Shown piece after piece: positions 1 through 64,000 of a DNA stretch of 64,000 nucleotides; position 1 is the stretch's first letter; each line of letters starts with the position of its first letter. Location of the stretch: the sequence record PP400779; one strand, written 5' to 3'. Under the pieces are notes generated by a model. That model saw only the letters and a list, made by a program, of their open reading frames with translations. It had not been told where the DNA came from and ran no database searches. The position numbers were made by a program, and so were the translations under genes. The stretch comes from Escherichia phage JM17.

Positions 1-164
1 ACCTACTCAGCAGTTTATGTCAAAAGGAAAACGTTTCTCTGCGAATACTGTTTGGAAATCTTAATTCTATTCTCTTCCGTTCTTCTGATATTCTGTAACC
101 GGATTAATGGAAGAGACCTAAAACCATTATACTGCATTTTTATTAAAGCGTTTTTGAGGTGCTT

Positions 165-749
165 ATGACTCGTCCAGCGAGACAGATTTTTAACCAAACA
201 AATATAACAAACTTTGTTGTGGATATCCCGGATAGTACACGAACTTCAGGTTTTGTGCTCAATGCCCAAACGGCACCGTTGCCAGGTGTGAGAATTCCTG
301 TTGTTGAAACTGTGACAGGCACAATGGGGTTAGGACGTGCAATGCGTGCAGGCACCACATTTGAATATGACCCTTTTGTTGTACGATTTATAGTTGATGA
401 AGACATGACGTCCTGGATGAACATGTATAAATGGATGCTCAGCACTAATAACTATATAACCGGACATAATACGGCCCACTCCGATGGTCCTGAGTTTGTT
501 ACTTTGCACATTTTAAACAACAATAAGACTGAAGTAGTTTTGACGGCAAATTTCTATAAACCATGGATTTCTGATTTGAGTGAAATTGAATTTAGTTACA
601 CTGAAGACTCTGACCCTGCCGTTACGTGCGTAGCAACTATTCACTACGCGTATATGACGATAGAAAAGGATGGCGAAGTCATTGTGTCTCAACAACCACG
701 TCAAGCAGTCGAATCTAAATCCATTTCTAGACACCCTTCCTTGCGTTAA
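165..749 (+). CDS. 3: tail completion / sheath stabilizer protein (T4 gp3-like), assigned mainly by position
   Basis: ORF (track 159..749 uses GTG); ATG at 165 follows GAGG; lies immediately upstream of gene 1 as in T4 synteny. Confidence 0.45.
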   Translation: MTRPARQIFNQTNITNFVVDIPDSTRTSGFVLNAQTAPLPGVRIPVVETVTGTMGLGRAMRAGTTFEYDPFVVRFIVDEDMTSWMNMYKWMLSTNNYITGHNTAHSDGPEFVTLHILNNNKTEVVLTANFYKPWISDLSEIEFSYTEDSDPAVTCVATIHYAYMTIEKDGEVIVSQQPRQAVESKSISRHPSLR

Positions 750-802
750 TCGCTTCTAGCTCCGTATGTTATAATCACTCATAAATTATATGAGGAAAAC
801 CT

Positions 803-1537
803 ATGGAGCTAATCTTTTTAAGTGGCATCAAACGTAGTGGTAAAGACACTACTGCTGATTACATCAATTCAAACTTTAAATCCGTAAAATACCAATTGGC
901 ATATCCGATTAAAGACGCTCTAGCAATAGCCTGGGGACGTAAACATGCTGAAGATCCTGATGTATTCACAGAGTTGAAATACGAATACTTTGAAGGCATT
1001 GGATATGACCGTGAAACACCATTAAATCTCAATAAGTTGGATGTTATTGAATTATTGGAAGAAGCGCTAATTTATTTACAAAGTCAATATTTACCAATTA
1101 ATAATGTTAAAGTATTATCATCATTAGAAGGTGGGTATTCATATCTAGATATTAAACCATATGAAGCCCTGCGTGAAGCTATAAATAATATCAACGACAC
1201 ATGGTCAATCCGCCGTCTTATGCAAGCCCTCGGTACGGATGTTGTCGTTAATTTATTTGACCGTATGTATTGGGTTAAACTTTTTGCATTAAACTATATG
1301 GATTATATTGGAAGTGATTTCGATTACTATGTTGTAACCGATACACGCCAAGTCCATGAAATGGAAACCGCTAGAGCGATGGGTGCTACAGTTATTCATG
1401 TGGTTCGCTCTGGTACGGAATCCACTGATAAACATATTACAGAAGCTGGGTTGCCTATTGAAGAAGGCGATTTAGTTATTACAAACGACGGCTCTTTAGA
1501 AGAGCTTTATTCTAAAATTGAAACAATCTTAAGGTAA
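803..1537 (+). CDS. 1: deoxynucleoside monophosphate kinase (T4 gp1)
   Basis: 244 aa; N-terminal P-loop FLSGIKRSGKDTTADY; C-terminal ...ATVIHVVR...GLPI..GDLVITNDGSLEEL matches T4 gp1 as recalled. Confidence 0.9.
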   Translation: MELIFLSGIKRSGKDTTADYINSNFKSVKYQLAYPIKDALAIAWGRKHAEDPDVFTELKYEYFEGIGYDRETPLNLNKLDVIELLEEALIYLQSQYLPINNVKVLSSLEGGYSYLDIKPYEALREAINNINDTWSIRRLMQALGTDVVVNLFDRMYWVKLFALNYMDYIGSDFDYYVVTDTRQVHEMETARAMGATVIHVVRSGTESTDKHITEAGLPIEEGDLVITNDGSLEELYSKIETILR

Positions 1538-1541
1538 TAAA

Positions 1542-2227
<686 letters not shown>

Positions 2228-2240
2228 TTTTCACAAAACA

Positions 2241-2280
2241 GTTTACATAAGGATGATGGTGTGTTACTATCATCCTATCA
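2241..2280 (+). promoter_or_regulatory. early sigma70-type promoter (GTTTAC -35, TACTAT -10) with GGATGAT/ATCATCC inverted repeat
   Basis: GTTTAC at 2241-2246, about 17-nt spacer, TACTAT; palindrome 2251-2275; upstream of ORF 2305. Confidence 0.5.
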
Positions 2281-2304
2281 AATAAACAACCTCAAGGAAA
2301 TAAA

Positions 2305-2616
2305 ATGAAAACCTATCAAGAATTCATCGCGGAAGCTACTAAAGCAGATAAAAATTTTGTTATTAACACTAACGGCCCGTTAGATGATGAATACGCTAAT
2401 GCTATTATTAAGTCAATTTCTAATCAAGGCGTTGAAGTATCAAATTTCGAATATAAGAAAAATGATACTTATATGGTAATTAGTATCAAAAAAGGTTCAA
2501 AGGCTAAAATTAAATCTGCATTTGGTGTTATGCGAGTCGACCAAATCGATAACCACGATTTTTCACAAACAGGGGTTAAACGCCAAAATACCATTTCTTC
2601 TAAAGGCATAAAATAA
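2305..2616 (+). CDS. internal protein (IP)-like; N-terminal capsid-targeting sequence MKTYQEFIAE
   Basis: 103 aa; first 10 aa equal the T4 IPIII capsid-targeting/prohead-protease leader as recalled. Confidence 0.6.
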   Translation: MKTYQEFIAEATKADKNFVINTNGPLDDEYANAIIKSISNQGVEVSNFEYKKNDTYMVISIKKGSKAKIKSAFGVMRVDQIDNHDFSQTGVKRQNTISSKGIK

Positions 2617-2656
2617 TTTACAACACGATAGGACTATGTTATAGTAGTCCTATCAA
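2617..2656 (+). promoter_or_regulatory. PeSL-like early promoter cassette (TTTACA ... TATAGT inside palindrome ATAGGACTA/TAGTCCTAT)
   Basis: perfect 9-bp inverted repeat flanking the -10 hexamer; the same core recurs near 2955, 8003, 9300, 18835, 57800. Confidence 0.5.
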
Positions 2657-2677
2657 AACAACCAAATGGAACCTAAA

Positions 2678-2941
2678 ATGAAAACTTTCAACGAATTCAT
2701 CTCAGAATCATCTGGTGTGAAAATTAACAAAGCGGTCAATCAGGTTATTGCTGATATTCTTAATTTGTATAACATTGACTTAACTCCGCATATCACGCTT
2801 GGTAACAAACGAAACTTTTTCGTATTTGACACATCCGAACTTGATGAAAATCAGTTCAATAATATTCAACGTTTTGCTAATGATAAAGGTCTTCGACACG
2901 AGCCTGGTGGCTATAAAAAATACGCAATATATTTGAAATAA
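2678..2941 (+). CDS. internal protein-like (leader MKTFNEFISE)
   Basis: CTS-like N-terminus; alternative ATG at 2666. Confidence 0.5.
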   Translation: MKTFNEFISESSGVKINKAVNQVIADILNLYNIDLTPHITLGNKRNFFVFDTSELDENQFNNIQRFANDKGLRHEPGGYKKYAIYLK

Positions 2942-3010
2942 AGGTATACAAGCCTATAGGGATATGTTATAGTAGTCCTATCAAAACAAATGAGTAAATG
3001 GAGAAATAAA

Positions 3011-3196
3011 ATGAAACGCGCTGAACTGATTCGTAATGTTGCTGTAGTAATTGCTTCAATGGCTTTTAGTTTTTCGATGTTTGTAGGATTCATTTGCGGA
3101 CTACTGACAACAACTGAAAATTCTATCTCATTGGTAGTAGCATTTCTAATCGGTTTAATCGCTATCGTTATGGATAAAATTGCAAAAGGCGAGTAA
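3011..3196 (+). CDS. small membrane protein (two predicted TM helices)
   Basis: GGAG 7 nt upstream of ATG 3011; hydrophobic stretches. Confidence 0.4.
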   Translation: MKRAELIRNVAVVIASMAFSFSMFVGFICGLLTTTENSISLVVAFLIGLIAIVMDKIAKGE

Positions 3197-3197
3197 A

Positions 3198-3560
3198 ATG
3201 AAATATCACGTATATGCGGATTTTGAAGCAAATCCTTCTAAAGACCCCGATTGTCGTTTGATACGCAGACCATTTGATTCAGCAGCTCAAGCCTGGGCCT
3301 GGATTAAAACTTGTACTCCTTCTTACACTTTCTTTGAAGTGGTAGACGATAACGGTGTTCTGCATCCAGAACCTACAGAAACTATTAATTTCCTTCTGTT
3401 TGCTGGTTATGACTGTTATCCTCTTGGTGGTATTGACGACCTTGTTGCTACAGGAAAAACTTTTGAAGCTCTTCGCGAAATTTATAAAAACGCGGAAGAA
3501 AATTTTGACTGGTATCATATTGTTGATGCTCATACCTTTGAAATGGTGGAACATTCATGA
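3198..3560 (+). CDS. hypothetical protein
   Basis: ORF with ATG 3198 two nt after the upstream stop; no motif recognised. Confidence 0.4.
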   Translation: MKYHVYADFEANPSKDPDCRLIRRPFDSAAQAWAWIKTCTPSYTFFEVVDDNGVLHPEPTETINFLLFAGYDCYPLGGIDDLVATGKTFEALREIYKNAEENFDWYHIVDAHTFEMVEHS

Positions 3561-3841
3561 TTCTTTATGCTAAAGTATCGTCCATTGAGAACGGATATGA
3601 AAGCGACCAACGTGCAGCTAAAGCACTAGTTAATGACTACGGTATTCTGACTATCTTTGAGGTTGAAAAGGTTTATATCGACCGTTCATCTTCGCAAGTT
3701 AAATTACTCTGTGAAGACGATAAATTTAACACAGTTAACTTTGATTTCTTTATTGAAACAGAAAAAGGCCCTCTTGAATATGACATTTTCAAGAATCCTT
3801 TAGGACTTGATTGCATTCAGAACACATACACAATATGGTGA
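3557..3841 (+). CDS. hypothetical protein
   Basis: ATGA start/stop overlap with upstream ORF. Confidence 0.4.
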   Translation: MILYAKVSSIENGYESDQRAAKALVNDYGILTIFEVEKVYIDRSSSQVKLLCEDDKFNTVNFDFFIETEKGPLEYDIFKNPLGLDCIQNTYTIW

Positions 3842-3962
3842 GAAATCGTTTTGCCAACTGTTAAAATGATTGATTTGCTTTAAGAATTATGTGTTATTAT
3901 TAATTCATACCCTCTATTACCAAAGGTACTCTAAAGTGCCTTTCATAATAGAAAGTTATTTA

Positions 3963-4036
3963 GGCCCTGTAGCTCAATGGTTAGCAGCAGTCCCCTCATA
4001 AGGGAAAGGTTACCAGTTCGAATCTGGTCTGGGTCA
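3963..4036 (+). tRNA. tRNA with anticodon CAU (Met, or Ile2 if lysidine-modified)
   Basis: hand-folded cloverleaf: acceptor GGCCCTG/CTGGGTC (one U-U mismatch), D-loop with GG, anticodon loop CUCAUAA, T-arm ACCAG-TTCGAAT-CTGGT. Confidence 0.6.
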
Positions 4037-4042
4037 TATATT

Positions 4043-4119
4043 CGAGGCATAGCTCAATTGTATAGAGCAACGGATTTCTAATCCGTAGGTTGAAGGTTAG
4101 AATCCTTCTGCCTCGACCA
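4043..4119 (+). tRNA. tRNA-Arg (anticodon UCU), CCA encoded
   Basis: acceptor CGAGGCA/TGCCTCG, D-stem GCTC/GAGC, anticodon stem ACGGA/TCCGT with loop TTTCTAA, T-arm GAAGG-TTAGAAT-CCTTC, discriminator A plus CCA. Confidence 0.85.
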
Positions 4120-4435
4120 AATAAGAAGCCGGGTCGCTACCGGTAAGTCGTCGGACTGATGTTCCCTGAGTAAGGACTGGTCTTAATAAATCTTTACGAT
4201 TTGTTAATATCCCCTTACATCACAGCAGAAACGGCGCACCGAATTATCGATTCGAGGAAATATCTTTGCCGTAAGCCGAGTAGCGTTTTTGACGGAACGT
4301 TCGGATATGGTCGAGATATGGCCTTTTAAAAATATTGAGTAGCGTCAACTGCTTAATAACCGGGTTCGAATCCCGGCGTTTCGTACAAACACTTGCCTTA
4401 GCAGGTGGGACCCCGACAAGGTTGCCGCAAGGCTT
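4120..4435 (+). ncRNA. non-coding region after the tRNAs with tRNA-like T-arm (CCGGG-TTCGAAT-CCCGG at 4360-4376); candidate stable RNA or decayed tRNA
   Basis: no credible ORF; T-loop motif present but no full cloverleaf could be folded by hand. Confidence 0.25.
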
Positions 4436-4466
4436 AGCCCCTTCCTTATGGTTGGGGCTTTTTGGC
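4436..4466 (+). terminator. rho-independent terminator, copy 1 of a hairpin repeated three times
   Basis: CCCCTTCCTTATGGTTGGGGCTTTTTGG. Confidence 0.6.
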
Positions 4467-4508
4467 ATAATAATAAATAGATAAGTTAATTAACTTAGGA
4501 AAAGCAAC

Positions 4509-4973
4509 ATGAAATCATACGCTGAATTTTTGACTGAACAATCTAGTTCAGATGTAAAAGCCGCTGCGATTGCAGCAATTCAAGCAGGTAAATATTCTTA
4601 CAAAGACGCCTCTGATGAAGAACGTTTCCGTTTTATTAGAGATTTTAAAGCCGAAGGTTTTACTAATGCTAATACTGTTAGCCGAGTTTTTAAAAGCCTA
4701 GCTGCATCAGGTGAATTGTTCCAGAAAGCTACAGGTAAAGCACCTGCGCCAAAAGCGGACCCTAAAGCAGCTCAAGAAAAAAATATCGCCAAAGGAATTA
4801 TTTCTAAGTATGAAGCAATTCTTAAAGAGCTTTTAGTAATCAAAACAGAAGGACAGAAACTGGCACGAGCACATAGCTTCAAAGATAATCCTCACGCTCA
4901 TAGCCTTGAGTATGTTGAAGATATCCAAAAACTTATTAAAGACCGTATCTGGTCTGCTAAACAAATTAAATAA
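4509..4973 (+). CDS. internal protein-like basic protein (leader MKSYAEFLTE)
   Basis: 154 aa, Ala/Lys-rich; CTS-like N-terminus. Confidence 0.5.
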   Translation: MKSYAEFLTEQSSSDVKAAAIAAIQAGKYSYKDASDEERFRFIRDFKAEGFTNANTVSRVFKSLAASGELFQKATGKAPAPKADPKAAQEKNIAKGIISKYEAILKELLVIKTEGQKLARAHSFKDNPHAHSLEYVEDIQKLIKDRIWSAKQIK

Positions 4974-4979
4974 TAGAAT

Positions 4980-5010
4980 GCCCCCTTCCTTATGGTTGGG
5001 GCTTTTTGGT
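4980..5010 (+). terminator. rho-independent terminator, copy 2
   Basis: same 28-nt hairpin plus T-run as 4436-4466. Confidence 0.6.
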
Positions 5011-5097
5011 ATCTAGGGCATAAAAATATTTCATAAAGATGTTTACTTCTTCCCTAGATGTGTTACTATAGACCTATAAAAACATGAGGAAAATATT

Positions 5098-5403
5098 ATG
5101 AGTCTTTATACTGAACTGAATAAAAAATCTGAAGAATCTGCTGAAACTATTTTTAAAAACGTGCAAAAGCGTATTTTAGAAAAGATGTATAACACTGCAG
5201 CTAAAGGTGAAAAATCTTGCCGGTTTCCGATTAGGTGTTCTTCAGATTTATGCGCAAATACTATTGAATGGCTGGAAAGTGAAGGTCTTACGGTAGAGAA
5301 AAACCCGGCGACTTCTATTGACAGCGAATCATATATTAGTATTTCTTGGGATAAACCACGTATGAATGAAGGACACTACAAGTTGTTAAGTTGGAAAAAT
5401 TAA
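5098..5403 (+). CDS. hypothetical protein
   Basis: ORF behind a GTTTAC...TACTAT promoter and GAGGAAAA SD. Confidence 0.4.
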   Translation: MSLYTELNKKSEESAETIFKNVQKRILEKMYNTAAKGEKSCRFPIRCSSDLCANTIEWLESEGLTVEKNPATSIDSESYISISWDKPRMNEGHYKLLSWKN

Positions 5404-5471
5404 AAATAATGATGTACAAGCACCAAGGATGGTGATACTATAGACTTATCAACTACAGAGGAGTAAACAAA

Positions 5472-5636
5472 ATGACTACTTTAATTATTTGGTTCGATGA
5501 AAATGAAGAAACATACTGTGTGAATATTGGTGAAAGTCCAATGCCTGAATTTGAATCCTCGGATAAAAACTCTGTTGTATCTTGGGCTGAAGGTTATAAA
5601 GCCGCTAAAGGTGACGTTGAAATAATTTACATCTAA
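5472..5636 (+). CDS. small hypothetical protein (54 aa)
   Basis: not in track (under 60 aa); ATG preceded by AGAGGAG and a TGTACA...TACTAT promoter. Confidence 0.3.
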   Translation: MTTLIIWFDENEETYCVNIGESPMPEFESSDKNSVVSWAEGYKAAKGDVEIIYI

Positions 5637-5683
5637 GTACGTTTATGTTATAGTAATCACATCAAATCAAGAGGAGAAACAAA

Positions 5684-5911
5684 ATGGCTACAGTTAGTAT
5701 TGATGTCGTTGATTATGAATACACTGAAGAAGTTATTCGCAACCGTCACCCTGAAGTTCGTATCGATTCAGTCCAAGATTCCAAGTTTTGGACAACTGAG
5801 CTTAATCTGAGCGGTCCTTATGAAGCTGTTAAGAAGTTCATGGTTGAAGAATACTGCGAAGGCATGCACCCCGAAGACACCAAGTTTTATGTCAATTTGA
5901 TTAAAAAATAA
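5684..5911 (+). CDS. hypothetical protein
   Basis: ORF with SD AGAGGAGAA. Confidence 0.4.
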   Translation: MATVSIDVVDYEYTEEVIRNRHPEVRIDSVQDSKFWTTELNLSGPYEAVKKFMVEEYCEGMHPEDTKFYVNLIKK

Positions 5912-5960
5912 TTTACAAACTCTTGAGAGCAGAGTATAATGCTCTCGTTGGATAATAAAC
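5912..5960 (+). repeat. PeSL-like promoter cassette, copy A of a duplicated ~48-bp element
   Basis: ATTTACAAACTCTTGAGAGCAGAGTATAATGCTCTC...GGATAATAAA; nearly identical copy at 33140-33188. Confidence 0.6.
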
Positions 5961-5981
5961 CACCAATTGAAAGGTAATAAT

Positions 5982-6575
5982 ATGAACACACTGAAGAAAC
6001 TTGTTGAATTCATCCGCACTAAACTGGGTACTGCTATGGCTAAAAATCTGACTGTCGAAGAACAGTATAACGCAGCTGCAGATAAGTTGATCACCCAAAT
6101 CAAAGAACTAAAAACGGCTTCTGTTAAATCTATTAATGAAGAAAAACGTATTCGCGAACTTGTTAATGAAAAGAACAAGCAAGCCGCTTCTAAGGAACGT
6201 GAAATTCGTAAGCTCCTGGCTGAAGGACAAGATGTTACTATGCATGCTAAGCTTGGTCTTCTGTATCGTCGAACCGCCGAACAACTTAATACAAAAGCTG
6301 ACGGGTATGCCGCTATGCGAATTGAAATTGCTCGTAAGGTGGTTGAACTTGATGATGCTCGTCAGAATCTGGCAATCAAACTCGAATACATTCGTGAAAC
6401 TCGAGCAGCCAATGCCCTTGGTATCTCTACGGCTGATGATGTAATTGAAATCGCTGCACTGACTAAGGTTGATATCGAAGACACTCTGACTCGTGTTGAA
6501 ACGTTCAATGGCACTCCAGCCGGCGTCGAAACCACTTCTGCTGATGTACAAGAATATATTAACTCTTTGAAATAA
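5982..6575 (+). CDS. coiled-coil protein, possibly PspA/IM30-like
   Basis: 198 aa, heptad-rich Lys/Glu/Ala composition; GAAAGG SD; family assignment tentative. Confidence 0.35.
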
Positions 6576-6584
6576 AATAATACG

Positions 6585-6608
6585 GAGGACTCCGGTCCTC
6601 CTTTTGGA
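6585..6608 (+). terminator. rho-independent terminator
   Basis: GGAGGAC-TCCG-GTCCTCC followed by TTTTGG. Confidence 0.55.
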
Positions 6609-6624
6609 TAATAAAGGAGTTAAC

Positions 6625-7041
6625 ATGCGAAACCAAAATAATGATATTGACTCAATGTTCGAAGAGTTCCGAGATAAGGTAAATCCACCTACGTCTTTAG
6701 TTGATTCATTACGATATGTTGCAACTGGACGTAAATGGTACTGGTCGTCTTCTTATGAGACCACCGAGAAAACGGCTAGCCATAGCAGAAAATCTTTATT
6801 AGCCCCAGGTATTATGATTCATGATATCGGAGCTATTGCTAAACTAGTTGCAGACCATGATATTAGATTCACTGATTTCGTTGCTCCTACATGGTCTGTT
6901 TGTTGTTTAAACACCGAATTGGAATATATCAGTGAACGTTCAGATGATTACATAGGCTTTAGAGACAAGCTTTTAAGGTCTAACATGTTTTATATTGATA
7001 CAGAAGTTCTAGTCAATAATAAAAATACTACTTCACTTTAA
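6625..7041 (+). CDS. hypothetical protein
   Basis: AAGGAG SD then ATG 6625. Confidence 0.4.
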   Translation: MRNQNNDIDSMFEEFRDKVNPPTSLVDSLRYVATGRKWYWSSSYETTEKTASHSRKSLLAPGIMIHDIGAIAKLVADHDIRFTDFVAPTWSVCCLNTELEYISERSDDYIGFRDKLLRSNMFYIDTEVLVNNKNTTSL

Positions 7042-7192
7042 TCGTCGATTCTGAAACTATGTATGAAGGCAAGCCTTTGCTTAAGAGAGTTGATGCTTTA
7101 AGTGCTATTGATGCGCTTTATGAAACTATGGTTGTTAGTCCTAATTTCACTAACAATTTAATCCTTGAGCAATTTATTAAGGAATGTAGAAA

Positions 7193-7498
7193 ATGAGTAA
7201 GATTATTGAAATTAAAGTACCAGAGTTTAATGATGCCAAATCCGCTTCAGATGCAATTTATAAACTTCTGAATCAAGCTGAACGTATCGAAGAAGAAGCA
7301 ACAAAGATCGCAGACCAATATGCCGTATCATTTTCTGTAGGTGATTATGGTAGCGGTCGTACTTATTATCCTAAGGGTGAAATCGTATCCCAGTGGATGA
7401 AAAATGAAATTGAAAATAATGGTGGCGATGTTAAGCGTGAAGGTGATGGTTACGTTATTACTGAAGGTGCTTGGGTTTCGTCTTCTGCGTTGTGCTAA
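7193..7498 (+). CDS. small protein, member 1 of tandem family ending GAWVSSSALC
   Basis: 101 aa; C-terminal G-W-V-S/A-S-S-x-x-C shared with the next two ORFs. Confidence 0.45.
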   Translation: MSKIIEIKVPEFNDAKSASDAIYKLLNQAERIEEEATKIADQYAVSFSVGDYGSGRTYYPKGEIVSQWMKNEIENNGGDVKREGDGYVITEGAWVSSSALC

Positions 7499-7507
7499 GG
7501 AATCATT

Positions 7508-7780
7508 ATGTCTAAAGAACAAACCGAACTGGCTGAAGCTGTAGCAAAAATCTATGCAGCTATTGAGGCTGCCAAAGAAATTGCTGATAAACAAAACACA
7601 ACATTCGATTTGTACCCAGCTTATGGTATGGGTGGAACCTATCATTCACCAGGACATCTTAAAGCCGATCTTGAACGTTGTACAAAAAACGGCTATGCTG
7701 AATGGGCTGACGTTTACCAATACGACTACAACCTGAGCCTCGAAACTGGTGGTTGGGTCGCATCTTCTCACACTTGCTAA
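7508..7780 (+). CDS. small protein, member 2 of tandem family ending GGWVASSHTC
   Basis: 90 aa; AAGGAA SD; conserved C-terminal motif. Confidence 0.45.
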   Translation: MSKEQTELAEAVAKIYAAIEAAKEIADKQNTTFDLYPAYGMGGTYHSPGHLKADLERCTKNGYAEWADVYQYDYNLSLETGGWVASSHTC

Positions 7781-7789
7781 GGAAACAAT

Positions 7790-7987
7790 ATGTCTCGTGA
7801 ATTAGATTGTGCTGTACGTACGGCAGTAGCTGCCCTGGAAAACCTGTTCCAAATTGCAACAGAAGAACGCGAAGAAGTTACATTATGGATTGAAGATAAC
7901 GCAGGTCTGAATCTCCAGAACGCAATCTCATTATCAAATAATAGTATTACTGTTCAAGGCTGGGTATCATCTAGTTATTCTTGCTAA
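7790..7987 (+). CDS. small protein, member 3 of tandem family ending QGWVSSSYSC
   Basis: 65 aa; AAGGAAA SD; conserved C-terminal motif. Confidence 0.45.
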   Translation: MSRELDCAVRTAVAALENLFQIATEEREEVTLWIEDNAGLNLQNAISLSNNSITVQGWVSSSYSC

Positions 7988-8049
7988 AACAGTTTACAAC
8001 AAGATAGGGCTATGTTATAGTAGTCCTATCAAATTAAATGGAGTCCACA

Positions 8050-8289
8050 ATGATTTATTACGAAAGTATTGGAACCAAAGTGGTTGCTAAAACTATTACT
8101 CGTGAAAAGTTTGCAAAGATATTCGATATGCGTTATAAAAAATCTGAACACAAAGGCATCCGATTCGAAGATGCGCACTGTACAATTTGCCCTTATAATG
8201 AAGACATAAACGGTACAATCGTTCCATTGGTAGAAGCTTCACATGATGACCTCTGGGATGAATATAATATCGCATGTCGTGAAATTTAA
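8050..8289 (+). CDS. hypothetical protein
   Basis: ATG 8050 after GGAG (alternative ATG 8038); Cys/His pairs present. Confidence 0.35.
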   Translation: MIYYESIGTKVVAKTITREKFAKIFDMRYKKSEHKGIRFEDAHCTICPYNEDINGTIVPLVEASHDDLWDEYNIACREI

Positions 8290-8317
8290 GTTAATGAATT
8301 AATCCGAGGAAAATATT

Positions 8318-9274
8318 ATGATGTTAGTTATTGGTTCTCGTGCACTTCACTATCACGGTCTTATTGATTCTAGCGCTATCAAAAATAGTGATTGGGACTT
8401 TATTGCGGACCAAGGTTCTTGGAATGCATTCAAAAATCAAATGATGGGTGTATATGTCCACCAAGATAACCCTGATGTCCAAGTTTTCAAATGCTTCCAT
8501 AATGGACGCGAAACTCATTTTGAAGCATATATTGTTCCGGCAATCACTAATGTCCGTGAATTAGTCGGTGAACTCACTCCTGAAGATTTCACGTCTTCTT
8601 ATGACCTTTTAAAATACGCCAAGAAAAATTTGACTAAAGACTGTTTGAACGGGTTTTACTGGGCAACTCCTGAGATATGTCTTGCAATTAAGATGTCTCA
8701 TCGTTTCAAGAAAAATAATCCATTCTTTTTAAAGACTATGAACCATATTCAGTATCTTCGTGGTAAAGGTGTTACACTGAACGATGAACTTACTGAAATT
8801 ATGCTGAAACGCCAGAAAGAAACCTTGAACTATGCTCACCCGGTTCTTGACACTTCTAAAAGTGCGTTCTTTAAAGATGACATCTATACATATGACCATG
8901 ATACTATTCATGAAGCCATTGCACTAACAGACCGTCCAGCGTATACATTTTATATGAAAGACGGTTCTGAAGTCATGACCTCACGAGAGAAGTTCGAATC
9001 GTTACCAGAAATGGTCAAATTGGCCGGTGTATATGAAGAATCATGTGTACTAGCATTAGAACGTTCTCAGATTCCTAATGACTTTAAAATTAACCCTGAA
9101 GCCAGTTTCATGATGGCATTGGAAAAGGTCTGTACAAGCATCACCTCCGGTTGGTTCCGTGAATACGCCTGGGAAAGCTACAGCAAAGTAGTAAGTATGT
9201 ACCAAAGTTTAGGACATGACGATTACGTCAAACGTTTCAAACAAAATTTCCATATGGTAAAACCTTTCAAATAA
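8318..9274 (+). CDS. hypothetical protein with nucleotidyltransferase-fold-like N-terminal motif
   Basis: 318 aa; VIGSRALHYHGL...SDWDF resembles the GS...DxD minimal NTase signature. Confidence 0.4.
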   Translation: MMLVIGSRALHYHGLIDSSAIKNSDWDFIADQGSWNAFKNQMMGVYVHQDNPDVQVFKCFHNGRETHFEAYIVPAITNVRELVGELTPEDFTSSYDLLKYAKKNLTKDCLNGFYWATPEICLAIKMSHRFKKNNPFFLKTMNHIQYLRGKGVTLNDELTEIMLKRQKETLNYAHPVLDTSKSAFFKDDIYTYDHDTIHEAIALTDRPAYTFYMKDGSEVMTSREKFESLPEMVKLAGVYEESCVLALERSQIPNDFKINPEASFMMALEKVCTSITSGWFREYAWESYSKVVSMYQSLGHDDYVKRFKQNFHMVKPFK

Positions 9275-9344
9275 TTTCGCAAAACTGTTTACACAATTAT
9301 AGGACTATGTTATAGTAGTCCTATTAAAACATGAGGAGAATATT

Positions 9345-9650
9345 ATGAAATTAGGCGAAACCAATCGAATCGGTCTTTTTACAATATTTGCATCACCTTT
9401 TTACGTAGCTCTTTCTGTTGCAGTATTACAAAAGGCTTACAGTATGGATGGTGTTCCTGGTTTTGTATTCTTATCACCGTTTTTATTATTCGTCGGAGCT
9501 TTGTTATTATATGCCACGACTAGTTTCGACCATAACGTTTGGGTTAATTATAAATGTAAATTGTCTGAAGAAGAACACGCAGAAGCTCGTAAAAAAGCTA
9601 TTGAATCTACCAATCTAGAAAATTTCATTAAAGAATGCCGAGGAAAATAA
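9345..9650 (+). CDS. small membrane protein
   Basis: two hydrophobic helices. Confidence 0.4.
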   Translation: MKLGETNRIGLFTIFASPFYVALSVAVLQKAYSMDGVPGFVFLSPFLLFVGALLLYATTSFDHNVWVNYKCKLSEEEHAEARKKAIESTNLENFIKECRGK

Positions 9651-9651
9651 T

Positions 9652-10338
9652 ATGAATAGTTCTAAAGTGTTTAATAGTCAAGCTCGTGCAGTAGGTGGTT
9701 TTGCTCATGCGATTAAAAACGACCAGATTAAAAACGAGCCTATGTTCTTTAACTGCGATTTGAATTTTGCTTTTGATAATGGCGGTCCAATTACTCGTAG
9801 CTTTATCCAAAATCTCCCTGACGATTGGAAAGACTCGGATGTAGTATTTGATTCACGAGTCCACATGCTGATGCCTGGTTGGTACCCTGCTATCCCAGGT
9901 TATCACCATGACGATGTACCACGCCCGGATATTCCGGTTGGTCAACACTTTATTACTGCAGGACAACCTGACTATGACAATCCTCGCTATTTGTCTGAAC
10001 ATATTCTTGGTCTTGTTAACGCTGATGTGTGTCCTACTCATTTTGCAACAGGAACTGCAGAGTTCAGTCAGATTCCTGATGGTGAACTTATCTATCGCCA
10101 GTGGCACAAAGAAGTCCTCGAAAAAATCGAAAAAGGCGAACTAGAGAAATGGGAAGCTCCAGATCGTACTCTTCTTCAGTTTGATTGGCAAACATGGCAC
10201 ACTGGTTCTCGTGCAATTAGTAACGGATGGCGTTGGTTCGGACGTGTATCTCGTAATACAGACCGAGTTAAAAAGATTACCAATGAAATTCGTGTCAATG
10301 CCCAAGTTTATCTGGAATTCCCTATGGAAGGCTGGTAA
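9652..10338 (+). CDS. hypothetical protein
   Basis: 228 aa; no motif recognised. Confidence 0.45.
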   Translation: MNSSKVFNSQARAVGGFAHAIKNDQIKNEPMFFNCDLNFAFDNGGPITRSFIQNLPDDWKDSDVVFDSRVHMLMPGWYPAIPGYHHDDVPRPDIPVGQHFITAGQPDYDNPRYLSEHILGLVNADVCPTHFATGTAEFSQIPDGELIYRQWHKEVLEKIEKGELEKWEAPDRTLLQFDWQTWHTGSRAISNGWRWFGRVSRNTDRVKKITNEIRVNAQVYLEFPMEGW

Positions 10339-10829
10339 TGATTAACAAAACATATTGGTCTAATATAGACGATGGCAACGAAGGTATTTCGTATTATTCA
10401 GTAGATTGGACAGGATGTCCATCCTACTTAGTGAAACATATTTGCCAAGAATTTAAAATCAACCAGCCAGCAGGTATTATCGTGAACAGATACATTAATG
10501 GATATCAACCTATCGATGAAGTAATACGAACAACTCAAGCTGAGCTTGAAAAGTTTTTCAATAAGTGCCAATGGATAACAGGATGGATTATATTTGTACC
10601 GTCAGTGTGGTTTTTTAGTACTAAAGTAAGTGCCTTTGCTATACTAGATATTATCGCTATCTTATTAGCATCTACTATCGTAAGTATAATTGGCGGTATA
10701 ATTGGTGGAGGTACTGTAGGCATCATTATTAATCTTGTTAAAAGTAGTTTACAAGAACGTAAAGACAAGATAAAGGCCAAGAATAATGAAGTTGAACGTT
10801 TTATTACCGAATGCAGGAATTTGAGATGA
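10338..10829 (+). CDS. membrane protein with glycine-zipper helix (IIGGIIGGGTVGIII)
   Basis: 163 aa; ATGA overlap with upstream ORF. Confidence 0.45.
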   Translation: MINKTYWSNIDDGNEGISYYSVDWTGCPSYLVKHICQEFKINQPAGIIVNRYINGYQPIDEVIRTTQAELEKFFNKCQWITGWIIFVPSVWFFSTKVSAFAILDIIAILLASTIVSIIGGIIGGGTVGIIINLVKSSLQERKDKIKAKNNEVERFITECRNLR

Positions 10830-11062
10830 GTATAGCAATTTACATTAAATCAGAATCATGTGATAGTTATCTGTACACATACGATAAAGATGTGTCAGAA
10901 GAAAAAATCAAAGACGATCTTAATATGGACCTTGATATGTTCTGTCCTATTGCAGATTACAAACTTGCGGTCTCTAATAGTGAAAGTCCATCTAAAGAAA
11001 CGCGCATTGAAGAATTTATATCTGAACTAATGGCCAAATCATGGGACCGAGATGATGAGTAA
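10826..11062 (+). CDS. hypothetical acidic protein
   Basis: ATGA overlap with upstream ORF. Confidence 0.4.
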   Translation: MSIAIYIKSESCDSYLYTYDKDVSEEKIKDDLNMDLDMFCPIADYKLAVSNSESPSKETRIEEFISELMAKSWDRDDE

Positions 11063-11510
11063 GAAAAATAAAGTGAAAGAACTATCAGCCGGTATTATTT
11101 TCCTTACCGAAGATAAAGAATTATTCATGGGGCGTGTAACTGGTTCTCGTCATAAAGGTGCATTAGCTCATCGGTGGGATATTCCTAAAGGCCGTGTCGA
11201 ACCTGGCGAATCTCCTATTGAAGCCGCTATTCGTGAATGCGAAGAAGAAACTGGGTTTACACAATATGACCCTGCCTTCCTGAAAGACCTAGGTGAACAT
11301 CATTACTCAGACAATAAGAATATTCATCTGTTCCTATATACCATCCCTGTAGAGCACGAGCAATTCAGAAACAGTGTTTGTAATTCCTATCATACATTCC
11401 CAGACGGACGACAGATTCCTGAATTTGATGCATTCGCTTTAATTAAACCTTCTCAATGGGAATATGTAATGGGCAAATCATTATATAAGGTGCTCACTAC
11501 CCTCCTATAA
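11052..11510 (+). CDS. nudE: Nudix hydrolase (T4 NudE-like)
   Basis: Nudix box GRVEPGESPIEAAIRECEEETG; located next to lysozyme gene e. Confidence 0.8.
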   Translation: MMSKKNKVKELSAGIIFLTEDKELFMGRVTGSRHKGALAHRWDIPKGRVEPGESPIEAAIRECEEETGFTQYDPAFLKDLGEHHYSDNKNIHLFLYTIPVEHEQFRNSVCNSYHTFPDGRQIPEFDAFALIKPSQWEYVMGKSLYKVLTTLL

Positions 11511-11512
11511 GT

Positions 11513-11544
11513 AATAAATACCTCCTATAAACGTGGGAGGTATT
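11513..11544 (+). promoter_or_regulatory. RBS-sequestering hairpin with embedded late-promoter-like AATAAATA upstream of gene e
   Basis: stem TACCTCC (11519-11525) / GGAGGTA (11536-11542) contains the SD GGAGG; ATG at 11545. Confidence 0.5.
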
Positions 11545-12033
11545 ATGAATATATTTGAAATGCTTCGTAATGACGAAGGTCTTAGACTGACTTTATACAA
11601 AGACACTGAAGGCTTTTGGACGATTGGCATAGGCCATTTGGTAACAAAGAACCCGTCTTTAGCCATAGCTAAAGCTGAACTTGACAGAATTATCGGACGT
11701 AAATGCAACGGTACAATTACCCTTGATGAGGCTGAAAAGCTATTTAATGAAGACGTTGATAAAGCCGTTCGCGGAATCTTGGGTAATGCTAAACTTAAAC
11801 CGGTATATGATTCTTTAGATGCGGTTCGTCGATGTGCATTGGTCAATATGGTCTTCCAAATGGGTGTAGCAGGCGTCGCCGGTTTTACTAATTCTCTTCG
11901 TATGCTTCAACAGAAACGTTGGGACGAAGCGGCAGTAAATCTAGCCCAATCTAAATGGTATCGTCAGACACCTAATCGCGCGAAACGCGTAATCTCAACA
12001 TTTAAAACAGGAACTTGGAAAGCGTATATATGA
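11545..12033 (+). CDS. e: lysozyme (endolysin, T4 gene e)
   Basis: [32 protein letters not shown]... near-identical to T4 lysozyme as recalled; catalytic E11/D20/T26 context present. Confidence 0.95.
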
Positions 12034-12311
12034 AAACATACAATGAATTTTTATCAGAATCTATTCTTAACGAAGCTACTGACACATTTGCAACTAAGCT
12101 AGGTGCAGCTTTGGTTGAAGCCGAAAGTCTATTAGCACGTATTTCTGAACTTGCTAGTAAGATAGATACTCGCAAATTTGAACGTACCAGCGATATCGCT
12201 AAGCTTGAAGCCTTGTTACGTATGTGCGATAAACCGGAAGAAATCGCTAAGAACGGCTCGCTGATGAAACAACGTCTTGAAAAATATATTTCAGGCGCTT
12301 CAGAAAAATAG
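12030..12311 (+). CDS. internal protein-like (leader [10 protein letters not shown])
   Basis: CTS-like N-terminus; ATGA overlap with the e stop codon. Confidence 0.5.
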
Positions 12312-12313
12312 TT

Positions 12314-12370
12314 GTTTACTTCCTCCAAGGGTTTTGATACTATACATTCATCAACTACTTGGAGGAAATT
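12314..12370 (+). promoter_or_regulatory. PeSL-like promoter: GTTTAC, TACTAT, arms TTCCTCCAAG / CTTGGAGGAA (anti-SD / SD)
   Basis: left arm lies in the promoter spacer; right arm carries the SD before ATG 12371. Confidence 0.5.
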
Positions 12371-12480
12371 ATGACCCGTCCGAAGCGTCCATTGCGATAA
12401 ATCAAGCACGCTTAGATGAAAAAATTGCTCAACGTCCGACTTGGTACAAATACTTTGGTAAATCAATTTACTAAGGAAAA

Positions 12481-12741
12481 ATGAAAATGTATCAAGAATT
12501 TATCGTTGAAGCAGATGCCAAAGGTCCTAAATTTAAAGTTAAAGCTTTCATTGGTGATGCGGAAGACTTTGGCTCATTAAAACGTAATGGGTATTCTTTC
12601 TTAGGTGGCAATGGTAAAGAAATCAACACCTATGCAAAACGTAGTGAAATTGCTTATGTTGTAGCAAGTCCTAAAGTAGATGTTGACGATATTGGATACG
12701 ATTTTAACAACTTCGGAATTATTTCTGGCGGTAAAGCTTAA
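12481..12741 (+). CDS. internal protein-like (leader MKMYQEFIVE)
   Basis: CTS-like N-terminus; AAGGAAAA SD. Confidence 0.5.
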   Translation: MKMYQEFIVEADAKGPKFKVKAFIGDAEDFGSLKRNGYSFLGGNGKEINTYAKRSEIAYVVASPKVDVDDIGYDFNNFGIISGGKA

Positions 12742-12806
12742 ATTGTTTACGCTTAAGTATTAATATGGTATATAATTACTCTATCAAAACAAACAAGGAA
12801 ACAAAA

Positions 12807-13109
12807 ATGAAAACATATCAAGAATTTATTACTGAAGCGCGAGTGAGTGCAGGTAAATTAGAAGCCGCTATAAATAAAAAGGCCCATTCATTTCATGATT
12901 TGTCCGATAAAGACCGTAAGAAACTTGTAAGCCTTTATATTGACAAAGAGCGTATTCTCGCTCTTCCTGGCGCTAATGAAGGTAAACAGGCCAAGCCTTT
13001 GAATGCTGTCGAAAAGAAAATTGATAACTTTGCTTCTAAATTCGGTATGTCTATGGATGACCTTCAGCAAGCGGCTATCGAAGCAGCTAAAGTAATTAAA
13101 GGTAAATAA
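12807..13109 (+). CDS. internal protein-like (leader MKTYQEFITE)
   Basis: CTS-like N-terminus; GTTTAC...TATAAT promoter and AAGGAAAC SD upstream. Confidence 0.55.
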   Translation: MKTYQEFITEARVSAGKLEAAINKKAHSFHDLSDKDRKKLVSLYIDKERILALPGANEGKQAKPLNAVEKKIDNFASKFGMSMDDLQQAAIEAAKVIKGK

Positions 13110-13220
13110 CAGTTTACTTCTCCTAGAATTGTGATAGTATATTCATAATTCTAGGAGGGGTAAATACAGAAATGGACAATTCATGTGCCACGGAATGGCC
13201 CAACATAAAAGAGAAACTAA

Positions 13221-13760
13221 ATGAGAACATTTTTAACTGGACCTTATCTATCCCTGATGAATGCTTTTACACACCATTCTGATGCTAGAGTAGAAGAAAT
13301 TTGTAAGAACGGTTACGTCCCACCATTTGAAGACGTACTCAAGCAGTACTGTACACTTCGTTTAGACGGCGGCAGACAATCAGGTAAATCGACCGCAGTA
13401 ACTAATTTTGCTGTTAATTGGCTGTATGATGGTGGAACAGTTATTGTTCTTTCTAATACTTCAGCTTATGCTAAAATTTCTGCTGGCAACATTAAAAAAG
13501 AATTTTCTCGTTATTCTAGCGATGATATTCGATTCCGTTTATTTACTGATTCTGTTCGTAGTTTTATTGGCAATGAAGGTTCTAAATTCCGTGGATTAAC
13601 GCTTTCTCGTATTCTGTACATAATTGACGAGCCTATTAAAGCTCCTGATATGGATAAGATTTACAATGTCCATATTAAAACAGTCCAACACTGTTGCAAA
13701 AGCAAATATTGCATCGGCGGTATTGCTCGTCCTCAATTTTTTGTGATTGGAATGCAATGA
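13221..13760 (+). CDS. P-loop NTPase, function unknown
   Basis: Walker A GGRQSGKST, Walker B-like ILYIIDEP; start uncertain because a 36-aa ORF (13172-13282) with a strong SD overlaps. Confidence 0.4.
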   Translation: MRTFLTGPYLSLMNAFTHHSDARVEEICKNGYVPPFEDVLKQYCTLRLDGGRQSGKSTAVTNFAVNWLYDGGTVIVLSNTSAYAKISAGNIKKEFSRYSSDDIRFRLFTDSVRSFIGNEGSKFRGLTLSRILYIIDEPIKAPDMDKIYNVHIKTVQHCCKSKYCIGGIARPQFFVIGMQ

Positions 13761-14065
13761 TGACCACTATTGAAGTTTTTGAGTATTGTTATAACAGCCC
13801 AGTATGCAATAAAAGGGCTCTTGTAGAAAATTATGAGATTTACCATTTTAAACCTAAACGATATCGTTTGACTAAAGGACCGTTCGCAGGGCAGCAGGTT
13901 CTTTGTACTGCTCCTAATGCACGGTTGATGACTAGTATTCCGCATTTCAAAATGGAATTTATTGATGGGCCATTTAAGGGATTAATCACTCAAAGTTTAA
14001 TGGCGTTTAATTCCGACCCATTTTTGATTAAAGAAAAAACTTGGATAAATTTATTTTCTAATTGA
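13757..14065 (+). CDS. hypothetical protein
   Basis: ATGA overlap with upstream ORF. Confidence 0.4.
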   Translation: MMTTIEVFEYCYNSPVCNKRALVENYEIYHFKPKRYRLTKGPFAGQQVLCTAPNARLMTSIPHFKMEFIDGPFKGLITQSLMAFNSDPFLIKEKTWINLFSN

Positions 14066-14071
14066 GGTTAT

Positions 14072-14434
14072 ATGAAAGCATATCAAATTCTTGAAGGTGC
14101 ACATAAAGGCACTATTTATTTTGAAGACGGTACTCAAGCCCGGATTATTGTCTCTAAGACTTTTAAAGAAGACTCTATTGTAGACCCGGAAATTTTCTAC
14201 GGTTTGAAGGCCCGTGAAATTGAAATTGAACATCAACCTAAAGTTAAAATTGAAGGTGGTCAACATCTGAACGTTAACGTTCTGCGTCGTGAAACTCTGG
14301 AAGATGCAGTTAAGCATCCGGAAAAATATCCGCAGCTGACCATCCGTGTATCTGGTTATGCAGTTCGCTTTAACTCTCTGACTCCGGAACAGCAGCGCGA
14401 CGTTATCGCTCGTACCTTTACTGAGAGTCTATAA
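14072..14434 (+). CDS. glycyl-radical cofactor protein (GrcA/YfiD-like C-terminal module) with phage-specific N-terminus
   Basis: C-terminal ~60 aa ([63 protein letters not shown]) match E. coli GrcA as recalled, glycyl radical motif RVSGY; codon usage in this segment is host-like. Confidence 0.7.
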
Positions 14435-14658
14435 TGGCTAAATTGATTATAGAAGGGTCTGAAGATGTTTTAAAATGTTTTGCCGCCTGGTTTAGTTGCT
14501 CAGGCGAGCAATCATTCACTGAAACATTTAGAATGGGTGATATTACTGGAAACTATCCGACAACTGATATCACTGTACGTGGATATGGTATTAATGAGCC
14601 TATCCAATTGGTCGAATATGACCTTGCCACTGATGAGGAAATTCCTTATGTCGATTGA
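14434..14658 (+). CDS. hypothetical protein
   Basis: TAATG overlap with upstream ORF. Confidence 0.4.
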   Translation: MAKLIIEGSEDVLKCFAAWFSCSGEQSFTETFRMGDITGNYPTTDITVRGYGINEPIQLVEYDLATDEEIPYVD

Positions 14659-14914
14659 AGACATCAAAGGCCACAAGCCGCATACCAATGATAAAATTGG
14701 TAAAGTGAACGCTATTAAAGATGCTGAAGTCCGTCTTGGATTGTTGTTTGATGCTCTGATTGAAGAAGCATATATCTTGAAAGAAAATGAAACAGAGCAA
14801 CAAACCAAAGAAGATATGGATGCAGTGCAGGCTCTTAAGTACGCTAAGCAACATCTAAAAGAAGCCAGCATGTGGGCATGTCGTGCAGTATTTCGACCTG
14901 AGGAAAAATACTAA
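14648..14914 (+). CDS. small all-alpha protein, possibly MazG/HisE-like NTP pyrophosphohydrolase
   Basis: 88 aa; acidic pattern LIEEAYIL...E..E; assignment tentative. Confidence 0.3.
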   Translation: MSIEDIKGHKPHTNDKIGKVNAIKDAEVRLGLLFDALIEEAYILKENETEQQTKEDMDAVQALKYAKQHLKEASMWACRAVFRPEEKY

Positions 14915-15129
14915 TGGCTTCTACTATTACTGGGTTATTGGACTTCCAAGAAAAGGTCAACAAAATTTGTAGTGAATACTTAAAGTATCTTGAAGAAGAC
15001 CTTGAAGATTGTAAGGAAGAAGGCGAAGAAGACTATGCTGATCAGCGTCGACGCCAAATCGAAGAGATGAGGCGTTTCGCCAATATAGTATCTAAAGAAT
15101 CTTGGGCTTTAACTCCATTTTATCAATAA
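14914..15129 (+). CDS. hypothetical acidic protein
   Basis: start overlaps upstream stop (TAATG). Confidence 0.4.
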   Translation: MASTITGLLDFQEKVNKICSEYLKYLEEDLEDCKEEGEEDYADQRRRQIEEMRRFANIVSKESWALTPFYQ

Positions 15130-15134
15130 AGTAG

Positions 15135-15190
15135 TTTACTTCTCCTCTAGTTGTGTTACTATAGACCTGTCAACTAGAGGAGAAATCAAA
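15135..15190 (+). promoter_or_regulatory. PeSL-like promoter: GTTTAC, TACTAT, 12-bp arms CTCCTCTAGTTG / CAACTAGAGGAG
   Basis: -35 at 15135-15140, -10 at 15157-15162; right arm contains the SD for ATG 15191. Confidence 0.5.
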
Positions 15191-15649
15191 ATGACTATCA
15201 ATTCAGACGTTTTTATCCGCCGTAATAAACTCCGTCGAATCTTTGAAACGGAGTTCCGCAAAATAAATGCCGGTATAAAAGATGCTGCAAAGTCTCTTGG
15301 ACTACCAGGCTTTCATATCAAGTATTCTCAACATCTCTTAGATCGTGCCATCCAGAGAGAAATAGATGAGAATTACGTTTTTGAATTATTTCATAAAGTA
15401 AAAAATCATGTTAAAGAAGTTGCAGAATTTTTATCAATGCCGGCACGTCCAGATGTTGATGAAGATTTTGTCGAAGGTGTCGAATATCGCCCAGGCCGTT
15501 TAGAAATAACTGATGGAAATCTTTGGTTAGGACTTACAGTTTGTCGCGAAAATCCAGCATTCAAAATGAAGACTCTTCAATGCAGAATGGCTATTATTAA
15601 CAGTAAACGACTACCAGGAAAAGCTTCTAAAGCAGTGATTAAAATCTAG
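15191..15649 (+). CDS. hypothetical protein
   Basis: 152 aa; no motif recognised. Confidence 0.45.
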   Translation: MTINSDVFIRRNKLRRIFETEFRKINAGIKDAAKSLGLPGFHIKYSQHLLDRAIQREIDENYVFELFHKVKNHVKEVAEFLSMPARPDVDEDFVEGVEYRPGRLEITDGNLWLGLTVCRENPAFKMKTLQCRMAIINSKRLPGKASKAVIKI

Positions 15650-15657
15650 AGGTAAAC

Positions 15658-16200
15658 ATGAGAAAAGCACTACTCGCTGGTCTATTTGCTCTTTCGTTAT
15701 CAGCATATAGCTCCGAGCATACTTTTAGTAATGTCCAACTCGATAACTTGAATTATGCTTATCAGTTCGGGGAACAGTTTTCTAAGGACGGAAAATTTAA
15801 AACGCATGAAAATATGCATAAGAAAGGACTTGGATACATAATGGCCGCAATACTATGGCAAGAATCATCTGCCGGTATTAATCTTAAAGATAAGAAAGGT
15901 CACCATGCGTATGGAATGTTCCAAAACTATCTACCAACAATGAGGGCAAGAATTAACCAGCTTGGTTATAATATGACTGATGCCCAAATTAAGAAAATGC
16001 TATCTAAGCGGTCTAATTCAGCCAGATGGGCTTATATCGAATTTTCTTATTGGTTAAATATACATAACGGGGATATAAGGAAAGCTATATCCTCATATAA
16101 TGCGGGATGGAAGACAAGTGCTGGAAGTAAATATGCTTCTGAAGTCCTAGAAAAGGCTAATTACCTTAAATCAAATAAACTACTGGAAATAAAAGAATGA
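15658..16200 (+). CDS. secreted lytic transglycosylase-like (SLT domain) protein
   Basis: signal peptide MRKALLAGLFALSLSAYS; SLT-like motifs ILWQESS, YGMFQ, SSYNAGW. Confidence 0.5.
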   Translation: MRKALLAGLFALSLSAYSSEHTFSNVQLDNLNYAYQFGEQFSKDGKFKTHENMHKKGLGYIMAAILWQESSAGINLKDKKGHHAYGMFQNYLPTMRARINQLGYNMTDAQIKKMLSKRSNSARWAYIEFSYWLNIHNGDIRKAISSYNAGWKTSAGSKYASEVLEKANYLKSNKLLEIKE

Positions 16201-16544
16201 CCAAAATGTTGGCTTTAATAGTTGGCTTGGTTTCATTTAACGCTCTTGCTAATACTACATATACTGATGTAACGGAGTATACAAACAGAACGGCGTCTGA
16301 TTATTGTGGTAAAAGTCGAGAGTGTAAAGTAGATTTTTCACAAAAATTGTTATATGCGTATAAAGACGGAGAAAAAGATGGGGCGTCTAGTAGGTTCAAG
16401 GCGTCTACTTTAATTAAAAGATACTATAAAAAATGGCAAATATTAGAATGCTCGGTGGCGGAACCTAAAGATAAGGCAGCATGCAATTCTATGGTGGACC
16501 GTCTAGTTGACTCTTATACTAGAGGACTTGCAGCAAGTGATTAA
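16197..16544 (+). CDS. secreted/periplasmic small protein
   Basis: signal peptide MTKMLALIVGLVSFNALA. Confidence 0.4.
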   Translation: MTKMLALIVGLVSFNALANTTYTDVTEYTNRTASDYCGKSRECKVDFSQKLLYAYKDGEKDGASSRFKASTLIKRYYKKWQILECSVAEPKDKAACNSMVDRLVDSYTRGLAASD

Positions 16545-17001
16545 AAACTATATCAAGGGCGATATTGTCGCCCTGTTTTCTAAAGGTAATAATATTGCTC
16601 ATGGGTGTAATTGTTTTCATACAATGGGCGCCGGTGTGGCAGGACAATTAGCAAAGGCTTATCCAAAAATTCTGGAAGCCGATAAACTTCAAACCGAATT
16701 CGGAGACGAGTCTAAACTCGGGACTTATTCGGTTTATGAAAAATATTTTAAGACCCATAAAGCTTATTGCTTTAATCTTTATACGCAGTTTGAGCCGGGA
16801 CCTAATTTTGAGTACTCTGCTTTAATGAATTGTATAATAGAATTAAATGAATTCGGAAAGAATAAGATAATAAAGCCTGTAATTTATATGCCAAGAATTG
16901 GTGCAGGTATTGGTGGTGGAAACTGGGATGTCATCGAAGAGATTTTAGATACATATTCCACTAAACTAGAAATTGTGATTGTTGATTGGGAACCTAAATG
17001 A
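16507..17001 (+). CDS. macro-domain protein (ADP-ribose binding / putative ADP-ribosyl hydrolase)
   Basis: GDIVALFSKGNNIAHGCNCFHTMGAGVAGQLAKAYP and IGAGIGGGNWDVI resemble macro-domain motifs; start uncertain (overlaps upstream ORF). Confidence 0.5.
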   Translation: MTLILEDLQQVIKNYIKGDIVALFSKGNNIAHGCNCFHTMGAGVAGQLAKAYPKILEADKLQTEFGDESKLGTYSVYEKYFKTHKAYCFNLYTQFEPGPNFEYSALMNCIIELNEFGKNKIIKPVIYMPRIGAGIGGGNWDVIEEILDTYSTKLEIVIVDWEPK

Positions 17002-17180
17002 AATTAACTAAAGAAGAGAAAGCTAAACTGTTCGAACTTATCCATGACCTATTGGATGAACAAGCAGCCACCAATGCGTATGATGAATATGCTCCTTTGA
17101 CAGACGAAGAATATCACGCATTGATGGAATCATTTGACAGGAAAGAACAAGAACTCATTGACTATGTGAATTCACTATAA
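16998..17180 (+). CDS. hypothetical acidic protein
   Basis: ATGA overlap. Confidence 0.4.
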   Translation: MKLTKEEKAKLFELIHDLLDEQAATNAYDEYAPLTDEEYHALMESFDRKEQELIDYVNSL

Positions 17181-17189
17181 GGGACTCTT

Positions 17190-17771
17190 ATGGCTAGTTT
17201 AATTTTTACCTATGCCGCTATGAACGCTGGTAAGTCTGCTTCATTACTTACTGCTGCACATAACTATAAAGAGCGTGGCATGGGTGTATTAGTTCTTAAA
17301 CCGGCTATTGATACTCGCGATTCAAAAGGTGAAATAGTCTCTCGTATTGGTATTCGTCAGGATGCCAATATAATTACAAAAGACATGGATATCTTTGAAT
17401 TTTATAAATGGGCTGCAGCACAAAAGGATATTCATTGTGTATTTGTTGACGAAGCTCAGTTCTTAACTACTGAAAAGGTGTATCAACTTAGTCGTATTGT
17501 TGACGTGTACAATGTGCCGGTAATGGCATATGGACTACGAACAGATTTTAAAGGTAATCTATTTGAAGGTTCTCAAGCATTAATGGCTATTGCCGATAAG
17601 CTTGTTGAACTTAAAGGTGTCTGTCATTGTGGTAAAAAGGCCACAATGGTAGCTAGAGTCACGGAAGACGGACTTCCAATTACAGATGGCAGTCAAATTG
17701 AAATTGGTGATACCGATAGATATGTGTCATTATGCCGGAAGCATTGGAATGATTTGACAGGGTTGTTATAA
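17190..17771 (+). CDS. tk: thymidine kinase
   Basis: P-loop FTYAAMNAGKSASLL; C-terminal CHCGKKA...LCRKH zinc ribbon; 193 aa. Confidence 0.9.
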   Translation: MASLIFTYAAMNAGKSASLLTAAHNYKERGMGVLVLKPAIDTRDSKGEIVSRIGIRQDANIITKDMDIFEFYKWAAAQKDIHCVFVDEAQFLTTEKVYQLSRIVDVYNVPVMAYGLRTDFKGNLFEGSQALMAIADKLVELKGVCHCGKKATMVARVTEDGLPITDGSQIEIGDTDRYVSLCRKHWNDLTGLL

Positions 17772-17798
17772 ATACTAATATCTAACCAAGAGGTATAT

Positions 17799-18011
17799 AT
17801 GCAGCAATTAAACGAAAGACAACTTCGTAATCTTACTGTAACCCAATTAGATGAAATCCGAAGAGAATTAGGACATTCTATTTCTCATTTAAACGAGGAT
17901 ATCCGTCAAACTGGTTCTAAAGCTGATTATACACGCAAACGCAAGCTGGAAAAATACCTCACAGATGTTAAGGCCGTCCAAAGGCGAAAAATAAATACTG
18001 GCCAAAATTAA
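17799..18011 (+). CDS. hypothetical basic protein
   Basis: ORF with SD AAGAGG. Confidence 0.4.
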
Positions 18012-18023
18012 CAGGAGGCCTAT

Positions 18024-18326
18024 ATGGCCTTAAGAGCGATAGCTGTCATAGCGATGCTGGGGTTTTTTGCAGCAACAACTCCTATCGTTGGTACTGCACA
18101 TATCGACCCATATTTTGATAACTTTATGGAATCAGGGATTAAAAACGTATATACTTTGTTTGAAATTCAAAATGTTGAGAATTCTGAAAAATTCTATAAG
18201 TATATGGCAAAGCATTACAAAAATAGCCCCTGTGATGATGCATTTGAATGTCATGAACAAGGCGTAAAAACTGCCAGACAATTTGCTGAGTTCATGAAAA
18301 TAAAATTAGAGCCTACATCTATCTAA
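18024..18326 (+). CDS. secreted small protein
   Basis: N-terminal signal-like hydrophobic segment. Confidence 0.4.
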   Translation: MALRAIAVIAMLGFFAATTPIVGTAHIDPYFDNFMESGIKNVYTLFEIQNVENSEKFYKYMAKHYKNSPCDDAFECHEQGVKTARQFAEFMKIKLEPTSI

Positions 18327-18332
18327 TTTACT

Positions 18333-18363
18333 AGCCCCTTCCTTATGGTTGGGGCTTTTTGGC
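18333..18363 (+). terminator. rho-independent terminator, copy 3
   Basis: same hairpin as 4436 and 4980. Confidence 0.6.
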
Positions 18364-18427
18364 ATCTATCAGTTTACTTCTCCTCAGGTTGTGTTATAGT
18401 AGTCCTTACTTACTAGAGGAGAACGTT

Positions 18428-18607
18428 ATGACACGTAAAGAAAAGATTTCTAAGTTGATGTTTTTGATTGAAGAGTATGCTAATTCTGTATCCGATTGGG
18501 AAAATGCTCATGGTTGCGAAGATGGAGACATCGACATTAACAGAGCTATGAAAAAGATGGCCGACGCCCACACCGAATTGCAAATGTATGTTAACGAGAT
18601 TATGTGA
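18428..18607 (+). CDS. small hypothetical protein
   Basis: ATG 18428 after AGAGGAGAA within a PeSL-like element. Confidence 0.35.
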   Translation: MTRKEKISKLMFLIEEYANSVSDWENAHGCEDGDIDINRAMKKMADAHTELQMYVNEIM

Positions 18608-18614
18608 GGATATT

Positions 18615-18821
18615 ATGCTTTACGATTATACTGGAAAATCTGAAGACGGTGTACTTGAACTTTTACCTGAAAGCGCTGAAGATGATGATATGGTGGTGAT
18701 GTTTTGTAAAAATGGTCCTGGGGATAATGGATGGATTTATCTTCGCCAAGAAAATGACCTAATTGTTTTGGACCCAAAACAAGTTGAAGAACTTTATCAA
18801 CATTTAAAACACAATCGGTAG
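18615..18821 (+). CDS. small hypothetical protein
   Basis: ATG 18615 after GAGGA. Confidence 0.35.
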   Translation: MLYDYTGKSEDGVLELLPESAEDDDMVVMFCKNGPGDNGWIYLRQENDLIVLDPKQVEELYQHLKHNR

Positions 18822-18985
18822 TTTACATCTTGGTAGGACTATGTTATAGTAGTCCTATCAAAACAAACGGAGAACAAAATGAAACTTTTGCTTATCGCTT
18901 ATGTTGTAGTACAATACAATTATCCGATGTTTACCTATAACATGGTAAACGGCATAGTGAATCTTATTGAAACGAGTATGGTAAA

Positions 18986-19165
18986 ATGACCCGTGAACAA
19001 GCTAATAAATTGATGGACCTTATCCGTGACTTACGTGAAGCTGATTCAGATTTGAATGACGTAGCTTATCATGCGGTAAATGATAACGGAGATTTTTATG
19101 AAAATCAGGTTGACGCTTGCCAGAATGCTTTGGTGAATTTTGTTGAAACTTTAATTGGTGAATAA
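18986..19165 (+). CDS. small hypothetical acidic protein (59 aa)
   Basis: not in track (under 60 aa); ORF found by hand. Confidence 0.3.
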   Translation: MTREQANKLMDLIRDLREADSDLNDVAYHAVNDNGDFYENQVDACQNALVNFVETLIGE

Positions 19166-19166
19166 T

Positions 19167-19700
19167 ATGAAAACTGTAATTGAAACAACCGAGTTGTTCG
19201 GTGATTTATGTATCGAAAAACGTGGTTATGTGTATGTTCTGACACAAGAAGATGATGCTGCTACTATTCTTCCTATGGAACTGGATAAGATTTTGAAACT
19301 CAATCCGTCTGGACGTCGTCGAGAGGTAATTAACATTGATGAAGACCTTCAAGTTCGTTTTTATCATGGACTTTATAGTGGGGTTAATATCGAAACCGAA
19401 GATGAATGTTTTTCTATTAATAATTGGAAAACATTTGTCACTAAGGTGAAAGAATTCATGGAATCTGAAACAGCCAAAAAGGCCAAACTTCAATGGGCTA
19501 AATGCCGTAATGCTTTTATTACAAATCAGGACCGCCCTGACTATACAACAGTCCTGGGAGTTAATCCTTCTTATGAAGACGGTGATGTCGTAGTTATTCG
19601 TCAAATTGATGACCTTCGTCAACATATCATTACATTAGACAAAGATGAAGCAGTTGCTCTTAAAGCTTATCTTGATTCTATTATCCCGACTTTGAAATAA
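19167..19700 (+). CDS. hypothetical protein
   Basis: 177 aa. Confidence 0.45.
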   Translation: MKTVIETTELFGDLCIEKRGYVYVLTQEDDAATILPMELDKILKLNPSGRRREVINIDEDLQVRFYHGLYSGVNIETEDECFSINNWKTFVTKVKEFMESETAKKAKLQWAKCRNAFITNQDRPDYTTVLGVNPSYEDGDVVVIRQIDDLRQHIITLDKDEAVALKAYLDSIIPTLK

Positions 19701-19709
19701 GGAATTATT

Positions 19710-20183
19710 ATGATTATCAATGAAAACTCTTGGCATTTTAAAATTTATGCCGCATTCAATAGTACATGGAATCGTCCGAAAACGTTGTGTGCTTATTTTT
19801 GGAAAACGTTAATCCCGGTATTGGCTGTTTCAATTATTGGATTTGCGATTTTAGCAGCAGTCACAATCATTGGCCAGGAAATTTTAACTAAATTCTTTGT
19901 TTTTAGCAGTCTATGGACATTAGTTCCAGCCTCAATCGGTGTAGGCATTTTAATGGTAGCAGTCATGGCTTTTATTGCTACCGGGTTGGTAATTGGTCCT
20001 TCCTGGTTGTTAGACAAATATAACGACAGAAAATATTATAAAGAAATTGAGCTCATTGCACAAAACCAAGAACGAATTAAAAATGGACTTGAGCCTATTG
20101 AACGTAAGAAATCATTAATAGGTGAATACCTTAAAGCTCGTAAAGAAAAAGTCTGTCCTACTCTTGAATATAAGGCTAAATGA
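19710..20183 (+). CDS. membrane protein
   Basis: three hydrophobic helices. Confidence 0.45.
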   Translation: MIINENSWHFKIYAAFNSTWNRPKTLCAYFWKTLIPVLAVSIIGFAILAAVTIIGQEILTKFFVFSSLWTLVPASIGVGILMVAVMAFIATGLVIGPSWLLDKYNDRKYYKEIELIAQNQERIKNGLEPIERKKSLIGEYLKARKEKVCPTLEYKAK

Positions 20184-21169
20184 TGAAAACAATTATGAAA
20201 GGCTACTTTGGTAGCCACCTTTATGGAACGTCTACTCCTGAATCTGACGTCGATTTTAAAGAAATTTATGTCCCTCATGCTCGTGATATCTTGACCGGTA
20301 ACGTTAAAGAACACATGAGCAAGAACACGAATAACACTGCTTCTAAGAACACAAAAGACGACGTAGACCATGAGTTGTATAGTCTCAAATATTTCTTTAA
20401 ACTAGCTGCAGATGGTGAAACCGTCGCATTAGATATGCTTCACACTCCACCGAGTCTAGTAGTTAAATCTGATTTGCCTGATGTATGGAAGTATATTCAA
20501 GATAACAGGTCTCGTTTCTATACCACTAACATGAAATCTTATTTAGGGTATGTCCGTAAGCAAGCTTCTAAATACAGTGTCAAGGGTTCTCGTCTGGCTG
20601 TTCTCCGCCAAGCCCTTAAACGTTCTAATGAATGGGGACAATACTTTGATAACGGTGCAGTAATTCGTTTATCACATATGAAGAATGTTCTGCCTGTAGG
20701 TGAATTTGCTTCGTGGGTTGAAACCGAAAACGAGAAAACAGGTAAGCAAACATTCTATAATCTGTTAGACCGTAAATTCCAAGATACGTTAACCAATAAA
20801 GAGTTCAATGCCATCCTGGTTAAACTGGAAGAGAACTATGGTGAACGTGCTCGTAAGGCAGAAGCTAACGAAGGTATTGACTGGAAAGCATTGAGTCATG
20901 CATGTCGTGGTGGACTTCAACTACTGGAAATTTACAAAACCAGCGACCTGGTTTACCCACTTCAGGACGCTCCATTTATTCTTGATGTTAAGCTTGGTAA
21001 ACATACGTTTAAAACTGTACAAGAATTCCTAGAAGATATCGTTGACCAAGTTGAACAAGCATCAGAACAAGCCGCTAAGAACGGTATGCAACAAAAAGTA
21101 GATATGAGTTTCTGGGATGACTTCCTTGAACAAGTCTATCTCGAAAATCATAATTCTTACTATAAATAA
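20180..21169 (+). CDS. nucleotidyltransferase-fold protein (Pol-beta-like NTase motif)
   Basis: 329 aa; GSHLYGTSTPESDVDF equals the GS-x(9-13)-DxD NTase signature. Confidence 0.5.
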   Translation: MMKTIMKGYFGSHLYGTSTPESDVDFKEIYVPHARDILTGNVKEHMSKNTNNTASKNTKDDVDHELYSLKYFFKLAADGETVALDMLHTPPSLVVKSDLPDVWKYIQDNRSRFYTTNMKSYLGYVRKQASKYSVKGSRLAVLRQALKRSNEWGQYFDNGAVIRLSHMKNVLPVGEFASWVETENEKTGKQTFYNLLDRKFQDTLTNKEFNAILVKLEENYGERARKAEANEGIDWKALSHACRGGLQLLEIYKTSDLVYPLQDAPFILDVKLGKHTFKTVQEFLEDIVDQVEQASEQAAKNGMQQKVDMSFWDDFLEQVYLENHNSYYK

Positions 21170-21200
21170 GTAGATAAATAACCATTAACTTGAGGTAAAT

Positions 21201-21467
21201 ATGAAAAAATTAGTAATTGGTTTATTCGCAGTAATGATGACATTCTCTGTTTGTGCTACCACGGGCGCAGGAGCTGGTGGTAACCAGTCTTCTGGGCCTT
21301 CTAACGGTTCGGTAAATGCATCACATTCTCAGGGTATTGAGAACATTAAATCAAGCTATATTAATAGCACGGCCGGACAAGCAACTGAAGCATGGTCAAA
21401 GGGTCGAGTAGTTACTCGCTCTGTATTCTGTGATATGCCTAATTATGTTGCTAAGTGCGATAAGTAA
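21201..21467 (+). CDS. secreted small protein
   Basis: signal peptide MKKLVIGLFAVMMTFSVCA. Confidence 0.4.
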   Translation: MKKLVIGLFAVMMTFSVCATTGAGAGGNQSSGPSNGSVNASHSQGIENIKSSYINSTAGQATEAWSKGRVVTRSVFCDMPNYVAKCDK

Positions 21468-21575
21468 ATGTGGGGACCTTCGGGTCCCTTTAGGGGGTTA
21501 AAATATTTTTAAAAAGTAGTGTACATGCTTTTAGGATATGTTATTATAGACCTATCAAAACAAGAGGAGAACAAA

Positions 21576-21794
21576 ATGAAAACCAAAATGTTAGAAATGA
21601 TTCGTGAAGCCGGTGATAAAGGTCTTATGGTTAACACTCGTGATGCAGACCAACGTCAAGCATTCGGTGAACTGAAAGCTAAAGGTCTAGTTAAAGCATC
21701 CTTAGGAATCGGTAATGCATTACGAGTCACCTTAACCCCAGCCGGTAAAGCAGTGTTCTTTCAACCTCTTACCAAAAAATCTCGTCGCAAATAA
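21576..21794 (+). CDS. small basic protein, possibly DNA-binding
   Basis: ATG 21576 after AGAGGAGAA. Confidence 0.35.
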   Translation: MKTKMLEMIREAGDKGLMVNTRDADQRQAFGELKAKGLVKASLGIGNALRVTLTPAGKAVFFQPLTKKSRRK

Positions 21795-21863
21795 TTGTTT
21801 ACTTTTGCTTTAAACATGTTATTATAGACCTATCGAAACGAAATGAGTAAATTGGAGAATAAA

Positions 21864-22844
21864 ATGTTCAACGTTCAAATCAAAAAAGGTATCTACCGTA
21901 ATAACGAAATCTCTGGTTCTTATGTTGCCACAAAGACCTGGTTCCCGGCAAAGCTTAATCCTGAATGTTCCCACTTAGGTGATGGTAAAATTTTCGTTAT
22001 GATTGATGGTTCTGAACGTGGAGTATGGGTCTTCAAATCAGACATCGTAATGGAAGGAGTTGAGACATCACCGGTTGCAGTTGTTGAAAGCACCGAAGAT
22101 ATGAAAACTCGTATCAACAAACGCTTTAAAGTAATGAACATGATGACGAATGGCATTATCGATGGCAAAATTCGTTCACTCATTATTTCAGGTGCAGCTG
22201 GTATTGGTAAGACGTATTCTCTGGATAAAGCACTTAATAATGCTAATGATAATGGTTTCATCAAATACAAAAGCATTAATGGTAAAATCTCTGGTATTGG
22301 CCTTTACGAACAACTTTGGCTCAACCGTGATGCAGACAGCGTTCTCTTAATCGACGACGTTGACGTATTCTCAGATATGGACATCTTGAACCTTCTTAAA
22401 GCAGCATTAGATACCGGAGATAAACGCAAAGTTTGTTGGAGCACTGCGTCATCTTATCTCGATGATAAGGGTATTGATAAAGAATTTGAGTTTGAAGGTA
22501 CTATCGTTTTCATTACAAACGTTGATATCGATAAAGAGTTAGAACGCGGTTCGAAACTTGCTCCACACCTTCAAGCTTTAGTATCTCGTTCAGTGTATCT
22601 CGACCTTGGAGTACACTCTAATGAAGAGATTATGGTTCGAGTTGAAGATGTAATATTATCTACTGACATGATGCAGAAACGTGGTCTGACGGATGCAGAA
22701 ACGTATAAAGCATTGTCCTGGATGAAGGCTAATGTATCTCGTCTTCGCAATGTATCATTACGTACCGCTCTTTATGTAGCAGATTTTATTTCAACTGATA
22801 AAGATGGTTGGGAGGAAATCTCTGAAGTAACTTTACTGAAATAA
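21864..22844 (+). CDS. AAA+ / P-loop ATPase
   Basis: Walker A ISGAAGIGKT, Walker B VLLIDDVD; alternative start 21843. Confidence 0.5.
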   Translation: MFNVQIKKGIYRNNEISGSYVATKTWFPAKLNPECSHLGDGKIFVMIDGSERGVWVFKSDIVMEGVETSPVAVVESTEDMKTRINKRFKVMNMMTNGIIDGKIRSLIISGAAGIGKTYSLDKALNNANDNGFIKYKSINGKISGIGLYEQLWLNRDADSVLLIDDVDVFSDMDILNLLKAALDTGDKRKVCWSTASSYLDDKGIDKEFEFEGTIVFITNVDIDKELERGSKLAPHLQALVSRSVYLDLGVHSNEEIMVRVEDVILSTDMMQKRGLTDAETYKALSWMKANVSRLRNVSLRTALYVADFISTDKDGWEEISEVTLLK

Positions 22845-22981
22845 GCTTATAGGAAGTTCTGAGGTAACAAAAGCCATAAAGATGAATAATCATATGGCTT
22901 ACCTCAAAGAAGGACACCAGGAACCTACTGAGGGCATAGAAATATTTAAAATAATGATGTACAAATCAAAGAGGATATGTT

Positions 22982-23269
22982 ATGGATTTTATGCAAAAAA
23001 TTAAAGCCGCAGTCGAACTGTATGCTCATCGTATGGTTAGTTCTACGATGCAATATAGTGAGGAGGTTCGCCAGGACTCTTCCTTGAAAGGAAAAACTAA
23101 AGCCTTAATTACCTTAGATCGTTTGCAAAAGAATGCCATAGAGATGCTCCAGTACGACAAGGGTGTATATAAGAAAGAACAGGAAGAGAAACTTAAATCT
23201 GAAAAATTACAAAAAATCCCGAAGTCTGTTTGGTTCAGTGGAAAAAATACCGAAAAAAGTTTCTTTTAG
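22982..23269 (+). CDS. hypothetical protein
   Basis: 95 aa. Confidence 0.35.
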   Translation: MDFMQKIKAAVELYAHRMVSSTMQYSEEVRQDSSLKGKTKALITLDRLQKNAIEMLQYDKGVYKKEQEEKLKSEKLQKIPKSVWFSGKNTEKSFF

Positions 23270-23327
23270 TTGTTTACAAGGTCTATGGTTATGTTATTAT
23301 AGACCTATCAACTACTGGAGGTAAAAC

Positions 23328-23855
23328 ATGAACGCTAAAGATATTTTCAACCTGGTAAATTATAACGACGGTAAATTTAAATCTGAAGCACAAAGTAAGT
23401 TCTTTAATGACATTGCTTATGGTAACGAGATTACCGTGGACGGAGGTCAGATTTTCAAATCTCGCTGGAATTGGATTGTTATCATCGATTCAGTTGGAAT
23501 TGTGGAAGTCTACAAAAACACTAACAAAAAACGTACATTATTCTGGTCTCGTGAAACTAACGAGCAGTACAAAAAGGATAAAGCATCTCGTTTATCCAAA
23601 GTAACCCAGGAAGATATCGACTTCATTAAGAAAGATATCGAGATGTACGAAAATTTAATCGCTGAAGACCAGGCAGTACTCGATAAGTTTGATGAAATTA
23701 AAGCTTCTCGTGAAATCCCTGACTTCATGAAAGAAACAGTAAACGAACGATACGCTCTCACTTCAGAACGTATTGCAAACTATACAAAACAGAAAGCAGA
23801 ACGTATTAGTACTCTTCGGAAATTTGAAGAACGTTTAAAGACGGTTCACGCATAA
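23328..23855 (+). CDS. hypothetical protein
   Basis: 175 aa; SD GGAGG. Confidence 0.4.
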   Translation: MNAKDIFNLVNYNDGKFKSEAQSKFFNDIAYGNEITVDGGQIFKSRWNWIVIIDSVGIVEVYKNTNKKRTLFWSRETNEQYKKDKASRLSKVTQEDIDFIKKDIEMYENLIAEDQAVLDKFDEIKASREIPDFMKETVNERYALTSERIANYTKQKAERISTLRKFEERLKTVHA

Positions 23856-23917
23856 ACGCTTTACCCAAGGACGGGTTATAATGGTTTTGAGTTCCAATTC
23901 AATCTGAGGAAATAGTT

Positions 23918-24913
23918 ATGAGCATTACATCTGATGCGGTAAAACATGAAATTAACGGTTTATGTGCTTCACAGATTAAAGTGTGGTTTAAAGACCATAA
24001 TGATCGCAGAGCACTTAATTATGAGCAAATTGCTATCCAAGTTCATCAATTACTGGTTAGTAAATTTGATTTTCATATGCCGTCTGAAATCTATACTAAT
24101 CTGCCGCGAGCACTTATTAAAGCGTGTAAAGGTTACGGAAAATCAATGGCTGATGGAATCTTCAGCGCGCTGAATAAACTTAACGTTCTGTCGATGATTA
24201 ACTCTAACAACATCCTGCGTAATCTAGGACGTACTGATTTGTTCGGCCGTGAACAGGGTAAAATGCCTTTGAAATGGATTGTTGCTCATCTTAACGAGAA
24301 CCAAACACGTTTTATGGCCGTAACAGCACGTTTACAAATGGGCCTAGATCGTCAGATGAACTTTAAAACTCATCCATGTTATTCAGGTTCAACAAACTTT
24401 TATAAATGTGAGCTTCAAAAGGTCGGTGGCAAAACTGTCTTAGTAGTTCGTGTAACGTTTGAAGGACGACGTCAAGGATATTTTGACATAATCGGCTCTG
24501 GCCTTAAACATTGTGGATTTATCGACGAAGTTGATATCAAGCGAGACGGCATTGGATACCGTATTGGATATGTTTGTACTCTTAAAGAAGAGATTTCAGG
24601 ACCAGCACCAGGACTAAAAGACGTTAGATATAAAGACGAGCTCGTTGAAGAAATAAAAGAAGTTGAATATGATATCAACCAAGAAGATGCTCTTAAAGAC
24701 CTTATTGATGAACTGAATCAAGACGTTATTCCGGTTCAGAAATTTGAATCAAAACATGCTGAGCAAATCAAATACTTTGAAGCTTTGATTAACGAACTTA
24801 ATGTAACTATTCAACAGACTGACGATGAAATCTCACGATTAGCAGGCTTAAACGGTAAAAATAAAACAGAACGAGCTAATCTTATTCAAGTAGTAAAACT
24901 TCTTAAGGAATGA
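23918..24913 (+). CDS. hypothetical protein with coiled-coil C-terminus
   Basis: 331 aa. Confidence 0.45.
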   Translation: MSITSDAVKHEINGLCASQIKVWFKDHNDRRALNYEQIAIQVHQLLVSKFDFHMPSEIYTNLPRALIKACKGYGKSMADGIFSALNKLNVLSMINSNNILRNLGRTDLFGREQGKMPLKWIVAHLNENQTRFMAVTARLQMGLDRQMNFKTHPCYSGSTNFYKCELQKVGGKTVLVVRVTFEGRRQGYFDIIGSGLKHCGFIDEVDIKRDGIGYRIGYVCTLKEEISGPAPGLKDVRYKDELVEEIKEVEYDINQEDALKDLIDELNQDVIPVQKFESKHAEQIKYFEALINELNVTIQQTDDEISRLAGLNGKNKTERANLIQVVKLLKE

Positions 24914-24970
24914 TGTACAACCAAGGATGGTTGGAGTATAATGAATCTATCTTAACGAGAGGAAAATATT

Positions 24971-25924
24971 ATGACACGTTCACATTACATTGATTATTTT
25001 GCAGGTCTTATCGCTAACGTTCATGCCCAACGTGCTTCTGGTTCATTAGGATTTGATGTTCCACACCGAGTTGTAGTAAGTGGTATTCTTCGCGATTTTG
25101 GTACATACACAGGCCAAGAAAATCATATCTGTAAAGATACTCAGAATGCGTATTCTCATTCATTAGGGACACTGCTTCAATGGTTCAAACGTTCTCGTTT
25201 ATTATCTTCTACTGTAGCTCGCGATAACATTAAAAACTTTATGAAGCCGAGCTTTATTAAATCTGCGACATCTAAAACCGATTTGGTTGAATTCACTATT
25301 GTTAATGATGTTAAAAAGACTCATTTGGCTGATTGGTTATCTACCATTCCTGAAACTAAATTTGCTGATAAATTTGCTTGTGAATTCAATAACCAAGTGA
25401 ATATGCTTTTTAAACATTCTCGTAAATTATTTACAGGTGGCGATGGTCGTACAAATAAAGTTCATGCTAAAGATTGGGTTACTGCAGTATTCAAACCAAC
25501 CGGTAATGGTAACGCATCATTGTCAATTGATATCCAGGTTCCTTATTACTACTCACGTAATCTCGGTACCATGAAAGCCGAAGAAATTAATAAGCGCAAC
25601 AAAACCGTTCGTTCGCTGTCTTATAAACTTTGTACGATGTTACAGATTATGGATGTTGTTGAAATGTTCGACGAAACCGAAGATAACGGTTCAATGTTAT
25701 TCAGTTCTAATATTCGAATTAAGCTGAAGAACCCTAATACATATAAACCTAAGCCTATTAAAGAACCTAAAGTAGAAAAAGTTGATAACTTAAGAGAAGA
25801 ACGCGAATATCTCAAATCTCGTCTGAAAGAAGTCGAAGCCCAGATTGCAGAACAGACTAAATCGTTAAAAGCTCTGAATGCGAAAGCGGATGGTTTACGA
25901 AATGCCATTGAGGTATTGAAATGA
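24971..25924 (+). CDS. hypothetical protein with coiled-coil C-terminus
   Basis: 317 aa. Confidence 0.45.
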   Translation: MTRSHYIDYFAGLIANVHAQRASGSLGFDVPHRVVVSGILRDFGTYTGQENHICKDTQNAYSHSLGTLLQWFKRSRLLSSTVARDNIKNFMKPSFIKSATSKTDLVEFTIVNDVKKTHLADWLSTIPETKFADKFACEFNNQVNMLFKHSRKLFTGGDGRTNKVHAKDWVTAVFKPTGNGNASLSIDIQVPYYYSRNLGTMKAEEINKRNKTVRSLSYKLCTMLQIMDVVEMFDETEDNGSMLFSSNIRIKLKNPNTYKPKPIKEPKVEKVDNLREEREYLKSRLKEVEAQIAEQTKSLKALNAKADGLRNAIEVLK

Positions 25925-26235
25925 AAAAGCGTCTATTAGAAGACATTGCAGCTTCAAGTAATTCCAGTTTAATTAAAATTATTATGGCCGGTGAAGAAGA
26001 CGATCTGGAAATGCGCGGAAAGATTCATGGTTGTGATGATTATAGCAGCCCTATTAATTGGGATTCTGTAATGGTCATGGTTGAACGCCGCGAACGTGCT
26101 TCTAAAAACGTTCCTAATTGCCCTGAATGTGGAACTGAACAGGTGCAATTGGTCCATTGGCAGACTAATAATCTTCGTTATAAATGTCGCCATTGTAAAC
26201 ACCGATTTGACCGAGAAGAAAATGACCAAGCGTAA
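25921..26235 (+). CDS. zinc-ribbon protein
   Basis: CPECGTEQ ... CRHCKH. Confidence 0.45.
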
Positions 26236-26466
26236 AGAATATATGGAGACTGCTGAAAAGGCAGTCCGTGAATTAGCAATAGCTTATTATAATGAACATG
26301 GTAAATTTCCTGATAGATACAGCGTGCTTAAATCAGCTTTAACTCGTTCATATAAAAAATATGCTATCAGAAGTAAGTGATATTATATACAAACATAAAG
26401 AACAAACGGGCCAAAGTCTTGATTACGACGAGACTTTTAAACAAGTACTAGGAATTAAGGAATAAT

Positions 26467-26730
26467 ATGTTTAAAGTATATGGTTATGATAGCAACATCC
26501 ATAAATGTGTGTATTGCGATAATGCAAAACGTCTTTTGACCGTGAAGAAACAGCCATTTGAATTTATCAATATTATGCCGGAAAAAGGTGTTTTTGATGA
26601 TGAGAAAATTGCTGAGCTTCTGACTAAACTAGGTCGTGATACTCAAATCGGCTTGACAATGCCTCAGGTATTTGCTCCTGATGGAAGTCACATTGGTGGA
26701 TTTGACCAACTGCGAGAATATTTTAAATGA
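26467..26730 (+). CDS. nrdC: phage thioredoxin/glutaredoxin (T4 NrdC)
   Basis: 87 aa; MFKVYGYDSNIHKCVYCDNAKRLL... with CVYC active site, matches T4 thioredoxin as recalled. Confidence 0.85.
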   Translation: MFKVYGYDSNIHKCVYCDNAKRLLTVKKQPFEFINIMPEKGVFDDEKIAELLTKLGRDTQIGLTMPQVFAPDGSHIGGFDQLREYFK

Positions 26731-27062
26731 ACGATATTGATTTTGCCAAAGCATATAAATTTGTAGCAACTCTTCTCGGCCCTGACGCTCCTACTAAGCT
26801 TGAAGTTTTAAATTCGATTCCGACTTCATTGGTTCGAGATGCTGAAATATGGACATGGGACGACCCAGCTGTTTGTGAAGACCTGTACATTCTGATGAAT
26901 GACATGATGGTTAAAAAGCCTGAAACAATGGTTACTATTACTGTTGAAGAATATAATCGCCTACAAGCCATCGAAGAGCTTCTGTGGAATGTTGAATCTG
27001 ATTTGCCATCTGGGCTAGAATCCTGGGTTGATTATGAAGAGCTCAATAAGCTCCGCGGTTAA
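26727..27062 (+). CDS. hypothetical acidic protein
   Basis: ATGA overlap with nrdC. Confidence 0.45.
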   Translation: MNDIDFAKAYKFVATLLGPDAPTKLEVLNSIPTSLVRDAEIWTWDDPAVCEDLYILMNDMMVKKPETMVTITVEEYNRLQAIEELLWNVESDLPSGLESWVDYEELNKLRG

Positions 27063-27190
27063 ACCGTGGTATTCGGCTCGATGGGAGACAGTCGAGCCAG
27101 ACGTCGAAACAGTTTACAACGACGAAGAAACATGTTATGATGAGCCTTCAATAAATGAATTAATTGATATGGAAATGGGAAGAGATTATT

Positions 27191-27361
27191 ATGCAAGTTA
27201 AATTATTGTACCGTTTATTAAAAAATGGCAAGCATGATTGGTATTTGCTTATTAAAACCGATCCGAATTTTTTCTCCGGACAACCATTTACAGTTCGTCC
27301 TACTAAACGTCAGCTTCGCAAAGCTAAACGTTCTCATCGTAACTTTTATAACGTTTACTAA
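27191..27361 (+). CDS. small basic protein
   Basis: 56 aa from ATG 27191. Confidence 0.3.
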   Translation: MQVKLLYRLLKNGKHDWYLLIKTDPNFFSGQPFTVRPTKRQLRKAKRSHRNFYNVY

Positions 27362-27400
27362 ATTATAAATACCCTTATCTATTTAAGGTAAGGGTTTATC

Positions 27401-27874
27401 ATGTTATTATCAGGCGCAAAATATAAAGAAGAAAAACAAAAATTTTATGATGCACAGAATGGTAAGTGTCCTATTTGCCACCGTGAATTAGACCCTGATG
27501 TTCAAGGTAACCATCTTGACCACGACCACGAATTAAACGGGCCAAAAGCAGGTAGAGTTCGTGGGTTACTCTGTAATCTGTGCAACGCAGCAGAAGGTCA
27601 AATGAAGCATAAGTTCAACCGTTCCGGTCTTAAAGGACGTGATGTCGACTACCTCGAATGGCTTGAAGCTCTTCTTGTTTATTTGAAACAAGATTATTCT
27701 GATAATAATATCCATCCTAATTTTGTTCCAGACAAAACTAAAGAGTTCTCAAGACTAGGTAAAGAGGAAATGATGGCTGAGATGCTTCAAAGAGGATTTG
27801 AATATAATGAATCTGACACCAAAACACAGTTAATAACTTCATTTAAGAAGCAGCTTAGAAAGAGTTTAAAATGA
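27401..27874 (+). CDS. 49: endonuclease VII (Holliday junction resolvase, gp49)
   Basis: 157 aa; CPICHREL...HLDHDHE...CNLCN zinc/HNH-like motifs. Confidence 0.9.
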   Translation: MLLSGAKYKEEKQKFYDAQNGKCPICHRELDPDVQGNHLDHDHELNGPKAGRVRGLLCNLCNAAEGQMKHKFNRSGLKGRDVDYLEWLEALLVYLKQDYSDNNIHPNFVPDKTKEFSRLGKEEMMAEMLQRGFEYNESDTKTQLITSFKKQLRKSLK

Positions 27875-28692
27875 ATGTAGTATATAAACTATCATTTATT
27901 AGTAGAATTAATGCTAAAACCCCGCCATATTATTATATTGGAAGTAAAACCAATTGCACTTTTGACGGAACGAATATTATTGATAAAAATGGTAAATTTT
28001 ATTATTCGTCTTCGTCATCTTCCGAATTTCAAAAAGCTCTGTTGAAAGAAACACCGAAAGTTGAAATATTATATTTTCAATTAGTCGGAGATGAACAAAT
28101 AACTAGCATTGAAGCTGAATTTCAAAAGAATATAGAAAAAGATATATGGAATAAAGAGTATTTTAATTTAGCATATGCTAATGGTCAATTTACAACGTAT
28201 GGTGTTTCTCCTTCTAAAGAAACTAGAGAAAAGCAATCAATAACCATGATTAAAAGAAATCGTAATAAAGGTAAAAATCATGGATTTTATGGAAAGCATC
28301 ATACTAATTTAGCCAGAAAGAAAATATCAGAAGCTTCTAAAAAATACTGGAAAGAAAATCCACATCATGGATTTTCGCACACAAAGGAAGCTAAAATTAA
28401 AATTGGAATTTCATCTTCTATCAGGCATAAAGGAAGTGGAAATCCGATGTACGGCGTAAAACCTTGGAAAACTCCTAGAGCAATTAAATCTGGTACTTAT
28501 ATATTATGGTTAAAATACGCAGAAATTTTATATGATTATTTAGGTCCGGATTTTAAAAGTAAATCATCTATTTTTGCGGAGTTAAATTTACCGAAATTTA
28601 GAATTGATAATTTCATCAAAAGGTTTAAAATGGGTTGGAACCCATATTTAGACGAAGAATTTCAAAAGGATAAATTAGAATTATGTCTTTAG
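27871..28692 (+). mobile_element. free-standing GIY-YIG-type homing endonuclease gene
   Basis: VYKLSFI...YYYIGSKTN catalytic motif; NUMOD3-like repeats GKNHGFYGKHH and GSGNPMYGVKPW; AT-rich. Confidence 0.55.
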
Positions 28693-30500
28693 AGAAAGAT
28701 GTTTTAAATTTTATTTCAAATAAAGATAAAGAATTAAATACCGAAAATGCCAACAAAGATTCTCGTGTCTTTCCAACAAAAAGAGATTTAATGGCCGGTA
28801 TTGTTTCTAAACATATCGCTTGTAGTATTCTTCCGAGCCATATTGTAAATGCTCATAATGTCGGATTAATTCATTTTCACGATTTAGATTACAGTATATC
28901 ATTGCCTTTTACTAATTGCTGTTTAGTAGATTTAAAAGGAATGCTTGAGAACGGATTTAAGCTTGGTAATGCACAGATTGAAACTCCTAAATCAATTGGC
29001 GTTGCTACTGCAATTATGGCACAAATTACTGCACAGGTTGCTTCTCACCAATATGGCGGAACGACTTTTGCTAATGTAGATAAAGTACTTTCTCCTTATG
29101 TTAAACGCACCTATGCAAAACATATTGAGGATGCAGAAAAATGGCAAATCGCCGATGCGTTGAATTATGCTCAATCCAAAACAGAAAAAGATGTCTATGA
29201 CGCATTTCAAGCTTATGAGTATGAAGTAAATACTCTTTTTAGCTCAAACGGTCAAACTCCTTTTGTTACTATAACATTTGGAACAGGAACTGACTGGACT
29301 GAACGAATGATTCAGAAAGCAATTCTGAAAAATCGTATTAAAGGCCTTGGTCGTGATGGAATAACTCCTATTTTCCCTAAGCTTGTTATGTTCGTTGAAG
29401 AAGGCGTTAATCTTTATAAAGACGATCCGAATTACGACATTAAGCAACTTGCTTTAGAGTGCGCAAGCAAAAGGATGTATCCTGATATTATTTCAGCTAA
29501 GAATAATAAAGCTATCACTGGTTCATCTGTTCCTGTTTCTCCAATGGGTTGTCGTAGTTTCTTGAGTGCATGGAAAGATTCGACTGGTAATGAAATTCTT
29601 GATGGACGTAATAATCTTGGTGTTGTAACACTGAATCTTCCTCGTATTGCGTTAGATTCTTATATTGGAACACAGTTCAATGAACAGAAATTTGTTGAGC
29701 TATTTAACGAACGAATGGACCTGTGTTTTGAAGCTTTGATGTGTAGAATTAGTTCCTTAAAAGGAGTTAAAGCGACTGTTGCTCCTATTCTTTACCAAGA
29801 AGGTGCATTTGGGGTTCGTCTTAAACCTGATGACGACATAATTGAGTTATTTAAAAACGGTAGAAGTTCAGTGTCCCTAGGATACATTGGTATTCACGAA
29901 TTGAATATTCTTGTCGGTCGTGATATTGGGCAAGAAATTTTAACTAAAATGAATGCTCATCTTAAACAGTGGACTGAAAGAACCGGATTTGCTTTTAGTT
30001 TATATTCTACTCCTGCTGAAAACCTTTGTTATCGCTTCTGTAAACTTGATACAGAAAAATATGGAAGTGTAAAGGATGTCACTGATAAAGGCTGGTACAC
30101 TAACAGTTTCCATGTTTCAGTAGAAGAAAATATTACTCCGTTTGAAAAGATTTCTCGTGAAGCGCCATATCATTTCATTGCGACAGGTGGTCACATTTCT
30201 TATGTTGAACTTCCTGATATGAAAAATAACTTAAAAGGTCTTGAGGCCGTATGGGATTATGCTGCACAACATTTAGATTATTTTGGCGTTAATATGCCAG
30301 TAGATAAATGTTTTACATGCGGAAGTACCCATGAAATGACTCCTACTGAAAACGGATTTGTTTGTTCAGTTTGTGGAGAAAGTGATCCTAAAAAGATGAA
30401 CACCATAAGAAGAACATGCGGTTATTTGGGAAATCCGAACGAACGAGGATTTAATCTCGGTAAAAATAAAGAAATCATGCATAGGGTTAAACACCAATGA
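28683..30500 (+). CDS. nrdD: anaerobic ribonucleoside-triphosphate reductase (class III, NrdD)
   Basis: 605 aa; C-terminal glycyl radical motif RRTCGYLG; Cys-rich zinc site; uninterrupted (no intron). Confidence 0.95.
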   Translation: MSLEKDVLNFISNKDKELNTENANKDSRVFPTKRDLMAGIVSKHIACSILPSHIVNAHNVGLIHFHDLDYSISLPFTNCCLVDLKGMLENGFKLGNAQIETPKSIGVATAIMAQITAQVASHQYGGTTFANVDKVLSPYVKRTYAKHIEDAEKWQIADALNYAQSKTEKDVYDAFQAYEYEVNTLFSSNGQTPFVTITFGTGTDWTERMIQKAILKNRIKGLGRDGITPIFPKLVMFVEEGVNLYKDDPNYDIKQLALECASKRMYPDIISAKNNKAITGSSVPVSPMGCRSFLSAWKDSTGNEILDGRNNLGVVTLNLPRIALDSYIGTQFNEQKFVELFNERMDLCFEALMCRISSLKGVKATVAPILYQEGAFGVRLKPDDDIIELFKNGRSSVSLGYIGIHELNILVGRDIGQEILTKMNAHLKQWTERTGFAFSLYSTPAENLCYRFCKLDTEKYGSVKDVTDKGWYTNSFHVSVEENITPFEKISREAPYHFIATGGHISYVELPDMKNNLKGLEAVWDYAAQHLDYFGVNMPVDKCFTCGSTHEMTPTENGFVCSVCGESDPKKMNTIRRTCGYLGNPNERGFNLGKNKEIMHRVKHQ

Positions 30501-30967
30501 ATTATGATAGATTTTATCCTTGCGATTTTGTGAATGGCCCTGGTTGCAGGGTCGTTCTTTTCGTTACAGGTTGTTTGCATAAATGTGAAGGGTGTTATAA
30601 TAAATCAACATGGAATGCTAGAAATGGTATTCCATTCACTGGTGAAACACTAGAACAATTAATTGAATGCTTGAATAATGATTATATAGAAGGATTGACT
30701 ATAACCGGAGGAGACCCTCTCTATCCTGACAACCGAGATGTTATTCATTGCATTGCTCAAACAGTAAAAAATCTTTATCCCAATAAAAGCATTTGGTTGT
30801 GGACAGGATATAAGTTTGAAGATATTAAACAACTAGAAATGCTTAAATATGTTGATGTTATTATTGATGGGAAGTATGAGAAAAATCTTCCGACTAAAAA
30901 GCTGTGGCGAGGATCAGATAATCAGCGACTTTGGTCAAATACCGATGGGGTGTGGAAACATGATTAA
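30497..30967 (+). CDS. nrdG: anaerobic RNR activating enzyme (radical SAM, NrdG)
   Basis: radical-SAM cysteine cluster in GCLHKCEGCYN; ATGA-coupled to nrdD. Confidence 0.9.
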   Translation: MNYDRFYPCDFVNGPGCRVVLFVTGCLHKCEGCYNKSTWNARNGIPFTGETLEQLIECLNNDYIEGLTITGGDPLYPDNRDVIHCIAQTVKNLYPNKSIWLWTGYKFEDIKQLEMLKYVDVIIDGKYEKNLPTKKLWRGSDNQRLWSNTDGVWKHD

Positions 30968-31077
30968 ATTGAATTACATTATGGATACTATAAATGATAT
31001 GATTTTTCGTTTTGGTCCAGAATTTTATTCGCAATATAGTTTAGTGCTTATCAATGCTTAGTTAATTAAGGGCAAAT

Positions 31078-31293
31078 ATGTATAAATTTCGTAAAGGTTT
31101 AGCTGATTTTCTTACAACTGTAACGTTCTTTTTGTTTATGGCAGTTGGAGCTATTTTTCTTATTCCTTTTACTGGTGTATTTTTCGTGATTAGTTTAATT
31201 TCTCCAGAAAAGGGTTTATCCTCCAGCGAATTCAATGAACGTTTGGACAAAATTACTAATAAACTGAATTCTGTTCTTGATAAAAAGGCTTAA
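31078..31293 (+). CDS. small membrane protein
   Basis: two TM helices. Confidence 0.4.
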   Translation: MYKFRKGLADFLTTVTFFLFMAVGAIFLIPFTGVFFVISLISPEKGLSSSEFNERLDKITNKLNSVLDKKA

Positions 31294-31295
31294 TT

Positions 31296-31613
31296 ATGAT
31301 TAGTTTTGAGCGGTATGTAGTAGAGAGTTGGAATGGTTTTGATATGTTCGGTAATGACTATTATTTCTATGAATGTAGTCTGAACCCAAGCTTCTGGGCT
31401 GGACGTGAACAAGACCTCGAAGAAATCAACGCTCGTGCCGATTTGTTAGGTGAACTGCCTACGGTTTATTTTACCTTTGATGAATCCGGCTTCGTTATCC
31501 AGGTTTATTTTCCTGAAGAAAACTCTGGTGAGGATTCTGTTAATCCTCCTTATTGGGCTTACCAAGGAATTATTTCTCGTGGAACAAAACTCGAACTTAA
31601 AGAACAAGATTGA
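31296..31613 (+). CDS. hypothetical acidic protein
   Basis: 105 aa. Confidence 0.4.
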   Translation: MISFERYVVESWNGFDMFGNDYYFYECSLNPSFWAGREQDLEEINARADLLGELPTVYFTFDESGFVIQVYFPEENSGEDSVNPPYWAYQGIISRGTKLELKEQD

Positions 31614-31902
31614 AATTTATGGCATCCCTGAAGAAGTTGGACGTTGTCCAGGATGTTATACTGTTACAAAACTTTTAAAGGAGCTCAATGCTCCTTATAC
31701 ATTTTATAAAGTCCTCACTAATAATGGTAAGATTGAATATGACCGTCCTTTAATCGTATCTCTTGCTAAACGTGCAGGATTCACTTCACTTAATATTCGT
31801 TATCCTGTCATATTTTTAAATGATAAGAAACAAAAGAATATTGCAGAGTTTAAAAAGTCCTTGATTTCATTAGGATATGACTCTGATATCATAGAAGATT
31901 GA
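31579..31902 (+). CDS. glutaredoxin-like redoxin (NrdH-like)
   Basis: CPGC active site after KIEIYG; only in-frame ATG is 31450 inside the upstream gene, so a GTG start at 31579 is proposed (uncertain). Confidence 0.45.
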   Translation: MEQNSNLKNKIEIYGIPEEVGRCPGCYTVTKLLKELNAPYTFYKVLTNNGKIEYDRPLIVSLAKRAGFTSLNIRYPVIFLNDKKQKNIAEFKKSLISLGYDSDIIED

Positions 31903-32069
31903 CCAGGTGCCGCCTGGTCTTCTTTATCTCATTTCTAATATAATCCATTGGAATCTTCACTTCACTATCTCCTTGTGCCCCTCTCAAATCAAAAATATTT
32001 TCATAAAACCAGTTTACATCCTCGATAGATATGTTAAGATTAACACCATCTACTATAGAGGAAAATAAA

Positions 32070-32252
32070 ATGACAATTGAAGATAAAGAAATTAAGGTTG
32101 ACCAGTACTATTCGGTCAACGGTAATGCAGTACAGATAACCAAAGTTTCAAGCCTGGATGTTTGGTACCGTTCAATCAAATATCCAGAAATTGGTGAAAT
32201 GATTTGTGACCGTGGTATCTTCTGTTCAATTGCGAAGGAAATTAAGTCATGA
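32070..32252 (+). CDS. small hypothetical protein
   Basis: ATG after AGAGGAAAA. Confidence 0.35.
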   Translation: MTIEDKEIKVDQYYSVNGNAVQITKVSSLDVWYRSIKYPEIGEMICDRGIFCSIAKEIKS

Positions 32253-32497
32253 TTAGTTTAGATTCAAAGAAAGTTGTTCTAACCCTTAAAGTTAATGACG
32301 AACGTCCGGTATTCGTTACCATTTCCGATTTGCATGTTGAAATTGCTAATGACGTTCGTACTTATCAAGCAAATAAAACTCATTGGGATTATATCCCGAT
32401 GTTGACGCTTACTCAGCGTTTAGAATCAATCGGTCTTAAAGACCTTTCAGTAAGTGAAGTGAATTTTATCAAACGCGTTGTATCAATCAACCTCTGA
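32249..32497 (+). CDS. hypothetical protein
   Basis: ATGA overlap. Confidence 0.4.
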   Translation: MISLDSKKVVLTLKVNDERPVFVTISDLHVEIANDVRTYQANKTHWDYIPMLTLTQRLESIGLKDLSVSEVNFIKRVVSINL

Positions 32498-32504
32498 GGT
32501 ACTT

Positions 32505-32798
32505 ATGGGTAAAACATATCGTCGTAAAGATTTGAAAGTTCGCGATTACGACTATTTTGGTAAGCGTAAAGCTCCTGACGGTGTTAGCCACAAAGACATG
32601 GTTGAAAACATTTTCCGCTCAGATAAATGGAAACGTATGAAAGGCATTGATTCTGAAGTCAAGAATGAAATGAATCGACAACTCCGCAAAGAAGTTCGTA
32701 AGTTGAAAAAAGATGTTTACAGTAAAGAAGAGTATGATTATAATACTTCTCATACTGAAGCCAAACGTAAAGCTAACGAATGTTATCGTTACAGTTGA
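32505..32798 (+). CDS. hypothetical basic protein
   Basis: ATG after GAGG. Confidence 0.4.
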   Translation: MGKTYRRKDLKVRDYDYFGKRKAPDGVSHKDMVENIFRSDKWKRMKGIDSEVKNEMNRQLRKEVRKLKKDVYSKEEYDYNTSHTEAKRKANECYRYS

Positions 32799-32936
32799 GG
32801 AAATTATGAATATCAAACGAATGCTTTTTAAGCAGGGATTATATACTTTAAATGTTAATCCAAAGGGTGATACAACTAAATGGTCTGTAAATGACTGGAT
32901 TAAGTTCATCGATGAAAATGGGGCGTGGAACACAAA

Positions 32937-33137
32937 ATGAATCCTGAAAATATTGTGTCATGGCAACTTCGTGAAGAACGTGCCGAATTCTTTGCCAATA
33001 TGAAACTCAACGGCGTTGAGGATGAAGACTTCTTACGCTGGTTCTGGATTTACAAATACAAAGAATGCCAGTACGCTGTACTACTGACTTGTGCAGTTAT
33101 GTACGAAGGCTGGAAAGGCGCTAAAAAGTTCGGATAA
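32937..33137 (+). CDS. hypothetical protein
   Basis: ATGA overlap. Confidence 0.4.
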   Translation: MNPENIVSWQLREERAEFFANMKLNGVEDEDFLRWFWIYKYKECQYAVLLTCAVMYEGWKGAKKFG

Positions 33138-33139
33138 CG

Positions 33140-33188
33140 ATTTACAAACTCTTGAGAGCAGAGTATAATGCTCTCATTGGATAATAAA
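33140..33188 (+). repeat. PeSL-like promoter cassette, copy B of the duplicated ~48-bp element
   Basis: identical to 5912-5960 except one base (CTCTCATTGG versus CTCTCGTTGG). Confidence 0.6.
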
Positions 33189-33206
33189 ATAACCGAGGAA
33201 AATAAT

Positions 33207-33539
33207 ATGTCTACTAAAATCAAAAACGTAGTTAATTCTTTCGCTTTCGATAAAGTTGTTGCTCTTCTGGAATCCGGCAATATTGTTACTCCTCAAGTTC
33301 TTGACGCATGGGAATTCCGTCTTTATGAAATCATGCAAAAACACGACCAGAAAATTGGACGTAATTCTATTCGCGAAATTCTAGTACAATATATTCTTTC
33401 TGAATTTGACGTTGCTGCATTTGGTGTTGAATCTAAAGCTTATCAGAAACATGAAATCTCTGAAAAGACTATCCGTCGTATGAAAAATCAGCGTAAGAAA
33501 AAATTCGTTGACCTGAAAATTGTTAAGGCGGCAAAATGA
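33207..33539 (+). CDS. hypothetical protein
   Basis: ATG after GAGGAAAA. Confidence 0.45.
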   Translation: MSTKIKNVVNSFAFDKVVALLESGNIVTPQVLDAWEFRLYEIMQKHDQKIGRNSIREILVQYILSEFDVAAFGVESKAYQKHEISEKTIRRMKNQRKKKFVDLKIVKAAK

Positions 33540-33763
33540 GCGTATTAACAGAAACCTTTATTAATGACCTGCGTCTAGCTGGTTACGAAGTTGGTACAAA
33601 TAGCCTAGGTCTTCCTCAGATTGAAGGTCCTGGATTTATTCTAGAATACGAATTCAAACAATGGTGGTTATATGCTACGGTTGACGATGCGTTAAATATT
33701 GATTTTGTTGACCAATTTGATTCGTTGGATGCCGCCTTATTTGCAGCAAAGGAAATAGAATGA
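33536..33763 (+). CDS. hypothetical acidic protein
   Basis: ATGA overlap. Confidence 0.4.
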   Translation: MSVLTETFINDLRLAGYEVGTNSLGLPQIEGPGFILEYEFKQWWLYATVDDALNIDFVDQFDSLDAALFAAKEIE

Positions 33764-33853
33764 AACTATCTTGAATCGCTATAACCGAAGAAAAGTTTGG
33801 TGAATTTTAAGTCGATAACTTTATGAAAGTTACGTATCTTTGATAGTATCTCG

Positions 33854-33890
33854 TGCTTTAAGATAGGTCTCTAAATATTATGATATAATA
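33854..33890 (+). promoter_or_regulatory. candidate middle-type promoter (MotA-box-like TGCTTTA plus TATTAT/TATAAT) inside palindrome ATAGGTCT/AGACCTAT upstream of gene 55
   Basis: TGCTTTA at 33854-33860; -10 candidates 33876-33890; inverted repeat flanks. Confidence 0.35.
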
Positions 33891-33918
33891 GACCTATGAA
33901 TTGAGCCAAGAGGTACTT

Positions 33919-34476
33919 ATGACTGAACAAAAACCTAAAAATAACTATGTGAATAATAAAGAGCTTCTCGCCGCTATAATCGAGTGGAAAAAGGAGCTCT
34001 TAAATAATAAAGACCCAAACAAAATTATTCGTCAGAATGATACCATCGGTTTAGCAATTATGCTTATCGCCGAAGGCCTGTCCAAACGTTTCAACTTTTC
34101 AGGATATACCCAGTCTTGGAAGCAGGAGATGATTGCAGATGGGATTGAAGCCTCTATTAAGGGACTTCATAATTTCGACGAAACTAAGTACAATAACCCA
34201 CATGCATACATAACTCGAGCTTGTTTTAATGCTTTTGTCCAACGTATCAAAAAAGAACGTAAGGAAGTTGCAAAGAAATATAGTTACTTCGTTCATAATG
34301 TCTATGACAGTCATGACGATGATATGGTAGCGTTGGTAGATGAAACGTTTATTCAAGACATCTACGATAAAATGACGCATTATGAAGAATCCGCTTATAA
34401 AGCTCCTGGGGCTGAAAAGAAGGAAGTTGTTAGCGATTCGCCTAGTTTGGATTTTTTATATGAGGATGACAATTGA
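33919..34476 (+). CDS. 55: late-transcription sigma factor gp55
   Basis: 185 aa; ...[49 protein letters not shown]... matches T4 gp55 as recalled. Confidence 0.9.
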
Positions 34477-34675
34477 CATCTCTAACTACTTAGAAGAACC
34501 TTTTGACGAAGCAATCCCTTATTTGGTAAAACTGTTGGGTCGTGAATTTAAAATTAATTTTGACATCGACCCTTTGAACCCACATGACGTGTCATTTTCG
34601 ATAAATGGGACTCCGGTTGAGTATGAGTTCTGTATTGAAGAGGGTGGACGTTTTTATTTTAATTTAATGAGATAA
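34466..34675 (+). CDS. hypothetical protein (in the slot where T4 carries alpha-gt)
   Basis: start overlaps the 3' end of gene 55. Confidence 0.35.
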
Positions 34676-34676
34676 T

Positions 34677-35000
34677 ATGACTACCGAGATTATTGAAAAT
34701 AAAGAAGCAGAAGATGCAGTAGCTAAAATGCTACAAGAAATCCAAAAGAAAAATGAAGCTGAAGCACGTAAAAAATCAGAAAAGATTCTTAAAAAGAATC
34801 GTTTTGAACTAAACCGTCTTTATGCTCATGCTCAAGAAGCAGCAATTCAAAACAACTTCGAAGCTTACGAATATGCTATTAAGAAATCTCGGGATATTCT
34901 ACGACAACCATATAATGACAAGTTAATTAAAATCCAGTGGGTTACTACTCGTCAGGCTATTGAGGACATCATTAATGGCGCTAGTTCAAACAAAGTTTAA
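34677..35000 (+). CDS. hypothetical coiled-coil protein
   Basis: 107 aa. Confidence 0.4.
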   Translation: MTTEIIENKEAEDAVAKMLQEIQKKNEAEARKKSEKILKKNRFELNRLYAHAQEAAIQNNFEAYEYAIKKSRDILRQPYNDKLIKIQWVTTRQAIEDIINGASSNKV

Positions 35001-35220
35001 ACGTCTGAAGCTGAACGCAGGGTTCACCCTTAAATTGGGAGGTCCTCTTTGTGTTAAAATTTCTGAAAAGGAATATCACGACGGTTCTATTACAGAAATT
35101 TGTCCGCCTATTGTAAAGGCAGACCCAAAACAACTCGTGTGGGCTGATTCATTTCAAGTTAAGAAATGGTGGAAACGATGAGAGAAATCGGTTTAGGTAT
35201 TTTCTGAGAGATGATTATGC

Positions 35221-35394
35221 ATGACGAACGACCTGACCTCTGAAAATTTCGATAAAATCCGTAAAGGCAAAGCAGAAAGAATGAGACGTTTTAAAGAGTC
35301 TTACGATAAAGCTAAAGCCGAAGGAACTATTACATACAAGCCCATTCGATTTAAAAGTTCAAATGAGCCTCTGTACGGTGTACTATGTGGATAG
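35221..35394 (+). CDS. small hypothetical basic protein (57 aa)
   Basis: not in track; followed directly by a terminator. Confidence 0.3.
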   Translation: MTNDLTSENFDKIRKGKAERMRRFKESYDKAKAEGTITYKPIRFKSSNEPLYGVLCG

Positions 35395-35418
35395 GAACTC
35401 TTCGGAGTTCCTTTTTTG
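35394..35418 (+). terminator. rho-independent terminator
   Basis: GGAACTC-TTCG-GAGTTCC followed by TTTTTTG. Confidence 0.6.
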
Positions 35419-35463
35419 CTTTATAAACGGATGATAGAATGAATTAACTAATGAGGAAATAAT

Positions 35464-36483
35464 ATGAAAATTTTGCACTTAGGCGACTTCCATATCGGAG
35501 TCAAACAAGACGACCCATGGGTTCAAGATATTCAACGTGATGGTATTCGTCAAGCAATTGAATACTCTAAGAAACACGGGATTAAAACTTGGATTCAGTA
35601 CGGTGATTGGTTTGACGTCCGTAAAGCAATAACACATCGTACAATGGAATTCAATCGTGAAATCGTTGATATGATTTCTAAAGCAGGCATTCACGTTCAT
35701 GTCACGATAGGAAACCATGACATGGCGTTTAAGAATACAATAACACCTAACACTGTTTCTGAATTGTTAACTCAATTTGAAAACTTTACTATTTACGAGC
35801 ATCCGACTACTGTAGATTTTGACGGATGTCTGATTGATATCGTTCCATGGATGTGTGAAGAAAATACAGGTGAAATCTTAGAGCACATCAAGACTTCTTC
35901 TGCCGCGTATTGTGTTGGGCACTGGGAACTGAACGGCTTTTATTTCTATAAAGGGATGAAGTCTCATGGGCTTGAACCTGATTTCTTAAAGACCTATAAA
36001 CAAGTCTGGTCTGGCCACTTCCACACAATCTCTGAAGCTGCTAACGTCAAATATATTGGGACACCATGGACCCTTACTGCAGGTGATGAGAACGACCCGC
36101 GCGGATTCTGGGTATTTGACACTGATGTTGAACGTATGGAATTTATTCCTAATGAAACAACATGGCATCGACGAATCACTTATCCATTTAAAGGCAAAAT
36201 CAATTATTCTGATTATACTAATCTAGCCGTACGTGTTATAGTATCAGAAATTGATTCAGAGTTGACTAAGTTTGAATCTGAACTTGAAAAAGTAGTTCAC
36301 TCTCTTCGTATGGTTTCTAAAGTTGATAACAGTGTTGAATCTGATGACGACCAGGAAATCGAGATTAAATCACTTCAAGATATCATTAAAGAATATATTG
36401 ACGCGATTCCAGATATCTCAGACGAAGACAGAGAAGCGCTGGTCAAATATTCCAACGAACTTTATATTGAGGCGACACAATGA
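35464..36483 (+). CDS. 47: recombination endonuclease subunit gp47 (Mre11-like)
   Basis: 339 aa; phosphoesterase motifs LHLGDFH, GDWFD, GNHD. Confidence 0.9.
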   Translation: MKILHLGDFHIGVKQDDPWVQDIQRDGIRQAIEYSKKHGIKTWIQYGDWFDVRKAITHRTMEFNREIVDMISKAGIHVHVTIGNHDMAFKNTITPNTVSELLTQFENFTIYEHPTTVDFDGCLIDIVPWMCEENTGEILEHIKTSSAAYCVGHWELNGFYFYKGMKSHGLEPDFLKTYKQVWSGHFHTISEAANVKYIGTPWTLTAGDENDPRGFWVFDTDVERMEFIPNETTWHRRITYPFKGKINYSDYTNLAVRVIVSEIDSELTKFESELEKVVHSLRMVSKVDNSVESDDDQEIEIKSLQDIIKEYIDAIPDISDEDREALVKYSNELYIEATQ

Positions 36484-36737
36484 CTTTAGATGAATTTAAT
36501 AATGCTGGTCTTGGGCTTGAAGTTGAAATAGACGTTAAAGATGATGATGGATTCGAGAACACTATCAAGTATTGGATTGAACCATTACGTGTTGAAGGCA
36601 ATGAAGTTAAAGCAGTTCATGTCTGCACCGACTGGGCTATTGAATTTAGCTTTAATATAATGGACAACGATACTCCCGGCTCTATTCTTAAAATGGCTGA
36701 AGCGTGTATTGAGGATGCGTATAATGACGAAGACTGA
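36480..36737 (+). CDS. hypothetical acidic protein
   Basis: ATGA overlap with gene 47. Confidence 0.45.
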   Translation: MTLDEFNNAGLGLEVEIDVKDDDGFENTIKYWIEPLRVEGNEVKAVHVCTDWAIEFSFNIMDNDTPGSILKMAEACIEDAYNDED

Positions 36738-36963
36738 TTATGAAATCCATCGTCATGAATTTAGTATTGGTGACGGTTATATTGGTATCGTTGAATGGAC
36801 TGAGAATTACGAGGAATCAACTCCTCGTTTCTTTGGAACAATGTATGTTACCTGTGAGTACGCACCAGGTGTTGTTATGTATGCAGAACTAGATGAATAT
36901 TTTGCTGATAGGGATGACATGTTAAAATATGTAGAGGACTTCATTCGAAGAGAATACATATGA
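36709..36963 (+). CDS. hypothetical protein
   Basis: alternative ATG at 36718. Confidence 0.4.
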   Translation: MRMRIMTKTDYEIHRHEFSIGDGYIGIVEWTENYEESTPRFFGTMYVTCEYAPGVVMYAELDEYFADRDDMLKYVEDFIRREYI

Positions 36964-38648
36964 AATCATTTAAATTAAATCGTGTTCGTTATCAAAACAT
37001 CATGTCGGTAGGTGGGAATCCTATTGATATCCAATTAGATAAAGTCCAAAAGACATTAATCACTGGTAAAAATGGTGGCGGTAAATCTACGATGTTAGAA
37101 GCCATTACTTTCGGACTTTTCGGTAAACCATTTCGTGATGTTAAGAAAGGACAAATCATTAATAGCACGAACAAGAAAGAGCTCTTAGTTGAGCTTTGGA
37201 TGGAATTCGATGATAAAAAATACTTCATTAAACGTGGCCAAAAGCCCAATATTTTCGAAATCTCCGTTGACGGTGTTCGTCTTGATGAATCTGCCAGCAG
37301 TCGCGACTTCCAAGAAGAATTTGAACGTAGCATCGGAATGTCATACGCGTCTTTTAAACAAATCGTTGTGCTTGGGACGGCAGGATATACCCCTTTCATG
37401 GCTCTTAGCACCCCTGCTCGTAGAAAACTTGTCGAAGACCTTTTAGAAGTCGGCACACTCGCTGAAATGGATAAAATCAATAAGTCTCAAGTTCGCGAAC
37501 TTAATTCTCAGGGACAAGTTCTTGATGCCAAGAAAGATGGTGTTATCCAACAAATTAAGATTTATAACGAGAATATCGAACGTCAAAAGAAATTATCTGG
37601 TGATAATGTAGCGCGTCTACAGAATATGTATGACGACCTAGCCAAAGAAGCTCGTTCATTAAAAGCAGAAATTGAAGAAGCTAATGAGCGACTACTTAAT
37701 ATCGTTCTTGATGAAGACCCTACTGAGGCATTCAACAAGATAGGACAAGAAGCATTCTTGATTAAATCTAAAATCGACTCATATAACAAAGTTATTAAGA
37801 TGTATCATGATGGCGGTACATGTCCTACTTGTGCATCACAGTTGCACCAGGGTGACCCTATTGTCTCTAAGATTACCGATAAGCTTCATGAATGTAATCA
37901 CTCATTCGAGCAACTTACCTGTCACAGAGATAATCTGAGTGTCCTAGTGGACGAATATCGAGCTAATGTTAAGACTAAACAGGACCTTGCATCCGATATT
38001 CGTACCAAGAAACAAGCAATGATTGCCACTATTGATAAAGCTAAGAAAGTTAAAGCTGCAATAGAACAAGCCTCGGCGGAATTTATCGACCATGCTGATG
38101 AGATAGCTTTGCTTCAAAAAGAACTTGATAAAATCATTAAAACAAAATCAGATATCGTTCTTGAAAAATATCATCGTGGTATTATCACAGATATGTTAAA
38201 AGATTCTGGTATTAAAGGTGCTATCATTAAAAAATATGTGCCTCTGTTTAATAAGCAGATTAACCATTATCTTAAAATCATGGAAGCCGATTACGTGTTT
38301 TCTATTGACGAAGAATTCAATGAATCTATAAAATCACGTGGCCGTGAAGAGTTCAGTTATGCTTCATTTAGTCAAGGTGAAAAGGCACGTATCGATATCG
38401 CATTGTTGTTTACATGGCGAGATATTGCTGAAAAGGTTTCTGGTGTTAAAATCAACACTCTAATTCTTGATGAGGTTTTTGATGGTGCTGTCGATTCTGA
38501 GGCTGTTAAGGCTATAGATACCATCCTTGGTAGTTTACAAAATACTAACGTGTTCATTATCTCTCATCGAGACCATGACCCTCAACGTTATGGACAACAT
38601 CTTCAAATGAGCAAAGTTGGACGATTTACTGTGATGACTGTCTCATAA
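36960..38648 (+). CDS. 46: recombination endonuclease subunit gp46 (Rad50/SbcC-like ATPase)
   Basis: 562 aa; Walker A GKNGGGKST; central coiled coil with CPTC zinc hook; Walker B LILDEVFDG. Confidence 0.9.
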   Translation: MKSFKLNRVRYQNIMSVGGNPIDIQLDKVQKTLITGKNGGGKSTMLEAITFGLFGKPFRDVKKGQIINSTNKKELLVELWMEFDDKKYFIKRGQKPNIFEISVDGVRLDESASSRDFQEEFERSIGMSYASFKQIVVLGTAGYTPFMALSTPARRKLVEDLLEVGTLAEMDKINKSQVRELNSQGQVLDAKKDGVIQQIKIYNENIERQKKLSGDNVARLQNMYDDLAKEARSLKAEIEEANERLLNIVLDEDPTEAFNKIGQEAFLIKSKIDSYNKVIKMYHDGGTCPTCASQLHQGDPIVSKITDKLHECNHSFEQLTCHRDNLSVLVDEYRANVKTKQDLASDIRTKKQAMIATIDKAKKVKAAIEQASAEFIDHADEIALLQKELDKIIKTKSDIVLEKYHRGIITDMLKDSGIKGAIIKKYVPLFNKQINHYLKIMEADYVFSIDEEFNESIKSRGREEFSYASFSQGEKARIDIALLFTWRDIAEKVSGVKINTLILDEVFDGAVDSEAVKAIDTILGSLQNTNVFIISHRDHDPQRYGQHLQMSKVGRFTVMTVS

Positions 38649-38702
38649 ACGCTTTAACATGATGTGGTTATAATGACCACATCAAATTAAATGGAGAACA
38701 AC

Positions 38703-38891
38703 ATGGAGTATTCAACCGGTCAACATCTTCTTGTTGTCCCTGAAATTAAAAAATATGTTTTGACCAATACGTTTTCAGGTGAAGAACATATTGTTACTGA
38801 ACAAATGCTCAAATCTGCTTTTAAAGATGAGTATAATAAAATAATGTCTAATCGCAATTCCGCATGGACAGTTACCGACTTCTACGAATAA
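38703..38891 (+). CDS. small hypothetical protein
   Basis: ATG after GGAG. Confidence 0.4.
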   Translation: MEYSTGQHLLVVPEIKKYVLTNTFSGEEHIVTEQMLKSAFKDEYNKIMSNRNSAWTVTDFYE

Positions 38892-38903
38892 GAGAGAAAT
38901 AAT

Positions 38904-39320
38904 ATGTTTACTACTGTTAAAGGTTTCACTGCTGCTGATCTGAAAGTTACTTCTATCCGTACTGACGCTAACCCACATAACCATAATCGTGTTCGTAAAG
39001 CATGGGTCCTGCATTGTGATGAAGCAAGTGCTAAAAAACTCCAATCTTTGCCACAAGAAACTCGTTTTATGATTTATGGTTTTATTGATAACGATGTATC
39101 TGATATGTGGATTCATCTGATGCGTAAGCACTATAAAGATTCTATCGAAGCAGGTGCTAAAATCGTTCTTGATAAAGACGGTTCTGAGCGTCTGGAAGAT
39201 TTCTACTGTGTTGATGCCGACGAACAACTAATTGCAGCTGGCGAAATTGTTGCTTCTAAAATTCCAGAATATATTGAATCACTGCCTGAAGCTATTAAAA
39301 AGCAGATGGTTGCTGCTTGA
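38904..39320 (+). CDS. rpbA: RpbA-like protein (assigned by position)
   Basis: 138 aa between 46 and 45 as in T4. Confidence 0.4.
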   Translation: MFTTVKGFTAADLKVTSIRTDANPHNHNRVRKAWVLHCDEASAKKLQSLPQETRFMIYGFIDNDVSDMWIHLMRKHYKDSIEAGAKIVLDKDGSERLEDFYCVDADEQLIAAGEIVASKIPEYIESLPEAIKKQMVAA

Positions 39321-39850
39321 TAATTATGAATTTAATATATCTTATAACCTTTTATAATCGTGAGATTAAAAATGAATACCCGTGTTATTATATAGGTTCT
39401 AAAGTTTCGTGTCATTTTAATGGAAAGGATATTATTGAAGATTCTACCGGTAAAATATATACCGGTAGTGTTAATTCCTCGTATTCTCCTTTATATAACA
39501 GATTAATAGACCAAGGCGAATATTCTGTAAAAATTTTAGGCGAAACCACATTAGACCCTAGAAGAATAGAAAGACTATTCCAACTCAATGTTAAAGCCGT
39601 TTCAAATGAAAAATATTTTAATAAGGCTTATGCTAACGAGAAGTCTAGAATATCAGCTAAAGGATATGCACCGTATAAAAATTTAAAAACAGGCAAAATA
39701 GTAAAACTTTCTAAAAACGAAATAAACGAAGATTACGTCGGTGTTAGAAAAAATTGCAAATTGTCGGAGAATCATTTAAACGCAATTAGAGAATTTCAAA
39801 AAAACATATTGGACCAAAGAACGAAGAGAGAAAGTTTCTATTCGTTCTAA
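39317..39850 (+). mobile_element. GIY-YIG-like homing endonuclease gene, N-terminal (catalytic) part; possibly split
   Basis: IYLITFYNREIKNEYPCYYIGSK paralogous to ORF 27871; ends 4 nt before the next ORF. Confidence 0.45.
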
Positions 39851-39854
39851 AAAA

Positions 39855-40217
39855 ATGTTTAACGATAGAGATTTTGCTTTAAAATTTAAAGATATAATGA
39901 ATTCTCCTAATGTTAAAGATAAAATAAAAATATCTAAAACATTGTATTGGTCTAAACCTGAAAATAGAGCAAAGGCCTCTATCGCAGCTTCGAAAAGAAA
40001 TGCAACCAAAGAATTTAAGGATAAATTCAGAAAATCTAAAGCTAGAGGTACATGGATATTTCATGAACAAAAATTAAAGGAATTGTGGATTGCTTTAGGA
40101 AAACCAAGTTATATTACATTTAGAAAACATGCAATTCAGCATGGTTTTAATGATGAATCATACCAAGGTGCTATCCGGTCTTGGACAAATTATTATGCTA
40201 ATAGGAAACCTAAATGA
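39855..40217 (+). mobile_element. C-terminal basic (DNA-binding-like) part of the split homing endonuclease
   Basis: Lys/Arg-rich 120 aa immediately downstream; together the two ORFs equal one HEG in size. Confidence 0.4.
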
Positions 40218-40900
40218 AACTTAGCCGTGAAACCGTAAATATTCTGAAAAACTTCGCTTCTATTAACTCTGGCATTCTGCTGAGTCAAGGTAAATTTATT
40301 ATGACTCGTGCAGTTAATGGCACCACTTATGCGGAAGCAAATATCTCTGATGAAATTGATTTTGACGTAGCACTTTATGATTTGAATAGCTTCTTAAGCA
40401 TTTTGAGTCTAGTGTCTGATGATGCTGAAATTTCAATGCACACTGATGGCAATATTAAAATTGCAGATACACGTTCCACAGTTTATTGGCCTGCCGCTGA
40501 CAAGAGCACCATTGTTTTTCCTAATAAGCCAATTCAATTCCCAGTGGCTTCTGTGATTACTGAAATTAAAGCTGAAGACCTTCAACAATTGCTTCGAGTT
40601 TCACGTGGACTTCAGATTGATACAATTGCTATTACAAATAAAGATGGTAAAATTGTTATCAATGGCTATAATAAAGTTGAAGATTCCGGACTAACTCGTC
40701 CTAAGTATTCTTTGACTCTTACTGATTATGACGGTTCTAATAACTTTAACTTCGTAATCAATATGGCTAATATGAAAATCCAGCCAGGTAACTATAAAGT
40801 AATGTTGTGGGGAGCTGGTGATAAAGTTGCAGCTAAGTTTGAAAGCTCTCAAGTAAGTTATGTTATTGCGATGGAAGCCGATTCTACTCACGACTTCTAA
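40214..40900 (+). CDS. 45: sliding clamp gp45
   Basis: 228 aa; matches T4/RB69-type gp45 as recalled. Confidence 0.9.
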   Translation: MKLSRETVNILKNFASINSGILLSQGKFIMTRAVNGTTYAEANISDEIDFDVALYDLNSFLSILSLVSDDAEISMHTDGNIKIADTRSTVYWPAADKSTIVFPNKPIQFPVASVITEIKAEDLQQLLRVSRGLQIDTIAITNKDGKIVINGYNKVEDSGLTRPKYSLTLTDYDGSNNFNFVINMANMKIQPGNYKVMLWGAGDKVAAKFESSQVSYVIAMEADSTHDF

Positions 40901-40975
40901 GTCAAAGCTTTACGTTTATTGTGATACGATTATGGAGGAGAAATCCTCCAGTTTAATGATAATGAGGAAAATTAC

Positions 40976-41938
40976 ATGATTACTATCAATTCCAAAGAAC
41001 ACATTCTAGAACAGAAATATCGTCCTTCTTCCATTGACGAATGTATTCTGCCTGCGTATGACCATGAAACATTCAAGTCTTTAGTATCTAAAGGAAAACT
41101 TCCTCATATTATTTTGCACTCTCCATCTCCTGGTACCGGTAAAACAACCGTAGCAAAAGCATTATGTAATGATATCAATGCCGAAATGATGTTCGTCAAC
41201 GGTTCTGATTGTAAGATTGATTTTGTGCGTGGTCCATTAACTGCATTCGCTCGTTCAGTCTCAATGGAAGGCAAGCCTAAAGTTATTGTTATTGATGAAT
41301 TTGACCGTAGTGGCCTCGCCGAATCACAACGGCACCTTCGTACATTCATGGAAGAATTCTCTAGTAACTGTTCTATTATTATTACTGCCAACAACATCGA
41401 TGGAATTATCGAACCGTTACGTAGTCGTTGTCGAGTTATCGAATTCGGACGTCCAACCGAAGAAGATAAAATCTCGATGATGAAGAAAATGATTCATCGT
41501 ATGGTTGAAATCTGTAAGAATGAAAATATCGAAATCGCGGATATGAAAGTTGTTGCAGCTCTGGTTAAAAAGAACTTCCCAGACTTTCGTCGTACAATTG
41601 GTCAATTAGACCAGTACTCGTCTAAAGGTGTTCTTGATGCGGGTATTTTGTCTATCGTAACTAATGACCGTGGCACAGTCTCTGATGTTATCGAAGCAAT
41701 GAAGAACAAAGATATCAAACAGCTTCGTGCATTAGCTCCAAAATATGCCGCTGATTATTCATGGTTCATCGATAAATTAGTTTCAGAATGTTATGACCAA
41801 GTTGCACCTGGTAAAAGTATTATTTCGCTTTACGAAATTGCAGGTGAAAATAATAAGTTTCATGGACTAGCTAGTAATATTGAATTACATGTTATGTATA
41901 TGCTTCTTCAACTGACTTGTGAATTGACTTGGAAATAA
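40976..41938 (+). CDS. 44: clamp loader large subunit gp44 (AAA+)
   Basis: Walker [11 protein letters not shown], Walker B VIVIDEFD, sensor motifs. Confidence 0.9.
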
Positions 41939-41939
41939 T

Positions 41940-42503
41940 ATGAACTTATTTGATGATGACGTCCAGCTTAACGAGCACCAAATTGCATGGAAGTCTAACG
42001 ACGCTGATGCGATTCAAAAATGTGCTGACATGTTTAAAGAAAAACCTGAGAATGAATTCTTTAAAATCATTAATGCTATTAATGAAAAGAAATCTATGTC
42101 AATTGCTCAGGTCGACTACTCAAAATTTATGGTTGAGAACTCATTATCCCAGTTCCCAGAATGTATGCCAGCCGTTTACATGATGAACTTAGTCGGTTCT
42201 GAATTAAGTGATGAAGCGCACTTCAACTATATGATGGCGGCAATTCCACGTGGTCGTCGATTCTCTAAATGGGCTAAACTAGTCGAAGACACTTCAGAGT
42301 TACTAGTTATCAAACTGTTGATGAAACATTACACAATCAACATGAATGATGCTACCGAGTATAAGCGGCTCCTTGAAAAAAATAACAAGTTGCCAATAGT
42401 CCTTAAAGAACTGAAGGCCATGGTCACTGATGAGTTTCTCAAAGAAGTTACAAAAAATGTGAAAGAACAAAAACAATTTAAAAAATTAGCATTGGAATGG
42501 TAA
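41940..42503 (+). CDS. 62: clamp loader small subunit gp62
   Basis: 187 aa directly after gene 44. Confidence 0.75.
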
Positions 42504-42505
42504 AA

Positions 42506-42874
42506 ATGATCGAAATTAAATTGAAGAACCCCGAAGATTTTCTGAAAGTCAAAGAGACTCTGACCCGTATGGGCATCGCTAATAACAAGGATAAAGTTCT
42601 TTATCAGTCCTGTCATATCCTCCAAAAGCAAGGTAAATATTACATCGTCCACTTTAAAGAAATGCTGCGTATGGACGGACGTCAGGTTGATATTGATGGT
42701 GAAGACTATCAGCGACGTGATTCGATTGCTCAGTTGCTTGAAGACTGGGGCTTGATTGTTATTGAAGACTCTGCTCGTGAAGATCTGTTTGGCCTGACTA
42801 ATAACTTCCGTGTTATCTCTTTTAAACAGAAAGATGACTGGACTTTGAAAGCAAAATATACAATTGGTAATTAA
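42506..42874 (+). CDS. regA: translational repressor RegA
   Basis: 122 aa; MIEIKLKNPEDFLKVKETLTRMGIANNKDKVLYQSCHILQK... matches T4 RegA as recalled. Confidence 0.8.
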   Translation: MIEIKLKNPEDFLKVKETLTRMGIANNKDKVLYQSCHILQKQGKYYIVHFKEMLRMDGRQVDIDGEDYQRRDSIAQLLEDWGLIVIEDSAREDLFGLTNNFRVISFKQKDDWTLKAKYTIGN

Positions 42875-42955
42875 AGCAATGGGACTTCGGTCCCATTTGG
42901 AGTATAATAAGTTCATCAACAAACAAAAGACAATAACTCGTCTAAAGGAAATTAA

Positions 42956-45667
42956 ATGAAAGAATTTTACTTAACGGTTGAACAGATTGGTGATTCAATT
43001 TTTGAACGTTACATCGATTCTAATGGCCGTGAACGTACTCGTGAAGTAGAATATAAACCATCACTGTTTGCTCATTGTCCAGAAAGTCAGGCTACGAAAT
43101 ATTTCGATATCTACGGTAAGCCGTGTACTCGTAAGTTGTTCGCTAATATGCGTGATGCCTCCCAATGGATTAAACGCATGGAAGATATCGGACTTGAAGC
43201 ACTTGGCATGGACGATTTCAAATTGGCGTATTTGTCTGACACTTATAACTATGAAATCAAATACGACCATACAAAAATTCGTGTGGCTAACTTCGACATC
43301 GAAGTAACATCTCCGGATGGGTTCCCTGAGCCATCACAAGCAAAACATCCGATTGATGCTATCACCCATTATGACTCAATTGACGACAGGTTCTACGTAT
43401 TTGATCTATTGAATTCTCCATATGGTAATGTAGAAGAATGGTCTATTGAAATCGCTGCTAAGCTTCAAGAACAAGGCGGTGATGAAGTTCCATCTGAAAT
43501 TATCGATAAAATCATTTATATGCCGTTCGATAACGAAAAAGAATTGTTGATGGAATATCTCAACTTCTGGCAACAGAAAACTCCTGTCATTTTGACTGGA
43601 TGGAACGTTGAGTCATTCGATATTCCATATGTGTATAACCGAATCAAGAATATTTTTGGCGAATCTACTGCGAAACGTTTATCACCACATCGTAAAACTC
43701 GTGTTAAAGTTATCGAAAACATGTATGGTTCTCGTGAAATCATTACATTGTTCGGTATCTCTGTTCTTGATTACATTGACCTTTACAAAAAATTCTCTTT
43801 TACCAATCAACCGTCGTATTCTCTGGATTACATTTCAGAATTTGAATTGAACGTTGGTAAACTGAAATATGATGGCCCTATTTCTAAGCTTCGTGAAAGC
43901 AATCACCAACGATATATTTCTTATAACATTATCGACGTGTATCGTGTATTGCAAATTGATGCTAAGCGTCAGTTCATCAACTTGAGCTTGGACATGGGTT
44001 ATTATGCTAAGATACAGATTCAATCTGTGTTTAGCCCAATTAAAACATGGGATGCTATTATTTTTAATAGCCTTAAAGAGCAGAACAAGGTGATTCCACA
44101 AGGTCGTTCTCACCCGGTTCAACCTTATCCCGGCGCTTTTGTTAAGGAACCTATTCCAAATCGATACAAATATGTAATGAGTTTCGACCTTACATCTCTG
44201 TATCCAAGTATTATTCGCCAAGTGAATATTAGCCCGGAAACAATAGCAGGAACGTTTAAAGTAGCTCCATTGCATGATTATATTAACGCAATCGCTGAAC
44301 GTCCTTCAGATGTGTACAGTTGCTCTCCTAACGGCATGATGTATTATAAAGACCGTGATGGTGTAGTTCCAACTGAAATCACTAAGGTCTTTAATCAACG
44401 TAAAGAACATAAAGGTTACATGCTTGCAGCTCAACGTAATGGTGAAATAATTAAAGAGGCATTGCATAATCCTAATCTTTCTGTTGACGAACCATTAGAT
44501 GTTGATTATCGTTTCGACTTCAGTGATGAGATTAAAGAAAAGATTAAAAAGTTGTCTGCTAAATCTCTTAATGAAATGTTGTTTAGAGCTCAACGTACTG
44601 AAGTTGCAGGTATGACCGCACAAATTAACCGTAAATTGCTCATCAACTCACTTTATGGTGCACTTGGAAACGTTTGGTTCCGTTATTATGATTTGCGTAA
44701 TGCTACTGCAATCACAACATTCGGGCAAATGGCTTTACAGTGGATTGAACGTAAAGTTAATGAATATCTGAATGAAGTTTGTGGTACAGAAGGTGAAGCT
44801 TTCGTTCTTTATGGTGATACGGACTCTATTTACGTATCTGCTGATAAAATTATCGATAAGGTTGGTGAATCTAAATTCCGTGATACTAACCATTGGGTAG
44901 ACTTCTTAGATAAGTTTGCACGTGAACGTATGGAACCTGCTATTGATAGAGGTTTCCGTGAAATGTGCGAATACATGAACAATAAACAACACTTAATGTT
45001 CATGGACCGAGAAGCTATCGCTGGGCCTCCGCTTGGTTCTAAAGGTATTGGCGGATTTTGGACTGGTAAGAAACGTTATGCATTAAACGTGTGGGATATG
45101 GAAGGTACTCGTTACGCTGAGCCTAAACTCAAAATCATGGGTCTAGAAACTCAGAAATCTTCGACCCCTAAAGCAGTACAGAAAGCTCTTAAAGAATGTA
45201 TTCGTCGTATGCTTCAAGAAGGTGAAGAATCATTACAAGAATATTTTAAAGAGTTTGAAAAAGAATTCCGTCAATTGAATTATATTAGCATCGCGTCGGT
45301 ATCTTCTGCGAATAACATTGCTAAATATGACGTCGGTGGATTCCCTGGTCCTAAATGCCCGTTCCATATTCGTGGAATTCTGACATATAACCGAGCTATC
45401 AAAGGTAATATCGATGCACCACAAGTTGTAGAAGGTGAAAAAGTATATGTTCTGCCTTTACGTGAAGGAAACCCATTCGGTGATAAATGTATCGCATGGC
45501 CTTCTGGTACTGAAATCACAGATTTAATTAAAGACGATGTACTTCATTGGATGGACTACACTGTTCTCCTTGAGAAGACATTTATTAAACCACTTGAAGG
45601 ATTCACATCAGCAGCGAAACTCGATTATGAGAAGAAAGCATCTCTGTTCGATATGTTCGATTTTTGA
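42956..45667 (+). CDS. 43: DNA polymerase (family B, gp43)
   Basis: 903 aa; exonuclease motifs FDIEV and YNIIDV; polymerase motifs DLTSLYPSII, KLLINSLYGALG, YGDTDS; from memory resembles the RB69-type polymerase. Confidence 0.97.
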   Translation: MKEFYLTVEQIGDSIFERYIDSNGRERTREVEYKPSLFAHCPESQATKYFDIYGKPCTRKLFANMRDASQWIKRMEDIGLEALGMDDFKLAYLSDTYNYEIKYDHTKIRVANFDIEVTSPDGFPEPSQAKHPIDAITHYDSIDDRFYVFDLLNSPYGNVEEWSIEIAAKLQEQGGDEVPSEIIDKIIYMPFDNEKELLMEYLNFWQQKTPVILTGWNVESFDIPYVYNRIKNIFGESTAKRLSPHRKTRVKVIENMYGSREIITLFGISVLDYIDLYKKFSFTNQPSYSLDYISEFELNVGKLKYDGPISKLRESNHQRYISYNIIDVYRVLQIDAKRQFINLSLDMGYYAKIQIQSVFSPIKTWDAIIFNSLKEQNKVIPQGRSHPVQPYPGAFVKEPIPNRYKYVMSFDLTSLYPSIIRQVNISPETIAGTFKVAPLHDYINAIAERPSDVYSCSPNGMMYYKDRDGVVPTEITKVFNQRKEHKGYMLAAQRNGEIIKEALHNPNLSVDEPLDVDYRFDFSDEIKEKIKKLSAKSLNEMLFRAQRTEVAGMTAQINRKLLINSLYGALGNVWFRYYDLRNATAITTFGQMALQWIERKVNEYLNEVCGTEGEAFVLYGDTDSIYVSADKIIDKVGESKFRDTNHWVDFLDKFARERMEPAIDRGFREMCEYMNNKQHLMFMDREAIAGPPLGSKGIGGFWTGKKRYALNVWDMEGTRYAEPKLKIMGLETQKSSTPKAVQKALKECIRRMLQEGEESLQEYFKEFEKEFRQLNYISIASVSSANNIAKYDVGGFPGPKCPFHIRGILTYNRAIKGNIDAPQVVEGEKVYVLPLREGNPFGDKCIAWPSGTEITDLIKDDVLHWMDYTVLLEKTFIKPLEGFTSAAKLDYEKKASLFDMFDF

Positions 45668-45707
45668 TATAATGTCATGGACGGTAAACTAATTAAATGA
45701 GAGAAAT

Positions 45708-46343
45708 ATGAAAACTACTCCTATTACTATCGCTATTGACGCAATCATAAAACAAGCTTCTTCTTTGGCCGCTATGGCCAAAGTAATTAGTCAAAACCCT
45801 GCTCGTTATAATGCTATTCTAGAAACTCTTCGACGCCCTGGACTTAGTAATTATGAAAGCCGGGTAATTATTACAGGTGTTGGTAAGAATGCTAATATCG
45901 CAACTAAAGCTTCCGAGACATTTGCTTCACTAGGTATTCCTAGCATGTATTTGAACACTGGGCATTATTCTCACGGTGATGCAGGATTCATTGCGCCTAA
46001 TGATGTGTTGATTCATATTAGTCGTTCTGGTAAGACTGAAGAAATGATAGGTGTTGCTAAACATCTTCGTATGATTCGTCCTCAGGTTAAACAGATTCTG
46101 TTACATTGTAACCCAGACATTCCACAAGAATACGAAGCTCTTTTTGATTATACGTTCTGTACTGGCATCGCGGTAGAGGTTGATGAGAATTCTCTGGCTC
46201 CGACTATGTCCACTACATTGTTGTTAGCGCTTATCGATACGTTTGCTATCAACCTTTCGTCTGAACGTGGATTTACCTCTAATGATTTCCTTAAGTTCCA
46301 TCCAGGCGGTGCACTAGGTGCCATGTTACGAGGCGAACAATGA
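45708..46343 (+). CDS. SIS-domain sugar-phosphate isomerase (KdsD/KpsF/GmhA-like)
   Basis: 211 aa; SIS motifs ITGVGKNANIATK and ISRSGKTEE. Confidence 0.55.
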   Translation: MKTTPITIAIDAIIKQASSLAAMAKVISQNPARYNAILETLRRPGLSNYESRVIITGVGKNANIATKASETFASLGIPSMYLNTGHYSHGDAGFIAPNDVLIHISRSGKTEEMIGVAKHLRMIRPQVKQILLHCNPDIPQEYEALFDYTFCTGIAVEVDENSLAPTMSTTLLLALIDTFAINLSSERGFTSNDFLKFHPGGALGAMLRGEQ

Positions 46344-46483
46344 AAGCAATAACAATAGGACTTTTACTATTGATGCTTGTCATGACTATCTACTGGAGCT
46401 TAACGGCTCCGGTAATGATTCCAACACTTGTAATTGGATGGATTATGATTGGACTACAAGCAAAGTATGAATGCTTTAACTAG
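46340..46483 (+). CDS. small hydrophobic membrane peptide (47 aa)
   Basis: ATGA overlap with the SIS gene stop; not in track. Confidence 0.3.
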   Translation: MKAITIGLLLLMLVMTIYWSLTAPVMIPTLVIGWIMIGLQAKYECFN

Positions 46484-46524
46484 AATAGTGTACAATACTC
46501 CTACTTACCAATGAGGACTTTAAC

Positions 46525-48210
46525 ATGAAAAAAGCTGTTATTCTTGGTGCTGGACTGGCAACTCGTTTGTATCCAATAACGCATCATATTCCTAAGGTGC
46601 TTGTTAACTATAAACAAGATACTATTCTGAGCAATTTGTATACAATTTATTCTGACCTTGGCGCAGATGAAATTATTGTAGTAGTTCATTCAAAATTTGC
46701 TGAAACTGTTCGAGCTTATTGTGAACAAGAAGGGTTCAATGTGACTATTCGTACAGTTGATGAAGCGTATGGTTCTGCTTATGCTCTTGCTAAATTACAC
46801 AAAGATTTAGACGGCCATAATGTAATTGTTAACTGGTGTGATATTATTCCTGATTTTGGTTCATGGTCTTGGAATGTTAACGCAATCTATGTTAAGGGTG
46901 ACGAATGTCGATATAATTTCGACGGTGAAAATATCACTAACGTAGGTTCAACAGGTGGTAATGTTGTAGGAATTTATCAGTTCAAAGACTGGGAATTCTA
47001 TATGGGTTCTACTGATGAGGAAATTCATGAATACTGCAAAGGACGTGATTTCGTAGAATTCCTTTACGGCAGCGCATTCAATAAATCAGAGCTTATGAAT
47101 CTAATTGATTTAGGTGATATGCCTAAACTTGAAAAAGCTCATGAAGTTCGTGAACTTAATCGTAGTTTTAATGCAGTTGAAATTGGTGAAGAAACTGTAA
47201 CTAAATTCGCATTAACCGAACAGGGTCGAGCTCTTCAGAAAGATGAGATTTCGTGGTATCTTAAAGTGAAATCAGATTCAGTTCCTCAGTTAGTTTCTGT
47301 TAATGAAAATAACTTTGAAATGGAACGCATTAAAGGTAAGCCTGCATTTGAATATATTAAATCCAAATCAAGTCTTGCTCGTCCACAAATTGTTGATGCA
47401 ATTTTAGATGCACTGAAATTCAGCACAGACACTTATTTTGTAAGTCCTGAAACTGTTCGTCGTGATTTCACTAAAGAATTCTATACGAAAGTTATTGATC
47501 GTTGTGAAAGCATTCAACCATTGATTGATTCATTTGGTAAAATCACACATGTGAACTACACTAAGATTGGACGTCTGAAGCCAATGCTGAAACAAGCTTT
47601 AGAACACCTCATTCGTTATCATAACCGTTCTCAGGGACAGTACTCTGTTATTCACGGTGACCCGAACTTCAGTAATACTATGATTACTGATAATGGCGAA
47701 GTCAAGTTTATCGACCCTCGTGGATATTTTGGTGAAACCAAGATTTACGGGCCAAAATTGTACGATGAAGCTAAAGTGCTTTACGCTGTTTCAGGTTATG
47801 ATGAATTCAATGCTAATCCGACTTGGGGACAGTTTACTATTGATGAAACAACTTGTAATGTGACTATTAACATCAATCCATTAGTTTACAAATATGGAAA
47901 GATGAGTTCGTTTAACGAGTATCATCATTTGGCAGTGGCAATTATCTGGATTGCATTAGGTGGTTATTTCAAGAATAATCCACTTAAAGCGGTAGCCGCA
48001 TATTATAAAGGTATGGAACTTCTGACTAAGCAATTACGTAACATGGGCCGTGTACTTCAGGACGGCTCTATTAGTTATGACGTAGCAGAACCTGTAACGG
48101 CTACTCTGATTACAAAAAATCCTGGTAAATGGGTACTAACTGATAAAGAAACTGGTGTTTCCTATCGTCCAATCGGTGGCGATATCACTCATCAATGGGA
48201 ACGAATTTGA
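46525..48210 (+). CDS. bifunctional sugar-1-phosphate nucleotidyltransferase / sugar kinase (N-terminal NDP-sugar pyrophosphorylase, C-terminal APH/choline-kinase-like kinase)
   Basis: 561 aa; N-terminal GAGLATRLYP..PK signature; C-terminal Brenner motif HGDPNFSNTMITDNGEVKFIDPRGYFG. Confidence 0.6.
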   Translation: MKKAVILGAGLATRLYPITHHIPKVLVNYKQDTILSNLYTIYSDLGADEIIVVVHSKFAETVRAYCEQEGFNVTIRTVDEAYGSAYALAKLHKDLDGHNVIVNWCDIIPDFGSWSWNVNAIYVKGDECRYNFDGENITNVGSTGGNVVGIYQFKDWEFYMGSTDEEIHEYCKGRDFVEFLYGSAFNKSELMNLIDLGDMPKLEKAHEVRELNRSFNAVEIGEETVTKFALTEQGRALQKDEISWYLKVKSDSVPQLVSVNENNFEMERIKGKPAFEYIKSKSSLARPQIVDAILDALKFSTDTYFVSPETVRRDFTKEFYTKVIDRCESIQPLIDSFGKITHVNYTKIGRLKPMLKQALEHLIRYHNRSQGQYSVIHGDPNFSNTMITDNGEVKFIDPRGYFGETKIYGPKLYDEAKVLYAVSGYDEFNANPTWGQFTIDETTCNVTININPLVYKYGKMSSFNEYHHLAVAIIWIALGGYFKNNPLKAVAAYYKGMELLTKQLRNMGRVLQDGSISYDVAEPVTATLITKNPGKWVLTDKETGVSYRPIGGDITHQWERI

Positions 48211-48956
48211 TACATTATCTCTACAAAACTACTAATCTTATAAACGGTAAAGTTTATTTAGGAATGCACTCGGCTGAAGAAGCCGAGCCTTTAGATTTAT
48301 ATAAAGGTTCTGGTAAATTATATAAAAAGGCTGAAAGGAAATATGGGAAGGAAAATTTTCTTAAAGAAATCATTTCCTACCATAGCTCAAGAGAAGAATT
48401 AAAAATAGCTGAAAAGGCTCTAATAACATTAGACATAGTTAAAGACCCAAATTATTACAATCTTAAAACTGGTGGCGAAGGTGGTTCTGACGGGTTATCC
48501 CAAAGGTCCAAGGATAAAATTTCTAAGGCAAATAAAGGACGTTTAGTTGGTGATAAAAACCCAAGATGGGGTAAAACTTTGTCAGCTGAATCTATAGCTA
48601 GGGGTAAAGAAAAGCACAGGAGGTATGGTAAACCTGCATTACATGGTCTAAAGATTAATGTAGATGGCAAATATTATGAATCCTGTCGGGAAGCGGCTAA
48701 AGATTTAGGTATATCTTCTGCCACGATTCAAAAGAGAGTAAAATCGCCTAAATATCTTAATTATCGGTATCAGGACGAAAGCAAAAATGCTCACAAGTCT
48801 CAAAAATTTGTTAAAATAAACGAAAATTACTATGAATCTCTTAGGATAGCTGAAAAGAAAACGGGTATTCCTAGAAAGCGTATAGCTGATAATATTAAAA
48901 ATTCTATTGAAGGATATTGCTATGAAACCATTACATCTTTGCGTGGACGTCGATGA
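48195..48956 (+). mobile_element. GIY-YIG homing endonuclease gene (Seg-like)
   Basis: IHYLYKTTNLINGKVYLGMHS; NUMOD3-like repeats; overlaps both neighbours (16 nt upstream, 35 nt downstream). Confidence 0.55.
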
Positions 48957-49296
48957 TTGTATAACAGAGTGGAATAACAATCGTGATTACGTGAACTTCA
49001 AACCAGACGTCGAAATGGTGTCTGCCATTAATGCCCTGTATGATGCAGGGCATACAATAACGCTTTACACTGCTCGAGGTATGAAGTCAGTAGGTCCTGG
49101 TCGTATAGCAATTGACATTCTCCCAAGTCTGATTCAGAACTTGGCAAACATTGGCTTGAAGTACCATAATTTGCTAACACATAAACCAGTATATGATTGG
49201 ATTATCGACGACAAAGCTATGCGTCCTGACGAATTCAAAGCTCTTATGAATAAAGGCGAATTCGAAACATTTAAATCATATAAACCGAATCTATAA
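48922..49296 (+). CDS. HAD-superfamily phosphatase (KdsC-like small sugar-phosphate phosphatase)
   Basis: motif I LHLCVDVDDCIT, motif II TLYTARG, Lys in THKP, motif IV WIIDD. Confidence 0.55.
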   Translation: MKPLHLCVDVDDCITEWNNNRDYVNFKPDVEMVSAINALYDAGHTITLYTARGMKSVGPGRIAIDILPSLIQNLANIGLKYHNLLTHKPVYDWIIDDKAMRPDEFKALMNKGEFETFKSYKPNL

Positions 49297-49353
49297 TAAT
49301 TTAAGTAAGACCTGCAAAAACCATCGCATCAATTAACGTGAGATGCAAAAAAA

Positions 49354-50514
49354 ATGAATACTTTTAAAATTGGAACGAATTTTGATTTAGCTCTTCTTGA
49401 TAAAATCGTAGAGCTCAATAAAACTTATCCTAATAGCTTGATAAACGAAGTATACGGCTCTACAAGAGAAATGGCTTTTGTAGCAGCCAGACCTGATTTT
49501 AGGCTTCCTGACGTTGACAAAAAGATGTTAGAAGATTACGTTAAACGTTGTAACGAATTAGGTATTTGCTTTAACTATACACTCAACACGATAAATCCTG
49601 GTTCAAAAAGAGAACTAGTTGAGTGGAAGAAGAAAGCTATTCAGGATTATGTTCAGTATCTTTGGTCAATAGGCGTATGGCGTATTACTATCGCTAACCC
49701 TGTTGTTATGGAAATTGTTCGTGAAGTCAATAAAGACATTGAGATTGAAGTTTCAACAATTCTACATGTCGATGCTGTAACTCAAATCAAATACTTGCAT
49801 GACCAGTATAATATCAAAAAGGTCTGCTGTGGAATTCATAAGAACCGTTCAGTTTCTTTCCTGAAGCGTGCAGCAGAGTTTTGCAATAAGAACAATATAA
49901 TATTTGAAGTTCTTGTAAATGAGTTCTGTTCTAATGCCGGTAAAGGGTATACAACACATTGTAGCTATCGTGACTCTTGCTATATTTTCCATAGTACTGA
50001 TGTTACAGCTGATGATGCTAAATCCTTAAACGGATATCCTATGCAGCACTGTATTAAAGCTCGTGATACAGACCCATTTAACTGGTTGAGAACTCGTTTT
50101 GTTCGTCCTCAAGATTTGAAACTTTATAATGATATTGGTATCACTCAATTCAAAGTTTCAGGACGTACAGGTAGCACAGACTACATTTTGAAAGTTCTTG
50201 AAGCATACGCTTCTGAAAAGTTTGAAGGTAATTTGTTAGAACTGTGGAAGCCTTTAGAGACTATTTTCACTCTTGAAAATGAGACCGAGTTTTCACATAC
50301 GGTAAATATTGAAACCTCTTTGTTAGATGGCTTTTTAGAAAAAAGGTGGTTCAGACATCCAGATTTCGATTGTGCTAATGAGATCTGCGGGACGACGTGT
50401 ACATATTGTGAAAGATATTATAAACGTCAGTTATCTAAAAATGGGTTAGCAGAAAACTCTATATCTATTATTGATATAACTAACTCTGATGACGCTTTGA
50501 GGTACCCGGAATGA
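49354..50514 (+). CDS. Cys-rich enzyme of unknown function (possible metal/Fe-S protein, U32-like features tentative)
   Basis: 386 aa; Cys clusters VCCGIH, FCSNAGKGYTTHCSYRDSCY, CANEICGTTCTYCERY. Confidence 0.45.
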   Translation: MNTFKIGTNFDLALLDKIVELNKTYPNSLINEVYGSTREMAFVAARPDFRLPDVDKKMLEDYVKRCNELGICFNYTLNTINPGSKRELVEWKKKAIQDYVQYLWSIGVWRITIANPVVMEIVREVNKDIEIEVSTILHVDAVTQIKYLHDQYNIKKVCCGIHKNRSVSFLKRAAEFCNKNNIIFEVLVNEFCSNAGKGYTTHCSYRDSCYIFHSTDVTADDAKSLNGYPMQHCIKARDTDPFNWLRTRFVRPQDLKLYNDIGITQFKVSGRTGSTDYILKVLEAYASEKFEGNLLELWKPLETIFTLENETEFSHTVNIETSLLDGFLEKRWFRHPDFDCANEICGTTCTYCERYYKRQLSKNGLAENSISIIDITNSDDALRYPE

Positions 50515-50750
50515 TTTCTAGAAAAACTTTTAATCACCAACTTAATGAAGAGATTTTGACTACGAAACTGAACACTAACGAACAAATTCTTAAAAAGGCC
50601 CTTATGGGCCTGTTTGAAACCAAAGCGGCTAAAGTGATTAAAGGACCTGTTCAATTAGAATATTACGCTGATACATTTCTTCATAGTGTTCTTGGAAGTA
50701 TCGATGCTGAAGCTTTACGTTATATCAACATTGCCAAGAAATTCAAATAA
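50511..50750 (+). CDS. hypothetical protein (doubtful)
   Basis: ATGA overlap; an internal hairpin GGCCC-TTAT-GGGCC (50590-50607) could instead be a terminator. Confidence 0.3.
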   Translation: MISRKTFNHQLNEEILTTKLNTNEQILKKALMGLFETKAAKVIKGPVQLEYYADTFLHSVLGSIDAEALRYINIAKKFK

Positions 50751-50792
50751 GCTTTACGAATTGAGTATATAATAAATTGTATTGAGGTAAAC

Positions 50793-51509
50793 ATGGGAAA
50801 ACATAACACAATGAAATATATCAAAGCCGCAGATTTTCAAACCGCATTTAAAGCAGTCAATCGTGAAATTTTAGAAAACCCGGAATTCGTAACTGATTCT
50901 CGTATTGGACGTTGTAATGAAATTGGGTCTATGACAGTAGTTGTTGACACTCCATCATCATTCAAAATGACTGACCCACGTATTAACCGCATCTCTTATG
51001 AATATGCCGAAGACTTCTGGAAGTTTATGATTTCTGGTGGTACCAACGCAGAAGAAGCGTTTAAGGCATATCCTAATGTCGCTAAATTTATTTCTAAACC
51101 AAAATCAGATGTTTTGCCGGCGAACTTCAATACTTTCTATGGTCCTCGCATTGCGGCCCAATTACCAGCTCTTCTAAAAGAACTTAAAGAGAAGCCTAAC
51201 TCTCGAAGAGTTGTGTTCCAAATTCTAGAAAGTTCTGATCAGGCTTTGCTTGATTCGGATGAAACGCTTGAATATCCATGTACTGACTCAGTGACTTATT
51301 ATATTCGTGATGGTAAGCTTTATACCCACTGTCATATGCGTTCTCAGAACTGTGCTGTTGTTATGCAGTTGGATTTTTATCTCCAAGGAAAATTACTTCA
51401 TTATATCGCTAACGAATGCGGTGTAGAAGTTGGTGATTATACTCATACCATGGTAAGTGCCCATGTGTTTGAACGTGATTTTGATTATGTTAAAGGATTC
51501 CTTGACTAA
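50793..51509 (+). CDS. 42: dCMP hydroxymethylase (thymidylate synthase family, gp42-like, divergent)
   Basis: 238 aa; nucleophile Cys in EYPCTDSVTYYIRD; MRSQNCAVVMQLDFY with Asp at the pyrimidine-specificity position (Asn in thymidylate synthases). Confidence 0.65.
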   Translation: MGKHNTMKYIKAADFQTAFKAVNREILENPEFVTDSRIGRCNEIGSMTVVVDTPSSFKMTDPRINRISYEYAEDFWKFMISGGTNAEEAFKAYPNVAKFISKPKSDVLPANFNTFYGPRIAAQLPALLKELKEKPNSRRVVFQILESSDQALLDSDETLEYPCTDSVTYYIRDGKLYTHCHMRSQNCAVVMQLDFYLQGKLLHYIANECGVEVGDYTHTMVSAHVFERDFDYVKGFLD

Positions 51510-52408
51510 TGGCTATTTTCCGCGTACCAATCTTGAGTATGCGGTCTTATGAAACTGGACAGTATGCTATCCTTAAGGATGGCAACTTCCAACTTCATTT
51601 GCACCGTGCTAATCCGGGTGATGTGATTACATATCCACGTAATGCATCTGATATTAAAGAATGCGAACGTCTTTTCCCAGAATTTAAGTTTGTTCCATTA
51701 TGGTATAAAGATAACGCTTATAACACTCGTAAATATTTCTGGTCTGAAAATGAATTTGTGGTTGATTCATTAATTGCTTATTATGATTGCGATTTTCTAA
51801 TCACAGATATAACTGGATATGACGGCGCTTTTGATGTAGAATTCAATTTCAATATCACTGCAGACCCTAATAAACCACGTTTTTATATTGACGAATTCTT
51901 AAAAACCGACATGTTGTCGGTTAATCGTTCAATCCAAACAACTGTGTTGAATGAACGTCAAAAAGAAGTGCTGGTTAACGCAGGTGCAGATGGTAATAAG
52001 ATTATCGTAACGCAGAAAGTTATACGTCCTTCCATCATGCAGCGTCTTGTAGGTGATTTGGCTCCTATTTATCTAGATGGTATTTTTCATCCATTTCGAA
52101 TTAGTGACCCGTGCTATCGTTTTGAACAAGTGGTTGAATGTGCAATTCAATTAGGTCAACCGCTTTATATAACCGATCCAAATAATAGCTTTGACAGAAA
52201 TAAGTATCCTGAAGAAGCGTTGATTCGAATTTTTAAACCAACTAAAACTGAGTACTATCAAATTCTTAAAGGACGTCCGAAGATTCAATATTTCGAAAAT
52301 CCTGAAGAAGTATTTCATCCAGGTCTTGGTGAGTTCATCTACTTTAATGCTTTAATTTCTTCACCGTATAATATACCTAAATATGAAGATGTCGTAATCG
52401 AGGAATAA
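51509..52408 (+). CDS. protein of unknown function in the beta-gt slot (candidate DNA glycosyltransferase, unproven)
   Basis: 299 aa; no resemblance to T4 beta-gt recognised. Confidence 0.4.
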   Translation: MAIFRVPILSMRSYETGQYAILKDGNFQLHLHRANPGDVITYPRNASDIKECERLFPEFKFVPLWYKDNAYNTRKYFWSENEFVVDSLIAYYDCDFLITDITGYDGAFDVEFNFNITADPNKPRFYIDEFLKTDMLSVNRSIQTTVLNERQKEVLVNAGADGNKIIVTQKVIRPSIMQRLVGDLAPIYLDGIFHPFRISDPCYRFEQVVECAIQLGQPLYITDPNNSFDRNKYPEEALIRIFKPTKTEYYQILKGRPKIQYFENPEEVFHPGLGEFIYFNALISSPYNIPKYEDVVIEE

Positions 52409-52409
52409 A

Positions 52410-52958
52410 ATGGCTAAAATTATTTTAGTAGATGGCCCGGATAATGCTGGTAAAACAACTTTCATTAATGACATAATGGAAATTAGTGAAAGATATGTAA
52501 AAATTGATTTCCCTAAACGAACAGTTGATGGACGTTTCGATGTTAAGTCTCGAAATGAAGTTGGCTGTTTTGAAACGATGTTGAATTATTTAGACCCTAC
52601 TAAGATTTATCTGTTAGACCGTGGATATATTAGTAACTGGGTTTACGGACGTATTCGACAAGATGCGGACTCGGTTCTTGACGTTTATGAACAGGATTAT
52701 ATTCGTCTTTGCCAAAACCATGATGTGTTCACAATTATTTTAACACGTAACGAAATGACTGAAAGTTTTGAAGATGACCTTATTACTTTGTCTTCATTAG
52801 GTTTTAATACAGTCATTTCACATTTTGAAGAGTTTGCAATTCATAACAAAATCCAAACGTATCAATTACTTAATCATGATGGTGCTAACAAAGTTATAGG
52901 ATTTAATGCAAGCGAACGTAATGATTTGATTACAGAAATCATCAAATGGGCTCGTTAA
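52410..52958 (+). CDS. P-loop nucleotide kinase (thymidylate-kinase-like)
   Basis: IILVDGPDNAGKTT plus DRGY motif in LLDRGYISNW. Confidence 0.5.
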   Translation: MAKIILVDGPDNAGKTTFINDIMEISERYVKIDFPKRTVDGRFDVKSRNEVGCFETMLNYLDPTKIYLLDRGYISNWVYGRIRQDADSVLDVYEQDYIRLCQNHDVFTIILTRNEMTESFEDDLITLSSLGFNTVISHFEEFAIHNKIQTYQLLNHDGANKVIGFNASERNDLITEIIKWAR

Positions 52959-53056
52959 GAGCCATTTAAAGTTTTAAATGCTGTATAACCCTTAGTATAT
53001 AATCATTTTATCTTTTAAACATGAGTAAAATATAATGATGCCTATGGAAAAATACA

Positions 53057-54229
53057 ATGTCTGATTTAAAATCTCGTCTGATTAAAGCTTCTACTTCTAA
53101 AATGACTGCAGACTTGACTAAGTCTAAGCTGTTTAATAATCGTGATGAAGTCCCTACTCGTATTCCGATGTTGAATATTGCACTAGGTGGTGCTCTGAAT
53201 GCAGGATTGCAATCAGGCTTGACTATTTTTGCTGCACCTTCTAAACATTTTAAAACATTGTTTGGACTAACTATGGTCGCAGCGTATATGAAGAAATATA
53301 AAGATGCAATCTGTTTGTTTTATGACTCAGAATTCGGTGCTTCAGAATCTTACTTCCGTTCGATGGGTGTTGATTTAGACCGTGTAGTTCATACTCCGAT
53401 TCAATCTGTCGAACAACTTAAAGTCGATATGACTAATCAGCTTGACGCTATTGAACGCGGTGATAAAGTTATTATCTTTATCGATTCAATCGGTAATACT
53501 GCATCTAAGAAAGAAACCGAAGATGCATTGAACGAGAAAGTTGTAGGTGATATGTCTCGTGCTAAGGCACTTAAATCTCTTTTCCGTATTGTGACTCCTT
53601 ATCTGACTATTAAAGATATTCCATGTGTTGCAATCAACCATACCGCAATGGAAATTGGCGGATTGTACCCTAAAGAGATTATGGGCGGCGGTACAGGTAT
53701 TCTTTATTCTGCTAACACTGTATTCTTTATCTCTAAACGTCAGGTTAAAGAAGGTACAGAATTGACCGGTTATGACTTCACGTTGAAAGCAGAAAAATCT
53801 CGCACAGTTAAAGAGAAATCTACTTTCCCGATCACGGTTAATTTTGATGGCGGTATTGACCCATTCAGTGGCTTGTTAGAAATGGCAACTGAAATTGGTT
53901 TTGTAGTTAAGCCTAAAGCCGGTTGGTATGCTCGCGAATTCCTTGACGAAGAAACAGGTGAAATGATTCGTGAAGAAAAATCATGGCGTGCTAAAGCTAC
54001 TGATTGTGTAGAATTCTGGGGGCCGTTGTTTAAACATAAGCCTTTCCGAGATGCAATTGAAACTAAATATAAACTAGGTGCTATCTCTTCTATTAAAGAA
54101 GTTGATGACGCTGTTAACGACCTTATTAATTGCAAAGCAACAACTAAAGTTCCGGTTAAAACTTCTGATGCTCCGTCTGCAGCAGATATAGAAAACGACC
54201 TTGACGAAATGGAAGATTTCGATGAATAA
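53057..54229 (+). CDS. uvsX: recombinase UvsX (RecA-like)
   Basis: 390 aa; Walker A-like segment and acidic C-terminus; matches T4 UvsX as recalled. Confidence 0.9.
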   Translation: MSDLKSRLIKASTSKMTADLTKSKLFNNRDEVPTRIPMLNIALGGALNAGLQSGLTIFAAPSKHFKTLFGLTMVAAYMKKYKDAICLFYDSEFGASESYFRSMGVDLDRVVHTPIQSVEQLKVDMTNQLDAIERGDKVIIFIDSIGNTASKKETEDALNEKVVGDMSRAKALKSLFRIVTPYLTIKDIPCVAINHTAMEIGGLYPKEIMGGGTGILYSANTVFFISKRQVKEGTELTGYDFTLKAEKSRTVKEKSTFPITVNFDGGIDPFSGLLEMATEIGFVVKPKAGWYAREFLDEETGEMIREEKSWRAKATDCVEFWGPLFKHKPFRDAIETKYKLGAISSIKEVDDAVNDLINCKATTKVPVKTSDAPSAADIENDLDEMEDFDE

Positions 54230-54563
54230 TCTCGATGATTTAAATCTAGAAATCGTTGATGAATCCCCTTCTTCGGAAGGGGAAGACATTCGCAAAGAAC
54301 GAGTGTTTAATGAATCTCTTAAAATTATCCGTTCAGCAATGGAAAATGTCATTCAAGAGATTCTGATTACACTTGAAGACGGTTCCCATCATATAGTCTA
54401 TATTACAAAACTAGACTGGGTTGATGGTAAAATCGTAATGGACTTTGCAGTTCTTGACCAGGACAGAAAAGCAGAACTTGCACCACATGTTGAAAAATGT
54501 GTTACAATGCAAGTACAACAAGCTTTTAATGAACGAACCAAGAAAAAATTTAAATTCTTTTAA
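54222..54563 (+). CDS. 40: gp40-like head vertex assembly chaperone (by position)
   Basis: ATGAATAA overlap with the uvsX stop. Confidence 0.45.
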   Translation: MNNLDDLNLEIVDESPSSEGEDIRKERVFNESLKIIRSAMENVIQEILITLEDGSHHIVYITKLDWVDGKIVMDFAVLDQDRKAELAPHVEKCVTMQVQQAFNERTKKKFKFF

Positions 54564-54572
54564 GGAGTTATC

Positions 54573-56015
54573 GTGGTAGAAATTATTTTGTCTCATCTCG
54601 TATATGACCAGGCTTATTTTTCTAAGGTCTGGCCTTATATGGATTCTGAGTATTTTGAGCGTGGACCGGCAAAAAATGTCTTTAAAATTATAAAGAGCCA
54701 TGTTAACGAATATAATGCAATGCCATCTATCAATGCGTTAAAGGTGGCTTTAGATAACAGTTCTTTAACTGAAGCCGAATATAAAGGAACTTCAGACCTA
54801 ATTGAAAAATTGGCTGATACTCCTGAAGACCATGAATGGTTGGTTAAAGAAACTGAGAAATATGTCCAGCAAAAAGCGATGTATAATGCTACGTCCAAAA
54901 TCATTGAGATTCAGTCTAATGCTGAACTACCTCCAGAACAACGTAACAAGAAAATGCCTGACGTAGGAGCTATTCCTGATATTATGCGTCAAGCACTTTC
55001 AATTTCGTTCGATAGTTATGTTGGACATGACTGGATGGAAGACTACGAAGCACGCTGGCTTTCTTATCTAAATAAAGCACGTAAGGTCCCGTTCAAATTA
55101 AACATTTTGAATAAAATAACCAAAGGCGGTGCAGAAACAGGTACACTAAACGTTTTAATGGCTGGTGTTAACGTCGGTAAATCTTTAGGCCTTTGTTCAC
55201 TTGCTGCAGATTATCTTCAAACAGGTCATAACGTTCTTTATATTTCTATGGAAATGGCTGAAGAAGTTTGCGCTAAGCGTATAGATGCAAACATGCTTGA
55301 CGTATCACTTGATGATATCGATGATGGTAACGTATCTTATGCTGAATATAAAGCCAAGATGGAAAAATGGCGTTCAAAAACAACATTAGGACGTTTAGTA
55401 GTTAAACAGTATCCTACTGGTGGAGCTAATGCTAATACATTTCGTGCATTGCTTAATGAGTTAAAACTTAAGAAGAACTTTGTGCCATCTGTAATCATGG
55501 TTGATTACTTAGGTATTTGTGGGTCTTGTCGTATCAGAGTTTACACTGAAAATAGCTACACATTAGTTAAAGCTATCGCAGAAGAACTTCGTGCATTAGC
55601 AGTAGAATCTGAAACAGTTCTATGGACTGCAGCTCAAGTGGGACGTGCAGCATGGGATGCTTCAGACATGAACATGAGTGATATCGCAGAATCAGCAGGT
55701 TTACCAGCAACGGCAGATTTCATGTTGGCTGTAATTGAAACCGAAGAACTTGCACAAGCTGAACAACAACTTATCAAACAAATCAAATCACGATACGGCG
55801 ATAAGAATAAGTGGAATAAATTCCTGATGGGTGTACGTAAAGGCAATCAGAAATGGGTTGAGATTGAGCAAGAAGGCATGAACACACCTAACACAGTAAA
55901 TGAAAACGCAGGTGCTCAGATGCGTCAGGCAGAGGTGAATCGTACGGAACGCGTAGGTAAAGCCAAAGCAACACGTGCTGACCTAGATAGCTTAGCCAAT
56001 GAGTTAAAATTTTAA
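54573..56015 (+). CDS. 41: replicative DNA helicase gp41 (DnaB-like)
   Basis: 480 aa; GTG start after AAGGAG; Walker A GVNVGKSLG; matches T4 gp41 as recalled. Confidence 0.9.
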   Translation: MVEIILSHLVYDQAYFSKVWPYMDSEYFERGPAKNVFKIIKSHVNEYNAMPSINALKVALDNSSLTEAEYKGTSDLIEKLADTPEDHEWLVKETEKYVQQKAMYNATSKIIEIQSNAELPPEQRNKKMPDVGAIPDIMRQALSISFDSYVGHDWMEDYEARWLSYLNKARKVPFKLNILNKITKGGAETGTLNVLMAGVNVGKSLGLCSLAADYLQTGHNVLYISMEMAEEVCAKRIDANMLDVSLDDIDDGNVSYAEYKAKMEKWRSKTTLGRLVVKQYPTGGANANTFRALLNELKLKKNFVPSVIMVDYLGICGSCRIRVYTENSYTLVKAIAEELRALAVESETVLWTAAQVGRAAWDASDMNMSDIAESAGLPATADFMLAVIETEELAQAEQQLIKQIKSRYGDKNKWNKFLMGVRKGNQKWVEIEQEGMNTPNTVNENAGAQMRQAEVNRTERVGKAKATRADLDSLANELKF

Positions 56016-56021
56016 TAAAAA

Positions 56022-56043
56022 GGAGACTTCGGTCTCCTTTCGG
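56022..56043 (+). terminator. rho-independent terminator
   Basis: GGAGAC-TTCG-GTCTCC followed by TTTCGGGGTTT. Confidence 0.5.
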
Positions 56044-56103
56044 GGTTTACATCTTCCTCTAGGCATGATATGATGTACTTACACAAACCAAGAGGAAAAC
56101 ATT

Positions 56104-56478
56104 ATGAATATGTCTCAAGCAATTTTTACTGCAATCACCGAAAACACAACTGTTGAAGTAGTTTCTCCGCTGGCAACCTACGTTATTCTTGCTCCTAAAA
56201 CTATTGTATCTCGTATGGAAAACATGGGCAAACGTATCGTACAAATTGTTGGAGCTGGAAATCAAAAACTTGATTATCTACGAACCATCAAAGCTTATGA
56301 ACATTTCCAACTCGAAAAAGGTTCTCCTATCCAGGTAGAACTCGTAAATGGTGATATCGTTCGAGCAATGTTCCATCATTTCTATGCATTGAATGACCCA
56401 TCTAAAGCGGTTCGTTTAATTGCATATGACGCAAACCAAAACGAAATCAACGCAGATGTATCTAAATTACGTTTTTAA
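56104..56478 (+). CDS. hypothetical protein
   Basis: 124 aa. Confidence 0.45.
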   Translation: MNMSQAIFTAITENTTVEVVSPLATYVILAPKTIVSRMENMGKRIVQIVGAGNQKLDYLRTIKAYEHFQLEKGSPIQVELVNGDIVRAMFHHFYALNDPSKAVRLIAYDANQNEINADVSKLRF

Positions 56479-56533
56479 GTTTACTTCTCCAGTAGTTGTG
56501 TTATTATAGATCTATCAACTACCGGAGAACAAA

Positions 56534-56851
56534 ATGAAAACCATCGATTGTAAAGCAGAATTTAAGATTTTTTATCATGGTTCAAGTAGTTCAGCTAACA
56601 TCGAAAACATGCTTTGTCCTCCTGAAGAAACAGGAGTTCTGTCTGAAACTGGACGTAAGAAAAACTTGGATCGTGTATTCTTTACTGAAGATATCGGTTT
56701 AGCAAAGATTTATGCAGGACGAGCAGCACGCTCTTATGGAGGTGAACCACGTCTCTATCGAGTAATTTCTCCGGTAGATGTAGTTCAAATGAATGATACT
56801 AAAGGTGCTACAGTTTATCACGCTGAATGGGCATTTTGCGAGGAAATATGA
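56534..56851 (+). CDS. hypothetical protein with H-G-S, Tyr, Glu pattern (possible ART-like fold, speculative)
   Basis: KIFYHGSSS ... RLYRV ... TVYHAEWAF. Confidence 0.35.
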   Translation: MKTIDCKAEFKIFYHGSSSSANIENMLCPPEETGVLSETGRKKNLDRVFFTEDIGLAKIYAGRAARSYGGEPRLYRVISPVDVVQMNDTKGATVYHAEWAFCEEI

Positions 56852-57036
56852 GCAAATTAACTAAAGTTACTTTTATCGGTTGGTTTAAAAGCGGTGAGAT
56901 GTTCACTAAAGATATCATGTTATCAGGTGATCGCGAAGAAATCGAGTGGGTTACGGTACAACTTGCTGAAGTGAACAACGCATTAGTTAAAGCATTTGTT
57001 AATGACGAGAAAGTTTTCGAAGCAGATTTTCGATAA
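56848..57036 (+). CDS. small hypothetical protein
   Basis: ATGA overlap. Confidence 0.4.
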   Translation: MSKLTKVTFIGWFKSGEMFTKDIMLSGDREEIEWVTVQLAEVNNALVKAFVNDEKVFEADFR

Positions 57037-57107
57037 TTTTAAAATAACTGTTTACAAGCCCCACATACTGTGTTACTATCTTTCTATCAACTACAGAGGA
57101 AATTGAA

Positions 57108-57476
57108 ATGAAAAAATTAATCGCTTTAGCAATGGTATTTGGATTAACCGGATGTGGTGCTCATGGCTTTATCCCTAATAACGTCGGCCAACTGATTTAC
57201 AATCCGAATGTTAAACAATATGAACAACCTAAAGTTGAAGTGGAAGACCCGGTTACTGTAGGTAATCGAATGATTCAAGCTGATGCCCATGCTCAACGTT
57301 ATCGTGACTCTGATACCGTAGCATTGTCAAAAGAACAACGCGTTAAAGAACATTGTCTACAGGCTACTGAAATCGCATTCATTCGCTATGTTGAAACAAC
57401 TGGTAAAGAGCCTACCCAGAAACAAATCGCGAATAACTACGTCCAGTGTATTGAACGTTTAAACAAATTTAATTAA
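57108..57476 (+). CDS. lipoprotein
   Basis: signal peptide with lipobox LTGC. Confidence 0.45.
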   Translation: MKKLIALAMVFGLTGCGAHGFIPNNVGQLIYNPNVKQYEQPKVEVEDPVTVGNRMIQADAHAQRYRDSDTVALSKEQRVKEHCLQATEIAFIRYVETTGKEPTQKQIANNYVQCIERLNKFN

Positions 57477-57537
57477 TTGGTTTACACCAAAGTTAAAACA
57501 AGATACTATAAACATAACAAATCAAGAGGAAATTAAC

Positions 57538-57786
57538 ATGGAATTATTCGTAGCTAGTTCAGTAGCAGTTTTAATCGCAGGTATTGGTTCAATCATCATT
57601 TACATGTTGCCTTGGGTAATAGCACTTATTCGTGGCACAAAAAGCACAACAGCAATCTTCTTTGTATCTTTACTCTTTAACTGGACGATGATTGGTTGGA
57701 TTGGAACTTTAATTTGGTCTATCGTTGCCGAAAAGAAATCTGCTCAGCAGCCTCAACAAGTAATTATTATTCGCGAAAAAGAATAA
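57538..57786 (+). CDS. small two-TM membrane protein (superinfection-immunity-like)
   Basis: 82 aa; two TM helices with WTMIGWIGTLIWSI. Confidence 0.4.
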   Translation: MELFVASSVAVLIAGIGSIIIYMLPWVIALIRGTKSTTAIFFVSLLFNWTMIGWIGTLIWSIVAEKKSAQQPQQVIIIREKE

Positions 57787-57844
57787 ACTTGTTTACATTA
57801 TAGATGGACTATAGTAGTCCTATCAAATCAACTAAGGAGTTAAA

Positions 57845-58138
57845 ATGAAAAAGTTATCATTGGCAGCAATCTTACTTGCAGTATCATGTGCACCGTCTCC
57901 AGTTACGGCAGGTTATGATAAAGACCTCTGTGAGTGGTCAATGACTGCAAATCAAGAAGATGTTGAACAACAAATCTTCTCTGATATCATGAACATCACT
58001 AAACGAGACCGTCCTAATATGGTTAATAAAGTTGTTGAACAACTTAAGTCTGGCGGTATCATGCAGTACAATTATGTTTTGTATTGTGACCCTAATTTCG
58101 ATAACAAAGATATCGTAACCGAAATCACAGGTGAATAA
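57845..58138 (+). CDS. secreted/periplasmic 97-aa protein (spackle-like by size and position)
   Basis: signal peptide MKKLSLAAILLAVSCA; located between 41 and 61. Confidence 0.35.
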   Translation: MKKLSLAAILLAVSCAPSPVTAGYDKDLCEWSMTANQEDVEQQIFSDIMNITKRDRPNMVNKVVEQLKSGGIMQYNYVLYCDPNFDNKDIVTEITGE

Positions 58139-58790
58139 TATGATTTATTATATGCACAAAAATGCGCCATTTAAATATGGTAAATTTCCTAATGCACAAT
58201 GTTATAATATAACGCCGAATGAAAATAATAACGGATACCATCTCGGTGTAATTTTTGTAATTGTTAAAGATAACGAAATCGTTGCCTGGGCAGATTTTAA
58301 AGGTACAACATATGATGTTAATCCTGTGCCTTTCACATATTACAATATAATGGATTTGGCATATGATTATAATTGGTTTACTCATGACACGTTGGCTCAT
58401 ATTGAAGGTGTAGGATTTGACATCTCTTATTCTAGCTATTCATTATGTCCTATGAGCCGATCTCACGGTAAAGATGTATCATATCTTTCAATTCGGAAAC
58501 GTGTAAACTTCAAACGTAGTACAGAGTATGTTGGTGGACTCTTTGTTAAAGATAATAAAATAACCCGTATTAGTTATCCTTTAAGTGTAGGTCAAAAAGA
58601 TGTTGATGTTGATTTAGACTTAACTGAAAGTAACATTAATCGTATTGCTTCTGTATATTTTGATATCGATGAAAAAATTGTAGTGTGTGGATACGAATTA
58701 CCACCTGAAGAAAAGGCTGAAACAATTGAAGTCGAATTAGAAATTTCTGTTGATGACCAAATATTTAACGCATTTATGAATCGAGGTTAA
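58131..58790 (+). CDS. hypothetical protein
   Basis: 219 aa. Confidence 0.45.
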   Translation: MNNMIYYMHKNAPFKYGKFPNAQCYNITPNENNNGYHLGVIFVIVKDNEIVAWADFKGTTYDVNPVPFTYYNIMDLAYDYNWFTHDTLAHIEGVGFDISYSSYSLCPMSRSHGKDVSYLSIRKRVNFKRSTEYVGGLFVKDNKITRISYPLSVGQKDVDVDLDLTESNINRIASVYFDIDEKIVVCGYELPPEEKAETIEVELEISVDDQIFNAFMNRG

Positions 58791-58791
58791 A

Positions 58792-58989
58792 ATGACTACT
58801 GCAATTTGCACTGGTTCTAAAATTAGTGTTTTTACAAGTTTTGAAGATTATGAAGTTGTTTCAAAACACCAATGCCATATTAGCGTAAAAGCTAATGATG
58901 GTGTAATTTGGAATATTCCACACTATGAAGACACTACATATGAAGTCACAGATGCGAACGGTGATAAAGCGATCTTTGTGATTGATTAA
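58792..58989 (+). CDS. small hypothetical protein
   Basis: 65 aa. Confidence 0.4.
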   Translation: MTTAICTGSKISVFTSFEDYEVVSKHQCHISVKANDGVIWNIPHYEDTTYEVTDANGDKAIFVID

Positions 58990-59008
58990 ATATACTCAGG
59001 AGGTACCT

Positions 59009-59476
59009 ATGGGTATTATTAACACTGCAATAGATTCTGTTTATGCATATAAGTTTATTCGACTAATGCAAAAACCTTTTACCGAATGGAAAGCATACGA
59101 AGCCAAAATCATCGATGAACGTGGAAGTGTTCTTAAACGTCCTTCTACTCCAGAAGAGAAAGCGGCTTATACACCTTTTCATGCTTCAGTTCGTTCAATG
59201 AAGCGAATGATGAGCACTGTTCCAGGTCTTAATGGAATGGCCTCAATGATGTCTGCCTGGAGTGCTGTAGCTTCACGCTATAACATTACAGAAGAACAAC
59301 AGAAAGAAATATTTAAAGAACTCCCTTTATTTGAGGATATGGTTGCTGGTGATTCAGGTGGCAGCCCTCAAGCTATTGCATCAGGAACAACTACAGGTGC
59401 AGTCGTAAATAAAGGCCCCGAACAAATTCCTTCCAAGAAAAGAAAGCGAATTAAAGTAAATATTAATAAGTTGTGA
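59009..59476 (+). CDS. hypothetical protein
   Basis: ATG after AGGAGG. Confidence 0.4.
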   Translation: MGIINTAIDSVYAYKFIRLMQKPFTEWKAYEAKIIDERGSVLKRPSTPEEKAAYTPFHASVRSMKRMMSTVPGLNGMASMMSAWSAVASRYNITEEQQKEIFKELPLFEDMVAGDSGGSPQAIASGTTTGAVVNKGPEQIPSKKRKRIKVNINKL

Positions 59477-59515
59477 TAAGATGGCCTTATTAATTTAAGG
59501 CCTCTGGAGAATACT

Positions 59516-60538
59516 ATGGCTGAATGGATAGATAATGAATTTGCTTATCGTGCGTTTTCTCACCTACCTCGTTTTAGACAAATCAATAATTCAAGCACAT
59601 TTAAATTAACATTTCGATGTCCAGTTTGTGGCGACTCCCAGACAGATGCAATGAAAGCTCGCGGATGGTATTACGGTGGTACTCCTGGTAATGTACATTG
59701 CTATAACTGTCAATACCACAATACAATTTCCGGATACTTAAAAGAGTACGATGAAGAGCTTTATCGCGAATATCTAATGGAAGTTCGTAAAGAAAAAGCT
59801 AGAATGGAACCAAAGATTGAAAAGGTTCCTGAAGCTAAGCCGGAGCCAGAGAAAAAGACTATAAATTCTTTGCCGTCTTGTTCTCGTCTGGACAAGTTGC
59901 CTGAAGAGCATCCTATTGTGAAATATGTTAAGTCTCGGTGTATTCCTAAAGAATCATGGAACAGATTATGGTTCACATTAGAATGGCCCAAATTGGTCAA
60001 CAAGATTCAACCTGGTACGTATAAGAAAGAGATTCCCGAACCACGTTTAGTGATTCCTATTTTTAATAAAGACGGGAAGGCCGAGTCATTCCAAGGACGT
60101 GCACTTCGTAAAGATGCTCCTCAGAAATATATCACTATTAAAGCATTTGAGTCTGCAACAAAAATTTATGGTGTTGAACGTGTTAAGGAAGGAGACGTCT
60201 GGGTAATGGAAGGCCCTATTGATAGTTTATTCATACCCAATGCAATCGCTATTACAGGCGGCTCAATAGATTTAGATGTGGTACCATTTAAAGAACGTCG
60301 GGTATGGGTAATGGATAATGAACCTAGGCATCCGGATACTATAGCTCGCATGAAGCGATTAGTTGATGCAGGCGAACGTGTCATGTTCTGGGACCGAGCT
60401 CCATGGAGTTCAAAGGATGTGAATGATATGGTAATGAAAGAAAATGCAACACCACAAGAAATTTTAGAATATATGAAACAGAATATTTCAAGTGGGTTGC
60501 ATGCTAAAATGAGATTATCTCGTTATTCGAAGATTTAA
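59516..60538 (+). CDS. 61: DNA primase gp61
   Basis: 340 aa; zinc ribbon CPVCGDS...CYNC; TOPRIM-like WVMEGPID. Confidence 0.85.
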   Translation: MAEWIDNEFAYRAFSHLPRFRQINNSSTFKLTFRCPVCGDSQTDAMKARGWYYGGTPGNVHCYNCQYHNTISGYLKEYDEELYREYLMEVRKEKARMEPKIEKVPEAKPEPEKKTINSLPSCSRLDKLPEEHPIVKYVKSRCIPKESWNRLWFTLEWPKLVNKIQPGTYKKEIPEPRLVIPIFNKDGKAESFQGRALRKDAPQKYITIKAFESATKIYGVERVKEGDVWVMEGPIDSLFIPNAIAITGGSIDLDVVPFKERRVWVMDNEPRHPDTIARMKRLVDAGERVMFWDRAPWSSKDVNDMVMKENATPQEILEYMKQNISSGLHAKMRLSRYSKI

Positions 60539-60732
60539 ACCAGACCTATAATAGCAAAGGCCAAATCAACTACAGTATCCAATGGAACAGAAGGAACTAT
60601 AATACCATGGGCAACTAACAATGGTGCAATCCCGAAGTTCCATGAAATAATGCCACCTACAACTATTGCAGCGATAGCAGTTTTCTTTTTATTGCCTTTA
60701 ATAGCGTTGATTAACGATGGAAGTTTAAACAT
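60535..60732 (-). CDS. small membrane protein encoded on the opposite strand
   Basis: the only convincing minus-strand gene: strong RBS TAAGGAGATATT-ATG; two hydrophobic helices; AATAAATA late-promoter-like box upstream. Confidence 0.4.
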   Translation of the reverse strand: MFKLPSLINAIKGNKKKTAIAAIVVGGIISWNFGIAPLLVAHGIIVPSVPLDTVVDLAFAIIGLV

Positions 60733-60821
60733 AATATCTCCTTAGTTACCTTATTATTTATTACGCTTTATAAAATTAATGTTAGAATTAACTCTCTTAT
60801 ACTGAATTGAAAGGAAAAATA

Positions 60822-61343
60822 ATGGCACACTTTAACGAATGTTCACAACTTATTTCTGGTGTTGATAAAGCAGAAGAAGCTTATTTTAATGCTCTGATTC
60901 ACGAAGATAAAGACCCACTGCAGGTAATGCTTGATATGCAGAAATCTTTACAGGTTCGTCTGGCAAATGACAAGCCTGAACATAACAAACATCCTGATGA
61001 ATTGGCTACTGCTGGTGATGTTGTTGATTGGCTGCGTAATCAGAAAGATTATATTGATGATGAATTTCGTGAACTGCTGACTTCACTTGGCGGTATGAGC
61101 AATGGTGAAAAAGCTGCCAGCAGTGTATGGAAGCCGTGGAAGGCACAACACGCTGAATATCGAAATCGTCGTATCGATGAACTGTCTCCTGAAGACCAGC
61201 TTGAAATTAAATTTGAAATGATTGATATTCTGCATTTCGTTCTAAATATGTTCCAAGGTCTAGGACTTTCTGCTGAAGAAATCTTCAAACTGTATTATCT
61301 GAAAAACCAACACAACTTTGAACGTCAGGATAATGGTTACTGA
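60822..61343 (+). CDS. 56: dCTPase/dUTPase gp56 (MazG-like)
   Basis: MAHFNEC... matches T4 gp56 as recalled. Confidence 0.8.
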   Translation: MAHFNECSQLISGVDKAEEAYFNALIHEDKDPLQVMLDMQKSLQVRLANDKPEHNKHPDELATAGDVVDWLRNQKDYIDDEFRELLTSLGGMSNGEKAASSVWKPWKAQHAEYRNRRIDELSPEDQLEIKFEMIDILHFVLNMFQGLGLSAEEIFKLYYLKNQHNFERQDNGY

Positions 61344-61388
61344 TTAAGTTATAAATACACCTGTAATTAAACAACAAAGGAGTTAATT

Positions 61389-61625
61389 ATGGGTGGTTAT
61401 GTAAACATCAAAACCTTTACGCATCCTGCTGGTGAAGGTAAAGAAGTTAAAGGTATGGAAGTTTCTGTGCCGTTTGAGATTTATTCAAACGAACATCGGA
61501 TTGCAGATTCTCATTACCAAATCTTTCCATCAGAAAAGGCAGCTTATTCTACTGTAGTTTCTGATGCAGCTGACTGGAAAACTAAGAACGCTGCAATGTT
61601 TACCCCTACACCAGTAAGCGGTTAA
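61389..61625 (+). CDS. hypothetical protein
   Basis: 78 aa, followed by a terminator. Confidence 0.4.
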   Translation: MGGYVNIKTFTHPAGEGKEVKGMEVSVPFEIYSNEHRIADSHYQIFPSEKAAYSTVVSDAADWKTKNAAMFTPTPVSG

Positions 61626-61634
61626 ATAATTTAA

Positions 61635-61661
61635 GGAATCCTTCGGGATTCCTTTTTTTTT
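61635..61661 (+). terminator. rho-independent terminator
   Basis: GGAATCC-TTCG-GGATTCC followed by T9. Confidence 0.65.
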
Positions 61662-61728
61662 GTTTCTACAGTTTACAACCACTAAAAACTGTGTTAAGAT
61701 ATTTTTACTTACTCAAGAGGAGAACAAT

Positions 61729-61956
61729 ATGTTAAATCGTTGGATTAAACCTAATAACACATTAGGTGCTTTGATTGCTCAAGAAGTTTCGTTGAAATAC
61801 GGTCTTGGATATTACGATGATGTGGTCGTACACTCATTCATGATGGATGGTGAAGACGTCAAATTTAATGCCGAAATCCGTTGGGATGATGGTGGTGTTC
61901 GTTTTGTTCGAGGAACAATTAATGCTTACGATACTGAAGAAGTTGTTTGCTGTTAA
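61729..61956 (+). CDS. hypothetical protein
   Basis: ATG after AGAGGAGAA behind a GTTTAC promoter. Confidence 0.4.
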   Translation: MLNRWIKPNNTLGALIAQEVSLKYGLGYYDDVVVHSFMMDGEDVKFNAEIRWDDGGVRFVRGTINAYDTEEVVCC

Positions 61957-62333
61957 ACCAGGCGAAGGTATGATGCCTATTCCTGATACACACGAAAAAA
62001 GTTGGGAATATATCGGTGACGGAATGATGGAAGAAGTTGTTCGTCCTAAGTCTGCTTCAAGCTCTTCAAGTTATAATCATTCATACGTATCGTCTTGGCC
62101 TGGTGATTCTGGGTCAAGTTATTCTGATTGTGGTTCAAGCTCAGGGAGCTGCGAATGAACAGATTGGTAAGATGGTTTAAAAGCTGGGACGATGGTGTCG
62201 GTCCAGAAGATTGGCTGGATGTTCTTGAAGAGAATATGGCTAAAGAATTCCAGAAACACGAAGAAAAGCTCGTCGAAGATGAAGGCGAACGTATTGTAAA
62301 ACTTTATATGGGTGAACCATCGAGGAAATTATA

Positions 62334-62798
62334 ATGGATGCTATGTTATTTAAAATGTATTTGCTTGAAGCCAAGTCGTTTAAACATATACCAGTAGAAG
62401 ATAAGACTCCACTAGAAATAGCTATTCTCATTAACAAAAGTCTAAATAATCCGCAATATATCGTAGAAGAATTCTGCAAATTGCAGATTCCTAAAGGTTA
62501 CAAAATTCGTGTAGATCGAGTTGGAGCTATTACTCATTCTAAAAATTCTCCGTTTAGTCTTGAAGAAGGCATAAAGGACTTAGGTTATGAATCTACGGAA
62601 AATGCCGTTTATGTGAATCCTGAAAAGCGTTTAGACTTGTTTGAAAAGCGAGACCATAAGTATTTTGCCAAAAAATACTTTATTACATCATTAGCAGATT
62701 TAATCCATTTGCAACGAGCTATTTGGAAATTTTTTAAGACAAAAGGTGTAGCACTAGAAACATTCTCTGAACCTGCTAGTTTTTATTTAGGTGAATAA
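62334..62798 (+). CDS. hypothetical protein
   Basis: 154 aa. Confidence 0.4.
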   Translation: MDAMLFKMYLLEAKSFKHIPVEDKTPLEIAILINKSLNNPQYIVEEFCKLQIPKGYKIRVDRVGAITHSKNSPFSLEEGIKDLGYESTENAVYVNPEKRLDLFEKRDHKYFAKKYFITSLADLIHLQRAIWKFFKTKGVALETFSEPASFYLGE

Positions 62799-62799
62799 T

Positions 62800-62988
62800 A
62801 TGGACCTTATGAGTATGTTTGACGAGCCTGAAGTTGAGGCTCCTAAAGTGCATCGTAGTGAACTTGTTGATGAACTAGATAGTATTATACAGCGTCATGG
62901 CTTTAGTTTACCATTAGATGTCCTGAAAGACCTCGCCTCTTATTATGATGACCCTCCACCATGGAGTCCTTGGAGTCCTTGGAAATGA
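62800..62988 (+). CDS. small acidic protein ending PPPWSPWSPWK
   Basis: coding region contains tandem 9-bp repeat AGTCCTTGG x2. Confidence 0.35.
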   Translation: MDLMSMFDEPEVEAPKVHRSELVDELDSIIQRHGFSLPLDVLKDLASYYDDPPPWSPWSPWK

Positions 62989-63204
62989 AAGAGAAATTGA
63001 AAGAGAAATTCTTACTAGAAATCAAGGAAAAAGACTTTGAGACATGGTATCGAATGGTGAAAGGGTTGACATTGCTTTTTAAAACATCCTTATTCATGTT
63101 AGAACAACCTGGTCCTGATGGACCTTTAGTAGGAAAGCTTAAAAAGTAGTTTACATTCCCTCCTCTCGTGTTATGATAGGCTTATCTTTAAATGGAGGTC
63201 TATC

Positions 63205-63786
63205 ATGACATGTCAATCTGAACTTCAAGAACGTGAATACCTAACAAATCTGATTGATAGCAAATTCACCCGCCAAGAACAAAACATTCTCTGGGCTTGC
63301 ACCGATTCTAAGGAAGACCCGGATTTTCACTATGAATTAGACCATCTTGTTCGTAAGCATATGACTTCTACAGTACCAGTAGAACTCTACCGCGGTGTAA
63401 CTCCAGAAGAAGTAGAACGTCTTTCCCTTCTTTCTGTTGGATGCCATTGGTCTCCTGGACGAGTAACATCGTTCACAACTGATTTCAGTACAGCTCGTCA
63501 ATTCTCTGGGAGATGGGAATATCAGACGTACACTATTCTTAGTCTCAGGAATGCTCCATTCATTTTTGATTACTACCAAAACATGATTAACATTGTACTC
63601 GCCGGAAAGAACCCTAAGCATGTTATGGAAGAAACGCGTGTTGACGTCCTAGATATGATTGAATCTGAACAAGAGTACATGGTCTCAAGTATCTCTAGAT
63701 TTGAGATTGTGGAAATTGAAGAGTTAGAGTATGACCCTTTGTCTCGAGTATACAAAATCATTCATTTGAAAATGTTGAATTTTTAG
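63205..63786 (+). CDS. putative ADP-ribosyltransferase (ModA/ModB-like), first of two tandem paralogues
   Basis: 193 aa; R-S-E-type pattern ELYRG ... FSTAR ... EQEYM; N-terminus similar to the next ORF. Confidence 0.35.
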   Translation: MTCQSELQEREYLTNLIDSKFTRQEQNILWACTDSKEDPDFHYELDHLVRKHMTSTVPVELYRGVTPEEVERLSLLSVGCHWSPGRVTSFTTDFSTARQFSGRWEYQTYTILSLRNAPFIFDYYQNMINIVLAGKNPKHVMEETRVDVLDMIESEQEYMVSSISRFEIVEIEELEYDPLSRVYKIIHLKMLNF

Positions 63787-63841
63787 TGTACAAACTCTAC
63801 AGACGATGATACTATACCTTTATCAACCAGAGGAGAAACCA

Positions 63842-64000
63842 AAATGTTTATGCCGTATAACGAGTGTGAAATTGAAGAAATGGTTCGTCGTGCTCAAAAC
63901 CCTGAATATCAAGATGAATTGCAGTATGAAATTGATAGTCAATTCAGCGACATTGAACAAAGTGTCCTGTGGCAGTGTATGGAAAACAAGCCAGACTGTA
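63842..64000 (+). CDS. second ModA/ModB-like paralogue (3' end beyond the window)
   Basis: N-terminal QFSDIEQSVLWQCMENKPD parallels KFTRQEQNILWACTDSKED of the upstream ORF. Confidence 0.3.

Follow-up and report, generated by a model that had tools for sequence, protein, structure and literature searches.

The kinase gene and its neighborhood

The stretch of 64,000 nucleotides from Escherichia phage JM17 (record PP400779), here called the window, encodes a small P-loop kinase at the end of a DNA modification cluster which lies between the genes for DNA polymerase and uvsX. The genes of this cluster, the second nucleotide kinase of the window and the signal in front of the kinase start are the following:

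803-1537, plus strand: gp1-type dNMP kinase (PHROG 139, E 1.1e-59), of a separate family from the kinase at 52410-52958
45708-46343, plus strand: arabinose-5-P isomerase
46525-48210, plus strand: sugar-1-P nucleotidyltransferase/kinase, 561 aa
48195-48956, plus strand: inserted homing endonuclease
48907-49296, plus strand: HAD phosphatase
49354-50514, plus strand: peptidase-U32-family protein
50793-51509, plus strand: ThyA homologue of the 5-hydroxy-dCMP synthase type (= RB69 gp48; PF00303, E 2e-15)
51509-52408, plus strand: base-proximal DNA arabinosyltransferase, 299 aa (= RB69 gp46:47; PHROG 3891, E 1e-155), immediately upstream of the kinase
52400-52404, plus strand: ribosome-binding site GAGGA, read from the sequence, 5 nt ahead of the kinase ATG, so that it lies within the 3' end of the glycosyltransferase gene
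52410-52958, plus strand: thymidylate-kinase-like (TMPK-like) P-loop kinase, 182 aa plus stop, ATG start, orthologue of RB69 gp45 (NP_861735.1)

From DNA polymerase towards uvsX the order is isomerase, nucleotidyltransferase/kinase, homing endonuclease, HAD phosphatase, U32 protein, a 79-aa ORF, ThyA homologue, glycosyltransferase and kinase. The roles given for the part from 45708 to 50514 are those proposed in PMC13326640, where glycosyltransferases of the RB69 gp46:47 type are named arabinosyltransferase 1 (Table 1).

The kinase product starts with MAKIILVDGPDNAGKTT and contains LLDRGYISNWVYG further inside. Only one base separates the TAA stop of the glycosyltransferase (52406-52408) from the ATG of the kinase, a spacing which suggests translational coupling. 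Because of this 1-base gap, the GAGGA site and the lack of any terminator-like site found in 50400-53200, the kinase is most simply regarded as co-transcribed and translationally coupled with the genes upstream. An identical protein is deposited for Escherichia phage JM17 under the name "hypothetical protein", the RB69 counterpart (RB69p045, product at 24050-24595) is 98.4% identical, and the 3.7 kb surrounding the kinase are 98-99.6% identical to many genomes of Mosigvirus (RB69-like T-even phages). The ORF matches PHROG 761 ("thymidylate kinase") with an E value of 3.6e-45. Judged by this match, by its occurrence in 343 phage records and by the invariant residues described below, it is a genuine gene and no chance reading frame.

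The initial annotation had placed the kinase next to a 42-like gene. Both are indeed part of the same cluster, but the direct neighbour is the glycosyltransferase, and the 42-like gene (50793-51509) follows one position further upstream. Nor does this gene belong to the hydroxymethylase (hm-dCMP) type, as had been supposed, because its MRSQN...LD signature corresponds to D169N + N177D, which is the published diagnostic of 5-hydroxy-dCMP (5hodCMP) synthases (PMC13326640). The gp1 dNMP kinase that had been assigned to 803-1537 was recovered as such by the PHROG 139 match.

The published chemistry is important for what follows. RB69-type phages contain arabinosylated 5-hydroxycytosine (5hoC) and not, as formerly believed, arabosyl-hydroxymethylcytosine; for RB69 gp48, the ThyA homologue, the function as a flavin-dependent 5-hydroxy-dCMP synthase has been shown, and RB69 gp159, a gp1-type kinase, converts 5hodCMP to 5hodCDP in vitro (PMC13326640). 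5hodC enters E. coli DNA with the synthase and gp159 or even with the synthase alone, so that gp45 is not needed, and the UDP-arabinofuranose route, consisting of isomerase, AfhE-like kinase/uridylyltransferase and AfhF-like phosphatase, is complete without an extra kinase (PMC13326640). RB69 gp45 itself appears in the same paper (NAR 2026) as a "nucleotide kinase", by fold only, and had been tabulated in 2021 as the thymidylate-kinase homologue of the modification cluster; the gene is therefore already catalogued as the putative nucleotide kinase of this RB69 cluster. No enzymatic assay of RB69 gp45 was found in the accessible literature, in which a preprint on gene essentiality by transposon insertion likewise offers nothing on this gene. 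That scope does not extend to Mahler et al. 2025 (Cell Host Microbe) and He et al. 2026 (Nat Chem Biol), the latter on afhA-F of phage HY126; either may contain such an assay, and with regard to them our conclusion on the function of the kinase is provisional.

Conserved motifs

The TMPK-like P-loop ORF with a GPDNAGKTT and a DRGY motif, as described in the initial annotation, was confirmed by translation. The relevant segments are:

52434-52460, plus strand: Walker A / P-loop GPDNAGKTT, residues 9-17, including D11, the TMPK-type P-loop Asp
52509-52520, plus strand: FPKR, residues 34-37, which follows strand 2 and corresponds to FPER/FPQR of the thymidylate kinases from eukaryotes and poxviruses
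52617-52628, plus strand: DRGY, residues 70-73, counterpart of the TMPK motif DR(Y/H/F)
52746-52784, plus strand: presumed LID from R113 to FEDDLI, residues 113-125, acidic and not Arg-rich

In thymidylate kinases the P-loop Asp contacts the deoxyribose 3'-OH, and the Arg of the DR motif is a clamp for the donor and acceptor phosphates. The P-loop of the window kinase aligns with GLDKSGKTT of vaccinia TMPK, and FPKR with FPER/FPQR of the vaccinia and yeast enzymes. The segment LDRGYISNWVY is paired with VDRYAFSGVAY of TMPK, so that DRGY falls on DRY of vaccinia and yeast TMPK and on DRF of YorR. While D70 and R71 match the DR pair, the third residue is Gly instead of an aromatic one, with Tyr following one position later.

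An alignment of 49 diverse relatives has G9, G14, K15, D70 and R71 invariant and D11, Y79, D122 and N133 conserved to at least 90%; F34, P35 and K36 are invariant within the T4-like clade. The presumed LID, R113-NEMTESFEDDLI, contains one Arg and five acidic residues. Its FEDDkI part aligns with rgDEyIe of YorR, and the predicted model is of low confidence here (pLDDT 59 over residues 121-130). The position of the class-I P-loop Arg is occupied by N12, so that the kinase has neither this catalytic Arg nor the Arg-rich LID of class II. An acidic general base, which in hydroxyl-phosphorylating relatives such as dNKs sits after strand 2, is not conserved there among the 49 relatives; like D11, the DR pair and FPKR, this would fit a nucleotide as acceptor.

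Family placement

The homology search proposed in the initial annotation placed the protein among thymidylate-kinase-like proteins, first by the PHROG 761 match and second by a profile built from the 49 diverse members, which matches the PDB entries of yeast (E 2.4e-10) and Aquifex (E 6e-10) thymidylate kinase. The same profile matches YorR over nearly the full YorR length (E 3.7e-9). Searches with the single sequence against Pfam and the PDB sequences gave nothing significant; in Pfam there is no PF02223 match at E values up to 1, and the NCBIfam dTMP kinase model TIGR00041 scores 16.3 bits with a cutoff of 83.25. By these curated models the protein does not count as a dTMP kinase.

The kinase has the alpha/beta fold of NMP kinases with CORE, NMP-binding and LID parts, as well as the TMPK P-loop GxDxxGK(S/T)T with the sugar-contacting Asp. 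It differs from thymidylate kinase (EC 2.7.4.9) in several respects: with 182 aa it is shorter than the usual ~205-215 aa, its NMP-binding region lacks ~18 residues, helix 3 (LLFSANRWE) conserves neither the Phe that stacks on thymine nor the Arg that binds O4, Gly stands where DRY has its aromatic residue, the LID is acidic and the class-I P-loop Arg is absent. In the profile alignment the helix 3 segment of yeast TMPK is paired with a KSRNEVGCF-type sequence, and the ~18 absent residues lie before it. From the profile matches together with these departures we regard the kinase as a divergent, YorR-like mini-member of the TMPK superfamily. YorR (Bacillus prophage SPbeta, PDB 2AXP/3KB2) is itself an uncharacterised mini-kinase and, unlike the window kinase, has no association with a 5hoC synthase.

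Two further families were tried and rejected. The T4 gp1-type dNMP kinases (PHROG 139, PDB 1DEK) differ in both sequence and structure, although T4 gp1 resembles the window kinase in being phage-encoded and is likewise thought to feed modified dCMP into DNA synthesis. Polyphosphate kinases 2 belong to another sequence family and have a longer full-length architecture (~230-300 aa with lid). The window kinase thus belongs with the RB69 gp45-like kinases of 5-hydroxycytosine clusters, a subset of PHROG 761, whose orthologues include RB69 gp45 (the window gene as it occurs in a sister Mosigvirus), DLP3 gp78 and Thanatos TH2_067.

Co-occurrence with 5-hydroxy-dCMP synthases

By tblastn, homologues of the kinase with 35-99% identity were found in 343 phage records, all of them T4-like. 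With E values up to 1e-25, 345 records contain a close homologue of the ThyA-like synthase. The two sets are distributed as follows (kinase/synthase): Escherichia 176/176, Acinetobacter 57/57, Klebsiella 25/26, Shigella 15/15, Enterobacter 9/9, Serratia 9/9, Proteus 7/7 and Yersinia 6/6. T-even phages of the hmC type are absent from both lists.

The place of the kinase varies by lineage, yet it is always found within the modification cluster. In Mosigvirus and Thanatos it comes after the glycosyltransferase, and Thanatos-2 shows the same ThyA-glycosyltransferase-kinase order as the window; in Dhakavirus, Klebsiella and Proteus phages the kinase follows the HAD phosphatase. Dhakavirus IME341 lacks both the arabinose-5-P isomerase and the U32 gene but keeps the kinase, which is therefore as much a core component as the synthase. 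A possible exception to this linkage is Tenacibaculum phage PTm5, which has a ThyA homologue (37.8% identity) and a nucleotidyltransferase; no kinase of this family was detected within 6 kb on either side. In total, synteny and co-occurrence strongly support the connection of the kinase to the base-modification genes that had been proposed from its position.

Uncultured relatives and MBD4-like fusions

The family is small: when 1.84 billion representatives were searched exhaustively with the profile, 317 matched with E < 1e-3, and 45 of these with E < 1e-10. The contigs of seven core representatives were sampled. In five of them (L009, L010, L015, L016 and L022) a ThyA homologue directly adjoins the kinase, and the L009 neighbourhood also holds an FMN reductase, a SIS isomerase and an AfhE-like protein. 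At L014 a homologue of glycosyltransferase 1 lies near the kinase on a contig too short for more, and the L006 contig ends 126 nt upstream of the kinase gene. All ThyA neighbours at the uncultured loci (five to six, including the five named) carry MRS(Q/N)N...D, that is Asn at the position of E. coli D169 and Asp at N177, as in the synthase of the window. The kinase of a distant profile match (P0079, locus L020, E ~1e-7) has no ThyA beside it, and therefore the linkage applies to the core family only, with E below ~1e-10.

Eight representatives from uncultured phages, 314-357 aa in length, consist of the kinase domain followed by ~150 extra C-terminal residues, which match the glycosylase domains of MBD4 in the PDB (E 1e-9). 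The catalytic Asp of MBD4 lies in a GxGKYxxDS segment, and this segment including the Asp is retained in the fusions. In the window no stand-alone ORF of this type was found. A stand-alone homologue of the fused domain is present in Xanthomonas phage Xp12 and its relatives (hmmsearch E 9.6e-22), in Xp12 two genes upstream of a ThyA-like gene; a search of the 12 kb surrounding this ThyA-like gene revealed no kinase of our family. In Xp12 DNA every C is replaced by 5-methylcytosine. In the simplest reading the MBD4-like domain would repair deaminated modified cytosine, i.e. T:G in Xp12 and 5hoU:G in the 5hoC phages. Because Xp12 has the domain near a ThyA-like gene without the kinase in these 12 kb, we regard the fusion as a joining of functions for the upkeep of modified cytosine and not as a pointer to a DNA substrate of the kinase.

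Comparison with kinases of other phages

Rhizobium phage RL38J1 shows a similar gene order of ThyA (gp216), glycosyltransferase (gp215) and a TMPK-fold kinase (gp214). Its gp215 belongs to the same PHROG 3891 as the glycosyltransferase of the window (E 8e-88), and with gp219, a gp1-type kinase of PHROG 139, the phage has both kinase types. The kinase gp214, however, was rejected as a clear member of our family: it is assigned to PHROG 37904, our family HMM matches it marginally (E 9.6e-6) and hhalign covers the P-loop only. We treat gp214 as an analogue; any homology to our family would be very distant. The 5hoC of RL38J1 carries galactose and glucose (PMC13326640, Table 1). From this positional analogy and the completeness of the UDP-arabinofuranose route it would follow that the kinase serves the base and not the sugar.

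Like the window kinase, the 5-hmdU DNA kinases or 5-HMUDKs (M6 gp54, ViI gp67) are small phage P-loop kinases encoded beside ThyA-like pyrimidine-modifying genes. They differ in belonging to PHROG 800, in having no DR motif and in acting on the base hydroxymethyl group in DNA. Membership in this group was rejected, as hhalign aligned only Walker A, with probabilities of 81% and 12%, and M6 gp54 is a PHROG 800 protein. The ViI "dnk" that adjoins the thyA of this phage was on comparison also unrelated to the window kinase.

Phage XP-12 reportedly induces a 5-methyl-dCMP kinase activity, described biochemically in the early 1980s. The logic is common to XP-12 and the window: C is fully replaced, a ThyA homologue makes the modified dCMP and a kinase is required for it.

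Proposed function of the kinase

With moderate confidence we propose that the kinase is a cassette-borne 5-hydroxy-dCMP kinase. It would belong to the thymidylate-kinase superfamily as a small nucleoside-monophosphate kinase that depends on ATP, and together with the ThyA-like 5-hydroxy-dCMP synthase and the first glycosyltransferase it would form a mobile 5-hydroxycytosine cassette. The kinase would convert 5-hydroxy-dCMP, the product of the synthase, to 5-hydroxy-dCDP, and the triphosphate used by the phage polymerase would be formed from this by host Ndk; arabinosylation would come last, on the DNA. In T4-like phages the kinase would act beside the gp1-type dNMP kinase, whereas phages that lack gp1 would have no other phage-encoded route. 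We infer this substrate and reaction as the best supported ones from the P-loop Asp, the invariant DR pair, the missing general base and the obligate pairing with a 5hodCMP synthase. The modified-nucleotide substrate suggested in the initial annotation would thus be broadly right, with a different base: since this type of phage makes 5-hydroxycytosine (PMC13326640), the candidate is 5-hydroxy-dCMP rather than hm-dCMP.

Several observations count against the assignment as a 5-hydroxy-dCMP kinase. The active site is atypical for a TMPK, part of the NMP-binding region and the thymine contacts are lacking, the scores stay below those of the curated dTMP-kinase models, and the RL38J1 kinase gp214 is only marginally related in sequence. 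The main weakness is gp1: RB69 gp1 handles 5hodCMP and coexists with the kinase, as does a gp1-type kinase with gp214 in RL38J1. In T4-like phages an activity on 5hodCMP would thus duplicate that of gp1 at least in part, and the near-universal retention of the kinase needs an explanation. Higher efficiency or selectivity, a legacy of the cassette or a different step are possibilities. Near-universal retention beside gp1 and the repeated MBD4-like fusions hint that the kinase, instead of duplicating gp1, performs a 5hoC-specific step which hmC phages do not need, be it as a gatekeeper strictly selective for 5hodCMP that excludes dCMP or, more radically, as an enzyme acting with or on 5hoC DNA; this we regard as a speculative reading of low probability.

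Action on another nucleotide, be it dTMP, a dCMP/UMP-type substrate for pool balancing or the conversion of 5hodCDP to 5hodCTP without host Ndk, is unlikely but deserves consideration. The kinase shares its fold and motifs with thymidylate kinases, many database records use this name, and the coverage of the step from 5hodCMP to 5hodCDP by RB69 gp1 leaves room for a different one. However, the thymine-binding residues are not conserved and the kinase fails the curated dTMP-kinase models. To our knowledge, enzymes of the NMP-kinase fold normally do not convert NDPs to NTPs, which counts against the step from 5hodCDP to 5hodCTP. The hmC T-evens share the needs for dTMP, UTP and NDP kinase and yet do without the gene, and the strict pairing with the D169N synthase argues for a 5hoC-specific substrate.

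We consider it improbable that the kinase acts at the level of DNA, either on the 5-OH of 5hoC or on a DNA end during 5hoC repair. The eight fusions with a base-flipping glycosylase domain of the MBD4 type would fit such a role, and there is the precedent of the 5-HMUDKs, P-loop kinases encoded beside ThyA homologues and HhH-fold transferases which phosphorylate a base hydroxyl in DNA (PMC8989533). But the kinase has only the P-loop in common with M6 gp54 and ViI gp67 of PHROG 800, and its TMPK-type P-loop Asp and DR motif fit a free nucleotide. On chemical grounds, glycosyl transfer from a UDP-sugar to a hydroxyl should need no preceding phosphorylation, and an aryl phosphate would be a poor leaving group. 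The fusions are explained by a module for upkeep, as the Xp12 homologue occurs without the kinase in the 12 kb examined.

A sugar substrate, which the initial annotation had considered as well, is unlikely, as the kinase tracks the 5hoC synthase and not the arabinose genes. We accordingly give little credence to a role in the sugar branch, with arabinose or a sugar phosphate as the small molecule that is phosphorylated, or to a mini PPK2-like enzyme: the UDP-arabinofuranose route is complete without it, a kinase stands at the same place in RL38J1 where the sugar differs, in most lineages the gene lies beside ThyA or the glycosyltransferase, the general base typical of hydroxyl kinases is not conserved, and the 182-aa protein has no PPK2 lid elements. 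A non-catalytic or regulatory P-loop protein, such as a scaffold of the dNTP complex or a nucleotide sensor, is very improbable. The acidic, atypical LID would fit such a role, as would the fact that apart from R71 and R113 no Arg is an obvious candidate for stabilizing the transition state. But even at ~20% identity the Lys of Walker A and both residues of the DR pair do not vary, and D11, D122 and N133 hardly do, a pattern expected of an active phosphotransferase.

Significance for 5-hydroxycytosine phages

The pathway to glycosyl-5-hydroxycytosine was worked out only in 2025-2026, and in the accessible literature the kinase is one of its few conserved parts whose role is putative. New in this analysis are the near one-to-one co-occurrence of the kinase with D169N synthases, the exclusion of the kinase from the 5-HMUDKs, the gp1 family and the true thymidylate kinases together with the list of its atypical active-site features, and the kinase-MBD4-like fusions in uncultured phages. 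The identity of the substrate bears on the question why T4-like phages keep two nucleotide kinases. If known, the substrate would help to reconstitute the synthesis of 5hoC- and arabinosyl-DNA in vitro or in engineered hosts. It also bears on whether the trio of synthase, glycosyltransferase and kinase may be a self-sufficient, transferable cassette for 5hoC DNA.

Genes upstream of the synthase

Three ORFs lie in the stretch that precedes the 5-hydroxy-dCMP (5hodCMP) synthase gene, the ThyA homologue of the window:

48195-48956, +, free-standing homing endonuclease of 253 aa (group I intron endonuclease family TIGR01453, E 4e-17)
49354-50514, +, peptidase-U32-family protein of 386 aa (Pfam PF01136, E 7e-11)
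50511-50750, +, ORF of 79 aa (PHROG 8601) between the U32-family gene and the synthase gene

Hydroxylases that work without O2 are known in the U32 family, among them RlhA (ho5C in 23S rRNA), TrhP (ho5U in tRNA) and UbiU/V; the NCBIfam match of the window protein to UbiU is weak. The synthase gene lies two genes downstream of the U32-family gene, whose product could allow 5-hydroxycytosine to be formed under anaerobic conditions; the 5hodCMP synthase itself depends on O2 and flavin. RB69 gp50 is listed as a "sugar or heterocycle reductase" in Table 1 of a NAR 2026 study (PMC13326640). The U32-family gene is found in Mosigvirus, in Klebsiella and Proteus phages and in Thanatos, and is missing from Dhakavirus IME341.

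For the 79-aa ORF no Pfam or NCBIfam family match was obtained. The small ORF keeps its position in the cluster of Klebsiella phages, where an ORF of 246 nt follows the U32 gene of L003. The homing endonuclease ORF is inserted between the genes of the nucleotidyltransferase/kinase and the HAD phosphatase and overlaps both gene ends.

The ThyA cluster of phage PTm5

L017 (AP019525) 3716-7570, cluster of Tenacibaculum phage PTm5 with guanylyltransferase-like NTase, histidine phosphatase, ThyA homologue and a 280-aa ORF

The ThyA homologue of this Flavobacteria jumbo phage shares 37.8% identity with the window synthase, and the RB69 gp45-like kinase family was not found within 6 kb of the cluster, which may represent a divergent 5-substituted-cytosine pathway.

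MBD4-like glycosylase domains

In eight proteins of uncultured phages (P0059, P0060, P0065, P0067, P0069, P0074, P0076 and P0116; loci L006, L009, L010 and L016) the kinase domain is fused to an MBD4-like HhH glycosylase domain, which matches PDB MBD4 with an E-value of 1e-9 and keeps the catalytic-Asp segment. D169N-type ThyA homologues adjoin the fusion genes, and these fusions may serve the repair of deaminated 5-hydroxycytosine (5hoU:G).

L009 (uncultured phage contig JAXOUH010003483.1) 11068-11613, FMN reductase gene (PF03358)
L019 (Xanthomonas phage Xp12, NC_073033) 5914-6396, gp61, free-standing homologue of the fused MBD4-like domain (hmmsearch E 9.6e-22)

The FMN reductase gene directly follows the kinase-MBD4 fusion, and a SIS isomerase gene comes next. 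This is consistent with the reported dependence of 5hodCMP synthases on flavin (PMC13326640). T4-like clusters, unlike L009, lack an FMN reductase gene.

Xp12 gp61, annotated as hypothetical, also has homologues in Stenotrophomonas and Janthinobacterium phages. The ThyA-like gene of Xp12 is located two genes downstream of gp61. In Xp12 DNA cytosine is replaced by 5-methylcytosine, and a role of gp61 in T:G mismatch repair following 5mC deamination would fit.

Follow-up and report, generated by a model that had tools for sequence, protein, structure and literature searches.

The window analysed here, a stretch of 64,000 nucleotides from Escherichia phage JM17 (PP400779), contains a 105-aa open reading frame (ORF) lying directly upstream of dmd. 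A sequence-only reading had speculated, from a His-Gly-Ser motif, Tyr-containing strands and a late Glu, that its product might be a minimal ADP-ribosyltransferase (ART). Is this small protein an ART and, if so, what kind of ART is it, and does it work together with its neighbor Dmd? The T-even phages are the classic system of phage ADP-ribosylation, through Alt, ModA and ModB. The gene discussed here is missing from T4, which may explain why nobody has studied it, and our literature searches for enzymatic or genetic work on it found none.

The Gene and Its Conserved Residues

The ORF runs on the + strand from an ATG at 56534 to a TGA at 56851, and its product has the sequence MKTIDCKAEFKIFYHGSSSSANIENMLCPPEETGVLSETGRKKNLDRVFFTEDIGLAKIYAGRAARSYGGEPRLYRVISPVDVVQMNDTKGATVYHAEWAFCEEI. 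It is a real gene: the product matches PHROG 2110, a PHROG of unknown function, over its whole length (E 3e-60), a set of 5.8 billion proteins holds 149 close homologs of it, and it recurs in 609 phage records. The gene and the elements predicted in its product are the following.

56534..56851, + strand: Arr-like ART-fold protein of PHROG 2110, assigned from the ORF, homology and the AlphaFold2 model
Residues 13-18 of the 105-aa protein: predicted strand b1, with H15-G16-S17
Between b1 and b2: predicted loop with E38-x-G40-R41-K-K-N44
Residues 48-51: predicted strand b2, with F49
Residues 54-68: predicted helix, with Y60 and R63
Residues 72-81 and 84-87: predicted strands b3 and b4
N87-D88...G91: predicted loop
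Residues 94-97 and 99-104: predicted strands b5 and b6, the latter with E103

Conservation was assessed in an alignment of 33 sequences from the T4-like clade and in a wide-family alignment, which comprises the domain regions of 37 sequences drawn from the relatives found by an exhaustive HMMER profile search of 1.84 billion cluster representatives (221 representatives at E<=1e-3). The H-G-S of the segment KIFYHGSSS (residues 11-19) was rightly singled out, since H15-G16-[S/T]17 is invariant in all 33 T4-like and all 37 wide-family sequences. It aligns with H19-G20-T21 of Arr, and H15 thus takes the place, where b1 ends, of the NAD+-contacting residue, a His in the H-Y-[EDQ] clade. The other two members of the supposed triad have to be revised. 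The invariant Tyr, Y60, sits in a predicted helix and not in a strand, and the position aligned to Y49 of Arr is an invariant Phe (F49 on b2), in which the aromatic character is retained and the hydroxyl is lost. In the H-Y-[EDQ] clade the Tyr of this strand (b3 of Arr) stacks against or binds nicotinamide. The late Glu of HAEWAF (residues 96-101) corresponds to E98, a variable site occupied by A, D, E, K, Q, N or S; we dropped it as a catalytic Glu because the position varies across homologs.

Across the 37 sequences of the wide family, H15, G16, E38, F49, A57, Y60, G69 and G70 are invariant and P29, P30, R41, T51, A61 and G91 nearly so. The T4-like clade adds K43, N44, D53, R63, S67, A92, F101 and E103 to the conserved residues, and its C-terminal sheet is strongly conserved (G91-A92, V94, Y95, A100, F101 and E103). 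E103, on the last strand, was also weighed as a possible catalytic Glu. All 33 T4-like sequences have it, but the family as a whole does not conserve it. In three lineages the codons at this site also serve the following gene as its Shine-Dalgarno sequence, so that the GAG-GAA pair may place E103 under a dual constraint. The residue is also kept in the Aeromonas and Vibrio versions, which do not have the Shine-Dalgarno geometry.

Fold and Homology to Arr

The AlphaFold2 (AF2) model, calculated from the 33-sequence alignment of the T4-like clade, has a mean pLDDT of 86.3 and a pTM of 0.77, and all five models reach at least 81.6. Foldseek comparison with the PDB returned Arr as the top match (9iaf; probability 1.00, E 8.8e-3, TMq 0.58) and Tpt1 as the second-best fold match (8tfi; probability 0.91, TMq 0.45), with further entries of the ART superfamily among the top matches, namely EcPltA (pertussis-like), cholera toxin A subunits, RES and ParT. 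In the viral structure library BFVD, orthologs came first, followed by a 94-aa siphovirus "Rifampin ADP-ribosyl transferase" (TMq 0.74) and then by PcfJ-like/polyvalent proteins, a putative RNA 2'-phosphotransferase and a PARP. Structure comparison thus recognises a split beta-sheet ART core in the predicted model. The fold check that the sequence-only reading had proposed came out on the side of an ART, and a confident unrelated fold did not appear. What stands of the suggested minimal ART with an H-Y-E pattern is therefore the fold and the His, and what falls is the Tyr, replaced by Phe, and the Glu that had been named, which is unconserved.

Sequence profiles are independent of the AF2 model and give a second, separate support for the ART assignment. 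With the single protein or the T4-like-clade profile, searches of Pfam, NCBIfam and PDB sequences gave no match, and the Pfam family PF12120 (Arr-ms; gathering cut-off 25 bits) did not match the 105-aa protein at E<=1. The link to Arr emerged only after the profile had been broadened with distant representatives. The wide-family profile matched the Arr of M. smegmatis (2hw2/9iaf) at E 5.9e-4, and 20 of the 37 relatives individually matched PF12120 at E<=0.01 (best 2.6e-8), distant relatives passing its gathering cut-off with 27.5, 29.4 and 26.9 bits. Alignment of the wide family by hhalign with named NAD(+)-rifampin ADP-ribosyltransferases reached 95.7% probability (E 8.5e-9 over 76 columns), and the T4-like clade alone aligned with Arr at E 1.7e-4, with the register of E-x-G-R and F/Y unchanged.

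In these alignments E38-x-G40-R41 is paired with E40-x-G42-R43 of Arr-ms and V48-F49-F50-T51 with I48-Y49-I50-T51; the following helix and the GG...[VI]Y.V.P.G strand align as well, and the C-terminal third of the family is left unaligned to Arr by hhalign. On the evidence of the profiles, the 105-aa protein is homologous to Arr, the homology being transitive through its relatives and confirmed by hhalign, and the homologous region is the N-terminal, NAD+-binding two-thirds of Arr. The alignments show that HG[S/T], E-x-G-R and an aromatic b2, all of which line the NAD+ site of Arr, have been retained. Because the HGT motif, the loop between b1 and b3 and the aromatic residue of b2 are all kept, NAD+ binding is the most economical prediction. 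An ART fold with an NAD+ pocket is in our view well supported by the profiles and the model, whereas an active enzyme with a canonical triad is a prediction only.

Locus and Gene Neighborhood

Shigella phage JK45 and Escherichia phages related to it share ~99% identity with the window. The gene order is uvsX, gene 40, gene 41, a 124-aa ORF, the ART gene, dmd (61.5) and a 61.4-like gene, followed by an Imm-like gene, spackle and AdfA (61.2). The features closest to the ART gene are listed below.

56104-56478, + strand: 124-aa ORF (phrog_10668) between gene 41 and the ART gene, absent from T4
56480..56507, + strand: candidate T4-early/sigma-70-like promoter, TTTACT-16 nt-TG-TATTAT, from a consensus scan
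56840..56851, + strand: putative translational-coupling junction, GAGGAA plus ATGA overlap
56848..57036, + strand: dmd (gene 61.5), the second cistron (PF17587, 4.5e-20; phrog_2102)

The promoter-like site falls in the spacer of 55 nt that precedes the ART gene. Beyond it, no other site of this kind was found on the + strand between 56507 and the end of dmd, and the next one is at 57051; the total number of promoter-like sites, 7 against 5.1+/-2.1 in shuffled sequence, is not above expectation. The spacer between gene 41 and dmd in T4 carries the same element (GTTTAC-N17-TG-TAT..T). At the other end of the gene, the ATG of dmd (56848) overlaps the TGA of the ART gene (56849-56851) as ATGA, a 4-nt overlap in the JK45 annotation, and the GAGGAA codons of E103-E104 provide the Shine-Dalgarno sequence for dmd. 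With this overlap, a Shine-Dalgarno sequence inside the ART gene and a single promoter-like site upstream, the ART gene and dmd look like one early bicistronic unit, as far as consensus matches indicate. The GAGGAA-N3-4-ATG geometry recurs in Klebsiella and Acinetobacter phages in front of unrelated downstream ORFs (locus L002, 2808-2818; locus L003, 2779-2791).

Several other features of the neighborhood deserve mention. The 124-aa ORF belongs to no Pfam or NCBIfam family and has an early-type promoter-like site of its own (56046-56074); together with the ART gene it makes up the material between gene 41 and dmd that T4 does not have. Just past the stop of gene 41, at ~56022-56037 (+), there is a hairpin of 6 bp, free of mismatches and capped by a UUCG tetraloop (GGAGAC-TTCG-GTCTCC), which is probably an RNA-stabilising or terminator element and was passed over by the terminator scan because of its short T-run. 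The protein encoded at 57538-57786 (+), between the 61.4-like gene and spackle, has 82 aa and an Imm_superinfect domain (PF14373, 1.5e-15); T4 has no gene there. Gene 61.2, at 58131-58790 (+), encodes AdfA, the anti-DarT factor A (PF23813, 2e-117), and the ART-fold gene of the phage thus has, 1.3 kb further downstream, a gene for a factor directed against a host DNA ADP-ribosyltransferase. As the AdfA gene is so near, we also weighed a DarT-like single-stranded-DNA ART and rejected it: there was no Pfam match, and DarT was outside the top 50 fold matches. With dmd, the imm-like gene, sp and AdfA, the interval between genes 41 and 61 looks like an anti-defence and exclusion island.

Distribution and Wider Domain Contexts

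The 609 phage records in which tblastn found the ART are almost all large T4-like Straboviridae genomes, with identities mostly of 60-100%. Escherichia is the host in 215 of them, Klebsiella in 116, Acinetobacter in 68 and Aeromonas in 62, and the others include Enterobacter, Cronobacter and Vibrio. Across the phages of Escherichia, Klebsiella, Acinetobacter, Aeromonas and Vibrio the ART is still 60-70% identical. Judged by this sequence conservation, purifying selection acts strongly on the Arr-like core of ~95 residues in hundreds of T4-like phages, infecting at least six host genera. T4 has neither the ART ORF nor the 124-aa ORF, and its dmd directly follows gene 41. In an Acinetobacter phage, however, the ART gene is still situated between those for helicase and primase, suggesting that this position is old and that T4 probably lost the gene.

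The gene directly upstream of the ART belongs to PHROG 7439 in Klebsiella phage KLB1 (locus 1593-2468) and to PHROG 7204 in Aeromonas phage avDM1 (1680-2441). These two PHROGs cross-match, which hints at a conserved upstream partner of the ART outside the Escherichia clade.

The domain of ~95 residues is also found inside large proteins, the longest with 3,924 aa, where it resides together with ART-PolyVal (a second, unrelated ART), NUDIX, lambda-type portal and 2H/Acb1-like phosphoesterase domains, and also with GNAT, Toprim, CHAP, LPD23 and DUF7178. The embedding proteins include P0139, P0143, P0163, P0166, P0175, P0177 and P0225, all relatives from the profile search. From its domain composition, this architecture is that of the polyvalent proteins of phages and conjugative elements. 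In cellular genomes the family is nearly absent, as a search of 185,579 species-representative genomes with two peptide patterns found only 2 loci. One of them adjoins an rve transposase in a CPR MAG, and neither was informative as to a conserved antitoxin partner.

Alternative Explanations

That no solved structure and no sequence family comes closer than Arr, and that the records of Klebsiella phages KLB1 and KLB15 carry the label "rifampin ADP-ribosyl transferase", would suit a genuine rifampin/rifamycin-inactivating enzyme. The hallmarks of Arr are the HGT motif, Y49 and the catalytic D84, which is part of a 100%-conserved DPN[VL] motif, and rifampin is bound by the b5-b6 loop, [LV]TK[KR]P, and by helix a2, which forms a hydrophobic pocket (PMC6092378). 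Neither the DPN[VL] motif nor the [LV]TK[KR]P loop is present in the 105-aa protein. Its P80-G91 segment (the b5-b6 loop) has 12 residues versus 18 in Arr-2 (EPTGPFEDDPNLTNKKFPGN), which makes the rifampin-binding loop 6 residues shorter and leaves it without DPN[VL]TK[KR]P. Moreover, the protein stops directly after the last core strand and is thus devoid of helix a2 (M[RK][DE]xL, ~126-141), and with it of the main rifampin pocket (M126, L130, L133, A139 and I141 of Arr-ms). The equivalog rifampin_ARR of NCBIfam (NF033144) does not match the 105-aa protein, and the relatives of the protein reach ~26 bits where the cut-off is 130. The H-Y-[EDQ] clade has its catalytic acid or Gln after b4/b5 (D84 in Arr, E148 in DT). 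The topological equivalent of D84 is N87-D88, in a region unaligned to Arr; D or E occupies position 88 in 29 of the 33 T4-like members and in 20 of the 37 wide-family sequences, and the 37-sequence alignment has no family-wide acidic residue at the D84 position. With a loop shorter by 6 residues and no helix a2, the target would not be rifampin; from the sequence, the missing pocket effectively refutes rifampin inactivation, which we hold to be highly improbable, and the rifampin labels in some GenBank records over-interpret homology. A different possibility is that the NAD+/ADP-ribose pocket has been kept for something other than transfer, the protein binding or sequestering NAD+ or an NAD-derived immune signal, or acting as an NAD+ glycohydrolase. 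The invariance of the predicted pocket residues (H15, F49, Y60 and E-x-G-R), the unconserved position of the Arr catalytic acid and the very small size of the protein, which at 105 aa has no obvious substrate-binding appendage, are all consistent with it. Nevertheless, conservation over the whole C-terminal sheet exceeds the needs of a simple pocket, and many active ARTs, such as Tpt1 and the H-Y-I/L PARPs, have no acidic third residue. No ART-fold sponge is known to us either. We regard a protein of this sort as unlikely.

The neighborhood of dmd has led to yet another explanation, in which an ART toxin, possibly RNA-modifying, and its cognate antitoxin Dmd would form a type II pair, providing superinfection exclusion or abortive infection to the benefit of the phage. 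Iyer, Burroughs, Anantharaman and Aravind (2022, Viruses 14:1977, PMC9503650) described a p0068-like ART directly upstream of Dmd in phages of Escherichia, Shigella and Salmonella, counted the p0068-like family among the viral ARTs most often seen in the H-Y-[EDQ] clade, and proposed that ART and Dmd are a toxin-antitoxin system, speculating on RNA substrates. Matched by description, the published arrangement and frequency fit the present locus and its distribution over 609 records. Besides having been put forward by the authors who described the arrangement, a pair of this kind is favored by the adjacency and common orientation of the two genes, their ATGA overlap and their one shared promoter-like site. 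The ART-linked Dmd is also a distinct subtype, only ~56% identical to the Dmd of T4, and its ~233 records compare with ~260 for the ART at >=80% identity; finally, the ART domain is also found in toxin-like and polyvalent contexts. Yet co-occurrence fails in both directions. Dmd is present in 800 phage records, restricted to T-evens of Escherichia, Shigella, Yersinia and Salmonella, and 567 of these have a T4-type Dmd (<60% identity to the Dmd found here); in T4 itself and in several hundred phages of the T4 type, dmd comes straight after gene 41 and the ART is missing. Conversely, at least 300 ART-bearing records (Klebsiella 116, Acinetobacter 68, Aeromonas 62, and Enterobacter, Cronobacter and Vibrio) fall in groups where Dmd is not detectable. 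The ORFs that follow the ART there are related neither to Dmd nor to one another: a 58-aa TM protein (phrog_7619) in Klebsiella (Slopekvirus), a 30-aa ORF in Acinetobacter (Lazarusvirus), a 79-aa protein of phrog_7668 in Aeromonas (Biquartavirus) and, in a Vibrio phage, a gene on the opposite strand. The downstream ORFs of Klebsiella, Acinetobacter and Aeromonas belong to different PHROGs, with no match to Dmd in Pfam at E<=0.1. Since T4-type dmd occurs without the ART, and the ART of phages from other hosts without Dmd, the partnership is lineage-specific and not obligate. Dmd, the discriminator of mRNA degradation, is the antitoxin of host RnlA/LsoA, and a host target for it has thus already been demonstrated. 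Furthermore, ATGA overlaps are commonplace in the gene arrays of T4, the interval between genes 41 and 61 generally houses accessory and anti-defence genes (sp, imm-like, AdfA), and the predicted local co-transcription would be expected just as much of two accessory genes that are independent of each other in a dense early array. The toxin-antitoxin explanation of PMC9503650 is unsupported by the wider distribution found here, and we find it improbable for this locus.

A Putative Early ART Effector

The explanation that we prefer, with a probability of roughly 0.6 based on sequence comparison and the predicted model, is an active early ART effector with a target other than rifampin. The ART gene and dmd would be transcribed early from their own T4-early-type promoter within the 41-61 accessory region. 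Early in infection, the protein would bind NAD+ and transfer ADP-ribose to a host or defence-related target. As there is no family-wide acid at the D84 position of Arr, the nucleophile would probably be activated by the substrate itself, through a phosphate or hydroxyl of an RNA, a nucleotide or a small molecule. Such chemistry would be analogous to that of Tpt1 or of the mono-ARTs of the H-Y-[non-acid] type, and Arr itself O-ADP-ribosylates a small molecule. The invariant basic G-R-K-K-N loop would fit a phosphate-rich ligand and, taken with the lack of a universal acid and the missing rifampin pocket, suggests a different, perhaps self-activating acceptor. The fusions to polyvalent proteins and the near absence from cellular genomes favor an effector acting at the start of invasion, and occurrence in polyvalent proteins fits such a role better than that of a self-addiction toxin.

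A narrower version of this proposal, which we put forward only tentatively, is that of an active, non-canonical minimal ART, relying on H15, F49/Y60 and the E38-x-G-R-K-K-N loop, with no obligatory acid on b5, that would carry out an early ADP-ribosylation of a non-protein substrate. RNA ends, nucleotides and small-molecule immune signals are examples of such substrates, and the protein would be a counter-defence factor. If true, it would be a fourth ADP-ribosylating effector of the T-even phages beside Alt, ModA and ModB, and would reveal an ancestral, non-antibiotic activity of the Arr family. More generally, if the protein is active, knowledge of its substrate would bring to light a new reaction of early host takeover or counter-defence, and could show what role Arr-type enzymes had before their recruitment for rifamycin resistance.

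The ART prediction as such is of low novelty, because it is already found in the literature (PMC9503650) and in several GenBank records. The label "(putative/rifampin) ADP-ribosyl transferase" is carried by HX01, Phynn, SemperBestia, KLB1, DLP3 and Lazarus, and the HX01 protein is 99% identical to the one analysed here. Our work confirms it and corrects the residues: H15 stands, F49 occupies the place of the Tyr, and E98 can be disregarded. It also provides evidence against calling the protein a "rifampin ART" and against an obligate toxin-antitoxin relationship between the ART and Dmd.

Comparison with Known Systems

The family most similar to the phage protein is Arr (PF12120; PDB 2HW2, 9IAF, 9IBA). 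Both share the [FY]-[YL]-H-G-[TS] motif of b1, E-x-G-R in the NAD loop between b1 and b2, the [VI]-[FY]-[FI]-[TS] strand b2 and the next helix, as well as G-G/G-R-G ... and the [VI]-[YF]-x-V-x-P-x-G strand, and both are very small stand-alone ART domains. The phage protein differs from Arr in its length (105 aa versus 140-150 aa) and in an extra, invariant basic K-K-N insert after G-R. It is also phage-borne and predicted to be early, whereas Arr is a chromosomal or integron resistance gene.

Tpt1/KptA, the RNA 2'-phosphotransferase, has an ART fold without a catalytic Glu or Asp, and it is the phosphate of the substrate that attacks NAD+. By analogy, it is a plausible mechanistic counterpart for a family that has no conserved acid. 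Tpt1 has, in addition, an N-terminal RNA-binding lobe and an R-H-R-R catalytic tetrad. It shows no sequence-level match to the phage protein, and the TMq between them is only 0.45.

The Alt, ModA and ModB proteins of T4 are likewise ADP-ribosyltransferases of the T4 phage family that act in early host takeover. They are, however, much larger and unrelated in sequence, and Alt is packaged in the phage head. Alt, ModA and ModB belong to the R-S-E clade (PMC9503650), while the 105-aa protein stands on the H-Y-[EDQ]/Arr-like side of the ART superfamily.

Follow-up and report, generated by a model that had tools for sequence, protein, structure and literature searches.

A conserved opposite-strand gene between primase gene 61 and dCTPase gene 56 of T-even phages encodes a predicted inner-membrane protein that is probably expressed late

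Why should one short reading frame point against the direction of its neighbors in the early region of a T-even phage, and is it a gene at all? The question is raised by an open reading frame (ORF) of 65 codons on the minus strand between primase gene 61 and dCTPase gene 56 in the 64-kb stretch of DNA analyzed here, which we call the window. A sequence-only reading of the window had proposed that this ORF is a lone opposite-strand gene for a membrane protein, that it is preceded by a strong ribosome binding site and a late-promoter-like motif, and that it is expressed late from within the early block. The coordinates given there for the ORF were exact (Table 1). The explanation that we favor, with a probability of roughly 0.78, is that the ORF is the PHROG 2024 gene, that its product is an inner-membrane protein of 65 aa and that it is expressed late in infection.

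Between 59.5 and 61.4 kb the window is 99.9% identical to Escherichia phage FL18 and 97–98% identical to ST0, phi25-307 and other members of the genus Mosigvirus, and the phage is of the Mosigvirus (RB69-like T-even) type. Its genes follow the order dmd, 61.4, imm.1, imm, sp, 61.2, ..., 61, the 65-aa ORF, 56, soc, mrh and modA/B, and the plus strand of the window corresponds to the early and middle (counter-clockwise) strand of the T4 map. ORFs on the plus strand occupy 92% of the 64-kb window. The description of a lone opposite-strand gene is borne out, as the ORF is the sole ATG-initiated minus-strand ORF of at least 40 aa within a plus-strand coding gap of the window. Rfam and tRNA scans of the window returned just two tRNAs, which are distant from the ORF. 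Feature coordinates of FL18 were applied solely inside the 59.5–61.4 kb match; the lysozyme gene e begins at 11545 in the window and at 12952 in L016, and the window is not collinear with FL18 from the first base.

Table 1. Features of the locus, in window coordinates.
Feature	Position	Strand	Remarks
Primase gene 61	59516..60538	+	PHROG 47, E 3e-102
TTAA, overlapping convergent stops of the ORF and gene 61	60535..60538	both	Read from sequence
CDS of the predicted small membrane protein	60535..60732	-	ATG start, 65 aa, MFKLPSLINAIKGNKKKTAIAAIVVGGIISWNFGIAPLLVAHGIIVPSVPLDTVVDLAFAIIGLV; ORF listing, PHROG 2024
Shine-Dalgarno sequence AAGGAG	60738..60743	-	5 nt before the ATG; read from sequence
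Predicted late transcription start	60749	-	Placed from the motif at -13 to -6, giving a 17-nt leader
Predicted gp55-type late promoter AATAAATA, A(-13) variant	60755..60762	-	22 nt before the ATG
Putative middle promoter of gene 56	60765..60788	+	MotA-box-like GCTTTA (60765-60770), 12 nt, TAGAAT (60783-60788); read from sequence
dCTPase gene 56	60822..61343	+	PHROG 173, E 1.6e-45

The 65-aa protein aligns over its whole length with the profile of PHROG 2024, a family labeled "unknown function" (E 1.9e-27; residues 1-65 on profile positions 1-65 of 65), and the ORF is the ortholog of RB69ORF029w (NP_861719; RB69 16061..16258). The RB69 gene was listed among the novel ORFs of that phage, with a predicted transmembrane segment at residues 21-41 (Nolan et al. 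2006, PMC1524935). It does not differ in kind from the gene in the window, with which it shares family, position, a size of about 65 aa and convergence with gene 61. Annotations of FL18, ST0 and RB69 carry an opposite-strand hypothetical protein at the ORF, and the identical 65-aa protein is present in 217 contigs, always under the name hypothetical. The ORF family is therefore already catalogued in databases and is nothing new as a sequence feature; the points added here are its missing annotation in T4 and JS98, a subfamily structure that includes a tandem pair in Gaprivervirus, and a conserved variant late promoter.

That the ORF encodes a protein is evident from the pattern of its variation. 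When the window was compared with loci of Mosigvirus, Tequatrovirus and Gaprivervirus, dN/dS within genera was 0.06–0.22 and pS lay far above pN in all pairs compared; between genera, synonymous sites were saturated (pS ~0.75) at a pN of ~0.32. Variable alignment columns were distributed over the three codon positions as 41/17/54. Because the ORF overlaps another coding sequence only by the four nucleotides TTAA, this coding signal cannot stem from the other strand. A tblastn search placed the protein in 692 phage records and found it intact, at 80% coverage or more, in 685 of them, and one evolved T4 record has a frameshift in the ORF, which may be a homopolymer sequencing error. The idea that gene callers have picked up a chance frame in an AT-rich intergenic spacer could draw on its shortness, its lack of a domain match and its absence from the T4 and JS98 reference annotations. 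It is hardly credible in view of a dN/dS far below 1, of variation falling mostly at third positions, of a frame that stays open at 62–69 codons in at least eight genera and down to 15–30% identity, and of a start context that is kept across lineages. The chance-ORF reading is effectively refuted, and ORF 60535..60732 is a genuine conserved gene under purifying selection.

At least eight genera of the Tevenvirinae keep the gene in one place, convergent with gene 61 and immediately upstream of gene 56 or dam; T4, JS98, Gaprivervirus, KPV15, Moon and Melville all share this arrangement. In T4, the ortholog is a protein of 66 aa with 54% identity, encoded at 17738..17938 (+) of NC_000866.4 within the 309 bp that separate dam from gene 61. 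The reference record NC_000866 has no feature annotated there, and a recent Pyrodigal/PHROG annotation of a T4 isolate does call the ortholog. JS98 (Dhakavirus) has a 66-aa ORF in the same place (15343..15543, +), likewise unannotated in its reference; it represents a diverged subtype B, which hhalign relates to the type-A profile with a probability of 90.6% (E 1.3e-6) and which matches PHROG 2024 at E 6.5e-28. Proteins of both subtypes, from T4, Gaprivervirus, JS98 and the type-B gene of TH41, all match PHROG 2024 at E < 1e-24. The family can be divided into a type A, found in T4 and Mosigvirus, a type B of Dhakavirus and Klebsiella phages, and a Moon/Gelderland type. Gaprivervirus TH41 carries types A and B in tandem, and CJ20 retains only the B copy, in a decayed form. 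Subtype B and the third subtype account for the genes of Jiaodavirus KPV15, Moonvirus Moon and Gelderlandvirus Melville, which occupy the corresponding slot, converging on gene 61 and lying upstream of gene 56, and further matches come from Kanagawavirus and Marfavirus. RB49 (Krischvirus) lacks the gene, and its genes 56 and 61 are just 14 bp apart. A HMMER search of 1.84 billion representatives with a type-A profile, which was too narrow, gave six matches, all within the family. With a broader profile built from a mixed alignment, 123 clusters at 90% identity were recovered, almost all of 62–69 aa with a handful truncated or longer; no cluster bears an informative name, and most lie on contigs of T4 size. 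An IMG/VR scan yielded seven loci only.

If the gene is real, how is it expressed? The 89-nt spacer that separates the ORF from gene 56 holds two predicted promoters placed back to back, of which the one on the minus strand is the late motif. This motif, AATAAATA, matches the TATAAATA-type late element at seven of eight positions, and its placement relative to the predicted start site follows the geometry of Nolan et al. (2006). Its departure from consensus, an A at -13, is the commonest variant among T4 late promoters, occurring in 9 of 50 against 32 of 50 that are perfect (Geiduschek and Kassavetis, PMC2988020), and RB69 conserves T(-13) poorly, A or T being frequent at this position (Nolan et al. 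2006, PMC1524935). The late-promoter HMM used for RB69 in the latter study called no site upstream of RB69ORF029w.

Comparison among phages gives the motif its weight. Seven of nine lineages have an ATAAATA core 12–22 nt before the ATG, within flanks that are otherwise unrelated and cannot be aligned. The element reads AATAAATA in Mosigvirus and in a second Tequatrovirus context, L010 (22 nt before the ATG in each), and in JS98 (21 nt); it reads GATAAATA in phages of the T4 type (21 nt) and CATAAATA in Gaprivervirus (16 nt). KPV15 has both GATAAATA and CATAAATA, and in Moon and Melville the element is ATTAAATA, with a departure from the core at -12. The motif is in some lineages so near the ATG that the leader would begin at the Shine-Dalgarno sequence itself. 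The strong ribosome binding site that had been read from the window is present, and an (A)GGAG(G) element occupies the same place in every lineage examined. Base -13 is never the consensus T in the nine lineages; it is G in T4 and C in Gaprivervirus, both of which are rarer than A at this position, and the departure from T may reflect selection for a weak promoter.

The heptamer ATAAATA is scarce in the window, with 10 copies on the plus strand and 3 on the minus strand, where first-order Markov simulations predict 19.4 ± 4.1 and 11.8 ± 3.4, respectively. With only three minus-strand copies, the chance of finding one in a given 30-nt stretch is ~0.001. Eight of the 13 copies sit 20–32 nt before the first ATG of an ORF, among them those of soc (TATAAATA), the lysozyme gene e (AATAAATA) and rI (AATAAATA), a distribution which indicates that this genome uses the heptamer as a signal. 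In T4, soc, e and rI are late genes located in early regions, and like the 65-aa ORF they have a short NATAAATA promoter, 20–32 nt before the ATG; in the window, e and rI share with the ORF the same variant element. They differ from it in that they have the orientation of early genes, so that read-through from upstream is possible. Because the 65-aa ORF faces the other way, the late promoter is its sole evident source of transcription.

The early and middle transcripts of T4 are all of opposite polarity to this gene (PMC2988020), and for this reason late expression is the best-supported reading. A scan of 500 nt upstream on the minus strand found no promoter-like site, whether of the sigma-70 or the MotA type. 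One might nevertheless suppose that the gene is real and not late, being transcribed early or in the middle period from an unrecognized promoter, as Imm and Sp are early products, and that ATAAATA is kept for another reason, for example as the upstream portion of the divergent promoter of gene 56. In Mosigvirus the MotA-box-like GCTTTA of the gene 56 middle promoter lies right next to the motif, beginning three nucleotides away; that promoter corresponds to the predicted RB69 middle promoter Pm:16038, which is among the best-scoring (21.6). Furthermore, imm and sp are only 2–3 kb distant, and AATAAT, a part of the motif in the window, agrees with a sigma-70 -10 element at 5/6 positions. However, the distance between motif and ATG is maintained even where the upstream neighbor is dam (T4) or some other sequence (L010, L012), indicating that the motif is tied to the ORF rather than to gene 56, and the promoter scan offers nothing of the sigma-70 type to take its place. 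We consider transcription before the late period to be quite improbable. The suggestion of late expression made for the window thus gains comparative support from the kept core, the accepted A(-13) variant, the polarity of T4 transcription and the lack of an alternative promoter, and the gene is probably switched on late in infection.

The other end of the gene has consequences for its transcript. The 4-nt overlap of its stop codon with that of gene 61 recurs in T4, RB69, JS98, Moon and Melville, and a scan for intrinsic terminators found none between the two genes. With overlapping stops and no terminator, a late transcript must enter gene 61 as antisense RNA. It could accordingly be argued that the conserved unit acts at the RNA level: late transcription from NATAAATA would produce an antisense RNA that silences or processes the mRNA of primase and its read-through, and the peptide would be secondary. 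In favor of this view, all genera maintain the convergent linkage to gene 61, and T4 is known to have sites at which the two strands are both transcribed, at different times (PMC2988020). Selection, however, has acted on the protein. Purifying selection on the amino acid sequence is strong while synonymous sites are saturated between genera, length is held to 62–69 aa, and W, N, P and G residues are invariant. In addition, a GC hairpin stands at the junction with gene 61 in KPV15 and a 119-nt spacer in CJ20, showing that the overlap is common and not obligatory. An explanation by RNA in place of protein is therefore unlikely, although an antisense role could coexist with that of the protein, which it cannot replace.

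What kind of protein is made? AlphaFold2, run with 14 and with 30 sequences, predicts helices at residues 4-13, 15-41 and 51-62 (mean pLDDT 79.5 and 81.3), the long central helix agreeing with the membrane assignment made from the window and with the segment predicted in the RB69 ortholog. All five K/R residues precede this helix, and beyond residue 17 the chain contains neither K nor R; a cytoplasmic N-terminus is expected from the positive-inside rule. The C-terminal 22 residues are hydrophobic (Kyte-Doolittle ~1.9), contain two acidic residues and end in DLAFAIIGLV, and this segment may form a helix that is re-entrant or interfacial, or else supply the second arm of a hairpin. An alignment of 30 diverse members shows no variation at W31, N32, P37 and G43 and hardly any at A39, P47 and G63, and only D or E occurs at position 52. 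The protein of the window has the family core W-N-x4-P-x5-G (W31, N32, P37, G43) together with P47, D52 and G63. The positions of the invariant residues would place the constraint in the outer half of the membrane-spanning helix and in the turn that follows. A polar Asn inside a transmembrane helix usually marks helix-helix association. A SAR domain was considered for the first helix and rejected, since Gly, Ala, Ser and Thr make up 10/24 residues in Mosigvirus but 5/24 in Gaprivervirus. Pfam (also at E ≤ 10), NCBIfam and PADLOC gave no match for the 65-aa protein, a PDB sequence-profile search gave only a chance match (E 1.6), and Foldseek returned 0 matches in PDB and, in BFVD, its own family plus weak 63-aa proteins and nothing else. 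Taken jointly, a real gene, a membrane location of its product and late expression make up a likely reading.

A few database entries give members of this family a specific name, in that the OE5505 member appears in UniRef as "Holin" and KP1079 carries the annotation "putative holin," and it is worth asking whether the protein is a holin or pinholin that forms a lethal membrane lesion. It is small, hydrophobic and probably late, it has at least one transmembrane segment, and a hairpin resembling the one in class II holins could arise from its two hydrophobic segments. Nevertheless, no holin family in Pfam or PHROGs was matched, even at E ≤ 1-10, and PHROGs returned phrog_2024 only. The protein has no charged hydrophilic C-terminal tail, ending as it does in AIIGLV with all of its positive charge N-terminal, and the endolysin gene e (11545..12033) is about 48.5–49 kb away, so that linkage to a lysis cassette is lacking. 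Moreover, T-even phages already possess the holin T, and t-null mutants do not lyse. Three of four testable defining features of a holin are thus absent, the label is not supported, and we regard a holin function as very improbable.

The resemblance to lysis proteins is a general one. Class II holins and pinholins (S21 68) and the T4 proteins T, RI and RIII are likewise small, membrane-active and, as is probable here, late, with two hydrophobic segments and a short turn; yet they show no sequence or profile similarity to the 65-aa protein, which also differs from them in its uncharged C-terminus and its location outside the lysis cassette. In genetic terms, t, e, rI, rIII and the spanins explain T4 lysis completely. 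Imm and Sp of T4, which act in superinfection immunity and exclusion at the membrane or in the periplasm, offer another comparison, as they too are small T-even envelope proteins and are encoded in the same 5-kb neighborhood, although imm and sp belong to the early genes of the opposite strand and their products have no homology to the 65-aa protein.

These features can be assembled into a proposed course of events. Late in infection, RNA polymerase with gp55/gp33 and the gp45 clamp would initiate ~6 nt downstream of AATAAATA and transcribe against the direction of every early and middle transcript, and the resulting short mRNA would be translated efficiently. The basic N-terminus (KGNKKK) of the product would remain in the cytoplasm and helix 15-41 would pass through the inner membrane, bringing W31-N32, P37, G43, P47 and the acidic residue at position 52 near its periplasmic face, after which a short hydrophobic helix would lie in or on the membrane. 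The transcript would continue antisense into the 3′ end of gene 61 and would probably be ended by Rho once translation stops.

As to function, our best guess, a tentative one, is the modulation of envelope integrity or of lysis timing, an area preferred because it is the usual role of small late membrane proteins in lytic phages. The mode of action that we would favor, again as a guess, is that of a non-essential, dose-limited late factor of low abundance, which makes helix-helix contact with a membrane protein of the phage or the host. A more ambitious proposal, which we rate as doubtful, is that PHROG 2024 represents an overlooked late membrane effector throughout the Tevenvirinae, either an additional partner of the holin T and the antiholin RI in lysis inhibition or a dose-limited factor directed at an inner-membrane protein of the host. 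Were this so, avoidance of T at -13 would represent selection for low expression of a potent protein, and the gene would have been invisible to decades of T4 genetics and annotation-based omics. It is among the few conserved T-even genes without a name or function. A survey of the literature, covering T4 ribosome profiling, transcription-start maps, small proteins and ORF names, found no transcript, translation or proteomic record of the ORF; since the T4 and JS98 references contain no CDS for it, microarray, RNA-seq and proteomics tables that are based on annotation would not report it. Shotgun proteomics should in any case be nearly blind to the protein because, in a tryptic digest read from the sequence, the single convenient peptide is LPSLINAIK and the remainder is a hydrophobic piece of 48 residues without K or R.

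The ATAAATA heptamer, the core of the T4 late-promoter-like element preceding the minus-strand gene for the 65-aa predicted membrane protein, is rarer across the whole window than a Markov-1 model would lead one to expect, by about 2-fold on the plus strand and about 4-fold on the minus strand. Because the majority of its copies in the window lie 20-32 nt before a gene start, the heptamer serves as a near-reliable late-promoter marker in the JM17 genome; no ORF was found behind the other two minus-strand copies in the window, at 14119 and 52072. At position -13 of the element preceding the membrane protein gene, A, G or C but never the consensus T was present in nine lineages, as judged by comparing window 60755..60762 with the homologous sites in comparison loci L004, L005, L006, L010, L012, L017 and L020-L022. 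The absence of T may reflect selection for weak expression of this gene. The element stands back-to-back with, and 3 nt from, a strong MotA-type middle promoter of the dCTPase gene 56, which corresponds to the predicted RB69 promoter Pm:16038. In T4, according to a RefSeq note, the replication origin oriA is also primed by the gene 56 transcript.

Orthologs of the membrane protein gene with intact reading frames are present in both T4 and JS98, each preceded by a Shine-Dalgarno sequence and NATAAATA; the T4 copy lies in the 309 bp that separate dam from gene 61, a stretch left empty in the reference annotation. In the T4-related Tequatrovirus record T4_ev240 (LR597657.1, about 16195..16320; locus L019), the ortholog is frameshifted by a one-base deletion in a AATAAGAAA run, reflecting either dispensability of the gene or a homopolymer sequencing error. 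The flank upstream of this copy resembles that of the second Tequatrovirus context (L010) and is unlike T4's own. In Gaprivervirus TH41 the family is represented by a tandem pair of diverged paralogs, type A followed by type B, the latter with its own Shine-Dalgarno sequence and without a separate promoter motif. In CJ20 the second copy has been reduced to a decayed remnant. The junction with gene 61 also varies: in Mosigvirus genomes and T4 the stop codons of the small ORF and gene 61 overlap without a hairpin, whereas in the Jiaodavirus KPV15 the two convergent genes are separated by a GC-rich hairpin that looks like a bidirectional terminator.

Coordinates of features in the window and in the comparison loci (L numbers)
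Feature	Location	Strand	Remark
tRNA-Met (CAT) and tRNA-Arg (TCT) genes	window 3963..4119	+	confirmed by both ARAGORN and Rfam
Lysozyme e upstream region, motif and inverted repeat	window 11513..11565	+	ATG of e at 11545
Gene 56 MotA-type middle promoter	window 60765..60788	+	GCTTTA, 12 nt, TAGAAT
ATAAATA	window 1181, 4473, 11514, 12870, 17768, 17991, 21162, 21174, 27365, 61351	+	
ATAAATA	window 14119, 52072, 60761	-	
T4 ortholog	L004 3239..3439 = NC_000866.4 17738..17938	+	unannotated in reference genome
JS98 ortholog	L017 3344..3544 = NC_010105.1 15343..15543	+	unannotated in reference genome
TH41 tandem paralogs	L005 1501..1695 and about 1708..1908		
CJ20 decayed remnant	L006 1700..1815		second family copy
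KPV15 hairpin	L020 1475..1492		aaggggctttggcccct; between the two convergent genes

In T4, the ribosome-binding site of lysozyme gene e is hidden in early read-through RNA, and late transcripts begin inside the hairpin. The window matches this arrangement: e is preceded by AATAAATA instead of TATAAATA, and its Shine-Dalgarno sequence lies within an inverted repeat (cctcc...ggagg). A comparison of window 1..13000 with FL18 (L016, from 75113) shows that the two are not collinear upstream of the matched segment. Gene e begins at position 11545 of the window and at 12952 of the FL18-derived locus; insertions or deletions amounting to about 1.4 kb therefore separate JM17 from FL18 in the tRNA and internal-protein region.
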